NCBI GenBank assembly: GCA_963717365.1
Contig: OY970327.1
Coordinates: 331,599 to 395,598 of the forward strand
Direction: 5' to 3'
Source: Candidatus Saccharimonadia bacterium
GTDB taxonomy: Bacteria > Patescibacteriota > Saccharimonadia > Saccharimonadales > 2-12-FULL-41-12
Length of the DNA stretch: 64,000 bases
In this document: piece after piece, positions 1-64,000 of the stretch
Position numbering within the stretch: position 1 is the stretch's first letter
Layout of the letters: each line of letters starts with the position of its first letter
The notes under the pieces: generated by a model
What the model was told of the DNA's origin: nothing
Seen by the model: only the letters and a program-made list of their open reading frames with translations
The model's database searches: none
Position numbers and translations under genes: made by a program

Positions 1-2650
<2,650 letters not shown>

Positions 2651-2651
<1 letters not shown>

Positions 2652-5600
2652 TGCGTAGGTATACTAGCGGAACAAATATTGCCGACTTTGATGCGGTTCG
2701 TTTGGCTGTTGCCAGTCCTGAGGACATTCTTGAATGGAGTCATGGTGAAGTAACCAAGCCAGAAACAATTAACTATCGAACTCAGAAGCCTGAGCGGGAC
2801 GGTCTGTTCTGTGAACGAATTTTCGGACCTGTTAAAGACATTAATCCACACGACGCTAAATATAAAGGTGTTCGCTCACGTGAAGCTGCCGTTGATAAAA
2901 ACGGTGAATTAGTTACTCGGTCAATTGTTCGCCGTGAACGTATGGCACACATTGCGCTGGCGTCACCAGTCGCTCATATCTGGTTCTTGCGTGGTACTCC
3001 AAGTGCTGTTGGTTTACTACTAGGCATGACCGTTAAAAACCTGGAACGCGTTGCCTACTTTGCTAGCTATATTATCAAATCGGTTGATATCGATAAGCGC
3101 GATCAAATGCTAGCTGACAAAGAAGCTGAATTTGCTGCTGCTCAAGCTGCTATCAAAGCCCGCTTTGAAAAAGAAGCCGAAGATGAAAAAGCCAATGTTA
3201 AAGCTTTGGCTGAAATGCAGACTAAAGAGCTTGAAGAAGTTCAGACTGACTGGGAAGCCCTTAAAGAGCAACTCACCGGTCTTACTAAGCTTGCCCTGAT
3301 TAGCGAAAATGATTACCGCGCTCTATCTGATGATGTTCAAAAAATCATCAAAGTTGGCATGGGTGGCGCAGCAATTAAAGAGCTGCTCGAAGAAATTGAT
3401 CTTCTCAAGCTGATTGCTGACCTCGACATAGAAGCCGCTGAAGCTAAAGGCCAGCGCAAAAAGAAAGTCATGAAGCGCCTTCGCTTGCTGGAAAGCATGG
3501 AGCGGGCTGGTATCAAGCCGTCTAGCATGTGTGTTAGCGTTCTGCCGGTTATACCTCCGGACCTTCGTCCTATGGTGCAGCTTACCGGTGGCCGTTTTGC
3601 AACCTCTGATCTAAACGATTTGTATCGCCGCGTAATTAACCGCAACAACCGCCTGAAGAAATTAATGGATCTTAACGCTCCAGAAGTTATTCGCCGCAAC
3701 GAACAACGTATGCTGCAAGAAGCCGTTGATGCGTTAATCGACAACAGCAGTGCCCGCTCTGGCCGGGCTGTAGCCGCCACCGGCCAACGCCGACGTCTCA
3801 AGAGCTTGTCTGACATGCTCAAAGGTAAGCAAGGCCGGTTCCGCCAGAACCTGCTAGGCAAGCGCGTTGACTATTCAGGCCGTTCCGTTATTGTGGCTGG
3901 TCCTGAACTTAAAATGCACCAGTGTGGTCTGCCAAAGATGATGGCTCTTGAATTATTTAAGCCGTTCGTCATCGGTGAGCTCATTAAACAAGAGTTTGCC
4001 CACAACATCCGCTCGGCTACCCGCATGATCGAAATGGCAGAAATTGCCGTATGGGATACGCTGGACGACAGTCATTAAAGATAAATACGTGCTGCTCAAT
4101 CGTGCACCGTCATTACACCGTCTTTCAATTCAGGCTTTCCAGCCGGTATTGATCGAAGGTAAAGCAATCCAGCTGCCACCGCTCGTTTGTAAGGGCTTTA
4201 ACGCTGACTTTGATGGTGACCAAATGGCTGTTCACTTGCCGCTAAGCGACAAGGCCCAAGCCGAAGCCCGTGATATTATGGCTGCCAATAAGAACTTGCT
4301 AAAACCAGCTGACGGTTCTCCAATTCTTCATATCGAACAAGATATTGTCCTTGGTTGTTACTATCTTACCTATGAGCGTCCCGGCAGTACTACGAAAGTT
4401 AAAGCATTCACCAGTATGGCTGAAGCTTTAATGGCTTTGGACGCTGGAAAATTAACACTCCAAGCGCCAATTACGGTAAATTTCCGTGATGAAATTCGTA
4501 CGTCAACGTTAGGTAGATTCATGTTTAATGAAATTTTCCCAAGCGACTTTCCATTTCAAGACGAGGCAATGACCAAAAAGAAACTTGCCGGCGTTATGGC
4601 ATTGGTCTACCAAATGTACGGCCAAGCAAAAAGCGCTGAAATTGCCGATGATCTCAAAACCCTTGGCTTTGACAGCGCTACAAAATCAGGCGTATCAATG
4701 GGTATGAGCGATTTTGTAGACGTCATCAAACTTGACGAGATCCTTGAAAAGGGCGAAGAACGTGCAACCGCTATTAGCGAGCAGTTTGACCAAGGTTTCA
4801 TCAACGAAGATGAGCGTTATCGTTTAACTATCGAGACCTGGACCAGTGCTGATACCAAGATCCAGAAAGCACTTACCGAACAGTTCGCCAAAGAAGACAA
4901 CGCTATGTCTATGGCGGTTGTGTCTGGTGCTCGTGGTTCAATTGTCCAGGTTAAGCAGGTTATCGGCTCTGTCGGTATCTTGTCTGATGCCTCCGGACGC
5001 GCCATGGAGTTGCCAATCAAAAGCAACTATCGTGACGGTTTAAATCCTTTGGAATACTTTACCTCTACTCGTGGCCAGCGAAAAGGTCTCATCGACACTG
5101 CCCTTAAAACAGCCGACTCAGGTTACTTGACGCGCCGTTTGGTTGATGTTGCCCAGGACGTCTTTACGATTGACAATGCCGCGCCTGATCCAGGTTTTGC
5201 AATGTATCGTTCTGACGCCGCTGAAATAGGCGTGCCATATTCGTTCCGTTTAAGCGGCCGTTACGCTGCTGAAAAGATTGGCAGCTACGTTAAATCCGGC
5301 GAGTTAATCACAAAGCCAGTTGCTGAAGCAATTGAAGCTGACGATTCGCTTGACGGAGTTAAGATCATGAGCGTGCTCAGCGGTACTGCCGTTCGTGGCG
5401 TTAATCGTAAGAGCTACGGTGTAGATCCTGCGACCGGCGAGCTAGTGGCTGACCACAGTCCGATCGGTGTTATTGCTGCCCAGAGTATCGGCGAGCCAGG
5501 TACCCAGTTAACGCTGAAGACATTCCACTCCGGTGGTGCGGCAGTTGCCGATGACATTACCCAGGGTCTGCCACGTGTTGAAGAATTGTTTGAAACCCGT

Positions 5601-6491
5601 TCTCCAAAAGGTAAAGCTTACCTGGCAGAAATTCCCGGCAAGGTTAACGTATGGGAAGAGGGTGATCAGTACCATGTTCAAATTACCGACGACGAAGCAA
5701 AGACTTCAGAGCTGACAATTGGCGACCGAATTGTAGCTGTTGCTACCGGCACAGAAGTGCAAGTCGGTGATGTCGTGGCCGCTGCAGAAGGCGGCGAAAG
5801 CCCATTAATCGCGCCAGTATCCGGCAAAGTTTCCATGACTAAGAAGCTAATCACTATTACGCCAGCCGGCCAAAGTACAGTTAAGTATGAAATCCCAAGC
5901 TTTAAGCAGTTATTTGTTAAAGATGGCGACGTTGTTATCGCTGGTCAGAAATTGACCAATGGTTCAGTTAACCTGCATGACCTAATGCGTCTGCAGGGTG
6001 TTGAAGCAACCCAGCGCTACATCATGAACGAAATTCTTCGTATCTTTGCTTCACAAGGCCAGAACATTTCTGACAAACACCTTGAAATCATTGTGCGTCA
6101 GATGTTTAGCCGGGTACAGATTGAAGATGCCGGTGATAGCGAATTCGTAACGGGTGATATTGTCAGTAAGCTCGCGGTAGTAGAAAATACCGAGCAACTG
6201 ATTGCCGAAAAGAAAGAGCCAGCTGTTTACAACCAGTTATTGCTTGGTATCACCAAGGCATCACTAAGTACCGATTCATTCCTATCAGCAGCTTCCTTCC
6301 AAGACACAACTCGCGTGCTGATCGCCGCTGCTACTAGTGGTAAAGTAGATCATCTGTATGGTCTTAAGGAAAACGTTATCTTAGGACGTCGTATTCCAGT
6401 TGGTACCGGTTACCGCACCGAAGAACAGCTTGAGGCGGAAGCCGAAGCTGAAGCAGCTTTGCAGACCGAGTCCAGAGAATCCCGATATTAG
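2651..6491 (+). CDS. rpoC: DNA-directed RNA polymerase subunit beta'; reading frame interrupted once (+1 shift near 4067-4073)
   Basis: ORF 2651-4078 (frame 2) and ORF 4044-6491 (frame 3) are collinear beta': ...AVWDTLDD|[23 protein letters not shown]..., then [12 protein letters not shown] (catalytic Mg motif). SD GAAGGAGAGG lies upstream of ATG 2651. Confidence 0.92.
4067..4073 (+). other. rpoC frame-break site: GAC-AGT-C (frame 2 to frame 3)
   Basis: Frame 2 reads gac gac agt cat taa. Removing one base at 4069/4070 gives D(D/E)[13 protein letters not shown], matching the conserved beta' sequence. Confidence 0.75.
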
Positions 6492-6530
6492 TGAACCAGA
6501 TTATGGTCAGTCTGCTTGCTCTTTGTGACG

Positions 6531-6573
6531 CTATATCTCGACTTCATTAAAAATTAATGAACGGCAGATATAG
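6531..6573 (+). promoter_or_regulatory. Nested AT-rich hairpin/inverted repeat in the rpoC-rpsL spacer
   Basis: The inner perfect stem is TTCATTAA (6543-6550) / TTAATGAA (6554-6561). The outer stem is CTATATCT (6531-6538) / AGATATAG (6566-6573). No T-run follows. Confidence 0.4.
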
Positions 6574-6611
6574 TAGCAAAATGGTATGTCCCAGCTATTC
6601 GTAATGACGAT

Positions 6612-6640
6612 TTGCGGATGACTTGCTTATCTGTTACAAT
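6612..6640 (+). promoter_or_regulatory. Candidate promoter for rpsL-rpsG-fusA
   Basis: TTGCGG (6612-6617), 17-nt spacer, TACAAT (6635-6640). The -35 is weak. Confidence 0.3.
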
Positions 6641-6728
6641 TAACACTAAGTAAAATATAAGTAATCCGAGCCAGGTCATCAAATTGGCATAGACCCGCCG
6701 CAGCAGATTACAGGTTCAAGGAGAATCA

Positions 6729-7139
6729 ATGCCAACCATTAACCAATTAGTGCGTAAACCGCGGGTTAAGCAGACTTCCAAGAGTAAGTCTCCTGCTATG
6801 CAGCGCGTTGTAAATAACCTCAAAACTAAGAATTATGAAAAGCCAGCCCCGTTTAAGCGCGGTGTCTGCGTTAAGGTAACCACTAAAACACCAAAGAAAC
6901 CTAACTCAGCGCTTCGTAAGGTCGCACGTGTCCGTTTAACCAACGGCTATGAAGTATGGGCTTATATTGGTGGAGAAGGTCACAACCTGCAAGAGCACGC
7001 AGCTGTTTTAGTGCGTGGTGGTCGCGTTAAAGACTTGCCAGGTGTGCGTTACCATATTGTTCGAGGTAACCTTGACCTTCAAGGTGTTAGCAACCGCAAA
7101 CAGGGCCGTTCTAAGTACGGTGCCAAAAAGGAGAAATAA
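6729..7139 (+). CDS. rpsL: 30S ribosomal protein S12 (uS12)
   Basis: The sequence MPTINQL...KKPNSALRK... is a recognisable uS12 sequence. AAGGAG SD lies 5 nt upstream. The gene is first in the str operon. Confidence 0.98.
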
Positions 7140-7142
7140 ATC

Positions 7143-7622
7143 ATGCCGCGAAAAGTAACCGCCTCTCTCGTCCGTGATATTAAACCTGATCGCATTTACG
7201 ATAGTGTTCAAGTCCAACGCCTGATTAATCGTGTTATGCGACATGGCAAAAAACAACTCGCTGAACGATTAGTTTATAACGGCATGCAAAAAGCTGCCGA
7301 CAAACTTAAAGTAGATAATCCTCTTGATGTCTTTGAGCAAGCCATGAAAAACGTCCAACCGCACCTTGAGACTCGTTCTCGACGTGTCGGTGGAGCTAAC
7401 TACCAAATACCTTTTGAAGTTAAAGGTCAGCGTCAACAGCACCTCACCATGATGTGGTTTGTTGCCGCTACCCGTAGCCGTAAAGGTATGAGCATGGAAG
7501 ACCGTTTAGCGCTTGAGCTAATGGACGCCTACAATAACACCGGTACCTCTGTTAAGAAACGTGAAGATTCTCATAAAATGGCAGATGCTAACCGAGCCTT
7601 TGCTCATTTCGCTAGGTATTAA
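7143..7622 (+). CDS. rpsG: 30S ribosomal protein S7 (uS7)
   Basis: The uS7 sequence is recognisable (...RVGGANYQIPFEV...). The gene directly follows rpsL. Confidence 0.97.
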   Translation: MPRKVTASLVRDIKPDRIYDSVQVQRLINRVMRHGKKQLAERLVYNGMQKAADKLKVDNPLDVFEQAMKNVQPHLETRSRRVGGANYQIPFEVKGQRQQHLTMMWFVAATRSRKGMSMEDRLALELMDAYNNTGTSVKKREDSHKMADANRAFAHFARY

Positions 7623-7626
7623 GAAT

Positions 7627-8034
7627 ATGGCACTCATCAATAATAATGCAGAGTTTTGTCCGGGCTGTGATTGTGGCGGTAGTTTTATTGGACCTTTGTC
7701 ACCTGAATCATTTGAGTTTTCTAAGATAGATTCTTCAGACGGTAATTGGGGCGAAGGTTTTAATATTAGGGCCAGAGATGAATTCGGCACAAAAAGCGCA
7801 AGTAAAAGAACTTATGACGCATTGGGTCACGCAAAGCCGGAGTTAAAAAATACTGCAGTTCAAGAAGCTGTCGCTGCCATATTGGTAAATCGAGTTATGC
7901 TGTGTAACGGCCCACAAACCATACATACCAGTCGGTACGGTGAGGGAGCGAATGGTATGCAGCTAAGTTGTAGAGCATTATCTTCAGAAGGCATTGATGT
8001 TGCATACGCAAAAGCAGTAGAACAGACTGCTTAA
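7627..8034 (+). CDS. Hypothetical protein (135 aa) with N-terminal CPGCDC motif, inserted between rpsG and fusA
   Basis: The ORF is in frame with track ORF 7561-8034. The first ATG at 7627 lies 4 nt after the rpsG stop. I recognise no family. Confidence 0.55.
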   Translation: MALINNNAEFCPGCDCGGSFIGPLSPESFEFSKIDSSDGNWGEGFNIRARDEFGTKSASKRTYDALGHAKPELKNTAVQEAVAAILVNRVMLCNGPQTIHTSRYGEGANGMQLSCRALSSEGIDVAYAKAVEQTA

Positions 8035-8085
8035 ACTAATGATCTTAAAAAATAATATTGCTTCAACACTGAAAGGTTAAAAATA

Positions 8086-10170
8086 ATGGCTAAAGTAACC
8101 CCAATCGACAAGCTGAGAAACATCGGCATCATTGCACATATTGATGCTGGTAAAACCACTACAACCGAAGGTATTTTGTACCGCACCGGTTTGAAACATA
8201 AAATCGGTGCCGTCCATGAGGGTGGAACTACCACTGACTATATGGCGCAAGAACGTGAACGCGGCATTACTATCGTATCGGCTGCTGTTACCTGTATGTG
8301 GAAAGACCATCAAATTAATATTATTGATACGCCAGGCCACATTGACTTTACGGTTGAAGTGCAGCGTTCGCTGCGCGTGCTTGACGGTGCTATCACCGTA
8401 TTTGACGGTAAGATGGGTGTTGAGTCTCAGTCAGAAACAGTCTGGCGACAAGCTGATGGATACAATGTTCCTCGTATCTGTTTTATAAATAAGATTAACC
8501 AGACTGGTGGAGATTTTTACAAATCACTTGATTCTATCCATGCTCGTTTAACGAAGCGCGCTTTCCCGATTCACCTGCCGATTGGCTTTGAACAAAGCAT
8601 TAACGGTATCGTTGATCTTGTAGCAATGAAAACATATAGCTACAAAGAATTTACTGATAAAGAGTTGGTCGAAGGTGTTATTCCTGCTGATATGCTTGAA
8701 AAAGCTCAAAAATATCGTAGTTTACTGGTTGAAAACGCGGTTGCGGAAGATGAAGCAATTCTAGAAAAGTACTTTGAGGTGGGTGAGGAAGGCCTGAGTA
8801 ATGCAGAAATTATGCAGGCAATTCGCTCAGCTGTTCTAACTGGCGCATTCTTTATTGTTTCTGGCGGTGATGGCCGTGGTGTAATTGTAGAAAAACTGCT
8901 TGATATTGCCACAGAATATTTACCGAGCCCGCTTGATAGAGGCAGTACCTGGGGTAAACACCCTAAAACTGGTGAAGAAGTTGAGCGCAAACCTGAACTT
9001 AGCCAGCCGCTTGCAGGTCTAGCTTTTAAAATTACTACTGACCCATTTGTTGGTAAATTAGCTTACTTCCGCGTCTATTCAGGCAAATTGGTAGCTGGCA
9101 GCTATGTATTGAACAGCTCGTCGGGAGAAAAAGAGCGCATTGGACGTATTGTCCGTATGCAAGCTGATAAGCGGGAAGACGTTGCAGAAGTAACGACCGG
9201 TGATATTGCAGCTATTGTAGGACTTAAAGCAACCACTACTGGCCATACGCTTTGCGACCCTAATAATCAAATTACGTTAGAATCAATTACATTTCCAGAT
9301 CCTCCAGTTTCCATTTCGATTGAGCCTAAGACCAAGTCGGACCAAGAAAAAATGAGCATCGCACTTCAGCGCTTGGCTGAAGAAGATCCAACTTTCCAGG
9401 TCAAAGTAGACCATGAAACTGGCCAAACCATTATTAGTGGAATGGGTGAGTTACACCTTGAAATTTTAGTAGATCGAATGAAACGAGAATTTGATGTCGA
9501 GGCTAATATTGGCCAGCCTCAGGTTGCATACCGCGAAACCATTCGGAAAGATAACGTTGAAGCTGAAGGTAAGTTTGTCAAGCAATCCGGCGGACGGGGT
9601 CAATACGGTCACGTAGTCTTCCGTGTTTCCCAAAATGAAGCCGGTGAAGGCCTAGAGTTCATAAATTCCATCAAGGGCGGTTCAATACCAAGCGAATACA
9701 TTAAGCCAGTAGAGGAAGGCGTTAAAGAGGCTATGGGTAGCGGCGTTCTGGCTGGTTACCCGGTTGTTGATCTTAAAGTTGAATTGTTTGACGGTAGCTA
9801 TCACGACGTTGACTCCAATGAAATGGCCTTCAAAATTGCCGGCTCCATGGGCCTAAAAGAAGCTGTTCGAAATGCCAACCCTGTCTTACTAGAGCCTGTA
9901 ATGAAAGTAGTTGCCGTTACGCCAGAAGAATTTATGGGTGACGTTATTGGTAGCCTTAACTCTAAGCGCGGCAGAATCGAAGCTATGGACGACCTAGCAA
10001 ATGGTATCAAGCAAATTACCTCATTCGTGCCACTCGGTGAAATGTTCGGTTATACCACCGAGCTTCGCAGTTCTACCCAGGGTCGCGCCAGTTCAAGCAT
10101 GGAGCTTGATCACTACGCTGATGTGCCAGGCCATGTGACTGAAGCAATTGTTGCTAAAAACGGCAAATAA
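8086..10170 (+). CDS. fusA: Elongation factor G
   Basis: G1 motif AHIDAGKTTTTE and DTPGHIDF are present. The protein is 694 aa and sits in the str operon position. Confidence 0.98.
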   Translation: MAKVTPIDKLRNIGIIAHIDAGKTTTTEGILYRTGLKHKIGAVHEGGTTTDYMAQERERGITIVSAAVTCMWKDHQINIIDTPGHIDFTVEVQRSLRVLDGAITVFDGKMGVESQSETVWRQADGYNVPRICFINKINQTGGDFYKSLDSIHARLTKRAFPIHLPIGFEQSINGIVDLVAMKTYSYKEFTDKELVEGVIPADMLEKAQKYRSLLVENAVAEDEAILEKYFEVGEEGLSNAEIMQAIRSAVLTGAFFIVSGGDGRGVIVEKLLDIATEYLPSPLDRGSTWGKHPKTGEEVERKPELSQPLAGLAFKITTDPFVGKLAYFRVYSGKLVAGSYVLNSSSGEKERIGRIVRMQADKREDVAEVTTGDIAAIVGLKATTTGHTLCDPNNQITLESITFPDPPVSISIEPKTKSDQEKMSIALQRLAEEDPTFQVKVDHETGQTIISGMGELHLEILVDRMKREFDVEANIGQPQVAYRETIRKDNVEAEGKFVKQSGGRGQYGHVVFRVSQNEAGEGLEFINSIKGGSIPSEYIKPVEEGVKEAMGSGVLAGYPVVDLKVELFDGSYHDVDSNEMAFKIAGSMGLKEAVRNANPVLLEPVMKVVAVTPEEFMGDVIGSLNSKRGRIEAMDDLANGIKQITSFVPLGEMFGYTTELRSSTQGRASSSMELDHYADVPGHVTEAIVAKNGK

Positions 10171-10175
10171 CGGTT

Positions 10176-10412
10176 GTGGCTTGGCAGGACGCGGTTTTAT
10201 TCGGCAGTACTTTCGCCTTTGTAATCGCGCTCATTCCATCGGTTATCGGTAAAAATAAGCCAGAAATTAGCACTAGTTTACTCACCGGTATGGCAGTGGT
10301 AATTATTTCTGTGACATATGTGACCCTTCATTTGTACTACGCAGCACTGATGGCCTTTACAAATGGTGTGCTCTGGTTGGTGCTGGCATTTCAAAAGTAC
10401 CGACAGGACTAA
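10176..10412 (+). CDS. Small membrane protein (78 aa, 3 predicted TM helices; SemiSWEET/PQ-loop-like layout is only a guess)
   Basis: GTG start lies 5 nt after the fusA stop. Three hydrophobic segments are separated by KNKPEIS and a short turn. No clear SD. Confidence 0.45.
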   Translation: MAWQDAVLFGSTFAFVIALIPSVIGKNKPEISTSLLTGMAVVIISVTYVTLHLYYAALMAFTNGVLWLVLAFQKYRQD

Positions 10413-10415
10413 CTC

Positions 10416-10444
10416 TTTACAAACAGCGGTTATTTAGGTACCAT
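10416..10444 (+). promoter_or_regulatory. Candidate tuf promoter
   Basis: TTTACA (10416-10421), 17 nt, TACCAT (10439-10444). The -35 sits in a 12-mer, CTCTTTACAAAC, also found at the infA promoter. Confidence 0.4.
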
Positions 10445-10534
10445 AAATTAGTACATTATGTGTGCGTCTAGCTTTTGCTATGCTTACATGTATACAAATC
10501 ACAACTAGTATTTAAATTTAGGAGCTCCACTTAC

Positions 10535-11719
10535 ATGGCAGATACATTTGACCGAAGCAAGCCGCACGTAAACGTAGGTACTATGGGTCACGTTGACCAT
10601 GGTAAAACTACGCTGACAGCAGCTATTACTCACGTGCTTGCGAAAAAACTTCCAAGCAAAGTTAACGTTGCAAAAAACTACGACGAAATTGACAATGCGC
10701 CAGAAGAAAAAGCTCGTGGTATTACCATCGCTACATCTCATCAAGAATATGAGTCAGAAAAGCGTCACTACGCTCACGTTGATATGCCAGGTCACGCCGA
10801 TTACGTCAAGAACATGATTACCGGTGCTGCTCAGATCGACGGCGCTATTCTTGTAGTGGGTGCCAACGACGGTCCCTTGCCACAAACCCGTGAGCACGTA
10901 CTGTTAGCTCGCCAGGTTGGTGTTCCTAAGATACTGGTCTTTATGAACAAGATGGATCTTGCCGATGCAGAACTAGTAGAACTAGTAGAAATGGACATCC
11001 GTGAACTGCTTGCTAAGAATGGTTTTGACGAAGACGCTCCAATCATCAAGGGTTCAGCTACTAAGGCGCTTGACGGTGACCCGGCTTCAGAGGACGCAAT
11101 TATGGAACTGGTCAAAGCTATGGATGATTTCATTCCGCAGCCAGTCCGTGAACTTGATAAGCCTTTCTTGATGCCTATCGAAGACGTCTTTTCTATTAAG
11201 GGCCGTGGTACGGTTGCGACCGGACGTATTGAAACAGGTGTTGTAAAGCTTAACGAAGAAGTTGAGATCATTGGTATTCGTGAACCTCGTAAGTCAGTGG
11301 TAACCGGAATTGAAGCTTTTAAGAAACAGCTAGACCAAGGCCAGGCCGGCGACAACGCTGGTATCTTGCTCCGCGGTATTGAGCGTGATGACATTGAACG
11401 CGGTCAAGTTATTGCCAAGCCAGGTTCTGTTAAGCCGCACACCGAGTTTGACGCTGAAGTTTACATCCTTAAAAAAGAAGAAGGCGGCCGGCATACTCCG
11501 TTCTTCAAGGGTTACAAGCCACAGTTTTACTTCCGCACGACGGACGTAACTGGTGAGGTTGAACTTCCAGCCGACAAAGAGATGGTTATGCCAGGCGACA
11601 CTATTACCTTTAAGGTAAAGCTGCTCGCTCCAATTGCCATGGAACAAGGACTTCGCTTCGCTATCCGCGAAGGCGGCAGAACTGTTGGCGCCGGTGTTGT
11701 TACTAAAATTGTTAAATAA
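10535..11719 (+). CDS. tuf: Elongation factor Tu
   Basis: [19 protein letters not shown] and NKMD motifs are present. ATG 10535 is preceded by AGGAG (10520-10524). The upstream part of track ORF 10475 is non-homologous. Confidence 0.98.
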
Positions 11720-11738
11720 TAAGATAACAATATAAATT

Positions 11739-11776
11739 AAAAGAGTCTCTTAGTCATAGAGACTCTTTTAATTTAT
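11739..11776 (+). terminator. Intrinsic terminator after tuf
   Basis: 12-bp perfect stem AAAAGAGTCTCT / AGAGACTCTTTT with a 7-nt loop, followed by a T-rich tail. Confidence 0.8.
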
Positions 11777-11822
11777 TGACAAGTATGTTATAATAGTTAA
11801 ATTAAGATGTAAGAGATTATGT

Positions 11823-12176
11823 ATGAGTATTTTAAGAAACGAATCCAGAGAAGCATTACTATTAGAACCAGTAGACGAGCGTTTTAGGGATGTTGGCCGA
11901 GAGGATGTCCGCCTGTACTTAAGGGGTATTGATAATACCCGAAAAGATCCTACTTATACGTACTATATTCCATCTAGAGTATTTGGAGAATGGACTGCCA
12001 TAACAGGGGAAGATGCAGATGAGATGGAAGCATTAGTTCGTGAGAACTATGCACCTTTCTATCCCGAGTTTGCTCCAGAACCTATTGCAGACGAAACTGC
12101 AGTAAAAGTTACCAGTGAACCTCAATTAAAAAGAGGTTGGCTACAACGTATCGTTAACCCTTTCAATTTTGGATAA
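11823..12176 (+). CDS. Hypothetical protein (117 aa) between tuf and rpsJ
   Basis: Intact ORF downstream of the tuf terminator and a TTGACA (11776-11781)/AT-rich -10 region. No recognisable domain. Confidence 0.55.
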   Translation: MSILRNESREALLLEPVDERFRDVGREDVRLYLRGIDNTRKDPTYTYYIPSRVFGEWTAITGEDADEMEALVRENYAPFYPEFAPEPIADETAVKVTSEPQLKRGWLQRIVNPFNFG

Positions 12177-12310
12177 AGCACTTTTCATCCTTGCCCTAAT
12201 CTGTTAAAGTAATATCCAAGTAATAATTTAAATTGTTGATTAAAAGTTCTAATTGAGAAAAATTGGAATGTTACAGCAACCCAGTCACTTGGGAAGAAGG
12301 AATATCACCT

Positions 12311-12649
12311 ATGGTAGACGCCGCAGTACCAAAAAAACCAGATGGCAAACAACGGATAAGAATTCGTCTTAAGGCCTACGATCACAAAGTAATAGACCAA
12401 TCTGCCAAACAGATTGTTGACACAGCTCTGCGTACCGGTGCTACTATTGCCGGTCCTGTACCGTTGCCAACTCGCCGCAGCACATTTACAGTTGTAAAGA
12501 GTCCACATGTATATAAAAAAGGCCGTGAACAATTTGAAATGCGCGTTCACAAGCGCTTGATTGATGTTTTGGATCCTACCCCAAAAACAATTGATTCATT
12601 GATGAATCTGAGCTTACCGGCTGGCTGCGACGCCGAAATAAAAATGTAA
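12311..12649 (+). CDS. rpsJ: 30S ribosomal protein S10 (uS10)
   Basis: [22 protein letters not shown]... is a uS10 sequence. ATG 12311 is preceded by GAAGAAGG. Confidence 0.96.
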
Positions 12650-12694
12650 ACTCTACATAGCATATACCCAACCAAAGCATACGTTCCCCAATAA

Positions 12695-12723
12695 TTGTAT
12701 ATAGCACAATAATGTGTTAATAT
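12695..12723 (+). promoter_or_regulatory. Candidate promoter of the 664-aa ORF
   Basis: TTGTAT (12695-12700), 17 nt, TAATAT (12718-12723). The ATG lies 11 nt downstream with no SD. Confidence 0.45.
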
Positions 12724-12734
12724 GACTTATTGAT

Positions 12735-14729
12735 ATGCCCCAAAATAATAACAATTTACGGATAGATAATCCTGATTTTCAAAAACTGCAGGAAGTAGAA
12801 GCACGCCGCCGACCCTTGCAAGATAAACTGGTAACAGATTCTTTTGCCCTGCCTGTTATGCGACAACATTATATTGATGCTGACAAAAAACTTATGCAGC
12901 AAGCCCAAGAAATTGCTTCATCACAAGATTTTCAGAATATGCTGGCTCAAACCGGATCAATTGCTTTGAGCGGTTTAAAAGAAATCGAACCATTACGAGG
13001 TGTGTTAGACGAAGCTGAAATTACCAAACTTGAAGAAATATTCTCTCACCAACTTGCTGCAGTGACTGATTTTTTTGAACGATATGATGCCGTAACTGAG
13101 CAAGCAACTAGCTTTAAAGAAGTTATGGCAAGCGGCGGTATGGCTGTGAGTCAAACAGTAGAAGTAGATGCTGAGCCGAAACAGGAAACAAAAATAGACG
13201 TATCTCAGCCTGCAAAACAACCCTATAAAAGAAAAATACCTCCTGAGGTTATAAGGTCCACTGAGGATGACCCTAAAACTGAGCTTGTTGTGGAGGTAGT
13301 GAAAAAAGGCATTAAGTTTAACGATAAATTGATCGGTAATCATTATGTAGGCACTAATAAAAATGCAAAAGTACAATTGCTAAAAGGGGCTTCCACGTTT
13401 AAATATGGGTCTGAAAAAAAACCTGCAGAACTTTTTGACATAGCTTTCCCAGGAGAAACATATAGTGCATCGAGGATACGAGACGCAATTAATGCAATTA
13501 ACAGTTATGCGTATCAAGCATCAGGCAAAATTATATTTAAAGATAACGGGTTAGCAACAACGGCCCGAGCGTACACAATAAACCCATATATAACCCTACG
13601 AATGGTTGATAGCCCGGCTGAAACTACCTCTCCAGCGGCGTTGCCCAGAGATATGGAAAGTGCAAAGTCAGCCAAAACTGTAGAATCACCTTCTCATATC
13701 CAGTCACAATTGGAAGCGTTTGCTGCTAAGGATTTGACAGCAGCGGAAGCATATATTGTCGCCTTGCATCTAAAGCGGTTTAACGTTGTATTAGACGCCT
13801 GTGGACTACCAATCATTACAGATGAACTGCTGAGCACTTTTAGCGCAACCCATATACCTGATAATTCACATATGCGGGGTAATGCCCAAGCTATTGGGGA
13901 AAGTCGCACTATATCAGTCAAGAAATTACAGGCGTTATTAGATGATGAACAGAAGTTTTCAGAATTTATAACTAATTCTCAACCTGAAGATCCATTATTC
14001 CAATTTGTTGAATATTTGACAAAAGCTGCTGGTGATGATGGTCTAGAGCTTATTAACTTACTTATGAAAGCTAAGATTTGTAACGAGTCCAAGTTACGGC
14101 CTAATGGCGGCGGGATTGATAAACTAGTACGCTTCACCGTAGTTGACGAACAAGATCGTATTATTTTTCCGATAGAACATAATCAAATAGGAATTATCTT
14201 AAAGGCTTTACCTGGTCACGACCAACCGATTCTTTCTGCCCCTGGCTTGTCAGACGAAGCAGACACAGCCGAAGGTTCAAAAAGTTTAGAAGAAGTTCCA
14301 GGCAGAGAACTTGTTCCCACGCCGGCTGATACTAGTAGCAACGCTTTATCTGCTTCAAAAACCGAAAAGGTATTGAGTTCAGCGAGATTAGAGTTTAGAG
14401 GTTTTATTTCCCGTAAGGCAAATGAGTTTATTGAGACGGGGTTTGATCCGAATAAAGAATTTGGCAGAGAACAGATTACCGGTAAAATCAGAGGATTTAA
14501 TTCCAATACAGTTGGTAAGGCATGGGAAAAAGGAAAAATTGGTCCCGAAGATAAAGCAAACAGTGTATACACAGTTGCTGATGTGATTAAAATACTCGCC
14601 TACAACAATCAAAGATGGAGTAATTATATGAAAATTAGAGGCAATCAAAAAACTGTTGACGAAGATGTGGCACGAACTGTCGCCCTAATACAGAAAAAAT
14701 TTAATAAAGCTAATTCACGGCATGTCTAA
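12735..14729 (+). CDS. Large hypothetical protein (664 aa), first gene of an island splitting rpsJ from rplC
   Basis: Long uninterrupted ORF. No motif I can assign. Mixed helical/acidic composition. Confidence 0.7.
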   Translation: MPQNNNNLRIDNPDFQKLQEVEARRRPLQDKLVTDSFALPVMRQHYIDADKKLMQQAQEIASSQDFQNMLAQTGSIALSGLKEIEPLRGVLDEAEITKLEEIFSHQLAAVTDFFERYDAVTEQATSFKEVMASGGMAVSQTVEVDAEPKQETKIDVSQPAKQPYKRKIPPEVIRSTEDDPKTELVVEVVKKGIKFNDKLIGNHYVGTNKNAKVQLLKGASTFKYGSEKKPAELFDIAFPGETYSASRIRDAINAINSYAYQASGKIIFKDNGLATTARAYTINPYITLRMVDSPAETTSPAALPRDMESAKSAKTVESPSHIQSQLEAFAAKDLTAAEAYIVALHLKRFNVVLDACGLPIITDELLSTFSATHIPDNSHMRGNAQAIGESRTISVKKLQALLDDEQKFSEFITNSQPEDPLFQFVEYLTKAAGDDGLELINLLMKAKICNESKLRPNGGGIDKLVRFTVVDEQDRIIFPIEHNQIGIILKALPGHDQPILSAPGLSDEADTAEGSKSLEEVPGRELVPTPADTSSNALSASKTEKVLSSARLEFRGFISRKANEFIETGFDPNKEFGREQITGKIRGFNSNTVGKAWEKGKIGPEDKANSVYTVADVIKILAYNNQRWSNYMKIRGNQKTVDEDVARTVALIQKKFNKANSRHV

Positions 14730-14778
14730 TTAATTGACTAAGCGTCAAGAAGAAATTATAGATAATTATAAAAAACTT

Positions 14779-14807
14779 TTGCATTATACATATATTTGTA
14801 GTATAAT
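14779..14807 (+). promoter_or_regulatory. Candidate promoter of the 392-aa secreted protein gene
   Basis: TTGCAT (14779-14784), 17 nt, TATAAT (14802-14807), inside a very AT-rich spacer. Confidence 0.5.
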
Positions 14808-14863
14808 ATATAACAATAATATCAATATCATTAACAGTTGAAAGAAATGACAGAATTATAAAT

Positions 14864-16042
14864 ATGAGTTTTGAACGAATACGCAAACAAGCAATAGCAG
14901 CGGCAGCAACGGCAACTATAGCCGGCGGATTGGCAGAAACGGCCACTGCTTCACCGCAGCCTCTTCCAGGCAACGGGCCAAAAGTCTGCGAAGGTTATAC
15001 GAATGGTACCGACCCTACTGTAAACATCCATGAAGTAGGATCTATTTCACCAAAACCAGCTCAACCTGAAGCAAGTGCGCCTGATCCTACTACCAGTGAG
15101 CCCTTTAGTCCAAATCCAGCTCCTGTGGTTGGTGAATACACCAAAGAAGACACGCCATTAGATGATCCAAATAAGGATGACCGCTATTCGACGTTTGCTC
15201 AGTGTAATGGGCCAGAGGTTGTAGAAACAACTTGTAACACACTGGGCGCTTACAAAGTCCAAGAAATTGCAGTTGATAGTTTTAAGGATGACGGCAACTC
15301 GTATATGGCATATGTGTGTATTGGCACCGAAACAGGCGGTTATCCTCCACTAGGAGATGACATAATTTATGGGCCACAGCCACCAGTTGACTGCCCTGAC
15401 GGCAGCGAAGCTTTATCAGCACCACAGCCAAATGTAAGCACGAAATCGGTGAGCGGCAGTAACGAAAATCCTTCTACTTCTGTCAGTACTTCATATTACT
15501 GTGCTAATCCTGACTACTCAGTCGATGAACTACAATCAGATCATATTCTTTCTTCGAATGTATCACCACGTTTCATTCAGAAATGCGTGCATCAATCACT
15601 CGCAAAAGGTACCTGGAGTGTTTCACGATTATCTGGTCGCCCATACCAACTACTGGTTGAACATGGTCAGGCAATAAGCACCAAAGAGATTCCAAGCGAA
15701 CCAAACGGCTATACTTGCGATGATTTTGTTACTGAAAAGCAGACAAAAGTTGTGCCTCTGCTTGGTACAAACATTGGCTCAAGTAAATTGCGTAATAACA
15801 GTTTTGGTTTAAACATTTTTGACGAGCAGGCTGACTTCGATGCTGTTATAGAAGCTGGCCGGAGATATACCTGTGCCGGAACTACTACTGATAATAAAGT
15901 ACGACGCTTTGGCGCAAAAGTTACCATGTCTGTAGTAGTTGATCCCGAAGGAAAACGTCCAAAAAAGCAATCCCGAACTTTCACTGTACTGGCTCCAAAG
16001 CGTATGCCTGTTAATGGCAAGCTTAAGCCAAATGGCTGCTAG
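14864..16042 (+). CDS. Secreted Cys-rich, Pro/Ser-rich hypothetical protein (392 aa)
   Basis: The N-terminus has a signal-peptide-like A/T-rich hydrophobic stretch ending ...ETATA|SP. A P/S/T-rich linker and many Cys residues follow. Confidence 0.7.
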   Translation: MSFERIRKQAIAAAATATIAGGLAETATASPQPLPGNGPKVCEGYTNGTDPTVNIHEVGSISPKPAQPEASAPDPTTSEPFSPNPAPVVGEYTKEDTPLDDPNKDDRYSTFAQCNGPEVVETTCNTLGAYKVQEIAVDSFKDDGNSYMAYVCIGTETGGYPPLGDDIIYGPQPPVDCPDGSEALSAPQPNVSTKSVSGSNENPSTSVSTSYYCANPDYSVDELQSDHILSSNVSPRFIQKCVHQSLAKGTWSVSRLSGRPYQLLVEHGQAISTKEIPSEPNGYTCDDFVTEKQTKVVPLLGTNIGSSKLRNNSFGLNIFDEQADFDAVIEAGRRYTCAGTTTDNKVRRFGAKVTMSVVVDPEGKRPKKQSRTFTVLAPKRMPVNGKLKPNGC

Positions 16043-16065
16043 TTAATCTGTATTTGATAGACATA

Positions 16066-16094
16066 AATCACCCGAGCGATAGGGTGATTTTTTT
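16066..16094 (+). terminator. Intrinsic terminator after the 392-aa gene
   Basis: AATCACCC (16066-16073) / GGGTGATT (16082-16089) followed by a T-run. Confidence 0.8.
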
Positions 16095-16139
16095 ATTAGA
16101 TATTTTGTGATTAACAGGTGTTCTGCTTTAATACTGCTA

Positions 16140-16427
16140 ATGGCTTCATCATCTAATAAGAAAAAAAGTACAAAGAAAGCTATAGCTACCGAGACGGATA
16201 GTGGTTACTTCCTAAAACTTGTCATGTATCTGATTATTGGCAGTCTGTGGGTAAAAATAAGTTACGGGGATGACAATCAAATTCCTATTCCGGCTGGATT
16301 GATTATAGGTTTAATATTTGCACGTCACGAGATATTTCAATTGGATCGCAAAATTGAGTACGCCTTACTGTTACTAGTCTCATTTATTGGCTTCTGGTTA
16401 CCGGTAGGTATCTTCGTTAGTTTGTAA
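16140..16427 (+). CDS. Small membrane protein (95 aa from ATG 16140)
   Basis: Lys-rich N-terminus followed by 2-3 hydrophobic helices. Track ORF 16107 starts at GTG; ATG 16140 is preferred. Confidence 0.5.
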   Translation: MASSSNKKKSTKKAIATETDSGYFLKLVMYLIIGSLWVKISYGDDNQIPIPAGLIIGLIFARHEIFQLDRKIEYALLLLVSFIGFWLPVGIFVSL

Positions 16428-16440
16428 AATACGCAACACA

Positions 16441-16470
16441 TTGACAGGTGTTAGTTTATTGTGCTAAGAT
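16441..16470 (+). promoter_or_regulatory. Strong sigma70-type promoter re-starting the S10 operon at rplC
   Basis: TTGACA (16441-16446), 18 nt, TGcTAAGAT extended -10 (16462-16470). Confidence 0.6.
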
Positions 16471-16505
16471 GCAAACTGTATAACAACGAATTGACTGCGT
16501 TGTAC

Positions 16506-16578
16506 GTGGTGCACATGAAAGGTCTTCCTCGCCAATAACAGAGGTAGAAACCATCAGTCGCCACACTTTTTATTTTTC
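16506..16578 (+). promoter_or_regulatory. Terminator-like attenuator hairpin in the rplC leader
   Basis: GTGGTG (16506-16511) pairs with CGCCAC (16559-16564) and encloses an inner imperfect hairpin. TTTTTATTTTT (16567-16577) follows. Further hairpins lie at 16578-16606 and 16639-16654 (GATCAC-GCAA-GTGATC). Confidence 0.45.
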
Positions 16579-16673
16579 TTAGGGCTTGATTCGAAGAAGC
16601 CATAAGCAATAAAAAGACTCACTAATTAAATAACGCATGATCACGCAAGTGATCCGCTGTGAACCGGAGAACT

Positions 16674-17288
16674 ATGAAAGCATTACTCACCCGAAAGGTT
16701 GGCATGACCAGTACTATCACAGAAGATGGTACAGTTGCTGCTGTTACCTTGCTTTCCGCTAGCGACAATGTGGTAACCCAGATCAAGTCCATTGAGACTG
16801 ATGGGTATCAGGCTGTACAGATCGGCTTTGACGAAGGCAAAAATATTGCTAAGCCACAGCTGGGACATATTAAAGCAGCTAAGAAGAACGTGAAGATTAT
16901 GCGCGAAGTGCGCCTTCCGGAATTACCAGAAGAACAGAAGATCGGCGATACACTATCAGCCGATCTTTTTAGTGTGGGTGATATTGTAGACGTCACTAGC
17001 ACCAGCAAGGGTAAAGGCTGGGCCGGTACTATTAAGCGTCATAACTTCCACCGCCAGCGCGCCACGCATGGTGGCAAGGGCAACACCCGCAAGCCGGGTT
17101 CAATTGGCTCTATGTATCCCCAACGTATTTTCAAGGGGAAGAAAATGGCCGGCCAGATGGGCAATGAGCAAGTTACGGTTAAAAATCTAAAGGTTGCATT
17201 AGTTGATATGGAACTTGGTGTTATCGGGGTCTACGGTGCTGTTCCTGGACCACGCAAAAGCATCGTTATGATTAAGGGAGCTAAGTAA
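16674..17288 (+). CDS. rplC: 50S ribosomal protein L3 (uL3)
   Basis: MKALLTRKVGMT...KGKGWAGTIKRHNF is a uL3 sequence. GGAGA SD lies 4 nt upstream of ATG 16674. Confidence 0.97.
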   Translation: MKALLTRKVGMTSTITEDGTVAAVTLLSASDNVVTQIKSIETDGYQAVQIGFDEGKNIAKPQLGHIKAAKKNVKIMREVRLPELPEEQKIGDTLSADLFSVGDIVDVTSTSKGKGWAGTIKRHNFHRQRATHGGKGNTRKPGSIGSMYPQRIFKGKKMAGQMGNEQVTVKNLKVALVDMELGVIGVYGAVPGPRKSIVMIKGAK

Positions 17289-17926
17289 TGGCCATCCAAA
17301 CATTCACCGGCAAGGGTGTCAAAGCAACAACTCCTGCTAAGCTCGACAAAGAAGTCTTTGGCGTTGAAGTAACGAACCACCAGTTATTAAAAGATGTTTA
17401 TTCAGCGTACCTAGCGAATGGCCGTGAAAACCTGGCTGTAACCAAAACTCGTGGACTTGTTCGCGGTGGCGGTAAGAAGCCGTGGAAGCAAAAAGGAACT
17501 GGCCGAGCTCGTTTTGGTAGCTCTCGCGTACCTCTATGGAGAGGCGGCGGCATCATTTTTGGCCCAACCGGTAACGAAAACTATAGTAAGACAGTCAGTA
17601 CTAAAGCTAAGCGTCTGGCCACCCGCCAGGCACTCAGCTTAGCCAGCACTAGTGGTAAAATCACCATTGTTGAATCATTTGATACCTCAGGCGGAAAAGT
17701 TAAGTCAACCGTAGCATTGCTTAATAAAATCGGTGCTAAACGGCGTATGCTGCTAGTTGTAGACAACAAAGACGACATGACGGTACGGGCAACTAACAAT
17801 GTTCCTAATCTAAAGGTTGTCCAAGCAACCTACGTCAGCGTCTATGACGTTATGAATGCCGATACCATCATCATTACAAAGCCATCTTTAGAAATTATTT
17901 CTAACTGGCTTGGAGGAACAAAATAA
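17288..17926 (+). CDS. rplD: 50S ribosomal protein L4 (uL4)
   Basis: GGGKKPWKQKGTGRARFGS motif. Start overlaps the rplC stop. Confidence 0.97.
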   Translation: MAIQTFTGKGVKATTPAKLDKEVFGVEVTNHQLLKDVYSAYLANGRENLAVTKTRGLVRGGGKKPWKQKGTGRARFGSSRVPLWRGGGIIFGPTGNENYSKTVSTKAKRLATRQALSLASTSGKITIVESFDTSGGKVKSTVALLNKIGAKRRMLLVVDNKDDMTVRATNNVPNLKVVQATYVSVYDVMNADTIIITKPSLEIISNWLGGTK

Positions 17927-18312
17927 TGAGCAAAACATTAACTCTTAAGCCACGTATGAGCGAAAAGACCTACGCCAGCTCATTGGCTACTAATACATTC
18001 GTATTCGTGGTTCCTAAATCTTCGAACAAAATTGAAGTGGGCGAAGCCGTTGCTGCGCAGTTTGGTGTAACGGTCACTAACGTTCGCACTATTGTCGTCA
18101 AGGGCAAAAAAGCCCGTTCTATTCGCCTTGGCAAATACCGTAAAAACGTTATGGGCCGGCGCGCCGATTATAAGAAAGCTTTTGTAACACTTAAAGAAGG
18201 TGATTCTATTCCTGTCTTTGCTGCTGTCCAGGAAGCTGAAGAAGCCGAAGCGAAAGCCGCTGAAAAGGCTGATAAGAAAGCTGCTAAAACAGCTAAAAAG
18301 GAGACCAAGTAA
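17926..18312 (+). CDS. rplW: 50S ribosomal protein L23 (uL23) with K/A/E-rich C-terminal tail
   Basis: uL23 core sequence and operon position. Start overlaps the rplD stop. Confidence 0.95.
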   Translation: MSKTLTLKPRMSEKTYASSLATNTFVFVVPKSSNKIEVGEAVAAQFGVTVTNVRTIVVKGKKARSIRLGKYRKNVMGRRADYKKAFVTLKEGDSIPVFAAVQEAEEAEAKAAEKADKKAAKTAKKETK

Positions 18313-19166
18313 TGGCTATTAAAGCATATAAGCCTACTACTCCCGGCCGCCGCGGCATGACGTCTCAGGACTTCGATACTATCACAACTCGTAAGCCACT
18401 TAAGTCATTGGTTAGCATTCGCAAGCAAAACAGCGGCCGCAATAATGCCGGACGCATTACCACTCGTCACCGCGGTGGTGGCGCCCGCCGATTCTACCGT
18501 CTCATGAACTTCCGCTTACAGGCAGGCACAACGGCAACAGTTGAACATATCGAATACGATCCTGGCCGCAGTGCCCACATTGCACGCGTTAAAGACAACA
18601 ATGATAAGTATCATTACATTTTAGCTGCCCAAGGCATGAAGCAAGGCCAGACTATAACAGTCGGTATCGAAGCCCCGATTGAGACTGGCAACCGCCTAGC
18701 ACTTAAGAATATCCCAGTTGGCAGTACCATTCACGCTATTGAACTACTGCCCGGCAAAGGTTCACAGGTTGTCCGCAGCGCTGGCGCCAGTGCCCAGCTG
18801 ATGGCTAAAGAAGAAGACTACGCCCAAGTTCGTATGCCCAGCGGAGAAGTCCGCTTAGTTAATGTTAACTGCATGGCCAGTATTGGCGTGGTTGGCAACG
18901 GTCAGCACCAGAACATTAAAATTGGTAAAGCCGGACGCAACCGGCGCAAGGGTATTCGCCCAGGCGTCCGTGGTGTTGTTATGAACGCGGCCGACCACCC
19001 ACATGGTGGCGGTGACGGTGGTCGTCATGGTATTGGTGGCGGTAAGAACCATGGTGCCGCTCCGCGCACGCCATGGGGTCAGAAAACTCTGGGTTACAAA
19101 ACTCGGCGCCGCAAGAGCACCACTAAATTAATTCTAAAGAGCCGGCATGCGGCGAAGAGGAGATAA
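18312..19166 (+). CDS. rplB: 50S ribosomal protein L2 (uL2)
   Basis: The motifs ...TTRHRGGGARRFYR... and HPHGGGDG are present. Confidence 0.98.
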   Translation: MAIKAYKPTTPGRRGMTSQDFDTITTRKPLKSLVSIRKQNSGRNNAGRITTRHRGGGARRFYRLMNFRLQAGTTATVEHIEYDPGRSAHIARVKDNNDKYHYILAAQGMKQGQTITVGIEAPIETGNRLALKNIPVGSTIHAIELLPGKGSQVVRSAGASAQLMAKEEDYAQVRMPSGEVRLVNVNCMASIGVVGNGQHQNIKIGKAGRNRRKGIRPGVRGVVMNAADHPHGGGDGGRHGIGGGKNHGAAPRTPWGQKTLGYKTRRRKSTTKLILKSRHAAKRR

Positions 19167-19168
19167 TC

Positions 19169-19498
19169 ATGATTAAATTTGAAAATGGAACAATTGCTCC
19201 TGGATACGTTGAATTTACCGAAACCACGTTATCTGATTTAGATAGACTCGTGACAGAATATGCCGGAGAAGCTCTAGAACCTTTACGGCTGAGTCGTTTT
19301 TCAGCTGAATTGGTGAGTATCGGTTTTAATTGCGGCCAGATATTGATGGCTAATGCTGGCTCAGAAATCTCCTATGAGATTTGTGATCAGCTAACATCCA
19401 ATATGAATCCTGATCTACTCGACGGTTTTAGTTTTGGTTTTGGTAATGGTGTATATAATGAATTACTTGTAAAAGAAGTCGAAGGGGTTACAACATGA
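19169..19498 (+). CDS. Acidic hypothetical protein (109 aa) embedded between rplB and rpsS
   Basis: ATG 19169 lies 6 nt after a strong SD AAGAGGAG (19155-19162). Its TGA overlaps the rpsS ATG (ATGA, 19495-19498). No known family recognised. Confidence 0.7.
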
Positions 19499-19770
19499 GC
19501 CGTTCATTAAAGAAAGGTCCGTTTATTGACCCTAAGCTTGCTAAGAAAGTTGCTGCCTTAGGCAATGAAGACCGTACTATTATCAAAACCTGGGCTCGGG
19601 CTTGTTCAATTCCACCAGAATTCGTTGGCCGTACTATTGCAGTTCATAACGGCCGTGTCCATGTGCCCGTTTTCATTACTGAAAACATGGTTGGCCACAA
19701 GCTGGGCGAATTTAGCCCAACTCGTAAATTCCGTACACACGGCGGCAAGCTTGCGAAAGGTAAGAAGTAA
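19495..19770 (+). CDS. rpsS: 30S ribosomal protein S19 (uS19)
   Basis: SRSLKKGPF...[27 protein letters not shown] is a uS19 sequence. Confidence 0.98.
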
Positions 19771-20165
19771 TGGCTGTTAAAGCATCTGCCATCGGTATTC
19801 ATATGAGCCCGCGTAAAGTCGGTGTTGTAGCCGCTCTAGTTCGTGGCCACAGTGTTCAGGACGCTTTGACCATTCTGTCACATACACCGCGCCGTTCTGC
19901 TATTCCTGTTCGCAAAGTTATAGAAAGCGCTCGTGCTAACGCCGAGAACAATCACAACTACAAACCTGATTCATTGCAAATTACTCATATTTCTGTGACG
20001 CCAGGTCCACGCCTGAAACGATACCGCCCGGCCTCTCATGGTCGCGCTTTACCGTTCCAGCGTAAGACCAGTCATATCTTTGTTCAAGTCGAAGGTGAAA
20101 TCCGGGCTCCTAAAAAGCCATCGGCGGCCGCCACAACATCAGCTACAGCCAAGGAGGCAAAATAA
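19770..20165 (+). CDS. rplV: 50S ribosomal protein L22 (uL22)
   Basis: uL22 sequence and operon order. Confidence 0.96.
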   Translation: MAVKASAIGIHMSPRKVGVVAALVRGHSVQDALTILSHTPRRSAIPVRKVIESARANAENNHNYKPDSLQITHISVTPGPRLKRYRPASHGRALPFQRKTSHIFVQVEGEIRAPKKPSAAATTSATAKEAK

Positions 20166-20794
20166 TGGGACAAAAAGTAAATCCAATTAGCATGCGTCTT
20201 CAGGTCAATAAAGACTGGCGCAGCCGCTGGTTCGCAACCAAAAAAGATTACGCCGCGTTTCTTACGCAGGATCTTAAGGTTCGCCGTATGATTAATGATA
20301 AGCTTGGTTCGCGTGCTGCAATTAATAAAGTAGATATTGAACGCTCGCCAAATCTAGTTACCGTTACTGTATCAACTGCTAAAGCCGGTGTTGTAATTGG
20401 CCGTGGCGGCGTCGGTGCGCAGGAACTGAAGAATGAGATCGAGAAAATCTATGGTGTTCAAACGCGTGTAAACATTGAAGAAATTAAGAAGTCGGAGCTA
20501 TACGCTAAACTCGTGGCCGAAAATATTGCCCACCAGCTTGAGCGACGTATTTCGTTTCGCCGAGCAATCAAACAAACCTCTGCTTCGACTATGCGCGCTG
20601 GTGCCCTTGGTATTCGTATTCAAGTGGCCGGACGCTTAAATGGAGCTGAAATGAGCCGTACCGAAAAAGAAGTTGCCGGTTCCGTACCGCTTCATACAAT
20701 TCGCGCTAACATTGACTACCATGCCGCACGAGCTAAAACTCCTGCTGGCATCATCGGTGTTAAGGTTTGGATTTACAAAGGAGAATCATTCTAA
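20165..20794 (+). CDS. rpsC: 30S ribosomal protein S3 (uS3)
   Basis: [12 protein letters not shown]... KH-domain uS3 sequence. Confidence 0.98.
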
Positions 20795-21207
20795 TGTTAA
20801 TTCCGAATAAAACCAAACATCGCCGCGTAATGAAGGGCCGTATCAAAGGTCCAGCTACTCGTGGCAACACCATTGCCTTTGGTGACTACGCATTGCAGTC
20901 ACAAGGCTCAGACCGTGTTACTAGCCGCCAGATAGAATCTGCCCGCCAGGCAATGACCCGCTACATCAAGCGTGGTGGTAAGATTTGGATTCGTATCTTT
21001 CCTCATACGCCTGTTACGCGTAAGGCGCTTGGTTTGAAGATGGGTGGAGGTAAAGGCTCGCCAGAATTCTTCGTTGCTAAAGTCCGTCCCGGCACCATTT
21101 TATTTGAAATGCAAGGTGTTTCCGAAGAAGTGGCCCGCGAAGCAATGCGTTTGGCGTCTCACAAGATGTCCGTTAAGACCAAGTTTATTAGGCGGGAGGT
21201 TGAATAA
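20794..21207 (+). CDS. rplP: 50S ribosomal protein L16 (uL16)
   Basis: [16 protein letters not shown]... from ATG 20794, overlapping the rpsC stop (TAATG). Confidence 0.97.
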
Positions 21208-21407
21208 TGAAAACCACCGAAATTAGAAAAATGAAGACAGCTGAAATTGCCACTAGTATTACTACAATGCGCGAAGAAATTTCCGAACTGCGCCGACGTA
21301 TTCACCTCGGCGAAACACAGAATGTTAGAATTCTTCGCACTAAACGTAAAGATCTGGCCAGAATGCTGACAATTATGAGCGAAAACCTCGCAAAGGAGAC
21401 CAACTAA
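21207..21407 (+). CDS. rpmC: 50S ribosomal protein L29 (uL29)
   Basis: 66 aa with a uL29-like sequence (ELRRRIHLGETQN) in the expected position. Confidence 0.93.
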   Translation: MKTTEIRKMKTAEIATSITTMREEISELRRRIHLGETQNVRILRTKRKDLARMLTIMSENLAKETN

Positions 21408-21734
21408 ATGGCTAAAACACTGATTGGTACCGTTTCGTCTGTGGCTCCAGATAAGACAATTGTCATCACCATCCACACTCGTAAAACGCACCCTATATAT
21501 AAGAAGCAATACACAGTAACGTCTAAGTATATTGCGCACGATGAGAATAATGACTGCAAGGTTGGCGACAAAGTTTCAATCGTTGAAACCCGTCCGCTTT
21601 CGGCCCGAAAGCGCCATACGTTACAGGAAATTTTGCAACGCGCCGTATTAACTCAAGAGGATAAAGACGCTATTGAAACCAGCGCGGTCGATCCTATGGC
21701 TAAAGAAACTCCTGAAACGGAGGAGACTAAGTAA
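21408..21734 (+). CDS. rpsQ: 30S ribosomal protein S17 (uS17) with acidic C-terminal extension
   Basis: The uS17 core is ...TLIGTVSS...HPIYKKQY...HDENN.CKVGD.V.I.ETRPLS. Confidence 0.95.
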
Positions 21735-22102
21735 TGATCCAGCAAGAATCACGACTAATTGTCTGCGACAACAGCGGCGCCAAAGAAATATTGTGCATCC
21801 GTGTCCTTGGCGGCACCCGTCGGCGCTATGCCCGGGTTGGTGATGTTATTACGGCAACTGTTAAACAAGCTAACCCAAGCGGTACCGTTAAGCGCAAAAG
21901 CGTTGTCCGTGCCGTTGTTGTCCGTACTAAGAACTCTATTAAGCGTAAAGACGGTTCGACGATTAAGTTTGACGATAACGCAGCAGTTATTATCGGTGAG
22001 GATAAATTGCCGCGCGCTACTCGTATTTTTGGGCCAGTTCCCCGTGAACTGCGCGATATGGGCTATGCTAAAATTATTAGTCTTGCGCCGGAGGTACTTT
22101 AG
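21734..22102 (+). CDS. rplN: 50S ribosomal protein L14 (uL14)
   Basis: [18 protein letters not shown]... is a uL14 sequence. Confidence 0.98.
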
Positions 22103-22104
22103 AT

Positions 22105-22449
22105 ATGAAAACTCCATTCAAACCAACTATTTACAAAATCCGACTGAAGAAGAATGATACCGTAATTGTTTTATCCGGCAAGTATAAGGGTAAAACCGGT
22201 AAGATTATAGCTACACACCCAAGCGAGAACAAAGTCACCGTTGAAGGCATTAACATTGTTAAGAAAGCCATGAAACCTAATAAACAGTACCCGCAAGGTG
22301 GCATCATCGAACTTACTAAACCAATTTGGGTAAGTAAAGTAGCCATCGTTGAACCAAGCAGCAAAAAAGCTAGTCGTATTGGTTATTCCATCGATAAAGC
22401 TGGTACTAAAGTTCGTATCTTTAAGCGAACTGGAAAGGAAGTAAAATAA
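22105..22449 (+). CDS. rplX: 50S ribosomal protein L24 (uL24)
   Basis: KOW-type uL24 sequence (KKNDTVIVLSGKYKGKTGKI). Confidence 0.96.
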   Translation: MKTPFKPTIYKIRLKKNDTVIVLSGKYKGKTGKIIATHPSENKVTVEGINIVKKAMKPNKQYPQGGIIELTKPIWVSKVAIVEPSSKKASRIGYSIDKAGTKVRIFKRTGKEVK

Positions 22450-23117
22450 TGGCTGATACAACCGCCCCGAAGACACCTAAGATTGTCGCCAAATCTGCTG
22501 AAAAACCAGTTAATGATGCAATAAAATCGCAAAATAAAACTGCCAAAAAAGTTGCTGCTTCCGATTCAGCTGCACGCTTAAAGAAACTATATATTGAGCA
22601 GTATGTTTTAGAACTTAAAGAAGAATTGAGTATGAAAAACGTCCATAGTGTTCCTAAGCTTGAAAAGATCGTTATCAACATTGGAATGGGCCGCGCAAAA
22701 GATGACAAGAAATTGTTCGAAGTCGCCACTAATACACTTCAGAAAGTTACAGGTCAAAAACCAATCAATACCTATTCTCGCCTTAATATCGCCAGTTTCA
22801 AATTACGTGAAGGCAATAAAATTGGCATGAAGGTAACGCTTCGTGGAGACCGCATGTACGAATTTATGGACCGCTTGATAAATATCGTACTGCCAAGACT
22901 GCGCGACTTCCATGGCGTATCCCTGAAAGCTTTTGACAAGCAAGGCAACTACAGTATCGGCCTGACAGAGCAGTCGATTTTTCCAGAATTAACATTTGAA
23001 GAGACAACTAGCGTCCATGGCATGCAGATCAGTTTTGTTTCCAATGCCGGAAATTCAGAAAACGCCAAAGCGCTATTAACAAAGTTCGGTATGCCGTTCC
23101 AGAAGGAGAATAAGTAA
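22449..23117 (+). CDS. rplE: 50S ribosomal protein L5 (uL5) with roughly 40-aa K/A-rich N-terminal extension
   Basis: The uL5 core starts at ...[11 protein letters not shown]...; operon order agrees. Confidence 0.96.
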
Positions 23118-23118
23118 T

Positions 23119-23388
23119 ATGGCACGAAAATCCAATATTGCACGAGATGCAAAAAGAATCAAAATGATTGAAAAGTACGCTGCTAAGCGTGCCCAGCTAA
23201 AAGAACTTGGCGATCAGGAAGGCTTGCATTTGCTTCCGCGCAACTCATCTCCAACCAGACATAAAAACCGCTGCTCAGAAACCGGTCGACCTCATGCCTA
23301 CATGCGCCAGTTTGGTTTAAGTCGTCTTTCATTCCGAGAACATGCCTCAAAAGGTGAAATTCCCGGCGTAACGAAAGCAAGTTGGTAA
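23119..23388 (+). CDS. rpsN: 30S ribosomal protein S14 (uS14), long non-zinc form
   Basis: 89 aa ending ...[11 protein letters not shown]. Only one Cys, so no CxxC pairs. Confidence 0.96.
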
Positions 23389-23392
23389 GATT

Positions 23393-23788
23393 ATGGTTAG
23401 TACCGACCCAATCTCAGACATGTTGACACGTATTCGTAATGCTATCGCTGTGTCAAAAACCGAAGTGCGTATGCCTTACTCTCGGATTAAACAAAATGTT
23501 GCCGACTTGCTCAAAACGAATAACTTCGTTGACAACGTAACAGTTGATGGTGAAGGTATTGCTAAATCATTAATCGTCACTATTAATGCCGAAAGCGCCA
23601 ATGCCCGTATCACTGAAATTCAGCGCATTAGCCGTCCCGGCCGCCGTTCATATGCAACTGTTGATGAAATCCCAACCGTTAAGCGCGGTCGAGGTATCGT
23701 TATTCTGTCTACTTCTAAAGGTTTAATGACCGGTGATGAAGCCAAAAAAACCCGCATTGGCGGCGAATTAATTTGTAAAGTTTATTAA
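23393..23788 (+). CDS. rpsH: 30S ribosomal protein S8 (uS8)
   Basis: DPISDMLTRIRNA... is a uS8 sequence. Confidence 0.97.
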   Translation: MVSTDPISDMLTRIRNAIAVSKTEVRMPYSRIKQNVADLLKTNNFVDNVTVDGEGIAKSLIVTINAESANARITEIQRISRPGRRSYATVDEIPTVKRGRGIVILSTSKGLMTGDEAKKTRIGGELICKVY

Positions 23789-23807
23789 GGAATAGTAAGG
23801 AAATAAT

Positions 23808-24347
23808 ATGAGTCGTATAGGAAAACTGCCGATCGCCCTTCCGAGCGGTGTGACAATCACTGTCGACCCTAACACCATTACGGTTGCGGGTTCTAAAGGA
23901 ACTCTCACGCAATTTACAATACCAGGTGTGACTGTTAAGCAAGAAGGTGACGAAATCATTGTCACCCGAGAAAATGACGAAGCTGAAAACCGTGCCCGTC
24001 ACGGTTTGATGCGCGCTTTGGTGAACAACATGGTTGTTGGCGTTACTAAAGGTTTTGAAAAGAAGCTGGAGATCAATGGTGTAGGTTTCCGCGTTGCCCT
24101 AGCCGGAACAAATCTTAAAATGAATCTTGGATTTTCGCACGAAGTCATCTACGCAATTCCGGCCGGTGTTACTGCCAAGGTTGACGGTATGTCTATTATT
24201 ATTAGTGGCATTAGTAAACAGCAAGTCGGCCAAGTGGCGGCAGAAATCCGATCACTCAAGAAACCAGAGCCATACAAAGGCAAAGGCATTAAGTATGCTG
24301 ACGAGCGAATTATTCGCAAATCAGGTAAGTCAGGCAAGGATAAATAA
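23808..24347 (+). CDS. rplF: 50S ribosomal protein L6 (uL6)
   Basis: [15 protein letters not shown]... is a uL6 sequence. Confidence 0.97.
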
Positions 24348-24349
24348 GC

Positions 24350-24703
24350 ATGAATCGTTTAATCTCTAAAGCAAAGAACAGCTTGCGCCGGTCAAATCGA
24401 GTTCGCACAACCGTGCAGGGAACTAGTGATCGTCCACGCCTGAGTGTATATATCAGCAATAAGTATGTATCAGCTCAAATTATTGATGATAGCACGCATA
24501 AAACACTGGTCAGTGCTACTAGTGTAGGGCAAAAGTCGGCTGGCACTAAGACCGAACAAGCCATTTTTGTTGGTACCGAAGTTGCTAAGCAAGCTAAAGT
24601 AAAGAAAATTAAAGCAGTTGCTTTTGACCGCGGTCCGAAGCTTTATCATGGTCGCGTTAAAGCGCTGGCTGATGCTGCACGCAAGGAAGGACTGGAGTTC
24701 TAA
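24350..24703 (+). CDS. rplR: 50S ribosomal protein L18 (uL18)
   Basis: uL18 sequence (...[20 protein letters not shown]...). Confidence 0.96.
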
Positions 24704-24704
24704 C

Positions 24705-25283
24705 ATGGCAGATACAAATAGACCGCAATCAGGTGGCCCGCGAAGACCTCGTGAAGACAGTCGAACACCTGAAGAAAAACAATTTGATGAACGTGTCATG
24801 AACATCGACCGCGTGGCCCGCGTTGTAAAAGGTGGACGTCGTTTCCGCTTCCGAGCACTTGTCGTGGTTGGAGATAAAAAAGGACGTGTTGCTATTGGTA
24901 TTGCTAAAGGCGCCGATGTTACCAGCGCGGTAACGAAAGCTACTGATTCAGCGAAGAAAAATTTCATTACAATCAAATTATATAAAGGTACATTTCCACA
25001 TGAGGCCCAAGCCAAAGTTGGTGGTGCAAATATTTTATTGATTCCAGCATCAGCTGGTACCGGACTTATTGCCGGTGGTGTGGTTCGTACTGTTCTTGAA
25101 GTAGCGGGAGTTAGCAACGCGTTATCAAAGTCTATCGGCTCATCTAATAAGATTAATACTGCCTATGCCACCCTGGAAGCTTTGCAGCAAATGCAAACCG
25201 CTGATAAGTGGGTTACCCGTAAAGCAGTTGCTCCAACTACCAAAAAAGCTCCAGTACCAGCTAAAGAAAAGGCGGCTAAGTAA
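24705..25283 (+). CDS. rpsE: 30S ribosomal protein S5 (uS5)
   Basis: RVARVVKGGRRFRFRALVVVGD motif. ATG 24705 lies just after the rplR stop; the longer track ORF 24618 overlaps rplR. Confidence 0.96.
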   Translation: MADTNRPQSGGPRRPREDSRTPEEKQFDERVMNIDRVARVVKGGRRFRFRALVVVGDKKGRVAIGIAKGADVTSAVTKATDSAKKNFITIKLYKGTFPHEAQAKVGGANILLIPASAGTGLIAGGVVRTVLEVAGVSNALSKSIGSSNKINTAYATLEALQQMQTADKWVTRKAVAPTTKKAPVPAKEKAAK

Positions 25284-25756
25284 TGAAATTCAACGAATTA
25301 TCCATTACTAGTAATAAAAAGCCACATCGCGTTGGACGCGGTATTTCTGCAGGGCGTGGCAAAACTGCCGGACGTGGTACGAAGGGTCAAGGTTCTCGTA
25401 AGAGCGGTGGTGTACGTCCCGGTTTTGAGGGCGGCCAGATGCCCCTCTACATGCGTATACCTAAGCTCCGTGGCTTCACCTCAAAGCGGGTTCCAGCATC
25501 GAATATATACACCGGACAACTTAATAGTATTGGGAAAACCGTTGTAGACACTCAGGTGCTGTCAGATGCAGGCTTAATTGAAGGTCCACATGTACGAGTA
25601 AAGCTCATTAGCAAAGGCGTCGTGACTAAAAAAATTACTGTTAAATTGCAGGGCGCTACGGCTAGTGCTATCGCTGCGGTTACAAAAGCAGGCGGTTCTT
25701 TTGAAAAGGTAGAACAAGTCAAGCGCCCTGTTACCCGCAAACCTAAAAAAGACTAA
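25283..25756 (+). CDS. rplO: 50S ribosomal protein L15 (uL15)
   Basis: uL15 sequence (GRGISAGRGKTAGRGTKGQ). It directly follows rpsE with no L30 gene between. Confidence 0.96.
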   Translation: MKFNELSITSNKKPHRVGRGISAGRGKTAGRGTKGQGSRKSGGVRPGFEGGQMPLYMRIPKLRGFTSKRVPASNIYTGQLNSIGKTVVDTQVLSDAGLIEGPHVRVKLISKGVVTKKITVKLQGATASAIAAVTKAGGSFEKVEQVKRPVTRKPKKD

Positions 25757-25766
25757 ATTTAATTAC

Positions 25767-25786
25767 ACTATCGTTGGAACGATAGT
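25767..25786. terminator. Hairpin between convergent rplO and the Nudix gene (possible bidirectional terminator)
   Basis: ACTATCGTT (25767-25775) / AACGATAGT (25778-25786) are perfectly complementary. Confidence 0.45.
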
Positions 25787-25790
25787 TATC

Positions 25791-26225
25791 TTAATCGGTC
25801 GGGAAGTACACCCGGCCGGTTTTATATGCTTCAATATAATTTTCTACACAACCAAATAAATTTTTTGGCAGTCCTTCGTCAAGATCGTACCAATTCCAAG
25901 AAGTGACTTTATGAGACTCCATAACAATTGGCTCGCCGGACTCCAATTCTGCAATCATGCCAATATCAACGTAATGCTTGGGTAGGTACTTTAGTAAATT
26001 TGTAGTACATAGATAGCCAAGGTTTTTAATTTGTACGTTATCGCCAACCTCTTCGCGCAGTTCACGCATGATAGATTTTTCAAAAGTTTCACGAATTTCA
26101 AGGTGTCCGCCCGGAGTACCAAACTCTCCTTCACCATGTGAGTCTGCTCTTTGGCCTAGTAAGATGCAGCTATCTTTAAAAAGAAAGAGTCCAAGGCCAA
26201 CTTGCGGTGCGTGTGCTTCATGCAT
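25791..26225 (-). CDS. Nudix hydrolase (144 aa)
   Basis: Nudix box GGHLEIRETFEKSIMRELREEVG (Gx5Ex7REUxEExGU). Confidence 0.88.
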   Translation of the reverse strand: MHEAHAPQVGLGLFLFKDSCILLGQRADSHGEGEFGTPGGHLEIRETFEKSIMRELREEVGDNVQIKNLGYLCTTNLLKYLPKHYVDIGMIAELESGEPIVMESHKVTSWNWYDLDEGLPKNLFGCVENYIEAYKTGRVYFPTD

Positions 26226-26232
26226 AATTAAT

Positions 26233-26261
26233 AGTTTATGTCATTTAGACACTAAGTGCAA
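26233..26261 (-). promoter_or_regulatory. Promoter of the Nudix gene (leaderless layout)
   Basis: Minus-strand TTGCAC (26261-26256), 17 nt, TAAACT (26238-26233), then 7 nt to ATG 26225. No SD. Confidence 0.5.
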
Positions 26262-26366
26262 GCGGTGCTACTCAAAGGTATGTAACTTTTACACCCTACT
26301 ACCATCTAACAGAACAGTACGTTATAATACCTGTAAATATTTCTAAACTTCAGAGAGAAACATACG

Positions 26367-27854
26367 GTGAACTGGAAACTTATTTGGAAATCTTTATTTG
26401 ATAGCGACATGCGTAACCGCATCTTGGCGGTATTGGCCATGTTGGTTATTTTCCGCATTTTGGCACATATTCCAATTCCACTGGGTGATACCCAGACGCT
26501 ACGTCAGGTATTAGACAGTTTATTCAATTCTTCTGATACTCCTCAATTTCTAAGCTTTCTAAATGTTCTCTCTGGAGGTGCGCTGGCTAACTTCTCGATT
26601 ATGCTAGTAGGTCTGGGTCCTTATATTAACGCTAGTATTATTATGCAGCTGCTCACTAAGGCCATACCTAAACTTGAAGCACTCAACAAGGAAGGCGAGT
26701 ACGGCCGTAAGAAAATAAACCAGATTACCCGTATGCTCACCTTACCACTGGCAATTATCCAATCAATCGGTGCCATCTTTTTGGTTAAACAATCCGCCTC
26801 ACAAGTGGCAGGTATTGGAGACATAACCGCCAATGCATCATTAATGCAATGGGTTTTGATGGTAGCCGCATTAACAGGTGGAGCAATGATGCTTATGTGG
26901 CTAGGTGAGCTTATCACTGAAAAAAATATTGGGAATGGTATTTCTTTGCTAATCACCGTTGGCATTGTTGCAACGTTGCCTCAAACCCTAGCCGGGCTAG
27001 CTGCTTCTGTTTTTGGAGGAGATGACAAACTCCGGCTATTTGGACAGCAGCTGCCTATGAGCACTGACGGGCTTATATACGCCGGTTTACTGGCGTTGTC
27101 GGTTCTTATTATCACTATGGCGGTTGTGCGGCTTAACGAAGCCAAGCGGCAGCTTACCGTACATTACGCCAAACGAGTACAGGGTAACCGTACGTATGGC
27201 GGTGTAACTACCGTTTTGCCAGTCAAATTAATTACCGCTGGTGTCATTCCTATAATCTTTGCCTTAGCGTTTTTAAGCGTGCCTAGCTTTGCGGGGCAAC
27301 TTCTCACAGGCAACTCCAGTGCGAGACTGGTTGAACTTGGTAATAATTTGCTACTTTGGTTTCAAACTCCTACTGCCCAGACACTTAGCAGCGGTGATTG
27401 GCAGGCCTTTATTTACCCAGTGACTTACTTCTTGATGGTCTTTGGTTTCACTTTCTTCTATACCAGTATTGCTTTTAATGCTAAGGATATTGCTGAGAAT
27501 TTACAAAAACAAGGTGGTTTTATTGCCGACGTCCGATCTGGCGCACAAACAGAGAAGTATCTTTCGAAAGTAGTTATGCGCTTAACTTTGTTTGGTGCCC
27601 TCGCGCTTGGCATATTATCCGTTATACCAATTGCTGCCGAGGCCTTTGTGCAAAATGCTGCCAATCTGGCTATTGGCGGCACAACAACCCTTATCCTTGT
27701 GTCGGTCTCCCTGGAAACACTGCGACAGATAGAATCGCGAGCTTTAATGATTACCTACAACCAGTACGACGGTTCAGACTTTTTCCAAGAAGTGGAGACT
27801 AAAAAACACGGAAGATTTTCGCCGCGCCGACTAATTCGTAAGCATAAAAAATAA
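26367..27854 (+). CDS. secY: Preprotein translocase subunit SecY
   Basis: 10-TM SecY-like sequence with a GTG start. A C-terminal basic tail is present. Confidence 0.95.
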   Translation: MNWKLIWKSLFDSDMRNRILAVLAMLVIFRILAHIPIPLGDTQTLRQVLDSLFNSSDTPQFLSFLNVLSGGALANFSIMLVGLGPYINASIIMQLLTKAIPKLEALNKEGEYGRKKINQITRMLTLPLAIIQSIGAIFLVKQSASQVAGIGDITANASLMQWVLMVAALTGGAMMLMWLGELITEKNIGNGISLLITVGIVATLPQTLAGLAASVFGGDDKLRLFGQQLPMSTDGLIYAGLLALSVLIITMAVVRLNEAKRQLTVHYAKRVQGNRTYGGVTTVLPVKLITAGVIPIIFALAFLSVPSFAGQLLTGNSSARLVELGNNLLLWFQTPTAQTLSSGDWQAFIYPVTYFLMVFGFTFFYTSIAFNAKDIAENLQKQGGFIADVRSGAQTEKYLSKVVMRLTLFGALALGILSVIPIAAEAFVQNAANLAIGGTTTLILVSVSLETLRQIESRALMITYNQYDGSDFFQEVETKKHGRFSPRRLIRKHKK

Positions 27855-27902
27855 ATCATTGCTTGTTTTATAATTTTACAGATTGCGAAATAAACTAAAC
27901 TC

Positions 27903-27932
27903 TTTACAAACGTTGTAAATATCTGCTACAAT
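27903..27932 (+). promoter_or_regulatory. infA promoter with overlapping palindrome
   Basis: TTTACA (27903-27908), 18 nt, TACAAT (27927-27932). The palindrome TTTACAA-acg-TTGTAAA spans 27903-27919. Confidence 0.5.
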
Positions 27933-27950
27933 ACCTTTCTAGTTATATTT

Positions 27951-28172
27951 ATGGCCAAAAACAAGGAAGTAATCGAACTTTCGGGAATAATCACCGAGAC
28001 ATTGCCAGGGACACAGTTCAGGGTAGAACTTTCAAATGGACATAAAATCATAGCTCATGTTGCAGGGAAGATGCGAAAACATTTTATTCGTATTGTACCC
28101 GGTGACAACGTTACGGTTGAGTTGACTCCTTATGATCTTACTAAGGGCAGAATCACGTATCGTAAATCATAA
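27951..28172 (+). CDS. infA: Translation initiation factor IF-1
   Basis: 73-aa S1-fold IF-1 sequence (...[40 protein letters not shown]). Confidence 0.97.
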
Positions 28173-28225
28173 TTATTAATTAAGCAGTGTGTCATGCGCT
28201 ACGAATAGAAGGAGGCATGATCCGT

Positions 28226-28342
28226 ATGAAAGTACGTGCAAGTGTAAAGAAGATATCGCCAGACGATAAGATAGTCCGCCGCAAGGGTCGAGTCTATGTA
28301 ATTAACAAGCTTAAACCTAAGCATAAACAAAGGCAGGGTTAA
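28226..28342 (+). CDS. rpmJ: 50S ribosomal protein L36 (bL36), Cys-free form (38 aa)
   Basis: Not in the ORF track because it is under 60 aa. ATG 28226 follows GAAGGAGG and translates to [38 protein letters not shown]. Confidence 0.93.
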
Positions 28343-28353
28343 TGATGATGAAG

Positions 28354-28369
28354 TCATTAACATTAATGA
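28354..28369 (+). promoter_or_regulatory. Inverted repeat TCATTAA-ca-TTAATGA in the rpmJ-rpsM spacer
   Basis: The half-sites match those of the palindrome at 6543-6561 upstream of rpsL. Confidence 0.35.
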
Positions 28370-28400
28370 ACATATTAGTCAGATCCGAAGGAGCTAACTA

Positions 28401-28787
28401 ATGGCAAGAATTTCCGGTGTAACCATACCGAATGAAAAACAGGTTCAAATTGCTTTAACTTATGTGTATGGTATTGGACCAAAGTTTGCTGCCAACATCC
28501 TGAAAGCAGCAAAGGTGGAACCCACCGTTCGAGTCAAGAACTTAACAGATGATGAAGTTAGTCGTATTTCCGACATTATTGCTAACGACTATACCACTGA
28601 AGGTGAGCTGCAGAGAATTGTTACTGGTAATATTAAGCGGCTGAAAGACATTAATGCTTACCGTGGTTTGCGACATAAGGCTAACCTGCCTAGTCGCGGT
28701 CAGCGCACCAAGACGAATGCCCGTACTCGTCGAGGTAAAAAATCAACGGTTGGCGGAACCGCTAAAAAAGTCGCGGCAAAGACGTAG
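28401..28787 (+). CDS. rpsM: 30S ribosomal protein S13 (uS13)
   Basis: [10 protein letters not shown]... is a uS13 sequence. Confidence 0.97.
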
Positions 28788-28798
28788 AAAGGACTGAT

Positions 28799-29251
28799 AT
28801 GACTGACGATAAAACCCCAGCTACCGAAGAAACACCACCAGCTGTCGTACCAGAAGCAGCGGCAAAGACTCCTACGCCTAAGAAGAAAAAGAACAAACGG
28901 ACGGTCTCTGCTGGCCAGGTTCATGTTATGGCTTCATTTAATAACACCATTATCACCATTACTGACCCTAGCGGTGGCGCCCTTGCTGCGGCCAGCGCTG
29001 GCGGCTGTGGTTTTCGGGGCAGCAAAAAAGGCACCGCCTACGCTGCCCAAATTGCCGCTGAAAAAGCAGTCACCACTGCCAAGCAGCAATATGGCCTAAG
29101 CAAAGCCGATGTCTACATAAAGGGTATTGGACTGGGCCGCGAAGCTGCTGTCCGTGTTTTGGTATCGGCCAATGTCGCTGTTGACTCCATTAAAGATGTA
29201 ACCGGTGTACCGCATGGTGGTTGCCGGCCAAAGAAAGCACGGAGGGTCTAG
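28799..29251 (+). CDS. rpsK: 30S ribosomal protein S11 (uS11) with N-terminal extension
   Basis: The uS11 core is ...[18 protein letters not shown]... Confidence 0.96.
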
Positions 29252-29254
29252 AGC

Positions 29255-29872
29255 ATGGCACGAGATACACAGTCTATTGTTAAAATGAGCCGCCGTGAAG
29301 GTTATGCGCTTCATCCAAAAGCTCACAAAGCTTTGGTTAAGCGACCAACTCCTCCCGGCCAGGCAGCTAACGGTCGTTTTCGTAGCAAACCAAGTCAGTA
29401 TTCACTGCAGCTGCGTGAAAAACAGAAAGTTAAACGCCTGTATGGTTTGCTTGAAAAACAATTCAGTAATCTTATGAAAGAAGCTTCAAGGGCACCTGGA
29501 CAATCAGGCGAGAACTTACTTCGATACTTGGAGCAACGAGCTGACAACGCCGTTTACCGTGCTGGTTACGCCGTTAGTCGGCGTGCTGCCCGTCAACTGA
29601 TGACACATGGGCACTTTGAGCTTAACGGCCGCCGTGTCGACATTCCATCCATTCGACTGAAAGCCGGCGACAAACTGGTAGTTCGAGCTAACAGCCAGAA
29701 ATCAGATTACTTTAAAAGACTTGATGACGTTAGTCCTGCGGCTACGGATATTCCACCTTGGATGAAAGCTAACCGAAAGAAATTTGAATTTGAAATTACC
29801 GGATTGCCCACCAGAGAAGACGCGGAACCAGATATTAAAGAACAACTAATTGTTGAGTATTACTCACGCTAA
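29255..29872 (+). CDS. rpsD: 30S ribosomal protein S4 (uS4)
   Basis: uS4 sequence with an S4 RNA-binding domain. Confidence 0.96.
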   Translation: MARDTQSIVKMSRREGYALHPKAHKALVKRPTPPGQAANGRFRSKPSQYSLQLREKQKVKRLYGLLEKQFSNLMKEASRAPGQSGENLLRYLEQRADNAVYRAGYAVSRRAARQLMTHGHFELNGRRVDIPSIRLKAGDKLVVRANSQKSDYFKRLDDVSPAATDIPPWMKANRKKFEFEITGLPTREDAEPDIKEQLIVEYYSR

Positions 29873-29893
29873 GCTTAGGAGGCTAACGCTACA

Positions 29894-30844
29894 ATGTCCA
29901 AAATGATTCACACCCCAGGAGTAGTAAATGTTACTGAACACACCGCTACCAGTGCAACTTTCAGTATAGAACCACTGCATAGCGGCTACGGAATGACCCT
30001 CGGTAACAGCCTTCGTCGTGTTGCGTTATCATCGATTTCCGGTGCTGCGATCACCGGTGTTAAGTTCGATGGCGCCAGCCATGAATTTGCTACCTTGCCA
30101 AATGTAAAAGAAGATATCGTTGAGATTATACTCAACCTTAAAGGTGTTCGGTTTCGTGTGTTTGGCGAAGACACGCAGACTATTCGCTTATCTAAGAAGG
30201 GCAAAGGCATAGTTACCGCTAAAGATATCACTGTTAACGCTGATGTCGAAGTTGTTAACCCAGACCACGTCATCGCAACTATCGATGATGCTAAAGGTAG
30301 CATTGCCTTGGATATCACTGTCGAAATCGGCCGTGGTTACCGTACAGTTGAAGAAGTTACTAATGCCAAAGTTACCGCTGACACAGTGGCTGTTGACGCA
30401 ATTTTTAGCCCAGTACAACGCGTGCGATATAAGGTAGAAAATACTCGTGTCGGCCAAATGACTGACCTCGATAAATTAATCATCACGATTGATACAGATG
30501 GTTCGATAACTCCAAATGACGCATTTGAAGAAGCCGCTGCCATATTAGTTAATCAGTACACTGCTTTAGCTGGACAAACACGAGTAGACATTTCCGCTCC
30601 TGTTTCAGCAGGTACCGGTGATCAGTTAGCTGGCGGAGATATTAATGAAGATTCTCCAGCTTTGATGACGTCAATCGAAGACTTAAATCTTACGGCACGC
30701 ACCACTAACGCGTTAGTAAACAACGATATACATACCTTAAAAGACTTGTTTGCATTAAGTGACGCCGAACTGCGAGATCTTAAAGGTTTTGGTAGCAAAG
30801 CACTTGACGAAGTTAAAGAAAAAATGGCGGAGATGGAGTTTTAA
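29894..30844 (+). CDS. rpoA: DNA-directed RNA polymerase subunit alpha
   Basis: The alpha N-terminal domain (...GYGMTLGNSLRRVALSS...) and C-terminal domain (...LNLTARTTNAL...) are both present. Confidence 0.97.
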   Translation: MSKMIHTPGVVNVTEHTATSATFSIEPLHSGYGMTLGNSLRRVALSSISGAAITGVKFDGASHEFATLPNVKEDIVEIILNLKGVRFRVFGEDTQTIRLSKKGKGIVTAKDITVNADVEVVNPDHVIATIDDAKGSIALDITVEIGRGYRTVEEVTNAKVTADTVAVDAIFSPVQRVRYKVENTRVGQMTDLDKLIITIDTDGSITPNDAFEEAAAILVNQYTALAGQTRVDISAPVSAGTGDQLAGGDINEDSPALMTSIEDLNLTARTTNALVNNDIHTLKDLFALSDAELRDLKGFGSKALDEVKEKMAEMEF

Positions 30845-30846
30845 GC

Positions 30847-31329
30847 ATGCATCGCCACGGATACAAAGGCCGAAAATTCGGCCGTGAACGTGATCAGCGC
30901 CGCGCGCTTCTAAAGGGCTTGGCTGACTCACTTATTAAATACGAAAGTATTGAAACCACCCTGCATAAGGCTAAAGAAATTGTGCCCTATACTGAAAAGT
31001 TAATTACAAAAGCAAAAAAAGGCGATTTACATAATCGACGCCAAATTATTGCCCGTCTGCAAACATTAGAAAGCGTCCATAAGTTGGTTGACGAGATTGC
31101 TCCTAAGCTTACTGCTCGAAACAGCGGTCACTTGCGTATTCAACGCACCACCGTACGCCGGGGAGACAACACTCAACTTGCCCGCGTAAGCTTTGTTGAT
31201 GATTTAACCGCGACTGCATCAGCTAACAAGGCATTAAAGGCCGAAGTTGCAGCCGTAAAAACTACATCTGCCCCTAAGACAGCTGCTAAGCCTAAAACTA
31301 AAGTGGCTGCTGTGAAAGGAACAAAATAA
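30847..31329 (+). CDS. rplQ: 50S ribosomal protein L17 (bL17) with A/K-rich tail
   Basis: MHRHGYKGRKFGRERDQRRALL... is a bL17 sequence. Confidence 0.96.
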   Translation: MHRHGYKGRKFGRERDQRRALLKGLADSLIKYESIETTLHKAKEIVPYTEKLITKAKKGDLHNRRQIIARLQTLESVHKLVDEIAPKLTARNSGHLRIQRTTVRRGDNTQLARVSFVDDLTATASANKALKAEVAAVKTTSAPKTAAKPKTKVAAVKGTK

Positions 31330-31769
31330 TGAAGACTTACTCCGCAAAACCATCTGATGTTGTACGAAGCTGGTATGTGGTTGACGCTAATGACTTACCA
31401 CTGGGCAGACTTTCTACAAAAGTAGCCGATCTACTTACTGGTAAAGGAAAACCTATGTACACCAAGCACATTGATTGTGGCGATTACGTTGTAGTAGTTA
31501 ACGCCGACAACTTAGTCGTGACCGGTAAAAAGGTTGAAGATAAAATGTACTATAAGCACAGTCAGTACCCGGGCGGGCTACGAGAAACAAATTTAAAATT
31601 TGAACTTGAAAAAGATTCGACCAAAGTTATTTTCAAAGCTGTTCGAGGGATGTTGCCAGTTAATAAGTTGCGCGATGATCGTATGCAGCGCCTTAAGATA
31701 TATGCTGACACAGAACATAACCACAGCGCACAGCAACCAACAGAACTTAAGCTAAAGAAGGGTAACTAA
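31329..31769 (+). CDS. rplM: 50S ribosomal protein L13 (uL13)
   Basis: uL13 sequence (...WYVVDA...GRLST.VA.LL.GK.KP.YT.H.D.GD.VVV.NA). Confidence 0.96.
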   Translation: MKTYSAKPSDVVRSWYVVDANDLPLGRLSTKVADLLTGKGKPMYTKHIDCGDYVVVVNADNLVVTGKKVEDKMYYKHSQYPGGLRETNLKFELEKDSTKVIFKAVRGMLPVNKLRDDRMQRLKIYADTEHNHSAQQPTELKLKKGN

Positions 31770-31771
31770 AT

Positions 31772-32182
31772 ATGGCTACCGGTACTAAATCACATTATTT
31801 TTACGCGCTTGGACGGCGGAAGAGCGCAACTGCGCGAGTTCGTCTGACGCCAGGCGGTAAAGGCACAATTATCGTGAATGATAAACCAGCTACAGAGTAT
31901 TTTGCGGACAGCCAGTCTTTATTAAATGAACTTACAAAGCCATTTCGCGCACTCGATCAAGAAAATAAATACGATATTACCGTTAAGGTACTTGGCGGTG
32001 GACATTCTGGCCAAATTGATGCGATTCGCCTTGGCATTACTAAAGCGTTGGTGGAGATGAACGCTGACTTTAAAAATACCTTGCGCCGGGCCGACCTACT
32101 TGGCCGCGATCCTCGTGAAAAAGAACGTAAGAAGTTTGGCCTTAAAGGCGCTCGCAAACAGCGTCAATTTACCAAACGTTAA
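31772..32182 (+). CDS. rpsI: 30S ribosomal protein S9 (uS9)
   Basis: uS9 sequence ending ...KGARKQRQFTKR. Confidence 0.96.
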   Translation: MATGTKSHYFYALGRRKSATARVRLTPGGKGTIIVNDKPATEYFADSQSLLNELTKPFRALDQENKYDITVKVLGGGHSGQIDAIRLGITKALVEMNADFKNTLRRADLLGRDPREKERKKFGLKGARKQRQFTKR

Positions 32183-32204
32183 CTCCATCTACATTTGTAA
32201 CCGT

Positions 32205-32234
32205 TTGACAATTTCGTCAATACTGTTATATAAT
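32205..32234 (+). promoter_or_regulatory. Promoter of micro-ORF A
   Basis: TTGACA (32205-32210), 18 nt, TATAAT (32229-32234). Confidence 0.6.
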
Positions 32235-32241
32235 CGTTCTT

Positions 32242-32322
32242 ATGCAAAAAATTAATACACAGAATTGGTATTTTACACTCCTCGAAAACTCTCGTGGCGG
32301 TTTCTTCTGTGTGTTTGAATAA
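32242..32322 (+). CDS. Leaderless micro-ORF A, 26 aa: MQKINTQNWYFTLLENSRGGFFCVFE
   Basis: The ATG lies exactly 7 nt after the -10 box. The C-terminus GGFFxxFE is shared with micro-ORF B, with synonymous differences. A terminator lies 25 nt after the stop. Confidence 0.55.
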   Translation: MQKINTQNWYFTLLENSRGGFFCVFE

Positions 32323-32347
32323 GTAAAAACTCAAAAGTATTGGAAAG

Positions 32348-32370
32348 ACCGCCATAGGGGCGGTTTTTTT
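32348..32370 (+). terminator. Intrinsic terminator after micro-ORF A
   Basis: ACCGCC (32348-32353) / GGCGGT (32359-32364) followed by T7. Confidence 0.8.
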
Positions 32371-32413
32371 AATGTACAGATAATAATTAACATCATAACG
32401 AAAGAACAAACAG

Positions 32414-33337
32414 ATGAAAGAACAGTTACGGGTTGAACATCCTGAAGTGAGTTTGACCCAACTTGAAAAAATAATAAGCGAGCAGCACATGCCTGTCCGG
32501 CGTAGTCCTCATATTGGCAATCAAAATGCCGCCGAGTTGTGCTTGCAGGCACACATGCCGCCAGGTATTGATGTTTTAGTTGTAGACACCATCACAGGCA
32601 ATGATAACTACTCGTCACCCCGCACGCTTATGCTCCAAAATGGCGTCAGTATCCCTCTAGCAGCCGTAAAAGCCAGTAAACGGGTTGTAAGCCATGTGCT
32701 AGTACGCGACGATATTGCCGATCATGCATCAGAAGAAGTCATAGCAATATTTAACTTACAACCAGGCCGACCAATTGCAGACATCCACCAGGAATCGCTA
32801 AAGCGCCTACAAATACCAAATATGCCAGTACCGATGATGGAATTCTTCATGACTAAGCCGGACGTTTTACATGCGGTCATGGCTGCTGTATGCGAAACTT
32901 CAACTATAAGACGGCAAGTCACCGGGGACGGGAAAATCATACCAGTTGATTCGCAAGCGATAGATTCCGTTTACGGTGTTGAAGATATATCTCCAAAAGA
33001 TCAAGGAGCTATGATTCCACTTAATGGTATGATGGCCGCTGACGTAGTTATGCAGATTACCGATGGTGCTCAAACAAGCCTTCATTTAGGCGGCCCAGAC
33101 ATGATTCAATACACCCGTGATAAGGAGCGAATGGCGGAAGTAGCTAATCTTGTTGGCCGCGCCTTAAGCCTGCTGGGCATGCAGACGGATACGCATTGCC
33201 TGAAAATAGCCGACATGACCTCATACGGCGATCATTTAGACCCTAAGAGCCATGTTTCGCAGCACGCCATGTTGATTCCTGCTGAGATTGGTATACTGAA
33301 AACAACCAACAAGTCCCAAATGAAAGTGATGGTCTAA
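32414..33337 (+). CDS. Hypothetical protein (307 aa), co-oriented with the VanX-like gene
   Basis: Intact ORF 3 nt upstream of the next gene. No recognisable motif. Confidence 0.65.
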   Translation: MKEQLRVEHPEVSLTQLEKIISEQHMPVRRSPHIGNQNAAELCLQAHMPPGIDVLVVDTITGNDNYSSPRTLMLQNGVSIPLAAVKASKRVVSHVLVRDDIADHASEEVIAIFNLQPGRPIADIHQESLKRLQIPNMPVPMMEFFMTKPDVLHAVMAAVCETSTIRRQVTGDGKIIPVDSQAIDSVYGVEDISPKDQGAMIPLNGMMAADVVMQITDGAQTSLHLGGPDMIQYTRDKERMAEVANLVGRALSLLGMQTDTHCLKIADMTSYGDHLDPKSHVSQHAMLIPAEIGILKTTNKSQMKVMV

Positions 33338-33340
33338 ACA

Positions 33341-34087
33341 ATGCAAATAACTGAAGCGACTTCGGCCAATGAGATTGATGTTTATCAGCGAAGTAAATTT
33401 AGCTATCGCACCTTGGCACAGACGGTACCTATCCAAGATAATGGCGAAGCAATGGTAATCGTTTTAGAAACTGACCGACTACTGCTTCAGCCGTTCTGGG
33501 AAATCCCTGGCGATCTAGAAGGCGATTTATACCAGTCCTACATCGCCAAAAACCCTGATTTTACCATGATGGTACGTAGAACAGTGGCTCAGAAGCTCAA
33601 CCTGGCTGCCCAGACTTTGCCTGCTGACTGGAAGTTAGTAATAAAAGCCGGCTATCGACCGCTAACTGTGCAACATACCCTCCTTGCCGAAGTTGCTCGA
33701 CAAATAAAAGCAAAAACTCCTGGTATGTCAGATGTCCAGACAATGCAGCACGCCCGTACTTTTGTAACCGATCCTGCAATTATGTGCCCACCGCATTGCA
33801 CCGGTGCAGCCATTGACGTCAATATCATTAATGCAGCTACTGGAACCCCTATCGATATGGGCTGCCCGCCTAATACGGACAATGAGCTGGCTTTTACCCA
33901 TTACTCTGGGCTTACAGCCGGACAAGTTAGTAACCGAGCTGTATTACTTGAGACTATGTTTGAAGCCGGCTTTGCCAACTTAGCTCATGAATGGTGGCAC
34001 TTTAGCTACGGTGATCAGTACTGGGCAGCATTTTATAGTAGGCCATATGCTCTTTTTAACCTAGTTGATGAACATAACCTATCTTAG
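33341..34087 (+). CDS. D-alanyl-D-alanine dipeptidase-like zinc peptidase (M15, VanX/DdpX-like)
   Basis: ...IKAGYRPLTVQ..., PPHCTGAAIDV (HxxGxAxD) and HEWWHFSYGD (ExxH) match the layout of VanX/DdpX metal and catalytic motifs. Confidence 0.75.
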   Translation: MQITEATSANEIDVYQRSKFSYRTLAQTVPIQDNGEAMVIVLETDRLLLQPFWEIPGDLEGDLYQSYIAKNPDFTMMVRRTVAQKLNLAAQTLPADWKLVIKAGYRPLTVQHTLLAEVARQIKAKTPGMSDVQTMQHARTFVTDPAIMCPPHCTGAAIDVNIINAATGTPIDMGCPPNTDNELAFTHYSGLTAGQVSNRAVLLETMFEAGFANLAHEWWHFSYGDQYWAAFYSRPYALFNLVDEHNLS

Positions 34088-34098
34088 ACAATTTAGGT

Positions 34099-34126
34099 TT
34101 GCAATTTTAACAATACGTGATATTAT
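34099..34126 (+). promoter_or_regulatory. Promoter of micro-ORF B
   Basis: TTGCAA (34099-34104), 16 nt, extended -10 TGaTATTAT (34118-34126). Confidence 0.55.
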
Positions 34127-34133
34127 CTAAATT

Positions 34134-34217
34134 ATGTTAAATATATTACATACATACGTGAAGCCAGGTATTATGACCCAGCCCTCCAGTGGCGGCTTTT
34201 TTCATATGTTTGAATAA
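34134..34217 (+). CDS. Leaderless micro-ORF B, 27 aa: MLNILHTYVKPGIMTQPSSGGFFHMFE
   Basis: The ATG lies exactly 7 nt after the -10 box. It shares GTGGCGG-N11-TGTTTGAATAA with micro-ORF A. A terminator lies 26 nt after the stop. Confidence 0.55.
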   Translation: MLNILHTYVKPGIMTQPSSGGFFHMFE

Positions 34218-34243
34218 TATACACAATTGAACCTATCAATAAA

Positions 34244-34267
34244 GTCGCCTAACCAGGCGGCTTTTTT
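34244..34267 (+). terminator. Intrinsic terminator after micro-ORF B
   Basis: GTCGCC (34244-34249) / GGCGGC (34256-34261, one G-U pair) followed by T6. Confidence 0.75.
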
Positions 34268-34299
34268 AATATAAAACTAATAATAAATAAGGAGCTATC

Positions 34300-34539
34300 A
34301 TGAGTGAAGTAATGACCTACCAGTCTGAACTAGAAACTGATCTGGACTTACTATATCTGGTTGATTCATATACAGCTGAACGAGCCAGTCAAACGCAGTA
34401 TGCCCAAGAAAACAGTGGCGTAGAGGCACAACGCTTGGCTTTGTGGAGACTTGGCGCTGTTGCGTTGACCACAGACGAAGCATTGCTGTTGCAATTTGCC
34501 CAGTCTACACGCAACTGTCAGCTAACAGAGCAGCTATAA
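34300..34539 (+). CDS. Hypothetical small acidic protein (79 aa) upstream of trpS
   Basis: AAGGAG SD lies 5 nt upstream of the ATG. No known family. Confidence 0.55.
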   Translation: MSEVMTYQSELETDLDLLYLVDSYTAERASQTQYAQENSGVEAQRLALWRLGAVALTTDEALLLQFAQSTRNCQLTEQL

Positions 34540-34580
34540 AATAAGGTAACTTCCGTTACTGTTAAGGTATAATAAGGTAA

Positions 34581-35615
34581 ATGACTAAACCAGTAATTCT
34601 CACCGGCTTGCGAGCCAATAACGATCTGCAAATAGGTAACTATTTTGGAGCCCTGGTTCCGCTTATCAATTTGGCAAATAAACATGCCGGTGAGTATCAA
34701 ATCAATTTGTTTGTGCCTGATCTACATAGTTTCACGACACCAATAGACCACACTCAATTACAGGCACAGATTATGGGAAATTTGCGTATTTTTGTTGCAG
34801 CTGGATTACCAATTACTAATCCCGATGTGCATATCTATCGCCAAAGTTATATTCCAGCCCATAGCGAGCTTGCCTGGATCATCGATTGCTTTACCGGTTT
34901 TGGAGAATTAAGCCGTATGACGGAGTTCAAAGATAAGTCCTCGCGTCTGGGTGTAGACCATATCGGTGTAGGTCAGTTTAACTATCCCGCACTTATGGCT
35001 GCAGATATGCTACTCTACAATGCCGAATATGTACCAGTAGGCGATGATCAGCGTCAACACATAGAATTTACTCGCATGATTGGCGAACGAATGAACAGCC
35101 GTTTTGGTGAGTTATTTATTGTGCCGCTTTCTATGAAAAAACAAGCTGAATTCTTTGGCGTCGAAGGCGGTGAAGCACTACGCATCATGGATCTAACTGA
35201 CCCACTTAAAAAGATGAGCAAAAGCGATGAAAGTGGCAAAGGAATTATTTTTCTTGGTGACGAACCAGAAATTGCCAGCAAAAAAATAATGAGTGCCGCG
35301 ACTGACAGTTTGCAAGACATCCAATACGATCCAGCTACTAGGCCCGGTATCAGTAATCTGCTTACCATCCTGGCGCTTTTACGCAACGTTCCACGGCAAC
35401 AAATTGTAGATGTATTTGCAGGTCAATCTTCTTATGGAGAGTTTAAATCAGTGGTAGCTAAAGAGACGGCTGACTTTTTGGCAGCTTTTCAAACTCGACT
35501 CTCGCAGGTAGACGACAGAGTTATACTCGATACATTGGCATCCTCGGAGGAAGCAATGAATCAAACCGCTAATCAGACGCTGCAACGCGTCCAAAAAGCC
35601 GTCGGATTGAGATAA
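34581..35615 (+). CDS. trpS: Tryptophan--tRNA ligase
   Basis: Class I aaRS with a TrpRS-type N-terminus (...LQIGNYFGA..., the TIGN variant of HIGH) and KMSKS (KKMSKSD). Confidence 0.92.
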   Translation: MTKPVILTGLRANNDLQIGNYFGALVPLINLANKHAGEYQINLFVPDLHSFTTPIDHTQLQAQIMGNLRIFVAAGLPITNPDVHIYRQSYIPAHSELAWIIDCFTGFGELSRMTEFKDKSSRLGVDHIGVGQFNYPALMAADMLLYNAEYVPVGDDQRQHIEFTRMIGERMNSRFGELFIVPLSMKKQAEFFGVEGGEALRIMDLTDPLKKMSKSDESGKGIIFLGDEPEIASKKIMSAATDSLQDIQYDPATRPGISNLLTILALLRNVPRQQIVDVFAGQSSYGEFKSVVAKETADFLAAFQTRLSQVDDRVILDTLASSEEAMNQTANQTLQRVQKAVGLR

Positions 35616-35616
35616 C

Positions 35617-36513
35617 ATGGACTTAAATACAGCTGAAAAACCCTATCATTCACTTCGACTTGACTCGTATATATCTACATTACAACCTGATATAAGCAGA
35701 GCGCAGCTACAGCGTCTAATAAAGAACGGTAAAGTCCGCGTTGACGGTCAAGTACAGCAAAAAAATGGCTTTATGGTTAAGGAATCTATGAGTGTTCAGA
35801 TTGATTATGATTTTAATAAAAAGATCAGGCTTGAAGATCCCGATATTACCGTTCTATATGAAGATAAGGATTGTGTAGTAATTGATAAACCGTTAGGGAT
35901 TTTAACGCACAGTAAAGGCGTTTTTAACCCGGAGTCTAGTGTTGCTAGCTGGCTGGCTAATCGTCCTAATTTTAGCTTTCCAGCCGTTGGACCGACCGAC
36001 AATCCGCGGGCCGGCATAGTACATCGTTTGGATCGGGCAACCAGCGGTGTAATGATTGCCGCCAAAAACCAAGCTGCCTTAACGCATTTACAAAAACAAT
36101 TCCAAGACCGGAAGGCAAAAAAAACTTATATAGCGCGAGTGGCCGGTGAGATTACGCCGTCAGAAGCCCTGATAGACGTACCGATTGAACGCAATCCCAA
36201 AATGCCTCAGCGATTCAGAGTTGGCCACAATGGCAAGTCTGCCCAAACTAACTATAAAGTTATGCAAACTGTAACGCAAAATAGTGAAATAGATAGTGTC
36301 GTGGAACTCAAGCCATATACTGGACGCACGCATCAGCTACGAGTTCATTTAGAGTACATAAAGCATCCTATCGTTGGTGATACATTTTATGATGGTCGCC
36401 CGGCCGAACGATTATTTTTACATGCCCACCAGCTTGAAATTACCTTACCAAACCGAGAACGGGTTATATTTACTTCTAACACACCAGAAATATTTTTTAA
36501 GCCTGATCTATGA
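35617..36513 (+). CDS. RluA/RluD-family pseudouridine synthase with N-terminal S4 domain
   Basis: Catalytic motif HRLDRATSGVMIAAKN. 298 aa. Confidence 0.88.
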   Translation: MDLNTAEKPYHSLRLDSYISTLQPDISRAQLQRLIKNGKVRVDGQVQQKNGFMVKESMSVQIDYDFNKKIRLEDPDITVLYEDKDCVVIDKPLGILTHSKGVFNPESSVASWLANRPNFSFPAVGPTDNPRAGIVHRLDRATSGVMIAAKNQAALTHLQKQFQDRKAKKTYIARVAGEITPSEALIDVPIERNPKMPQRFRVGHNGKSAQTNYKVMQTVTQNSEIDSVVELKPYTGRTHQLRVHLEYIKHPIVGDTFYDGRPAERLFLHAHQLEITLPNRERVIFTSNTPEIFFKPDL

Positions 36514-37379
36514 ACAATACATTACTCGTCCATAACCAAACTATTCGGCAAATTGAGCAGTTTTTTACTTCGCCTTCACACTCGCTCGGTTTATGTGGAG
36601 ATAATGGCTCAGGCAAAGGCTATGCTGCTCGCTATATCTGCGCTCATTTACTACAGATTTCTATTGAAAAAACACTTGAGCATCCTTATATACTTATATT
36701 AGACGCTGGTCGCCAAAAGACGGGAATTGATGATATTCGAGAAGTCCAAAAATTCCTAACCTTGACAGTTCCCGGCACCACCATACTAAAGAGAGCTGTC
36801 ATTATTGAGCATTTAGATATGCTTGGACATGAAGCTCAAAATTCATTGCTAAAAACGCTTGAGGAACCCCCAGTTGACAGTGTAATAATAGTCACCTATC
36901 AACGCGACACATCGTTGTTATCTACTATTCATTCGCGTTTGCAGAGAATCCAGATTTTACCAGTAGAAAAAGATAAGGCAAGCCAATACTTCTCTCAGTA
37001 TCCCGATAACGAGTTTAACAAGGCGTTCACGATTAGCAACGGGTTAGTTGGTCTGCTGTCGGCTTTGATAACACAACAAGCTGAGCATCCTTTGCTTGAG
37101 GGGATTGGTAAGGCCCGCGAGATTATTATGGCAACACGTTTGCAACGATTAGGCATGGTTGAAAATTTAACTAAGAACCCAGCTTTGTCACCAGGTATTG
37201 TCTTAGACGGCTTGTACCGCCTACTCTATGCCAGTTACCAACAAACACTTAAGTCACAATCAAATAATCAATTACAGCCGGTTATGGCACGGTTACGACT
37301 CATAGAACAAGCTATTAGTGATCTTGATAAGAACGTTCAGGCTAAACTAGTGTTTAGTCGCTTATTTCTTGAACTCTAA
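36510..37379 (+). CDS. holB: DNA polymerase III delta' subunit-like AAA+ protein
   Basis: P-loop GDNGSGKG, ...LLKTLEEPP... and SRLQRI sensor motifs typical of clamp-loader delta'. Confidence 0.75.
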   Translation: MNNTLLVHNQTIRQIEQFFTSPSHSLGLCGDNGSGKGYAARYICAHLLQISIEKTLEHPYILILDAGRQKTGIDDIREVQKFLTLTVPGTTILKRAVIIEHLDMLGHEAQNSLLKTLEEPPVDSVIIVTYQRDTSLLSTIHSRLQRIQILPVEKDKASQYFSQYPDNEFNKAFTISNGLVGLLSALITQQAEHPLLEGIGKAREIIMATRLQRLGMVENLTKNPALSPGIVLDGLYRLLYASYQQTLKSQSNNQLQPVMARLRLIEQAISDLDKNVQAKLVFSRLFLEL

Positions 37380-37426
37380 GCGCCTAACATATCCAACTTG
37401 TCAGATAGATTATGTTGGGGTGTAAA

Positions 37427-37435
37427 TGGTATAAT
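37427..37435 (+). promoter_or_regulatory. Extended -10 promoter of the TPR gene (leaderless layout)
   Basis: TGgTATAAT (37427-37435), then 7 nt to ATG 37443. No SD. Confidence 0.5.
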
Positions 37436-37442
37436 ACTGAGC

Positions 37443-38090
37443 ATGTACGAACTAGCTCTTTTACTTGGTCTTGGCATTTTTACGATGCGGTCATTTAAAT
37501 CACAACAAGAAGAAGTCGAAGTTCATCATTTTGGTGACAGAATTGGAAAGCTCTGGGATATTGTTCACCAAGGCATGCGAGAAAATCGCTTATTACGAGC
37601 TGAAAAGGCGTTATTAACTATACTTAAAATTGATGAAAAGAACGCGGCAGCCTATAACCGCCTTGGCATACTTTACGCAAAACAAAAGGAGTACAAAGAC
37701 GCGATTGATTGCTTTGAGATTGCCTGTAGTATAGAACCAACTGCTTCCAGCCTGCACAACCTTGGATTGATTTATTATGAAACAGAAAATTACCAGAAGG
37801 CAGTCATTGCTTTTGAAGAAGCATTAAAATTAGAAGATACCATGGCAGCCCGTCATATTGCGCTGGCTAAAGCGCTTGAGCGCCTTGGCAATGAAAAGGC
37901 AATGATAGAGAAACTGGAGCACGCAGCTGAAATTGAACCAAATAAAGAAACATTCACCATCTTGTCTCGTAGTTACCGCTCATTAGGCATGGGTGACAAA
38001 GCTGACATTATAGAGGATAGGCTATCTAAATTAATCATTCCTGCACACCGCCAAAAGACAGCCAAACACCCTAAGCGAGTTGTTTTGTAG
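37443..38090 (+). CDS. Membrane-anchored TPR-repeat protein
   Basis: N-terminal TM helix (LALLLGLGIFTM) and TPR-like repeats (AAYNRLGILYAKQKEYKDAIDCFEIA...). The start is set at ATG 37443 from promoter geometry. Confidence 0.75.
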   Translation: MYELALLLGLGIFTMRSFKSQQEEVEVHHFGDRIGKLWDIVHQGMRENRLLRAEKALLTILKIDEKNAAAYNRLGILYAKQKEYKDAIDCFEIACSIEPTASSLHNLGLIYYETENYQKAVIAFEEALKLEDTMAARHIALAKALERLGNEKAMIEKLEHAAEIEPNKETFTILSRSYRSLGMGDKADIIEDRLSKLIIPAHRQKTAKHPKRVVL

Positions 38091-38134
38091 CCATTATTTT
38101 TTGAAAGGCGTTGGAGCTCAGGTAAATAATACTA

Positions 38135-38163
38135 TTGACATATAAGCATTGAAGGTGTATAAT
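38135..38163 (+). promoter_or_regulatory. Consensus sigma70-type promoter
   Basis: TTGACA (38135-38140), 17 nt, TATAAT (38158-38163). Confidence 0.6.
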
Positions 38164-38195
38164 AGTATTAAATAGATAGGCAAAGGTTGGCGAAA

Positions 38196-38966
38196 ATGTT
38201 ATTGGCAGACTACAAACGCGTTATTGAAATCGATTCTACGATTAATGATCTGCATGAACAGCTTAGCTCACTTTATAATGAGCGCGCTAACATTGTATTT
38301 GCCCCTGAAGAGTTACAATCAACTCCTGAACTAACTACCATCAATACACGACAGACAATTGGAACAACTATAGATAACAAGTGGGAATTGTCTTCTTATA
38401 ATGAACTAAGGCAGATCTGGGCTGATTTTGATATTGTAATCCCAATCTTTAATAAGTTACAGCCAAAACTATTAAATGCTAAACGAGCAATCAGTAATTT
38501 GCAGTTACAGCTACAGGACAGTTCTTTTACGCTATTACTGGTTCCGCCAGCCGTCATTATTCATAAGCTTGTGAAGAACGGAATTTTTGAGCAAAACGGT
38601 GTTAATCTTGCTGCCATACAGCAAACCGTACGTACCGCCAAGAGCCGTTCTTGGACACTGCATATTGTAGCAACAGATCCAATCACTGTTACCTCTGAGA
38701 GTGAACTGCTTGTTGCCGATAACCACCAGCGTATTTCTGGTTATGAGATGTCCGGCCTGAGCACCACTGAATATGCCATCTATGTACTAACAAATCCCCA
38801 GATTGTCGACGAAAATTCATGGAGTATTTTAACCCGCAGCATAAATGCCAAAGAGGGGACAATCACCTGTGTATCGTATCTCGGCAACAGCTATCAATTT
38901 GAAAATGATTTGGTAGACGTACTGATTGGAAATAATCATTTTCGACCTGCCATGGAAATAAAGTAA
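38196..38966 (+). CDS. Hypothetical protein (256 aa)
   Basis: Intact ORF. ATG 38196 lies 9 nt after AAAGG. The track start at 38187 is a TTG. No domain recognised. Confidence 0.6.
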   Translation: MLLADYKRVIEIDSTINDLHEQLSSLYNERANIVFAPEELQSTPELTTINTRQTIGTTIDNKWELSSYNELRQIWADFDIVIPIFNKLQPKLLNAKRAISNLQLQLQDSSFTLLLVPPAVIIHKLVKNGIFEQNGVNLAAIQQTVRTAKSRSWTLHIVATDPITVTSESELLVADNHQRISGYEMSGLSTTEYAIYVLTNPQIVDENSWSILTRSINAKEGTITCVSYLGNSYQFENDLVDVLIGNNHFRPAMEIK

Positions 38967-38975
38967 GGAAACCAC

Positions 38976-39239
38976 ATGAATAATGATCCGCTGCAAGGCA
39001 TACTCTTTAACGCTCACCGAACAATTCGTTTCCGCGACCCGCTAACTCGATCTGAAAAAATAATATTTGTCTTAAAGAAACTAAGAAATTCGTCACAATA
39101 TACGCAGGTTAAACGATTCAAGCAAACGAGTAACCGACCAACCTTTAGCACTAATCTCATGCCAAAACATATTACAACCGCCACGCTGAATTCAGAAGTT
39201 AGCACCAGCCGTTCTACCCGCACGATAGTTGTAAAATAA
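38976..39239 (+). CDS. Hypothetical basic protein (87 aa), weak call
   Basis: ATG follows AAGGAA. Low-complexity basic sequence, with an equally long antisense ORF. Confidence 0.3.
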   Translation: MNNDPLQGILFNAHRTIRFRDPLTRSEKIIFVLKKLRNSSQYTQVKRFKQTSNRPTFSTNLMPKHITTATLNSEVSTSRSTRTIVVK

Positions 39240-39255
39240 CTGCAAGCAGATAAAT

Positions 39256-40689
39256 TTATTCAATTTCTTCCATGCTTACCGGCATATGTACTTCGCTTTT
39301 GCGGTAGCCAATACCAATGGGGTATTCACCATTAAAGCAAGATAAGTTAAACATATCAGGGGGAAGTCCAGTAGCCTCTACGGTACGGCTGAGCGAAAGA
39401 AATCCAAGATAATTACATTCAATTTTGTCACGCATTTCTTCAATGGTAAGGTTAGCAGCCGCAAGTTCTGACTGCTTGGGTGTGTCAATGCCGTAATAAT
39501 CTGGAAATCGCACTGGCGGGGAAGCGATCAAAGCGGAAACTGTGCGCGCTCCGCATAACTTCGCCAGCTTAACCAGGTTGGGCAAGGTATTGAGTCGCAC
39601 AACGGAGTCATCAATTAAAATAACATCTTTACCTTTAACTGCCTCTGGAATCATATTATGTTTTCTGCGAAGCTGCTGCTTGCGCTGTACTTGGTCAGGG
39701 TACATAAACGTTCTTCCGATATAGCGGTTTTTAATTACCGCATGTCGATGCATAACACCCAGTCTTTCGGCGTAGCCTTCGGCAGCCGGTGTTGAAGTAT
39801 CTGGGATAGGTACTACGACCACATTATCTAACTTATCGGTGATTGGCGGATGTTGGTCAGCTAACTGATAACCAAAATTGCGCCTAACTTCATTGACGCT
39901 TTTGTCATATAAACGACTGTCATGACGGGCAAAATACACAAATTCAAACATATCGAGTTTAGATTTACCATCAGATATTTGCCGTGACTCTACCGAGCCA
40001 TCTCTTGCTATAATCACCATTTCGCCAGGTCCAACTTCACGGTCATAGGTCGCGTCAATTATATCTAACGCGCATGTCTCAGATGCAATAACTTTACCAT
40101 CCTCAAAGCTTCCCATAGCAAGTGGCCGAATACCTTTTGAATCACGAAAAGCCACAACCAAGTCATCATGCATAGCAACACAGGAAAATGCCCCTTTAAA
40201 TAATGGATAAGCAAGTTCCACGGCAGATGGTAGGTCTTGACCCCCGCGTATCTGCTGCGCTATGGCTAAGCCCATCATCTCGGAATCATTAATTTTTGTA
40301 GTCTTAATGTTGTTACTTGATAAATATCTCTCTAAAAATGTTGTAATTGGCAAATTTCCGTTGTGACCTAAGGCAAAGCCAACCGATGGATCCTTGTAGG
40401 GTTGCGGGTGCCTAAGCTTAGAGCCCGATGTGGAGTACCGATTATGCCCAATTGCTATTTTGCCCGCTAGACGCCGTATATCTTTGGCAGCGTAAACGTC
40501 ACGAACTAGTCCACGTTCGCGGTGCGACTGTAGGTGCCCATCAGAGGTCAAACTAGCAATACCGCTCGCTTCCGCACCTCTGTGTTGCATTGCAAATAGA
40601 TTTTCGTAAACAAGTTCTGAGGCCGATATTTCTGGATCGTTTGTAACGATCGCAGCAACCCCGCATTTCTCTCTTGCTTCCAATGCCAT
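39256..40689 (-). CDS. purF: Amidophosphoribosyltransferase-like protein (class II glutamine amidotransferase + PRTase)
   Basis: The N-terminus ...EKCGVAAIV carries the Ntn Cys after a short propeptide. HNRYSTSG and HNGNL are present. The PRPP loop is VILIDDSVVRLNT and the C-terminus has ...FNGEYP. Confidence 0.85.
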   Translation of the reverse strand: MALEAREKCGVAAIVTNDPEISASELVYENLFAMQHRGAEASGIASLTSDGHLQSHRERGLVRDVYAAKDIRRLAGKIAIGHNRYSTSGSKLRHPQPYKDPSVGFALGHNGNLPITTFLERYLSSNNIKTTKINDSEMMGLAIAQQIRGGQDLPSAVELAYPLFKGAFSCVAMHDDLVVAFRDSKGIRPLAMGSFEDGKVIASETCALDIIDATYDREVGPGEMVIIARDGSVESRQISDGKSKLDMFEFVYFARHDSRLYDKSVNEVRRNFGYQLADQHPPITDKLDNVVVVPIPDTSTPAAEGYAERLGVMHRHAVIKNRYIGRTFMYPDQVQRKQQLRRKHNMIPEAVKGKDVILIDDSVVRLNTLPNLVKLAKLCGARTVSALIASPPVRFPDYYGIDTPKQSELAAANLTIEEMRDKIECNYLGFLSLSRTVEATGLPPDMFNLSCFNGEYPIGIGYRKSEVHMPVSMEEIE

Positions 40690-40697
40690 TGCTTTGA

Positions 40698-40726
40698 ATT
40701 ATAGAAGAGTCAGGTACAATTGCCAA
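40698..40726 (-). promoter_or_regulatory. Promoter of the purF-like gene (leaderless layout)
   Basis: Minus-strand TTGGCA (40726-40721), 17 nt, TATAAT (40703-40698), then 8 nt to ATG 40689. No SD. Confidence 0.6.
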
Positions 40727-40770
40727 GTTTGTTCTACTAGCGCAGGAAAGTCTGGATGCGTCGCAGCCAG

Positions 40771-41736
40771 CTACAAACCGGTAGTTACTAACATGCCGCT
40801 CATATAACTTTTGTGCTCCTCGACTTGGTCAACGCACTGGCTAGTTTGGTGATCGCTTTGACAAATACTTTCGTCAAGTTTTCTTAGAGCGACTGCCCTG
40901 AAACAGTCGTCAGATGCGGTACCTCGTGTTTGCTCTAATTCTAACGCTTTATTGCAAATAGACAGATCACCACGCATACCAGCTTGCTCGTTGTAACATT
41001 GATCCTGATCAACCACATCATCTTGCTGACTACACACGTTGGCATCTGCAAGATTATATCGTACAGCCAAGCTGCTAAAAAGTAATGATGGTTCATCGGC
41101 AGAAGTAAAGTTCACAGCATCGATATCAACACTACACGCACTATCATACTCGGCTGAGTAGTTTATGTTTTTAGCGGCAAAATGAATACCAACTCGATCG
41201 TCTTTTATGATGAACTCTCCTTGATTTTCATATTTTTCCAAGCTCCCGAGAGGACAGCCGGTTAGGTATTTTGTGGCGATGCTTACCGTGCCTGCCCACT
41301 CATGATTGGCAGTCTCAATCTTTCCGTTGGCCCTAACAATAAAATCCTGGCGATTTATCGGAATGATGCCACCGCAATCCAGCGTACAAGTTGCGTCTGT
41401 CTCTTTCTTGACCTTTTTCTGAAATTCAGATGATTGAGTAAGAATCAAATATTCGATTTTTTCGTCACCTGCTTGAATCGGAGATGCATAACACACATCG
41501 CCACTACCACCGCTAATAATTATTGGTTTATGCTTCTGCAGTTTCGGCAGTACAATTGCACAGTCAGTCCGCAATATCGTGTGGCTTAATATTCGCTCTG
41601 AACTTGAAGTTGCTTCCGATGGGTCATTTGAATTCTGCTGGCTGTGGACGTACCACCCCGCAAGGCCAACAAAACTAATAACTACAACAACTAATAAGCC
41701 GCCGATAACACCGAAGCCATTCTGGTTTTTATTCAT
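40771..41736 (-). CDS. Membrane-anchored Cys-rich extracytoplasmic hypothetical protein
   Basis: MNKNQNGFGVIGGLLVVVVISFVGLAGWYV is a signal-anchor, followed by many Cys residues. The track ORF extends to a TTG at 41754. Confidence 0.65.
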   Translation of the reverse strand: MNKNQNGFGVIGGLLVVVVISFVGLAGWYVHSQQNSNDPSEATSSSERILSHTILRTDCAIVLPKLQKHKPIIISGGSGDVCYASPIQAGDEKIEYLILTQSSEFQKKVKKETDATCTLDCGGIIPINRQDFIVRANGKIETANHEWAGTVSIATKYLTGCPLGSLEKYENQGEFIIKDDRVGIHFAAKNINYSAEYDSACSVDIDAVNFTSADEPSLLFSSLAVRYNLADANVCSQQDDVVDQDQCYNEQAGMRGDLSICNKALELEQTRGTASDDCFRAVALRKLDESICQSDHQTSQCVDQVEEHKSYMSGMLVTTGL

Positions 41737-41767
41737 AAGCACAGTATACAGCAAAGGTAGAACGATT

Positions 41768-42373
41768 CTAACGCAAGGCCAGCCAGAAATTGCTTACATC
41801 TGAATCGGATGAATTATTAAGTGATGCTAGAAATTCATTGGAGGGTACTTCAAGATACTGATGGTCATCATGGCCTTTATGGACTTCTCCGTTCTCAATG
41901 AAAAAACGTGTTCCCTCAGGTGAATGAACAACGATGATACAATCAATCTTCATATCGCTATATGTAGGTAATATCCGTTTTAAGTATTCTTTATCATGAA
42001 TGTAGTCGTGATGGAGTGCTTTTACCCACGCTAAAGTAGTGTCGTATTTTTCAATAGTTTTATTTATATCCTCACGTCTTAGAATATCTAATACCGCACG
42101 ATATTCACAATTATGGCAATCTGGCGAACCGAAGCCCTCTAACTCATAGTATTCTCTGCAGTATTTTTCAAAAACTATTTGATTACTAGGCTCAAAACCA
42201 CGTAAGCCAGATTTACCTTTTATATTTTGCGAGCATTCATAGCGCACTTTTTGATACTTAAAAGAGTCTGAACTACTTGGGTATCCAAAGTAAGCAACTG
42301 TTCCGACTACAGCCAGTATTAATAAGAGACATGCGATGATAATCTTTTTGTTGGCTTTTTTGAAGGTTCTCAT
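41768..42373 (-). CDS. Membrane-anchored hypothetical protein (201 aa)
   Basis: The N-terminal signal-anchor is KKIIIACLLLILAVVGTVAYFGY. The extracytoplasmic domain carries Cys pairs. Confidence 0.65.
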   Translation of the reverse strand: MRTFKKANKKIIIACLLLILAVVGTVAYFGYPSSSDSFKYQKVRYECSQNIKGKSGLRGFEPSNQIVFEKYCREYYELEGFGSPDCHNCEYRAVLDILRREDINKTIEKYDTTLAWVKALHHDYIHDKEYLKRILPTYSDMKIDCIIVVHSPEGTRFFIENGEVHKGHDDHQYLEVPSNEFLASLNNSSDSDVSNFWLALR

Positions 42374-42380
42374 CGTTATA

Positions 42381-42408
42381 ACTATATCAAAAGTTCTGAC
42401 GTCGACAA
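42381..42408 (-). promoter_or_regulatory. Promoter of the 201-aa/321-aa gene pair (leaderless layout)
   Basis: Minus-strand TTGTCG (42408-42403), 16 nt, TATAGT (42386-42381), then 7 nt to ATG 42373. Confidence 0.5.
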
Positions 42409-42420
42409 TGCTCTAATCTG

Positions 42421-42506
42421 TGGTGCAGGGTGGAGGATTCGAACCTCCGAAGGCATAAGCCGAGAGATTTACAGTCTCTTGTGTTTGACCGCTTCACTAA
42501 CCCTGC
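42421..42506 (-). tRNA. tRNA-Tyr (anticodon GTA), long variable arm, CCA encoded
   Basis: Manual cloverleaf: acceptor GCAGGGT/ACCCTGC, anticodon arm AGAGA-CTGTAAA-TCTCT, T arm GGAGG-TTCGAAT-CCTCC. Confidence 0.9.
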
Positions 42507-42538
42507 AAGATTGCTTACTTCACTCTTTTAGTTGTAAG

Positions 42539-42615
42539 TGGAGCCACCTGTCGGATTCGAACCGACGACCCTCTGTTTACAAAACAGATGCTCTAACCAA
42601 CTGAGCTAAGGTGGC
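42539..42615 (-). tRNA. tRNA-Thr (anticodon TGT), CCA encoded
   Basis: Manual cloverleaf: acceptor GCCACCT/AGGTGGC, anticodon arm TCTGT-TTTGTAA-ACAGA, T arm GTCGG-TTCGAAT-CCGAC. Confidence 0.9.
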
Positions 42616-42688
42616 AGTAGTGCTAACAGTAGTAAAGTGTATCAAATAACAGCGTAGATTGCCAGTTAAGCATAGATTGGAACAATTA

Positions 42689-42717
42689 TTGATATAGGTG
42701 CTATTAACAGGTATGAT
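42689..42717 (+). promoter_or_regulatory. Promoter of tRNA-Thr(GGT)-rpmG
   Basis: TTGATA (42689-42694), 17 nt, TATGAT (42712-42717). The tRNA starts 17 nt downstream. Confidence 0.55.
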
Positions 42718-42733
42718 AGAGACTGTATTTTAA

Positions 42734-42808
42734 GCCACCTTAGCTCAGGGGTAGAGCACATCCATGGTAAGGATGGGGTCGTGAGTTCAAATCTCACAGG
42801 TGGCTCCA
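42734..42808 (+). tRNA. tRNA-Thr (anticodon GGT), CCA encoded
   Basis: Manual cloverleaf: acceptor GCCACCT/AGGTGGC, anticodon arm CATCC-ATGGTAA-GGATG, T arm GTGAG-TTCAAAT-CTCAC. Confidence 0.9.
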
Positions 42809-42851
42809 CATGTATTTACAGCAGATAACAGATTTGATATAATAGAAAAAT

Positions 42852-43058
42852 ATGGCAAAGAAGACAGAGAAACGAAAATTGGTTGGTTTGGTTTGTGAAG
42901 AAACCGGCCACCGCACATACTACACCAAGAAGAATACTCAGAACACGCCCGATAAACTGCAGCTCCGCAAGTATAATCCATTGCTTCGTAAACACACGCT
43001 TTACGTTGAAACCAAGAAAAACCTTGGGCGCAACGAAGTAAAAGCCCGTAAAAAATAA
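42852..43058 (+). CDS. rpmG: 50S ribosomal protein L33 (bL33), non-zinc form with basic C-terminal extension
   Basis: ...TGHRTYYTKKNTQNTPDKLQLRKYNPLLRKHTLYVE.K is a bL33 sequence with a single Cys. Confidence 0.9.
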   Translation: MAKKTEKRKLVGLVCEETGHRTYYTKKNTQNTPDKLQLRKYNPLLRKHTLYVETKKNLGRNEVKARKK

Positions 43059-43074
43059 TTACATCAATATTGAT

Positions 43075-45039
43075 TTAAGCTTGGTTGGTAGTATCAAGCT
43101 TATCTTGAATGTGCGAGATATCAAGTACAGTATTTATGTATTCTGCGTGGCTCCAAACTAACGGCGTAACAGATAAGGGTGCGCTGGTTTCCGGGTTAAT
43201 CTGCTCGGGTAGTACTCCACTCTCTAAAGCTTTACTGGTAGTCCAGTTAAGAATACTACGAGCTTCATCAAATTTTCGGTAGCGAACATAGAATTGGGCT
43301 AACCAAAGTGTAGATATAATCCATGGGTTACCCAAATAAGTATCTGAGGTGCGGAAATAATTATCATGTTCATAGCGAGGAGCGCCGCCAGAAGGGGACT
43401 GGTTGTTAAATGATTGCTCGATTTCATTCATAGCAGCCGCAATGTCATGCTTGTCTTCGTCGTTATGGTAACCAAAAGTGATAATTCCATATAGACTTGA
43501 GAGGTCTAGCGTATTATCAAAGCCTAGTGAGCCTTCTGGACTTACCAGAAACCCTTTGCGGTATCCTGCACGATCTGGATTATTGAATGTTTGGCGACGA
43601 GCCAATAAACTAGCGGCCGTTTGGCGCCAGACTTCGGCTTGCTCAGTAGTGCCAAATTTTTCTGCAAAATCTGCTGCAACTAATAATGCGCGGTACACTG
43701 TTGCAGTCGTGTAGGTGCTACAGAGAAACTTTTCTTCCCACAGGTCATAACTGGCATGGGGAAGGCCAGTTGCTTCATCAATAAAGCTACAAAGAAAGTT
43801 AGTTGCCGGTATCACAAAACTGCTAAACATTTCGCGGGAAAAATCGTCATCTTGGCTATCATGATGGAATTCGCCAAGCATTATAATGACAATGGCTGTT
43901 TCATCCTCTTGAATAGCCAATTCCTTGCGGTTATTATGCAGCAACGGATGCCAGGTGCTGCCAATAGCTCTGTCTGGCTGGTATTTATGCATCAGATAAC
44001 CTGACTCAGTCATAATGTCATTACAAAAACGGAAAAAGGCCTTTGGTTCTTCGGTATAACCAAGACGGATAAGTGGCCAAATGGCGTAGGCGCCATCACG
44101 TGGCCAAACATAGCTATAATAGTCCCGGCCATAGTTATAGATACTACTGTCGCATGATGCAATTATGCCGCCACGGTCATCTGTGTGAACTTTTATGACC
44201 ATCAAGGATTTGTTTACCATTGCTTTATGTTCTTGGCTAACGTGAGATAGACGCTCGGCACCTGTGCTTAGCCAACGCTCCCAGTATCGTTTGTTCGATT
44301 CTAAGCGACTCGGTAATCCGATTTTTAATTGATCATGAATAATTTCATTATTGTATTGCGTATCGGATGCAACAATCCAGTAATCAATTGCCTGGCTGCT
44401 GTGAGGTTCTATTTCCAAAGAGAAGCGAATCACCGAATCAACTCCTCCATGTTCGACGTTGTGGCCAGATAATTCACCATCCTCGGCGTCTTTAAAGGTA
44501 CCTTGCTTGCCTTCAATGCCGTAATTGCCTACGGCGTATTCATCAAAGCCTTCACCACTATGATGCTTGCCGGCTATAAGTAGGCTGCAACGGCCTTTAT
44601 AATCAAGAATATAATGCGCTTCAGGTACGTACAGAGCAGTATCGGCTCGGCCAGCCCTGGAAATTTCAAAGACTTGATGCATAAATAGGCGGACAGACCG
44701 GCTTTGGTCGCCGTCATTGTGTACAGTTATAATCCGGCAGAAGGCATCAACTTCGTAATCGACAAAATCGGTAAACTTTAGAGTAATTTGCAGTTCTGGA
44801 TGCGCCAATGTAACATCACTCACCAGGGCTTCTGTGGAAAAATCAACGCGCGATTGCCAAATCTCGTCGTCGGTCCAGGAAAATTGTCCGTCAACCCAAA
44901 CTCCAATCTTATGATGGACGCTTCTTGCGGTCGTCAGGTTATCTAGGCCAACATAGGGGTAGTAGAAGTCGTGGACCATCCCACGCTCGTTTAAGCCGAC
45001 GGTTAAACGTCCATTACCAAGAATAACTGAACGTGCCAT
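43075..45039 (-). CDS. Glycoside hydrolase family 15 (glucoamylase/glucodextranase-like)
   Basis: 654 aa. The catalytic (alpha/alpha)6 domain has GH15-like signatures (...YSYVWPRDGAYA..., ...LWEE...). Confidence 0.8.
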   Translation of the reverse strand: MARSVILGNGRLTVGLNERGMVHDFYYPYVGLDNLTTARSVHHKIGVWVDGQFSWTDDEIWQSRVDFSTEALVSDVTLAHPELQITLKFTDFVDYEVDAFCRIITVHNDGDQSRSVRLFMHQVFEISRAGRADTALYVPEAHYILDYKGRCSLLIAGKHHSGEGFDEYAVGNYGIEGKQGTFKDAEDGELSGHNVEHGGVDSVIRFSLEIEPHSSQAIDYWIVASDTQYNNEIIHDQLKIGLPSRLESNKRYWERWLSTGAERLSHVSQEHKAMVNKSLMVIKVHTDDRGGIIASCDSSIYNYGRDYYSYVWPRDGAYAIWPLIRLGYTEEPKAFFRFCNDIMTESGYLMHKYQPDRAIGSTWHPLLHNNRKELAIQEDETAIVIIMLGEFHHDSQDDDFSREMFSSFVIPATNFLCSFIDEATGLPHASYDLWEEKFLCSTYTTATVYRALLVAADFAEKFGTTEQAEVWRQTAASLLARRQTFNNPDRAGYRKGFLVSPEGSLGFDNTLDLSSLYGIITFGYHNDEDKHDIAAAMNEIEQSFNNQSPSGGAPRYEHDNYFRTSDTYLGNPWIISTLWLAQFYVRYRKFDEARSILNWTTSKALESGVLPEQINPETSAPLSVTPLVWSHAEYINTVLDISHIQDKLDTTNQA

Positions 45040-46241
45040 TAAAATGCTCCCGATCTCAGGCGTAAATTATGCCAAGAATTCATGAAGTTAGTATATGCTT
45101 CGTACGGACTTTCGTATGGGCTGAAATAGGCATGAATATCCCCGTCACTAAACCACTTGGTGCACATATAATAAAAATGATCTGAGGTTTGCATACGGCG
45201 CCAATCTTCTATTAAAGCAAAGTCACCGCTTTTAATAATCGGGGTTTGCAGCTCGTACAGCGCTTTTATGGCTTGCTGCTGCATTGGGTTACCAAGCCAG
45301 GCCGATAAATCACGCTCCGTATCCGCCCAGGTAGTTGTTTGCTGTACATCAACCTGGTCGACCGGATGGAACGAATCGGCGGCTTCTGAGAGGGTCATAA
45401 AGGTATGTTCGGGGTTAGCTAGCCATTTTTCAGGCAAATGTCCTAGAAATTCAAAGATACCGGTGTCATCCCATTGATGTTCGCCAAACGTCTCGTAGTC
45501 CATAAACAAATTAAAGTTGGTAGCTTCGCCGGAGTTGCTCAGCCAATTTGTAAACTTATCAGCAGTTAACGGCCACTCTGACCAATCGTGGTTACTAAAA
45601 CGAAAGGCAATATCATCACTCAATTTATAATTTTTCATAAGTAGGCGAATATTGTTTGTGTAAGTGGGGCGGTACACAAAATTAGGGCTGCGCCAGCCAA
45701 GTACCGGATCCCAGCCCTCAGCCAAAATTGCTTTGTAGCCCGCTTGATCTGCCCAGTAAGCTAAGTCGTTGTTATAGCTAAGCTCTGTATTACGAAAAAC
45801 CTGAGGGGTTTGGCCGAATAATTCCTGCACTTTTTCACGGTGCATCGTCACCTGCATTTCAAATTCAGCCTGAGAATAAAAAAAGGCCAAGCTGTGATGG
45901 TATGTCTCGGCAACTATCTCTACTCGGCCGGTAGCCACTAATTCTTGAAAAGATTTTAAGGCGCCCGGAGCCCATTTTTGCAATTGCTCAAGTACCGTGC
46001 CAGTTATTGATAGACTTAACTTAAATTCTGGATGTTGTTGCAACAACTGCAATAGCTTTTGGTTGGTTGGAATATATGATTTTTGAGCTACTTTATGAAT
46101 AATTCGCTCATTACTAGTACGATCATCGTAATTGGTATCAAAATAATTTGAGTCGCTACCTGAATCAAAAATAGTATAGTGCCTTATACGGTATGGTTGG
46201 TGTACGTGAAGATAGAGTATTATAGCTTTTTGCTGGCTCAT
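45039..46241 (-). CDS. Glycoside hydrolase family 57 (alpha-amylase/glucan-processing)
   Basis: The N-terminus ...LYLHVHQPYR... and overall GH57-like sequence. Overlaps both neighbouring genes. Confidence 0.8.
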   Translation of the reverse strand: MSQQKAIILYLHVHQPYRIRHYTIFDSGSDSNYFDTNYDDRTSNERIIHKVAQKSYIPTNQKLLQLLQQHPEFKLSLSITGTVLEQLQKWAPGALKSFQELVATGRVEIVAETYHHSLAFFYSQAEFEMQVTMHREKVQELFGQTPQVFRNTELSYNNDLAYWADQAGYKAILAEGWDPVLGWRSPNFVYRPTYTNNIRLLMKNYKLSDDIAFRFSNHDWSEWPLTADKFTNWLSNSGEATNFNLFMDYETFGEHQWDDTGIFEFLGHLPEKWLANPEHTFMTLSEAADSFHPVDQVDVQQTTTWADTERDLSAWLGNPMQQQAIKALYELQTPIIKSGDFALIEDWRRMQTSDHFYYMCTKWFSDGDIHAYFSPYESPYEAYTNFMNSWHNLRLRSGAF

Positions 46242-47452
46242 ACGTACGTTAATTCTGCGTTTTTATGTTGATTATACACGTCAAACATTTTATCGGCTGA
46301 ATGGTTCCAACTTAATCGGCTGTATTCCTGAAGTGAGTTATTGTGCAGTTCATCACGCAATGCATCACTACGCAGTACACCCACGATTTGATTAGCCATT
46401 TCGTTAGTGTCCCAATAATCAACTTTTAGGCAGTTGTTGAGCACTTCTGCCACGCCGGATTGACGGCTAATCAGGGCAGGGGTGCCATAGCCAATTGCTT
46501 CTAAGGGAGTTAAGCCAAATGGTTCTGACACCGATGGCATCACAAACAGGTCGGCTACACTGTAGGCATCACGGTATTTTTTGCCACGCTGAAAGTCGGT
46601 AAAGACAACATTCTGAGATATGCCCAACTGGGCGGACAAGCCAATTAATTCGTAATACTGTTCGCCTGATCCAACAATTAATAACAGTGACTTTGGCTGA
46701 TGCGCTACAACTTCTTTAAATGCTACTAATAAATTAGGCAAACCTTTTTGGATTGTTAACCGTCCCACGCTTGCTACAACTTTATAGCCTTTTTGCTTCA
46801 TTTGTTCAAGATAATCGTAGGCGTTGTAACCTGCTTCTGCTATCAGGGAGCTGGCATCGAAGCTGTTATGCACTACATCGATCTTATCGGCAGGAATATC
46901 ATATTCACGGATGATAGCTTTTTTGGTGTGGTTACTAACTGCAATAATTTTGTCAGCAATCAACATAGAGGTAGCTTCAATTTCACGAACCATTGGATTG
47001 CCGCCATGTTCTACGCCAGCCCTGTCGGCTTCTATAGAGTGGATGTGCACTATCAGGGGCTTACCGGTAAGTTCTTTTGCCCGGAGGGCTGCCCGACAGG
47101 TTAGCCAGTCATGGGCGTGAATAACGTTAAATTCAGCCAGCTTAACAATCCGCTCAACGGCTTTTTCATAAATAGCGCTTTGACCGAATATATCGATATA
47201 TTCAACTTCGCCGGTTTTTTTGACGTATTTAAAGCTATCATAGGCTATACCAGCTTTCATAACCGACTCAACATCTTGCGGATGAGCCGCATTAATACTC
47301 ATAAAATCTATGTTGTGTTCGGCAGTGTAGGGAAGCACAAATTCAATGTCGACGCCTTTTTTAGAGAGTGCTTTGCAAAGCTGGTAACAGGCCACGCCCA
47401 ATCCACCACTGTTATGTGGGGGTAATTCCCATCCAAGCATCAACACTTTCAC
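46238..47452 (-). CDS. Glycosyltransferase (GT4/GT5-like, glycogen/alpha-glucan synthase-like)
   Basis: The N-terminus MKVLMLGWELPPHNSGGLGVA and the C-terminal ...PSVSEPFGLTPLEA... motif. GTG start with GAGG SD. Confidence 0.82.
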   Translation of the reverse strand: MKVLMLGWELPPHNSGGLGVACYQLCKALSKKGVDIEFVLPYTAEHNIDFMSINAAHPQDVESVMKAGIAYDSFKYVKKTGEVEYIDIFGQSAIYEKAVERIVKLAEFNVIHAHDWLTCRAALRAKELTGKPLIVHIHSIEADRAGVEHGGNPMVREIEATSMLIADKIIAVSNHTKKAIIREYDIPADKIDVVHNSFDASSLIAEAGYNAYDYLEQMKQKGYKVVASVGRLTIQKGLPNLLVAFKEVVAHQPKSLLLIVGSGEQYYELIGLSAQLGISQNVVFTDFQRGKKYRDAYSVADLFVMPSVSEPFGLTPLEAIGYGTPALISRQSGVAEVLNNCLKVDYWDTNEMANQIVGVLRSDALRDELHNNSLQEYSRLSWNHSADKMFDVYNQHKNAELTYV

Positions 47453-47498
47453 TGTTTCACAGCCTCGTTTATTTTTGAACTATGTTTCTGTCTACTTT

Positions 47499-47527
47499 AG
47501 TATAAGCATTAACGGAGTAGAATTCAA
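47499..47527 (-). promoter_or_regulatory. Promoter of the GT-GH57-GH15 operon
   Basis: Minus-strand TTGAAT (47527-47522), 17 nt, TATACT (47504-47499). Confidence 0.5.
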
Positions 47528-47588
47528 CTGCGCTAATGATTAAAATAAAACAGACCAAGCGGTGCTTAACGTGTCTTCACTAGGTGTC

Positions 47589-48224
47589 TCAATAAATGTA
47601 GCTATAGCCGCGAGCAGCAACTGTTCTTTCGCTTATTTTTCCAAGACCTACGAAATTCATTTCGCTAATATGTATCGTGCCATTGGAGTTAACTTTTTCA
47701 ACATATACAACATGCATTCCTTGCTGTGCAATCGCACCAGCTTTTGGTTCTGTTCCGGTAGATATTCCCTGGGCTTTAGCACGAACCGTCCATTGATTGG
47801 CGTTTCCAAGCGTATTTGGCAAGTCAGGGCGTTTGCTTTTTGCGTACCACGTGCAATTCCCGGCAGTATACGCGTTACCAGAGAATGCGATAGATTTTAC
47901 AGTTACCACAGCCACAGGTGGAGACGCGGGTACAGGAGCCGGTTGTGGTTTAGCAACTTCAACCGACTTGGCCAGCTGTTGGATATAAACATTCTTAATG
48001 GTATCTATGTTTGGCGGTAGCGAAGAGTTACTGCTTGGCTGTATAAATCTTATAGGATTTAAACTATACGTGATATTTTTATCGGCAAATGCAAAAAAAG
48101 ACAATGTCACATACAAACTGCCTGAAATACAACATGTCACAGTCCACTTGACTAATAACGAGCGGACGTTATGTATCGCTTCCCAAATCCAAACAATATT
48201 CAGACGAATATCCCTGACATTCAT
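47589..48224 (-). CDS. Membrane-anchored CHAP-domain peptidoglycan hydrolase
   Basis: An N-terminal TM helix and a P-rich linker precede a CHAP core with the nucleophile ...GNCTWYAKSKRP... and ...GMHVVYVEKV... (His). Confidence 0.8.
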   Translation of the reverse strand: MNVRDIRLNIVWIWEAIHNVRSLLVKWTVTCCISGSLYVTLSFFAFADKNITYSLNPIRFIQPSSNSSLPPNIDTIKNVYIQQLAKSVEVAKPQPAPVPASPPVAVVTVKSIAFSGNAYTAGNCTWYAKSKRPDLPNTLGNANQWTVRAKAQGISTGTEPKAGAIAQQGMHVVYVEKVNSNGTIHISEMNFVGLGKISERTVAARGYSYIY

Positions 48225-48358
48225 ATCACAATGGTCACCCTAAACTACAGGAGACATCGAGAATTCAACAGGATTGAATGCATGTCGACTGTGGCATCAC
48301 CATACGACTGTCTGATTTAGTTGTCTATTAAAAATTTAACTTGAGAGACAAATTAAAA

Positions 48359-49882
48359 TTATTTAAACTTGGCTTCAAACTGATCGTGCGTCAAAATGTC
48401 GGTAATTACCACCGAACCATCAATTATTGCATAGCAAATTCGATAACTGGCCGCTTCGCGGGATATATTTGGTCCACCCTGAGCATTATTAGATTTGTAG
48501 CGTCTTAATCGAGCTTTCTTGCCATCAATAATGACGCGGCCCTTACTGCTTAAGATCATTCTGCTTGAATGGTCTAACGGGTTTTCGTTAATTGCTTGGA
48601 TACAAACAATTATATCGGAGACGAGGTGTTCTTTCACGCGTGAAGCAACATGACTTGCAAGACTATTGTCTTTGTCAACCGTTTCTTTGGTAAGTGTAGA
48701 AGTTGCAGTATTCTTAGTGAAATAAAGCGGTTTATTTGTGCGGTCATACCGTTCGTTTACAGCTACAACTTTTTTGATACGCGGAGGGCGAATTGATGAT
48801 CTGCTTCCACCATTGCTTTTTCGTCTTTTTTGTCGATTTTCTGAGACATCAAAGCGAATTCTCTGTTTAAATTCGGTTAACTCTTCAGGGGATACTGACA
48901 GCCTGGGATTGTCAGCAGTTACTGGGCCAGCAATCCTGTCCATGGCGAGGTTAAGGACTGTTAACTTCTGGCTTTGATAGGTTGCTAGTAAATTCTCGAT
49001 GTCTTCAAACGTATGCCACGAATTACGGTTACGCAAGAGCACTGCACGCAAAGCTTCAGGCGATTCTGGTGTTGCAGAGTCTACTAATGCAAAGCGGGCC
49101 ATATCCTGTATGGTGGCCATCTTTTTATCACCTTCAGTACCAACGATATTATCAATAAATTCCTCTAAAAATGCATTCGGATCAGTCTTAATTGAAGCCA
49201 TCATGGCTCGAAGTCTGCTGGTTTCAACTCCTTTTGCATGCCAGTCCGTTCTTATTACTTCCCGCAATTCTAAGAAATCTGGATTAACTAAATCAGCTCC
49301 ATCGCTATAAAGATCGTCTAAGGCAGAAATACTGTTTGGCGAACTAACTAGTTCGCTAGCAAGGTCTGCCAGAATGCTATTGGCTTTTCTGTCAGCTTCA
49401 TTGATAGCAAGCCGCATGGTACTTGCTGCATGCACACAAGTTTCCATCAGACCGTCTTTTTGCATGGCAATGTAGGTAAGTTCTGTCGGTAAATCATCAG
49501 TGATCGTTTTTACCATATTCATTGAACTATGTATGAGTGGACCAGGTGATGTAGCTCGGGCTGCAAGGAAGGTGACGGATGCTAAATCTGTAATGGCTTG
49601 AGCAGAGATTGATCGCTCTCGATTTTCCGGCATGTGCTCATTCCTAGAGGTTGCCAAATTCCGAATACTTTCGCGCGCAATTTCCTGTGCGGTATCTCCT
49701 TGAATTTCTTCAACAACCGATGACACCTCGTTCCAGTACATGGCAGATGCCTGCAGGGCACCCTTATGGCTAGCAACAAACTCAAGGGGAAGTAGTTCTT
49801 CCGGTTGTTCCCGCTCATCGGTCTGTAACCTTTCAGTCGCAGTAGATGGCTCGTGTTCAGCTTTCCGTCTCAAGAATTTCAT
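48359..49882 (-). CDS. Hypothetical protein (507 aa) with C-terminal RelE/ParE-like domain
   Basis: The last roughly 100 aa (...VKEHLVSDIIVCIQAINENPLD...ARLRRYKS...SYRICYAIIDGSVVITDILTHDQ) follow the helix-helix-beta pattern and the YR[IL].Y..D...V.I..I motif of RelE/ParE toxins. This is resemblance judged by eye only. Confidence 0.65.
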   Translation of the reverse strand: MKFLRRKAEHEPSTATERLQTDEREQPEELLPLEFVASHKGALQASAMYWNEVSSVVEEIQGDTAQEIARESIRNLATSRNEHMPENRERSISAQAITDLASVTFLAARATSPGPLIHSSMNMVKTITDDLPTELTYIAMQKDGLMETCVHAASTMRLAINEADRKANSILADLASELVSSPNSISALDDLYSDGADLVNPDFLELREVIRTDWHAKGVETSRLRAMMASIKTDPNAFLEEFIDNIVGTEGDKKMATIQDMARFALVDSATPESPEALRAVLLRNRNSWHTFEDIENLLATYQSQKLTVLNLAMDRIAGPVTADNPRLSVSPEELTEFKQRIRFDVSENRQKRRKSNGGSRSSIRPPRIKKVVAVNERYDRTNKPLYFTKNTATSTLTKETVDKDNSLASHVASRVKEHLVSDIIVCIQAINENPLDHSSRMILSSKGRVIIDGKKARLRRYKSNNAQGGPNISREAASYRICYAIIDGSVVITDILTHDQFEAKFK

Positions 49883-49893
49883 AAGTAAAATTT

Positions 49894-49922
49894 ACATTAA
49901 CATAGAATAATGGATATGTCAA
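49894..49922 (-). promoter_or_regulatory. Promoter of the 507-aa gene
   Basis: Minus-strand TTGACA (49922-49917), 17 nt, TAATGT (49899-49894), then 11 nt to ATG 49882. No SD. Confidence 0.55.
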
Positions 49923-49971
49923 TTACGTAATGGTTGCTTATATTTCTTACATCAGCAGCAACCAATGATGT

Positions 49972-58415: not shown

Positions 58416-58847
58416 ATGGCAGTAGCAAAAAAAGTTAAAGCAAATTTAAAGATGCGCATCCCAGCCGGCAAAGCTACCGCGGCGCCGCCAGTTGGTAGCA
58501 CACTCGGCCAGCACGGCGTTAATATGATGGATTTTATTAATCCATTCAACGACGCTACCCGCGAGATGCGAGGTATCGTTACGGCGCATATCACTATTTA
58601 TGAAGATCGTACTATGGACTTCCGGGTTGTCAGCCAACCAGTTGATGACCAAATCAAAGCAAAATTGAATGTAAAAAAAGGTTCGGGCAAGCCAAACACC
58701 GAAAAACTTCCACAGAAACTATCTCAAAAGGATATTACCGAGATTGCCGAAGTCAAAGCTAAAGATATGAACACTGACGATATTGAAGCTGTTAAGAAAA
58801 TGGTTGCTGGCACCGCCCGTAGCATGGGCGTCGAAGTCGAAGCATAA
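58416..58847 (+). CDS. rplK: 50S ribosomal protein L11 (uL11)
   Basis: ...MRIPAGKATAAPPVGSTLGQHGVNMMDF... is a uL11 sequence. Confidence 0.97.
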   Translation: MAVAKKVKANLKMRIPAGKATAAPPVGSTLGQHGVNMMDFINPFNDATREMRGIVTAHITIYEDRTMDFRVVSQPVDDQIKAKLNVKKGSGKPNTEKLPQKLSQKDITEIAEVKAKDMNTDDIEAVKKMVAGTARSMGVEVEA

Positions 58848-58923
58848 ACCTACTTAAGCATTATTAGTAATTAATTATGTGGGAGGTTGCTTGCAACCGT
58901 TCGCACCACAGAGGAGAAAAGAT

Positions 58924-59904
58924 ATGACAGATGCCAAACCAAAGGAAACTAAGGCAAAGAAAGTAAAAGAAACGGTTGAACCAACACCGGAAGTTGTAGT
59001 AACCGAAGCTGTAATTGATACAACCGAACAGGAAGAAGCCGTAAACACTGAAGAGAAAGCGACTAAGGCAGTAGCTAAAGCAGGCAAACGCAGCACTAAA
59101 GCAATTACGGAAACACAAGAAAAACTTGCGAAGGAAGAGCGGAAAGCAGCAGCTAAGACTGATGATGCAGATAATAAGCCAAAGATACCGGTTAAGCCAG
59201 CACGGAGCCGTCTAGAACGCCGCAGCAAGAAATACCAGACTGTCGCTAAACTTATTGATACTACCAAGCAGTACACCCTGACGGAAGCACTAGATCTTGC
59301 AATCAAGACTAATCCGGTTAAATTTGATGCAACGGTTGAATTACACGTTCGACTTGGCGTTGACCCAAGGCAAGCTGACCAGAATATCCGTGATAACGTT
59401 GTATTGCCTGGTGGAACCGGTAAAACGATTCGTGTAGCCGTATTTGCGGAAGACGACGCTGCTAATGAAGCTAAGAAAGCTGGTGCCGATGTGGCGGGCA
59501 ATGATGATTTTTTGCAACAGCTAGATAAAGGCACGATTAACTTCGATGTCTTGATCGCTACGCCAAGCGTTATGGCACGCCTGAGCAAATACGCCCGTGT
59601 GCTTGGGCCAAAAGGCTTAATGCCTAACCCAAAGAGCGGTACCGTTACAACTGACGTAGCTAAAGCTGTTTCGCAGGCCAAAGCCGGTAAAGTAGAATAC
59701 CGCGTTGATAGCACCGGTATTGTGCACATTGGTATTGGAAAAGTGAGTTTTGGAACTAAAAAACTGAACGATAATATGCAGGCTATTCTTGCTAGCATCA
59801 AGTCTAATAAGCCAGCTAGCATCAAAGGCACCTATGTACGGTCTGTCACCGTCACTACCACTATGGGTCCAGGAATCAAAGTTGCAGTCAGCGAACTATT
59901 GTAG
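58924..59904 (+). CDS. rplA: 50S ribosomal protein L1 (uL1) with roughly 100-aa K/E/A/T-rich N-terminal extension
   Basis: The uL1 core starts ...RRSKKYQTVAKLID...VELHVRLGVDPRQADQ... ATG 58924 follows GAGGAG. Confidence 0.94.
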   Translation: MTDAKPKETKAKKVKETVEPTPEVVVTEAVIDTTEQEEAVNTEEKATKAVAKAGKRSTKAITETQEKLAKEERKAAAKTDDADNKPKIPVKPARSRLERRSKKYQTVAKLIDTTKQYTLTEALDLAIKTNPVKFDATVELHVRLGVDPRQADQNIRDNVVLPGGTGKTIRVAVFAEDDAANEAKKAGADVAGNDDFLQQLDKGTINFDVLIATPSVMARLSKYARVLGPKGLMPNPKSGTVTTDVAKAVSQAKAGKVEYRVDSTGIVHIGIGKVSFGTKKLNDNMQAILASIKSNKPASIKGTYVRSVTVTTTMGPGIKVAVSELL

Positions 59905-59917
59905 TTAAATAACTACA

Positions 59918-60763
59918 ATGAGCTTGAGGGTAGATAGTCAGGAGTACAAACTATATGTTGCTGAAACTACGTATTTAGACGACTCGCAAATTCATGCTTT
60001 CCAGGAGCCTTTCTTAAATTACTACGAAAGCGAATTTGGACAATTTCACTATAAGCAGAAGCTGCGTTTTGACCAGTTTCGTTACGACAATCTACAGATG
60101 CATGCCGACCTAGGTAACGATATTCAACCATTGCTGCATATGCCATTTACACATGACCATGTTGTCAGACCGATGTTAAGTTATCAAATTAGAAGTGGAG
60201 AACATAGCGAGCTCAGTCCTGAATCTATCCGTTTACTACGTCAAGCAGCCTATTTCCATGACACCGGCGAAAACGAACACCCATCGCTAGTTGACGTATG
60301 TGGCGGCATTGTCGGAGATATAGCATTTGATATAAAAAATAGCCAATCTCTCGAAGATAAGCAAAAAACAGCTTTACTGGAACGCAAAATTCGAGAGTTC
60401 TTTTACGAAAAGCACCTTAGACACATGTCAGACGACGAACTAATTGCGTTAGAAGAAATCGTTGGAGACGATACGCCAGATAGTTATGAAAAACAGTTTT
60501 TTGATACAGCTGAACATTTAGGATACTTAGGTACTGCCATGAAGGCAGCCGAGATCGCATTAGCCCATGCGCATGAGTTTGCAGACGGACCTTCACTTCG
60601 AATCTCACAGCTGGGCAGACTGGCAGTACAAGTAGGTAACCACTGGTTTGAAAGCCTTAGCAATGTAACGAGCGACTATCCACACATCCGCGATAAGCTG
60701 CAATCCTATGAATCAACTATTGCTGCGGTTAACACAAAAATTAAGCCATCTATTTCTATATAG
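59918..60763 (+). CDS. Hypothetical protein, possible HD-domain phosphohydrolase
   Basis: ...THDHVVRP... and ...LRQAAYFHDTGE... resemble the H...HD motif. Weak assignment. Confidence 0.45.
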   Translation: MSLRVDSQEYKLYVAETTYLDDSQIHAFQEPFLNYYESEFGQFHYKQKLRFDQFRYDNLQMHADLGNDIQPLLHMPFTHDHVVRPMLSYQIRSGEHSELSPESIRLLRQAAYFHDTGENEHPSLVDVCGGIVGDIAFDIKNSQSLEDKQKTALLERKIREFFYEKHLRHMSDDELIALEEIVGDDTPDSYEKQFFDTAEHLGYLGTAMKAAEIALAHAHEFADGPSLRISQLGRLAVQVGNHWFESLSNVTSDYPHIRDKLQSYESTIAAVNTKIKPSISI

Positions 60764-60892
60764 TGTTAAGCAAATAGTGATTATATTTCGGCTCACTTGT
60801 CAAAAAAACTGTTGTTAAATCAGCGCTTATGCTTGCGTCATCTATTTGACAGAACGTACAATAGAATCCAATAGCACAGAGGGAGCAGTGTT

Positions 60893-61606
60893 TTGGGAGT
60901 TTATAGTAATACTGAGATTAATGAAGCGCTGGATACAGGCCATATTGTTTGCGTACCGTTTAATCCAAAGCACGTTGCCCATGCCAGTCTCGATGTTACC
61001 TTAGGTTATTACTACTACCGCACTGGCCAGGCCAAACGTGGATATGTATATAACCCATTTGACGAATACGATGTAAACCGTTACTTTGGCGAAGTTCACC
61101 AAGCTGTTCCACACCAAGACTGGTGCCATGCCAACAACGTACGTTTACTTGAGGGCATTCCACCAGATCATCCTGTTATCCCCCTTAAACCCGGTGAACG
61201 AATTTTAGCTCATACGCACGAATTTTTTGGTATCAAGCCGCCGGGAGCTTATGAAATTAAATCTCGTTCTAGTTGGGGTCGCAACGGCATAGCTGTTTGT
61301 TTTGATGCAGGCTGGGTTGATCCAGGCTACATTAATCGACTAACCTTAGAAATTTATAACTTAAACGAACATGAGACCGTTCTGCTACCGGTTGGCGAAC
61401 GGATTGCCCAAGCTGTGTTTCACCGTACTGGTCCGGTGGATGGCAATTACGGCGAGGGCCGTCACGCTGGCATGAGTGGGAAGTATCAAAGCGGTACCGA
61501 TCTGGATACGCTTATTAAAAATTGGGCGCCTCACCAGATGTTGCCACGAGCTTATAAAGATTCGCGAAGCCTGCCGGAGGCCATACAAGGTTTAAAAGCC
61601 CGATGA
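60893..61606 (+). CDS. dcd: dCTP deaminase family protein (possibly bifunctional dCTP deaminase/dUTPase)
   Basis: ...FDAGWVDPGYINRLTLEIYNLNEHETVLLPVGERIAQAVF... is the family core. TTG start 7 nt after GGGAG. Confidence 0.82.
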   Translation: MGVYSNTEINEALDTGHIVCVPFNPKHVAHASLDVTLGYYYYRTGQAKRGYVYNPFDEYDVNRYFGEVHQAVPHQDWCHANNVRLLEGIPPDHPVIPLKPGERILAHTHEFFGIKPPGAYEIKSRSSWGRNGIAVCFDAGWVDPGYINRLTLEIYNLNEHETVLLPVGERIAQAVFHRTGPVDGNYGEGRHAGMSGKYQSGTDLDTLIKNWAPHQMLPRAYKDSRSLPEAIQGLKAR

Positions 61607-63927
61607 CCAGTCCAGCCAGCGAACCTAATAAAGGAATATTCTTAGTAATTGAAGGTACTGATGGTTCCGGCAAAGGCACCCAGTTTAAGCTGTTAGTCGA
61701 TCGCTTGCAAAACGATGGCTACGATATTGCAACGTTTGATTTTCCTCAGTACGACCAACAGTCTAGTTATTTTGTCCGCGAATACTTAAATGGTAAATAC
61801 GGTACTGCAGAAGAAGTTGGTCCATATACCGGATCATTATTTTACGCGCTTGACCGTTACCAGGCTGCGCCGGCCATACGGGAAGCTTTAGAAGCTGGCA
61901 AGGTAGTTATTGCTAATCGCTTTACCGGTTCAAATATGGCCCATCAAGGAACAAAATTTGACAACAGCGAAGAACGGAAAGGTTATTTTTTGTGGCTTGA
62001 TGCAATTGAATTTCAGATGCTTAACATTCCACGTCCCGATCTGTCTTTAGTACTGCGCGTACCGGCTGAAACTGCCCAGAAACTAGTAGACCAGAAAGAA
62101 AAGCGTTCCTACACCGATAAGAAGCGTGATTTACACGAAGCTGACCTCGGCCATATGCAAAAGGCGGTTCAGGTGTATGACAACCTCTGTGAATTATTTC
62201 CTAAAGATTTTAAGCAACTCGACTGTGTCCGTAACAGCGAACTACTTGGTATTGATACTATACAAACGTTAATCTGGGAGACCATTAATCCGATGTTACC
62301 GCCAAAGAATAATAAGAAATCTACCAAGAAAAGTTCGGCTGCTTCCTCTAGCTACCTTAAAGAAGGTAAGCATGGCACAGAAATTACAGAAGAGGGTAAT
62401 CAGAAACTCAAAGATATCGTTACTAATACAGAAAGTAATGTCTATGCGTTTAGTGAATCGATGAGTCCGCAGACTATTGCTGCAGCCATGGCGCGGCTCA
62501 GTCGCCGGGGTGACGATATGCGCATTACGCTACTGGATGAGTTTGTTGATGCCGCGGGCAAAGATGAAAAATTACTGCAACGTGTTATTACCGCTTATGG
62601 CGATGACTCCGTTCAACAACTAGTTGGCCAGCACGTCGTAGTAGAAGGCGCTAGTAACTTATTAACAAAAAAACTAGAGTGGGGCAGGCTGGCTTCATAT
62701 CTGGAACAATCGACTCGTTATATATATTTTGACCAAAAAGATAAAAATGGAAAATATAAGTACTTTGTTCCGGAACATTTTGATAAATCTACCAAAGATT
62801 CCTACATAGAAATTATGGATACCATCTTTGATACCTATTCACGGATGGTACGCGCTTTAACCGAACACATCCAAACGCATTCAAATGTACCTACAAAGGA
62901 ACAGGATGCAGCCTGGCGAAGTGCTACGCGAGCCCAGGCCTGCGATGCGATACGTCCGATTCTACCTGTAGCTACCAAAGCGACTGTTGGTATTTTTGGC
63001 TCTGGCCAGGCTCTTGAAAGCCTAATTATGCACCTGCAAAGCGACATACTGCCAGAAGCACAGCAAACGGGCACTAAACTTCTAGAGGAAGTCCGTAAAG
63101 TTTCTCCTGTCTTTTATGAACGTGCCGACAAGCCAGATCGTGGAGGTGCTTTTATTGCTTATCGATCTAATACCGCTAAGGCAGTTAAGGAATTAGCTGA
63201 TATGAGATTATCGGATACTCATAGCGCCGAAACAGAGCCGGTAAAATTAGTTTCCGTCTGGCCGCGTAACGAACTTGATTTAGTTGCCGATATGCTATAC
63301 GATCACTCGGCTTTACCACTTGATAAGATACAGTCAGAAGTAGGTGAATGGAGTTATAGTCAAAAGATTGAAATTTTTAACGCCTACATGGGCGAACGAC
63401 TTAATCGCCGGCACCGACCAGGTAGAGCAGTCGAGAAAGCCCACTACTCCTGGGATCTAGTCTGCGACTACGGCATATTCCGTGACCTGCAGCGTCACCG
63501 GATGGTAGATGACCTGGAATGGCAATTACTGACTCCCCGATACGGCTACGAGGTACCGTCACTGGTAGAAGAAGCGTTATTAAGTGATGATTTTGAAATA
63601 TGTTTTGATCTTAGTCTTAAGCTGTATAGCATTTTGCAATCAGCCGGCTATGACTACGAGGCTCAGTATGCCACGCTACTTGGTCACCGCATGCGTTGGA
63701 AGGTCACTTTTAACGCCCGTGAAGCGTTCCAGCTATTAGAACTTCGTTCCAGTCCCCAAGGACATCCAGGTTACCGTAAATTAGCCCAGCAGATGCATGA
63801 AAAAATTGGCGAGGTACACCCGCTTATGGCCGAAGCGATGAAGTTTATAAATAAAGGTGAAGACGCCGAGTTAACACGTTTGGCTGCCGAAAAATACACG
63901 CAGTTTAAGCTGCAGCAGCTGCAATAG
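61603..63927 (+). CDS. Fusion protein: thymidylate kinase (N-terminal) + long ThyX-like flavin-dependent thymidylate synthase (C-terminal)
   Basis: Tmk P-loop IEGTDGSGKGTQ lies at the N-terminus. The C-terminal region has the ThyX-like ...LQRHRM... motif and ...LLELRSSPQGHPGYRKLAQQM... ATGA overlap with dcd. Confidence 0.8.
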   Translation: MTSPASEPNKGIFLVIEGTDGSGKGTQFKLLVDRLQNDGYDIATFDFPQYDQQSSYFVREYLNGKYGTAEEVGPYTGSLFYALDRYQAAPAIREALEAGKVVIANRFTGSNMAHQGTKFDNSEERKGYFLWLDAIEFQMLNIPRPDLSLVLRVPAETAQKLVDQKEKRSYTDKKRDLHEADLGHMQKAVQVYDNLCELFPKDFKQLDCVRNSELLGIDTIQTLIWETINPMLPPKNNKKSTKKSSAASSSYLKEGKHGTEITEEGNQKLKDIVTNTESNVYAFSESMSPQTIAAAMARLSRRGDDMRITLLDEFVDAAGKDEKLLQRVITAYGDDSVQQLVGQHVVVEGASNLLTKKLEWGRLASYLEQSTRYIYFDQKDKNGKYKYFVPEHFDKSTKDSYIEIMDTIFDTYSRMVRALTEHIQTHSNVPTKEQDAAWRSATRAQACDAIRPILPVATKATVGIFGSGQALESLIMHLQSDILPEAQQTGTKLLEEVRKVSPVFYERADKPDRGGAFIAYRSNTAKAVKELADMRLSDTHSAETEPVKLVSVWPRNELDLVADMLYDHSALPLDKIQSEVGEWSYSQKIEIFNAYMGERLNRRHRPGRAVEKAHYSWDLVCDYGIFRDLQRHRMVDDLEWQLLTPRYGYEVPSLVEEALLSDDFEICFDLSLKLYSILQSAGYDYEAQYATLLGHRMRWKVTFNAREAFQLLELRSSPQGHPGYRKLAQQMHEKIGEVHPLMAEAMKFINKGEDAELTRLAAEKYTQFKLQQLQ

Positions 63928-64000
63928 CTATCTTTTTTTGAAAAGCGATTACTGACGATTTTGTTTGACCCTGTTTTCGCGGTGGGACTTGCATTGGCCC

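Follow-up and report, generated by a model that had tools for sequence, protein, structure and literature searches.

A surplus nucleotide in rpoC of a Candidatus Saccharimonadia contig, probably a local consensus or assembly error

The deposited sequence of rpoC, the predicted gene for the RNA polymerase beta' subunit, changes reading frame by a single base, which raises the question whether this base belongs to the organism and is recoded, tolerated or used to split the subunit, or whether it arose while the record was made. Within the window (the whole 64,000-nt stretch of DNA that was analysed), rpoC started at ATG 2651 behind a Shine-Dalgarno (SD) sequence, AAGGAGAGG; this and the other rpoB and rpoC features given below are on the + strand. 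Alignment of the RpoC of relatives to the window by tblastn placed residues 1–473 at 2651–4069 in frame 2, with 91–92% identity, and residues 474–1255 at 4071–6416 in frame 3, with no residue lost at the switch. The C-terminal part as a whole covered 4071–6491 in frame 3 (residues 474–1279), contained the NADFDGD motif and was 88–89% identical to its homologues. Direct reading of frame 2 gave GTA TGG GAT ACG CTG GAC GAC AGT CAT TAA (VWDTLDDSH, then a stop at 4076–4078), the out-of-frame tail AGT CAT TAA (Ser-His-stop, 4070–4078) closing a product of 475 aa. Frame 3 was open from 4029. In a MAFFT nucleotide alignment with three relatives (L001–L003), the sole 1-nt gap corresponded to one extra base at 4069/4070, and no further indel was found until the variable C-terminus. 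The deposited letters at 4064–4073 are GACGACAGTC. Direct reading, tblastn and alignment all bore out the +1 break from frame 2 to frame 3 at GAC-AGT-C that a first-pass annotation of this DNA had described.

With one base removed, the best homologues of the rpoC product were 88–91% identical over 98–100% of the length, and they carry the domains PF04997, PF00623, PF04983, PF05000 and PF04998. Solved beta' chains (PDB) matched it at E = 1e-34 to 1e-36. This collinear, full-length similarity, which includes the NADFDGD loop, identifies the predicted product as an RNA polymerase beta' subunit. The 475-aa N-fragment was a singleton in the protein collection, where it derived from a contig of 1,191,543 bp.

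Among 83 relatives, the codon at the break was GAA or GAG (Glu) in about nine out of ten and occasionally specified Val, His, Gln or Thr, but never Asp (GAY). On this basis C4069 (GA[C]A) would most parsimoniously be the surplus base, while A4070 (GAC[A]GTC) is a possible alternative since the beta' of Clostridioides has Asp at this residue position. The first-pass annotation had held that the skipped position was an A followed by G at all three breaks in rpoB and rpoC; in rpoB an A is surplus at both 1912 and 2156, whereas the rpoC site is ambiguous and homology favours an inserted C.

The surplus base is present in this record and unique to it among the sequences compared. All 120 best RpoC homologues were full length (1,264–1,289 aa), and all 28 JGI metagenome contigs matching the junction peptide pattern had a 3-nt spacer; the break was absent from both sets and from 83 genome loci, all of which belong to other species. 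At these 83 loci rpoB was never broken, and rpoC was broken once (L034), elsewhere in the gene; none of the three rpoB/rpoC shift sites was common to any relative examined. A copy from the same species was sought by exact-protein look-ups of the N-fragment, fusA, rpsL and guessed partial products, by protein searches that included 78-aa and 532-aa junction queries, and by degenerate DNA scans of JGI metagenomes. These searches of protein collections and JGI metagenomes returned only the record's own fragments and one Logan contig, and no same-species protein spanning the junction. The Logan contig, from run ERR12037361, was near-identical, started about 130 nt past the rpoC site and had an RpoC that was not identical.

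Three further candidate explanations were tried and rejected. The databases contained a pile-up of truncated RpoC of approximately 475–480 aa, considered as a sign of a shared break; the ends were scattered and most likely represent contig ends. A sliding best-hit analysis against the 83 relatives, directed at a chimeric segment, did not reveal any stretch for which another relative, or a far closer one, took over. For an effect of a contig end, the partial rpoB product expected from a contig beginning at window base 1 was not on record.

The gene upstream, rpoB, contained two extra bases, at 1912 and 2156, that moved the reading from frame 1 to 2 to 3. Each of the three breaks is +1, and from first to last they cover 2,158 nt, as the first-pass annotation had stated (about 2.2 kb). 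The residue directly after rpoB break 1 (CTT-A-GAT, 1909–1915; 0-frame CTT AGA T) is Asp in place of the Gly found in 80 of 81 relatives, and rpoB break 2 (CTT-A-GGC, 2153–2159; 0-frame CTT AGG C) cuts the invariant QQPLGGKAQ motif between QQPL and GGKAQ. Both are literal Ty1-type CTT-AGR heptamers, break 2 being exactly the Ty1 sequence CTT-AGG-C and break 1 its AGA variant. Of the 19,424 ways to insert a single base into rpoB and rpoC together, 16 yield an in-frame CTT-AGR, and the chance that two of three insertions produce one is about 2e-6, a figure computed after the fact. The 0-frame A-site codon was AGN at all three breaks, and TAA followed exactly two codons after each insertion (chance of a stop at that distance about 0.1 per site). 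AGA and AGG were rare, with overall frequencies of 5.9 and 2.2 per 1000 codons and shares of 3.3% and 1.1% among the Arg codons of translation and transcription genes. In-frame CTT-AGR pairs were not avoided elsewhere (3 observed vs. 3.0 expected), in a test of little power.

At the rpoC site, the heptamer, codon and fold tests agreed with the first-pass annotation, which had judged an indel or artefact likelier than slippage. With GAC in the P site, no re-pairing on ACA in the +1 frame is possible; the lack of a slippery P-site codon had already been noted. AGT, the A-site codon, is a common one here, used at 13.6 per 1000 codons and accounting for 16% of the Ser codons of translation and transcription genes, which does not correspond to a slow A site. 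In-frame GAC-AGT was observed 11 times vs. 5.9 expected, again without avoidance, and the exact heptamer GAC-AGT-C occurred in frame in rpsE (24756) and in the genes at 39256–40689 and 49972–50946, one of the latter two being amidophosphoribosyltransferase-like. No GGAGG or SD-like stimulator was present in the 25 nt upstream of the break, and the predicted structure of the 80 nt downstream (−14.3 kcal/mol, z = −0.87) was not beyond shuffled controls. The shift site was conserved at 0 of 83 genome loci and in 0 of 28 metagenome contigs. Judged by its sequence, the rpoC site fails as a programmed +1 frameshift site in every respect tested. Frameshifting on the stop codon (CAT-TAA-A here, with the equivalent in rpoB) was also rejected on homology, as the conserved VI, or the invariant GG in the case of rpoB, would then give way to other residues.

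Known +1 frameshift sites include those of yeast Ty3 (GCG-AGU-U) and EST3 (CUU-AGU-U), with which the rpoC site has the 0-frame A-site AGU in common; as in Ty3, its +1 codon is Val (GUC at rpoC, GUU in Ty3) and its P-site tRNA is unable to slip. It differs from both in lying in a bacterium in which AGU is common, in having its heptamer in frame in ordinary genes and in not being conserved, and to our knowledge GAC is not among the special P-site codons of the Ty3 type. To Ty1 (CUU-AGG-C), Escherichia coli prfB (CUU-UGA-C) and a suppressed rpoB frameshift mutant of E. coli (CCC-AGG-C), the rpoC site is similar solely in the letters AG of its A-site codon, and unlike prfB it has neither an SD stimulator nor an A-site stop codon. 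The neighbouring rpoB breaks match this layout exactly, both having a CUU P-site codon followed by rare AGG or AGA, and the E. coli mutant is a precedent in the same gene family. That +1 frameshift mutant is viable, with 5% suppression at CCC-AGG-C and feedback that brings the protein to 61–71% of the wild-type level (PMC7022156).

If the insertions are real, full-length beta and beta' could be made by +1 frameshifting at the AGN codons, a reading that we regard as possible yet unlikely. The rpoB sites would act in the manner of Ty1 (CUU-AGG-C, CUU-AGA-U), with a pause on the rare Arg codon and the tRNA-Leu slipping onto UUA, and the rpoC site in the manner of Ty3 (GAC-AGU-C), with Val-tRNA entering out of frame on GUC and no slippage; such sites might have arisen by accident and be tolerated with the help of RNA polymerase autoregulation, or might have evolved as a control of the polymerase level. 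The Ty1 heptamer and its variant, their low chance expectation, the rarity of AGA and AGG in the window genes, the recurrent AGN and TAA, the viable E. coli mutant (PMC7022156) and the otherwise indel-free window all argue for it. However, the rpoC site has none of the tested features, all three sites are absent from the relatives examined, the low-powered test showed no avoidance of in-frame CTT-AGR, and with two sequential shifts in rpoB and a third in rpoC the losses would be compounded for two proteins that are both essential and abundant. Nor are radical changes such as RpoB G637D and RpoC H509P expected beside the sites in a working enzyme. The full version, in which all three bases are real and both large subunits depend on AGN shifts, each backed by TAA two codons downstream, appears improbable. 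Were it true, the amount of charged tRNA available would govern polymerase output, coupling transcription capacity and translation in a feedback loop. A literature search found no report of natural bacterial RNA polymerase subunits dependent on +1 recoding; real bases would make this the first natural case known to us, and the first yeast-Ty-type frameshift site known to us in a bacterial core gene, extending the laboratory finding of viable rpoB frameshift mutations (PMC7022156).

Real insertions could also mark a non-functional rpoBC copy, either a very recent pseudogene whose intact counterpart lies at another place in the 1.19-Mb genome, or a defective genotype captured in the consensus. 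Three frameshifts together with G637D and H509P at near-invariant residues point that way, but the genes are otherwise fully constrained (RpoC up to 91% identical to relatives in protein vs. 76–79% in nucleotides), their private residues are not significantly above those of fusA and tuf, and the rpoB-rpoC-rpsL-rpsG-fusA-tuf context within the 64-kb window is normal. A duplicated rpoBC would be out of the ordinary for a genome of roughly 1 Mb. We consider this explanation very unlikely. Least credible of all, and highly unlikely, is a truly split beta', in which the 475-aa N-fragment ending at TAA 4076–4078 would assemble with a C-fragment reinitiated at TTG 4044 or GTG 4089. Both rpoC reading frames are long and open, and these start codons lie 35 nt ahead of and 11 nt past the stop. 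Natural and engineered beta' splits exist in other organisms, and as in the cyanobacterial and plastid rpoC1-rpoC2 and the archaeal A'/A'' pairs, two consecutive frames here jointly cover the subunit; in contrast to those, the frames overlap, a translation start signal is missing, and the arrangement is found in one record rather than across a clade. In E. coli beta' numbering the junction falls at 414/415, within the conserved catalytic domain and 44 residues ahead of NADFDGD, whereas cyanobacterial gamma (624–625 aa) contains this region internally (residues 386–479 or 386–480) and ends at about 624; the break is indeed not at the cyanobacterial split, as the first-pass annotation had said. 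Its remark that the second fragment has only a TTG without an SD also held: TTG 4044–4046, preceded by ACCCGCATGATCGAAATGGCAGAAA, is the sole frame 3 start codon upstream of the junction, against ATG at all 26 gene starts checked in the window, most with an AAGGAG/GGAGG-like SD. No promoter or terminator signal beyond shuffled controls was detected at the break, none of 83 + 28 + 120 relatives is split here, and a split would leave the two rpoB breaks, one of them within QQPLGGKAQ, unexplained. With the wrong position, unsplit relatives and a second frame lacking an SD, the locus does not resemble a split of the rpoC1/rpoC2 type.

The likeliest reading, which we consider probable, attributes the surplus rpoC base to an error in the local consensus or assembly, and we infer that the base is not in the organism's DNA. 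This is favoured because the break is unique to the record, because the alignment becomes perfect, with every residue retained, once a single base is taken out, and because recoding signals are absent at the rpoC site. It is favoured further because G637D, A470T and H509P lie at or near the breaks, because the three breaks cluster in 2.2 kb with none in the approximately 70 other tiled genes of the window (about 30 of them checked by tblastn or Pfam domain coverage), and because broken rpoC calls on long contigs exist in other public Saccharibacteria MAGs (e.g., L034/P0227 and P0248). A single extra base, two adjacent frames and absence from all homologues are likewise features of consensus indel errors in MAGs. 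The error context, by contrast, was not typical. Residual indels in long-read consensus sequences are typically located in homopolymers (PMC9262707), whereas none of the three breaks was, and none of the 25 homopolymers of ≥7 nt in the window caused a frame break. A systematic or methylation-linked error motif, raised as a possibility in the first-pass annotation, was not found among the candidates: YAGNNNNTAARG (13 occurrences vs. 9.7 expected), YGNNNNTAARG (the motif without the insertion; 45 occurrences, none at a frame break), CTTGG (159 occurrences), C.CTTGGY and GACGTC were neither enriched nor consistently affected. The artefact reading is weakened by this lack of a common motif, by the clean remainder of the window and the non-homopolymer context, and by the CTT-AGA-T and CTT-AGG-C created by the rpoB insertions and the TAA two codons after all three.

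An error of this kind could arise while the consensus of the region is built, for example through mis-polishing, or through merging of reads from slightly different co-occurring strains. The extra rpoB bases and the base scrambles at 1913–1915, 4058 and 4176–4178 would then stem from the same fault in this region, and the organism would make a normal beta' of 1,279 residues with the junction VWD(T/A)LD(E/D). If so, non-homopolymer insertions and base scrambles are clustered in the two most conserved genes of an otherwise clean 1.19-Mb contig; rpoB/rpoC-based phylogeny, completeness scores and pseudogene counts would be corrupted, and the record would need correction.

The first-pass annotation was silent on the unusual substitutions beside the breaks, as it was on the Ty1-type heptamers of rpoB. 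RpoB G637D adjoins rpoB break 1. In RpoC, A470T (ACG, Thr, 4058–4060) is located three codons ahead of the break, at a position that is Ala (GCN) in 81 of 82 relatives, and H509P is part of CCACCG (Pro-Pro, 4176–4181), where relatives have CAC or CAT followed by CCN (His-Pro; His in 80 of 81). Private residues amounted to approximately 0.35% of the conserved columns in rpsL, rpsG, fusA and tuf; given this background, two private residues within three residues of the breaks are unexpected (P about 0.004, an estimate). The solved bacterial beta' chains that matched best likewise have His at the position of RpoC 509, and the change to Pro is accounted for by one A displaced by one base (CACCCG to CCACCG).

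In this Saccharimonadales (Saccharibacteria/TM7, Patescibacteria) genome, the rpoC gene starts at ATG 2651 behind a good Shine-Dalgarno (SD) sequence and runs on the forward strand. Its N-terminal part (2651-4069, residues 1-473, located by tblastn with the proteins of relatives) lies in frame 2, which by direct reading ends in a stop at 4076-4078, and its C-terminal part continues in frame 3 from GTC 4071 to 6491. Residues 474-1255 were placed by tblastn at 4071-6416 with no residue lost across the junction, and nucleotide alignment with the three closest fetchable loci (76-79% nucleotide identity) located a single surplus base at 4069/4070. The +1 frame break described in the first-pass annotation was confirmed by direct reading, tblastn, and nucleotide alignment, as was its statement that rpoB is also broken, twice, at CTT[A]GAT (surplus base 1912) and CTT[A]GGC (2156). 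At the junction, about nine-tenths of 83 relatives have a Glu codon (GAA or GAG) and the rest one for Val, His, Gln, or Thr; Asp was found in none of the 83. An inserted C (GAC GA[C]A GTC) would therefore be the most parsimonious reading of the surplus base, and a surplus A (GAC GAC [A] GTC) would also be possible, since a Clostridioides beta' has Asp at this position. The earlier rule that the skipped base is always an A followed by G thus held for both rpoB breaks but is not forced at 4069/4070, where homology favours the inserted C.

The break was not shared by relatives. All 120 best RpoC protein homologues (77-91% identity), led by proteins of uncultured Saccharibacteria, were full length, and all 28 contigs returned by a scan of JGI metagenomes with a degenerate junction-peptide pattern allowing a spacer of 2-4 nt had the normal 3-nt spacer. 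Among 83 species-representative genome loci, none had a broken rpoB and one had a broken rpoC: in this groundwater MAG (isolate NC_groundwater_1926; L034:3120-3240) the break lies elsewhere in the gene, near residue 565, and the lesion is more complex, looking like a deletion of several bases. Truncated RpoC calls also occur in other long-contig MAGs, such as P0248, a database protein of 600 aa encoded on a contig of 1.23 Mb. None of the compared sequences was from the same species, the nearest having about 79% nucleotide identity, and the only source on record for the protein fragments of the window was one NCBI/ENA contig of 1,191,543 bp. No independent copy of the species was found; the sole near-identical read-level contig was a Logan contig of run ERR12037361 (3,949 bp, about 4203-8150), whose sequence begins some 130 nt past the rpoC break, in the wobble position of a codon in NADFDGD. 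It encodes an identical S12 protein but its part of RpoC differs from that of the window, with a partial product one residue longer, and therefore a close strain seems to be present in this run. Guessed translations of the window RpoC, of 762 or 761 aa, had no match on record.

The three breaks at 1912, 2156, and 4069/4070 bear out the clustering within about 2.2 kb noted earlier. The clustering suggests a local cause; three uniformly placed events would fall so close together in a 64-kb window with P ~0.004 (our estimate). When each RpoB and RpoC residue was compared with 82 relatives in columns at least 80% conserved, four residues in RpoB and six in RpoC were private, i.e., seen in no relative. 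RpoB G637D (1913-1915, GGN to GAT; Gly in 80 of 81 relatives) directly follows the first rpoB break, where the window reads CTT AGAT ATT and relatives CTT GGT ATT, and RpoC A470T (4058-4060, GCN to ACG) lies three residues before the rpoC break. Two private residues so near the breaks (at most 3 residues away) were unexpected (P ~0.004, our estimate); in the control genes rpsL, rpsG, fusA, and tuf, private residues made up about 0.35% of conserved columns. RpoC H509P, 36 residues past the break (4176-4181), replaces a His (LHPLVC) that 80 of 81 relatives share with the best-matching bacterial beta' chains of solved structure; the underlying DNA change, from CACCCG to CCACCG, moves one A by one position and looks like a compensated indel pair. 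The displaced base, and the insertion accompanied by a G-to-A change next to it, have the appearance of consensus scrambles and are unlike what evolution would produce where a working enzyme is near-invariant. Several further private residues, in fusA and rpsG, could likewise be read as coding-strand G-to-A changes. Since no motif able to explain a systematic error, no sign of a contig end at the window start, and no chimeric segment were found, the nature of the local cause at rpoBC is something that we infer: the rpoC break is probably a one-base error in the deposited consensus, within a local patch of consensus errors that would extend from about 1.9 to 4.2 kb and include the surplus rpoC base.

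The insertions could instead be real, with their effect rescued by tolerated or programmed +1 frameshifting, a reading that we regard as possible at clearly lower probability and that rests on the rpoB heptamers, not on the rpoC site. The second rpoB break, CTT-AGG-C (2153-2159), is the exact +1 frameshift heptamer of yeast Ty1 and the first, CTT-AGA-T (1909-1915), the corresponding variant with AGA. Both of these Arg codons are rare, AGA at 5.9 and AGG at 2.2 per 1000 codons overall (3.3% and 1.1%, respectively, of the Arg codons in translation and transcription genes). Of the 19,424 single-base insertions that rpoB and rpoC together allow, only 16 would create an in-frame CTT-AGR, so that its occurrence at two of three breaks has a chance probability of ~2e-6, as calculated after the fact. 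At all three sites a TAA falls exactly two codons past the surplus base (1912-1920, AGATATTAA; 2156-2164, AGGCGGTAA; 4070-4078, AGTCATTAA), where each site had a chance of about 0.1 of showing a stop; the extended motif YAGNNNNTAARG was not enriched in the window (13 vs. 9.7 expected). The window is otherwise clean of frame breaks: it is tiled by some 70 genes whose junctions are normal, the approximately 30 checked by tblastn or Pfam domain coverage appear unbroken, and none of its 25 homopolymers of at least 7 nt causes a break. Residual indels in long-read consensus sequences are normally located in homopolymers (PMC9262707). A laboratory precedent also exists: an E. coli rpoB mutant carrying a +1 frameshift stays viable because the shift is spontaneously suppressed at CCC-AGG-C with 5% efficiency, and feedback brings the protein up to 61-71% of the wild-type level (PMC7022156). 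At the rpoC site, however, all testable features of programmed +1 frameshifting fail. As had been argued from the sequence, a slippery P-site codon is missing, tRNA-Asp on GAC being unable to re-pair on ACA. The A-site codon AGT is common (13.6 per 1000 codons; 16% of Ser codons in translation and transcription genes), no SD-like sequence lies upstream, downstream structure did not exceed shuffled controls (z = -0.87), and the shift site was conserved in none of the relatives compared. Ordinary genes contain 11 in-frame GAC-AGT pairs where 5.9 would be expected, and the exact GAC-AGT-C is in frame in rpsE, an amidophosphoribosyltransferase-like gene, and one third gene; it therefore cannot alone be an efficient shift signal. 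The sole likeness is to the Ty3/EST3 sites of yeast, where AGU likewise occupies the A site and the +1 frame offers a Val codon.

A genuine split of beta' at this position is very improbable. The junction corresponds to E. coli beta' 414/415, within the conserved catalytic domain and 44 residues before the catalytic NADFDGD; in the cyanobacterial gamma subunit (624-625 aa) this region is internal and not at the end, in agreement with the earlier statement that this is not the cyanobacterial split point. The second fragment has, as also noted before, only TTG 4044 without an SD, the sole frame-3 start before the junction, whereas all 26 checked gene starts in the window use ATG, most with an AAGGAG/GGAGG-like SD. 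No promoter or terminator signal was found at the site, and a split beta' would leave the rpoB breaks unexplained, one of which lies within the invariant QQPL/GGKAQ. That this rpoBC copy is non-functional is improbable too, if somewhat less so. Compared with both, the consensus error remains our preferred reading.

Elsewhere in the window, a pair of large ORFs, of 664 and 392 aa and neither with a Pfam match, occupies 12735-16042, between rpsJ (12311-12649) and rplC (16674-17288), breaking the usual S10 operon order; the corresponding interval in the loci of two relatives, L002 and L003, contains no more than two short genes (~200 and 90-100 aa), both unannotated. Genes for a GH15 glucoamylase-like protein, a GH57 protein, and a GT4/starch-synthase-like glycosyltransferase overlap by 1-4 nt on the minus strand (43075-47452), an arrangement that resembles a compact gene cluster for alpha-glucan metabolism. 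The ORF for ribosomal protein L1 (58879-59904) encodes 341 aa with the L1 domain confined to residues 143-331, and so has either an N-terminal extension of 140 residues or its start codon set too far upstream. A single 774-aa ORF at 61603-63927 combines a thymidylate kinase domain (16-203) with ThyX (Thy1) domains in two stretches, and adjoins a dCTP deaminase-like gene.
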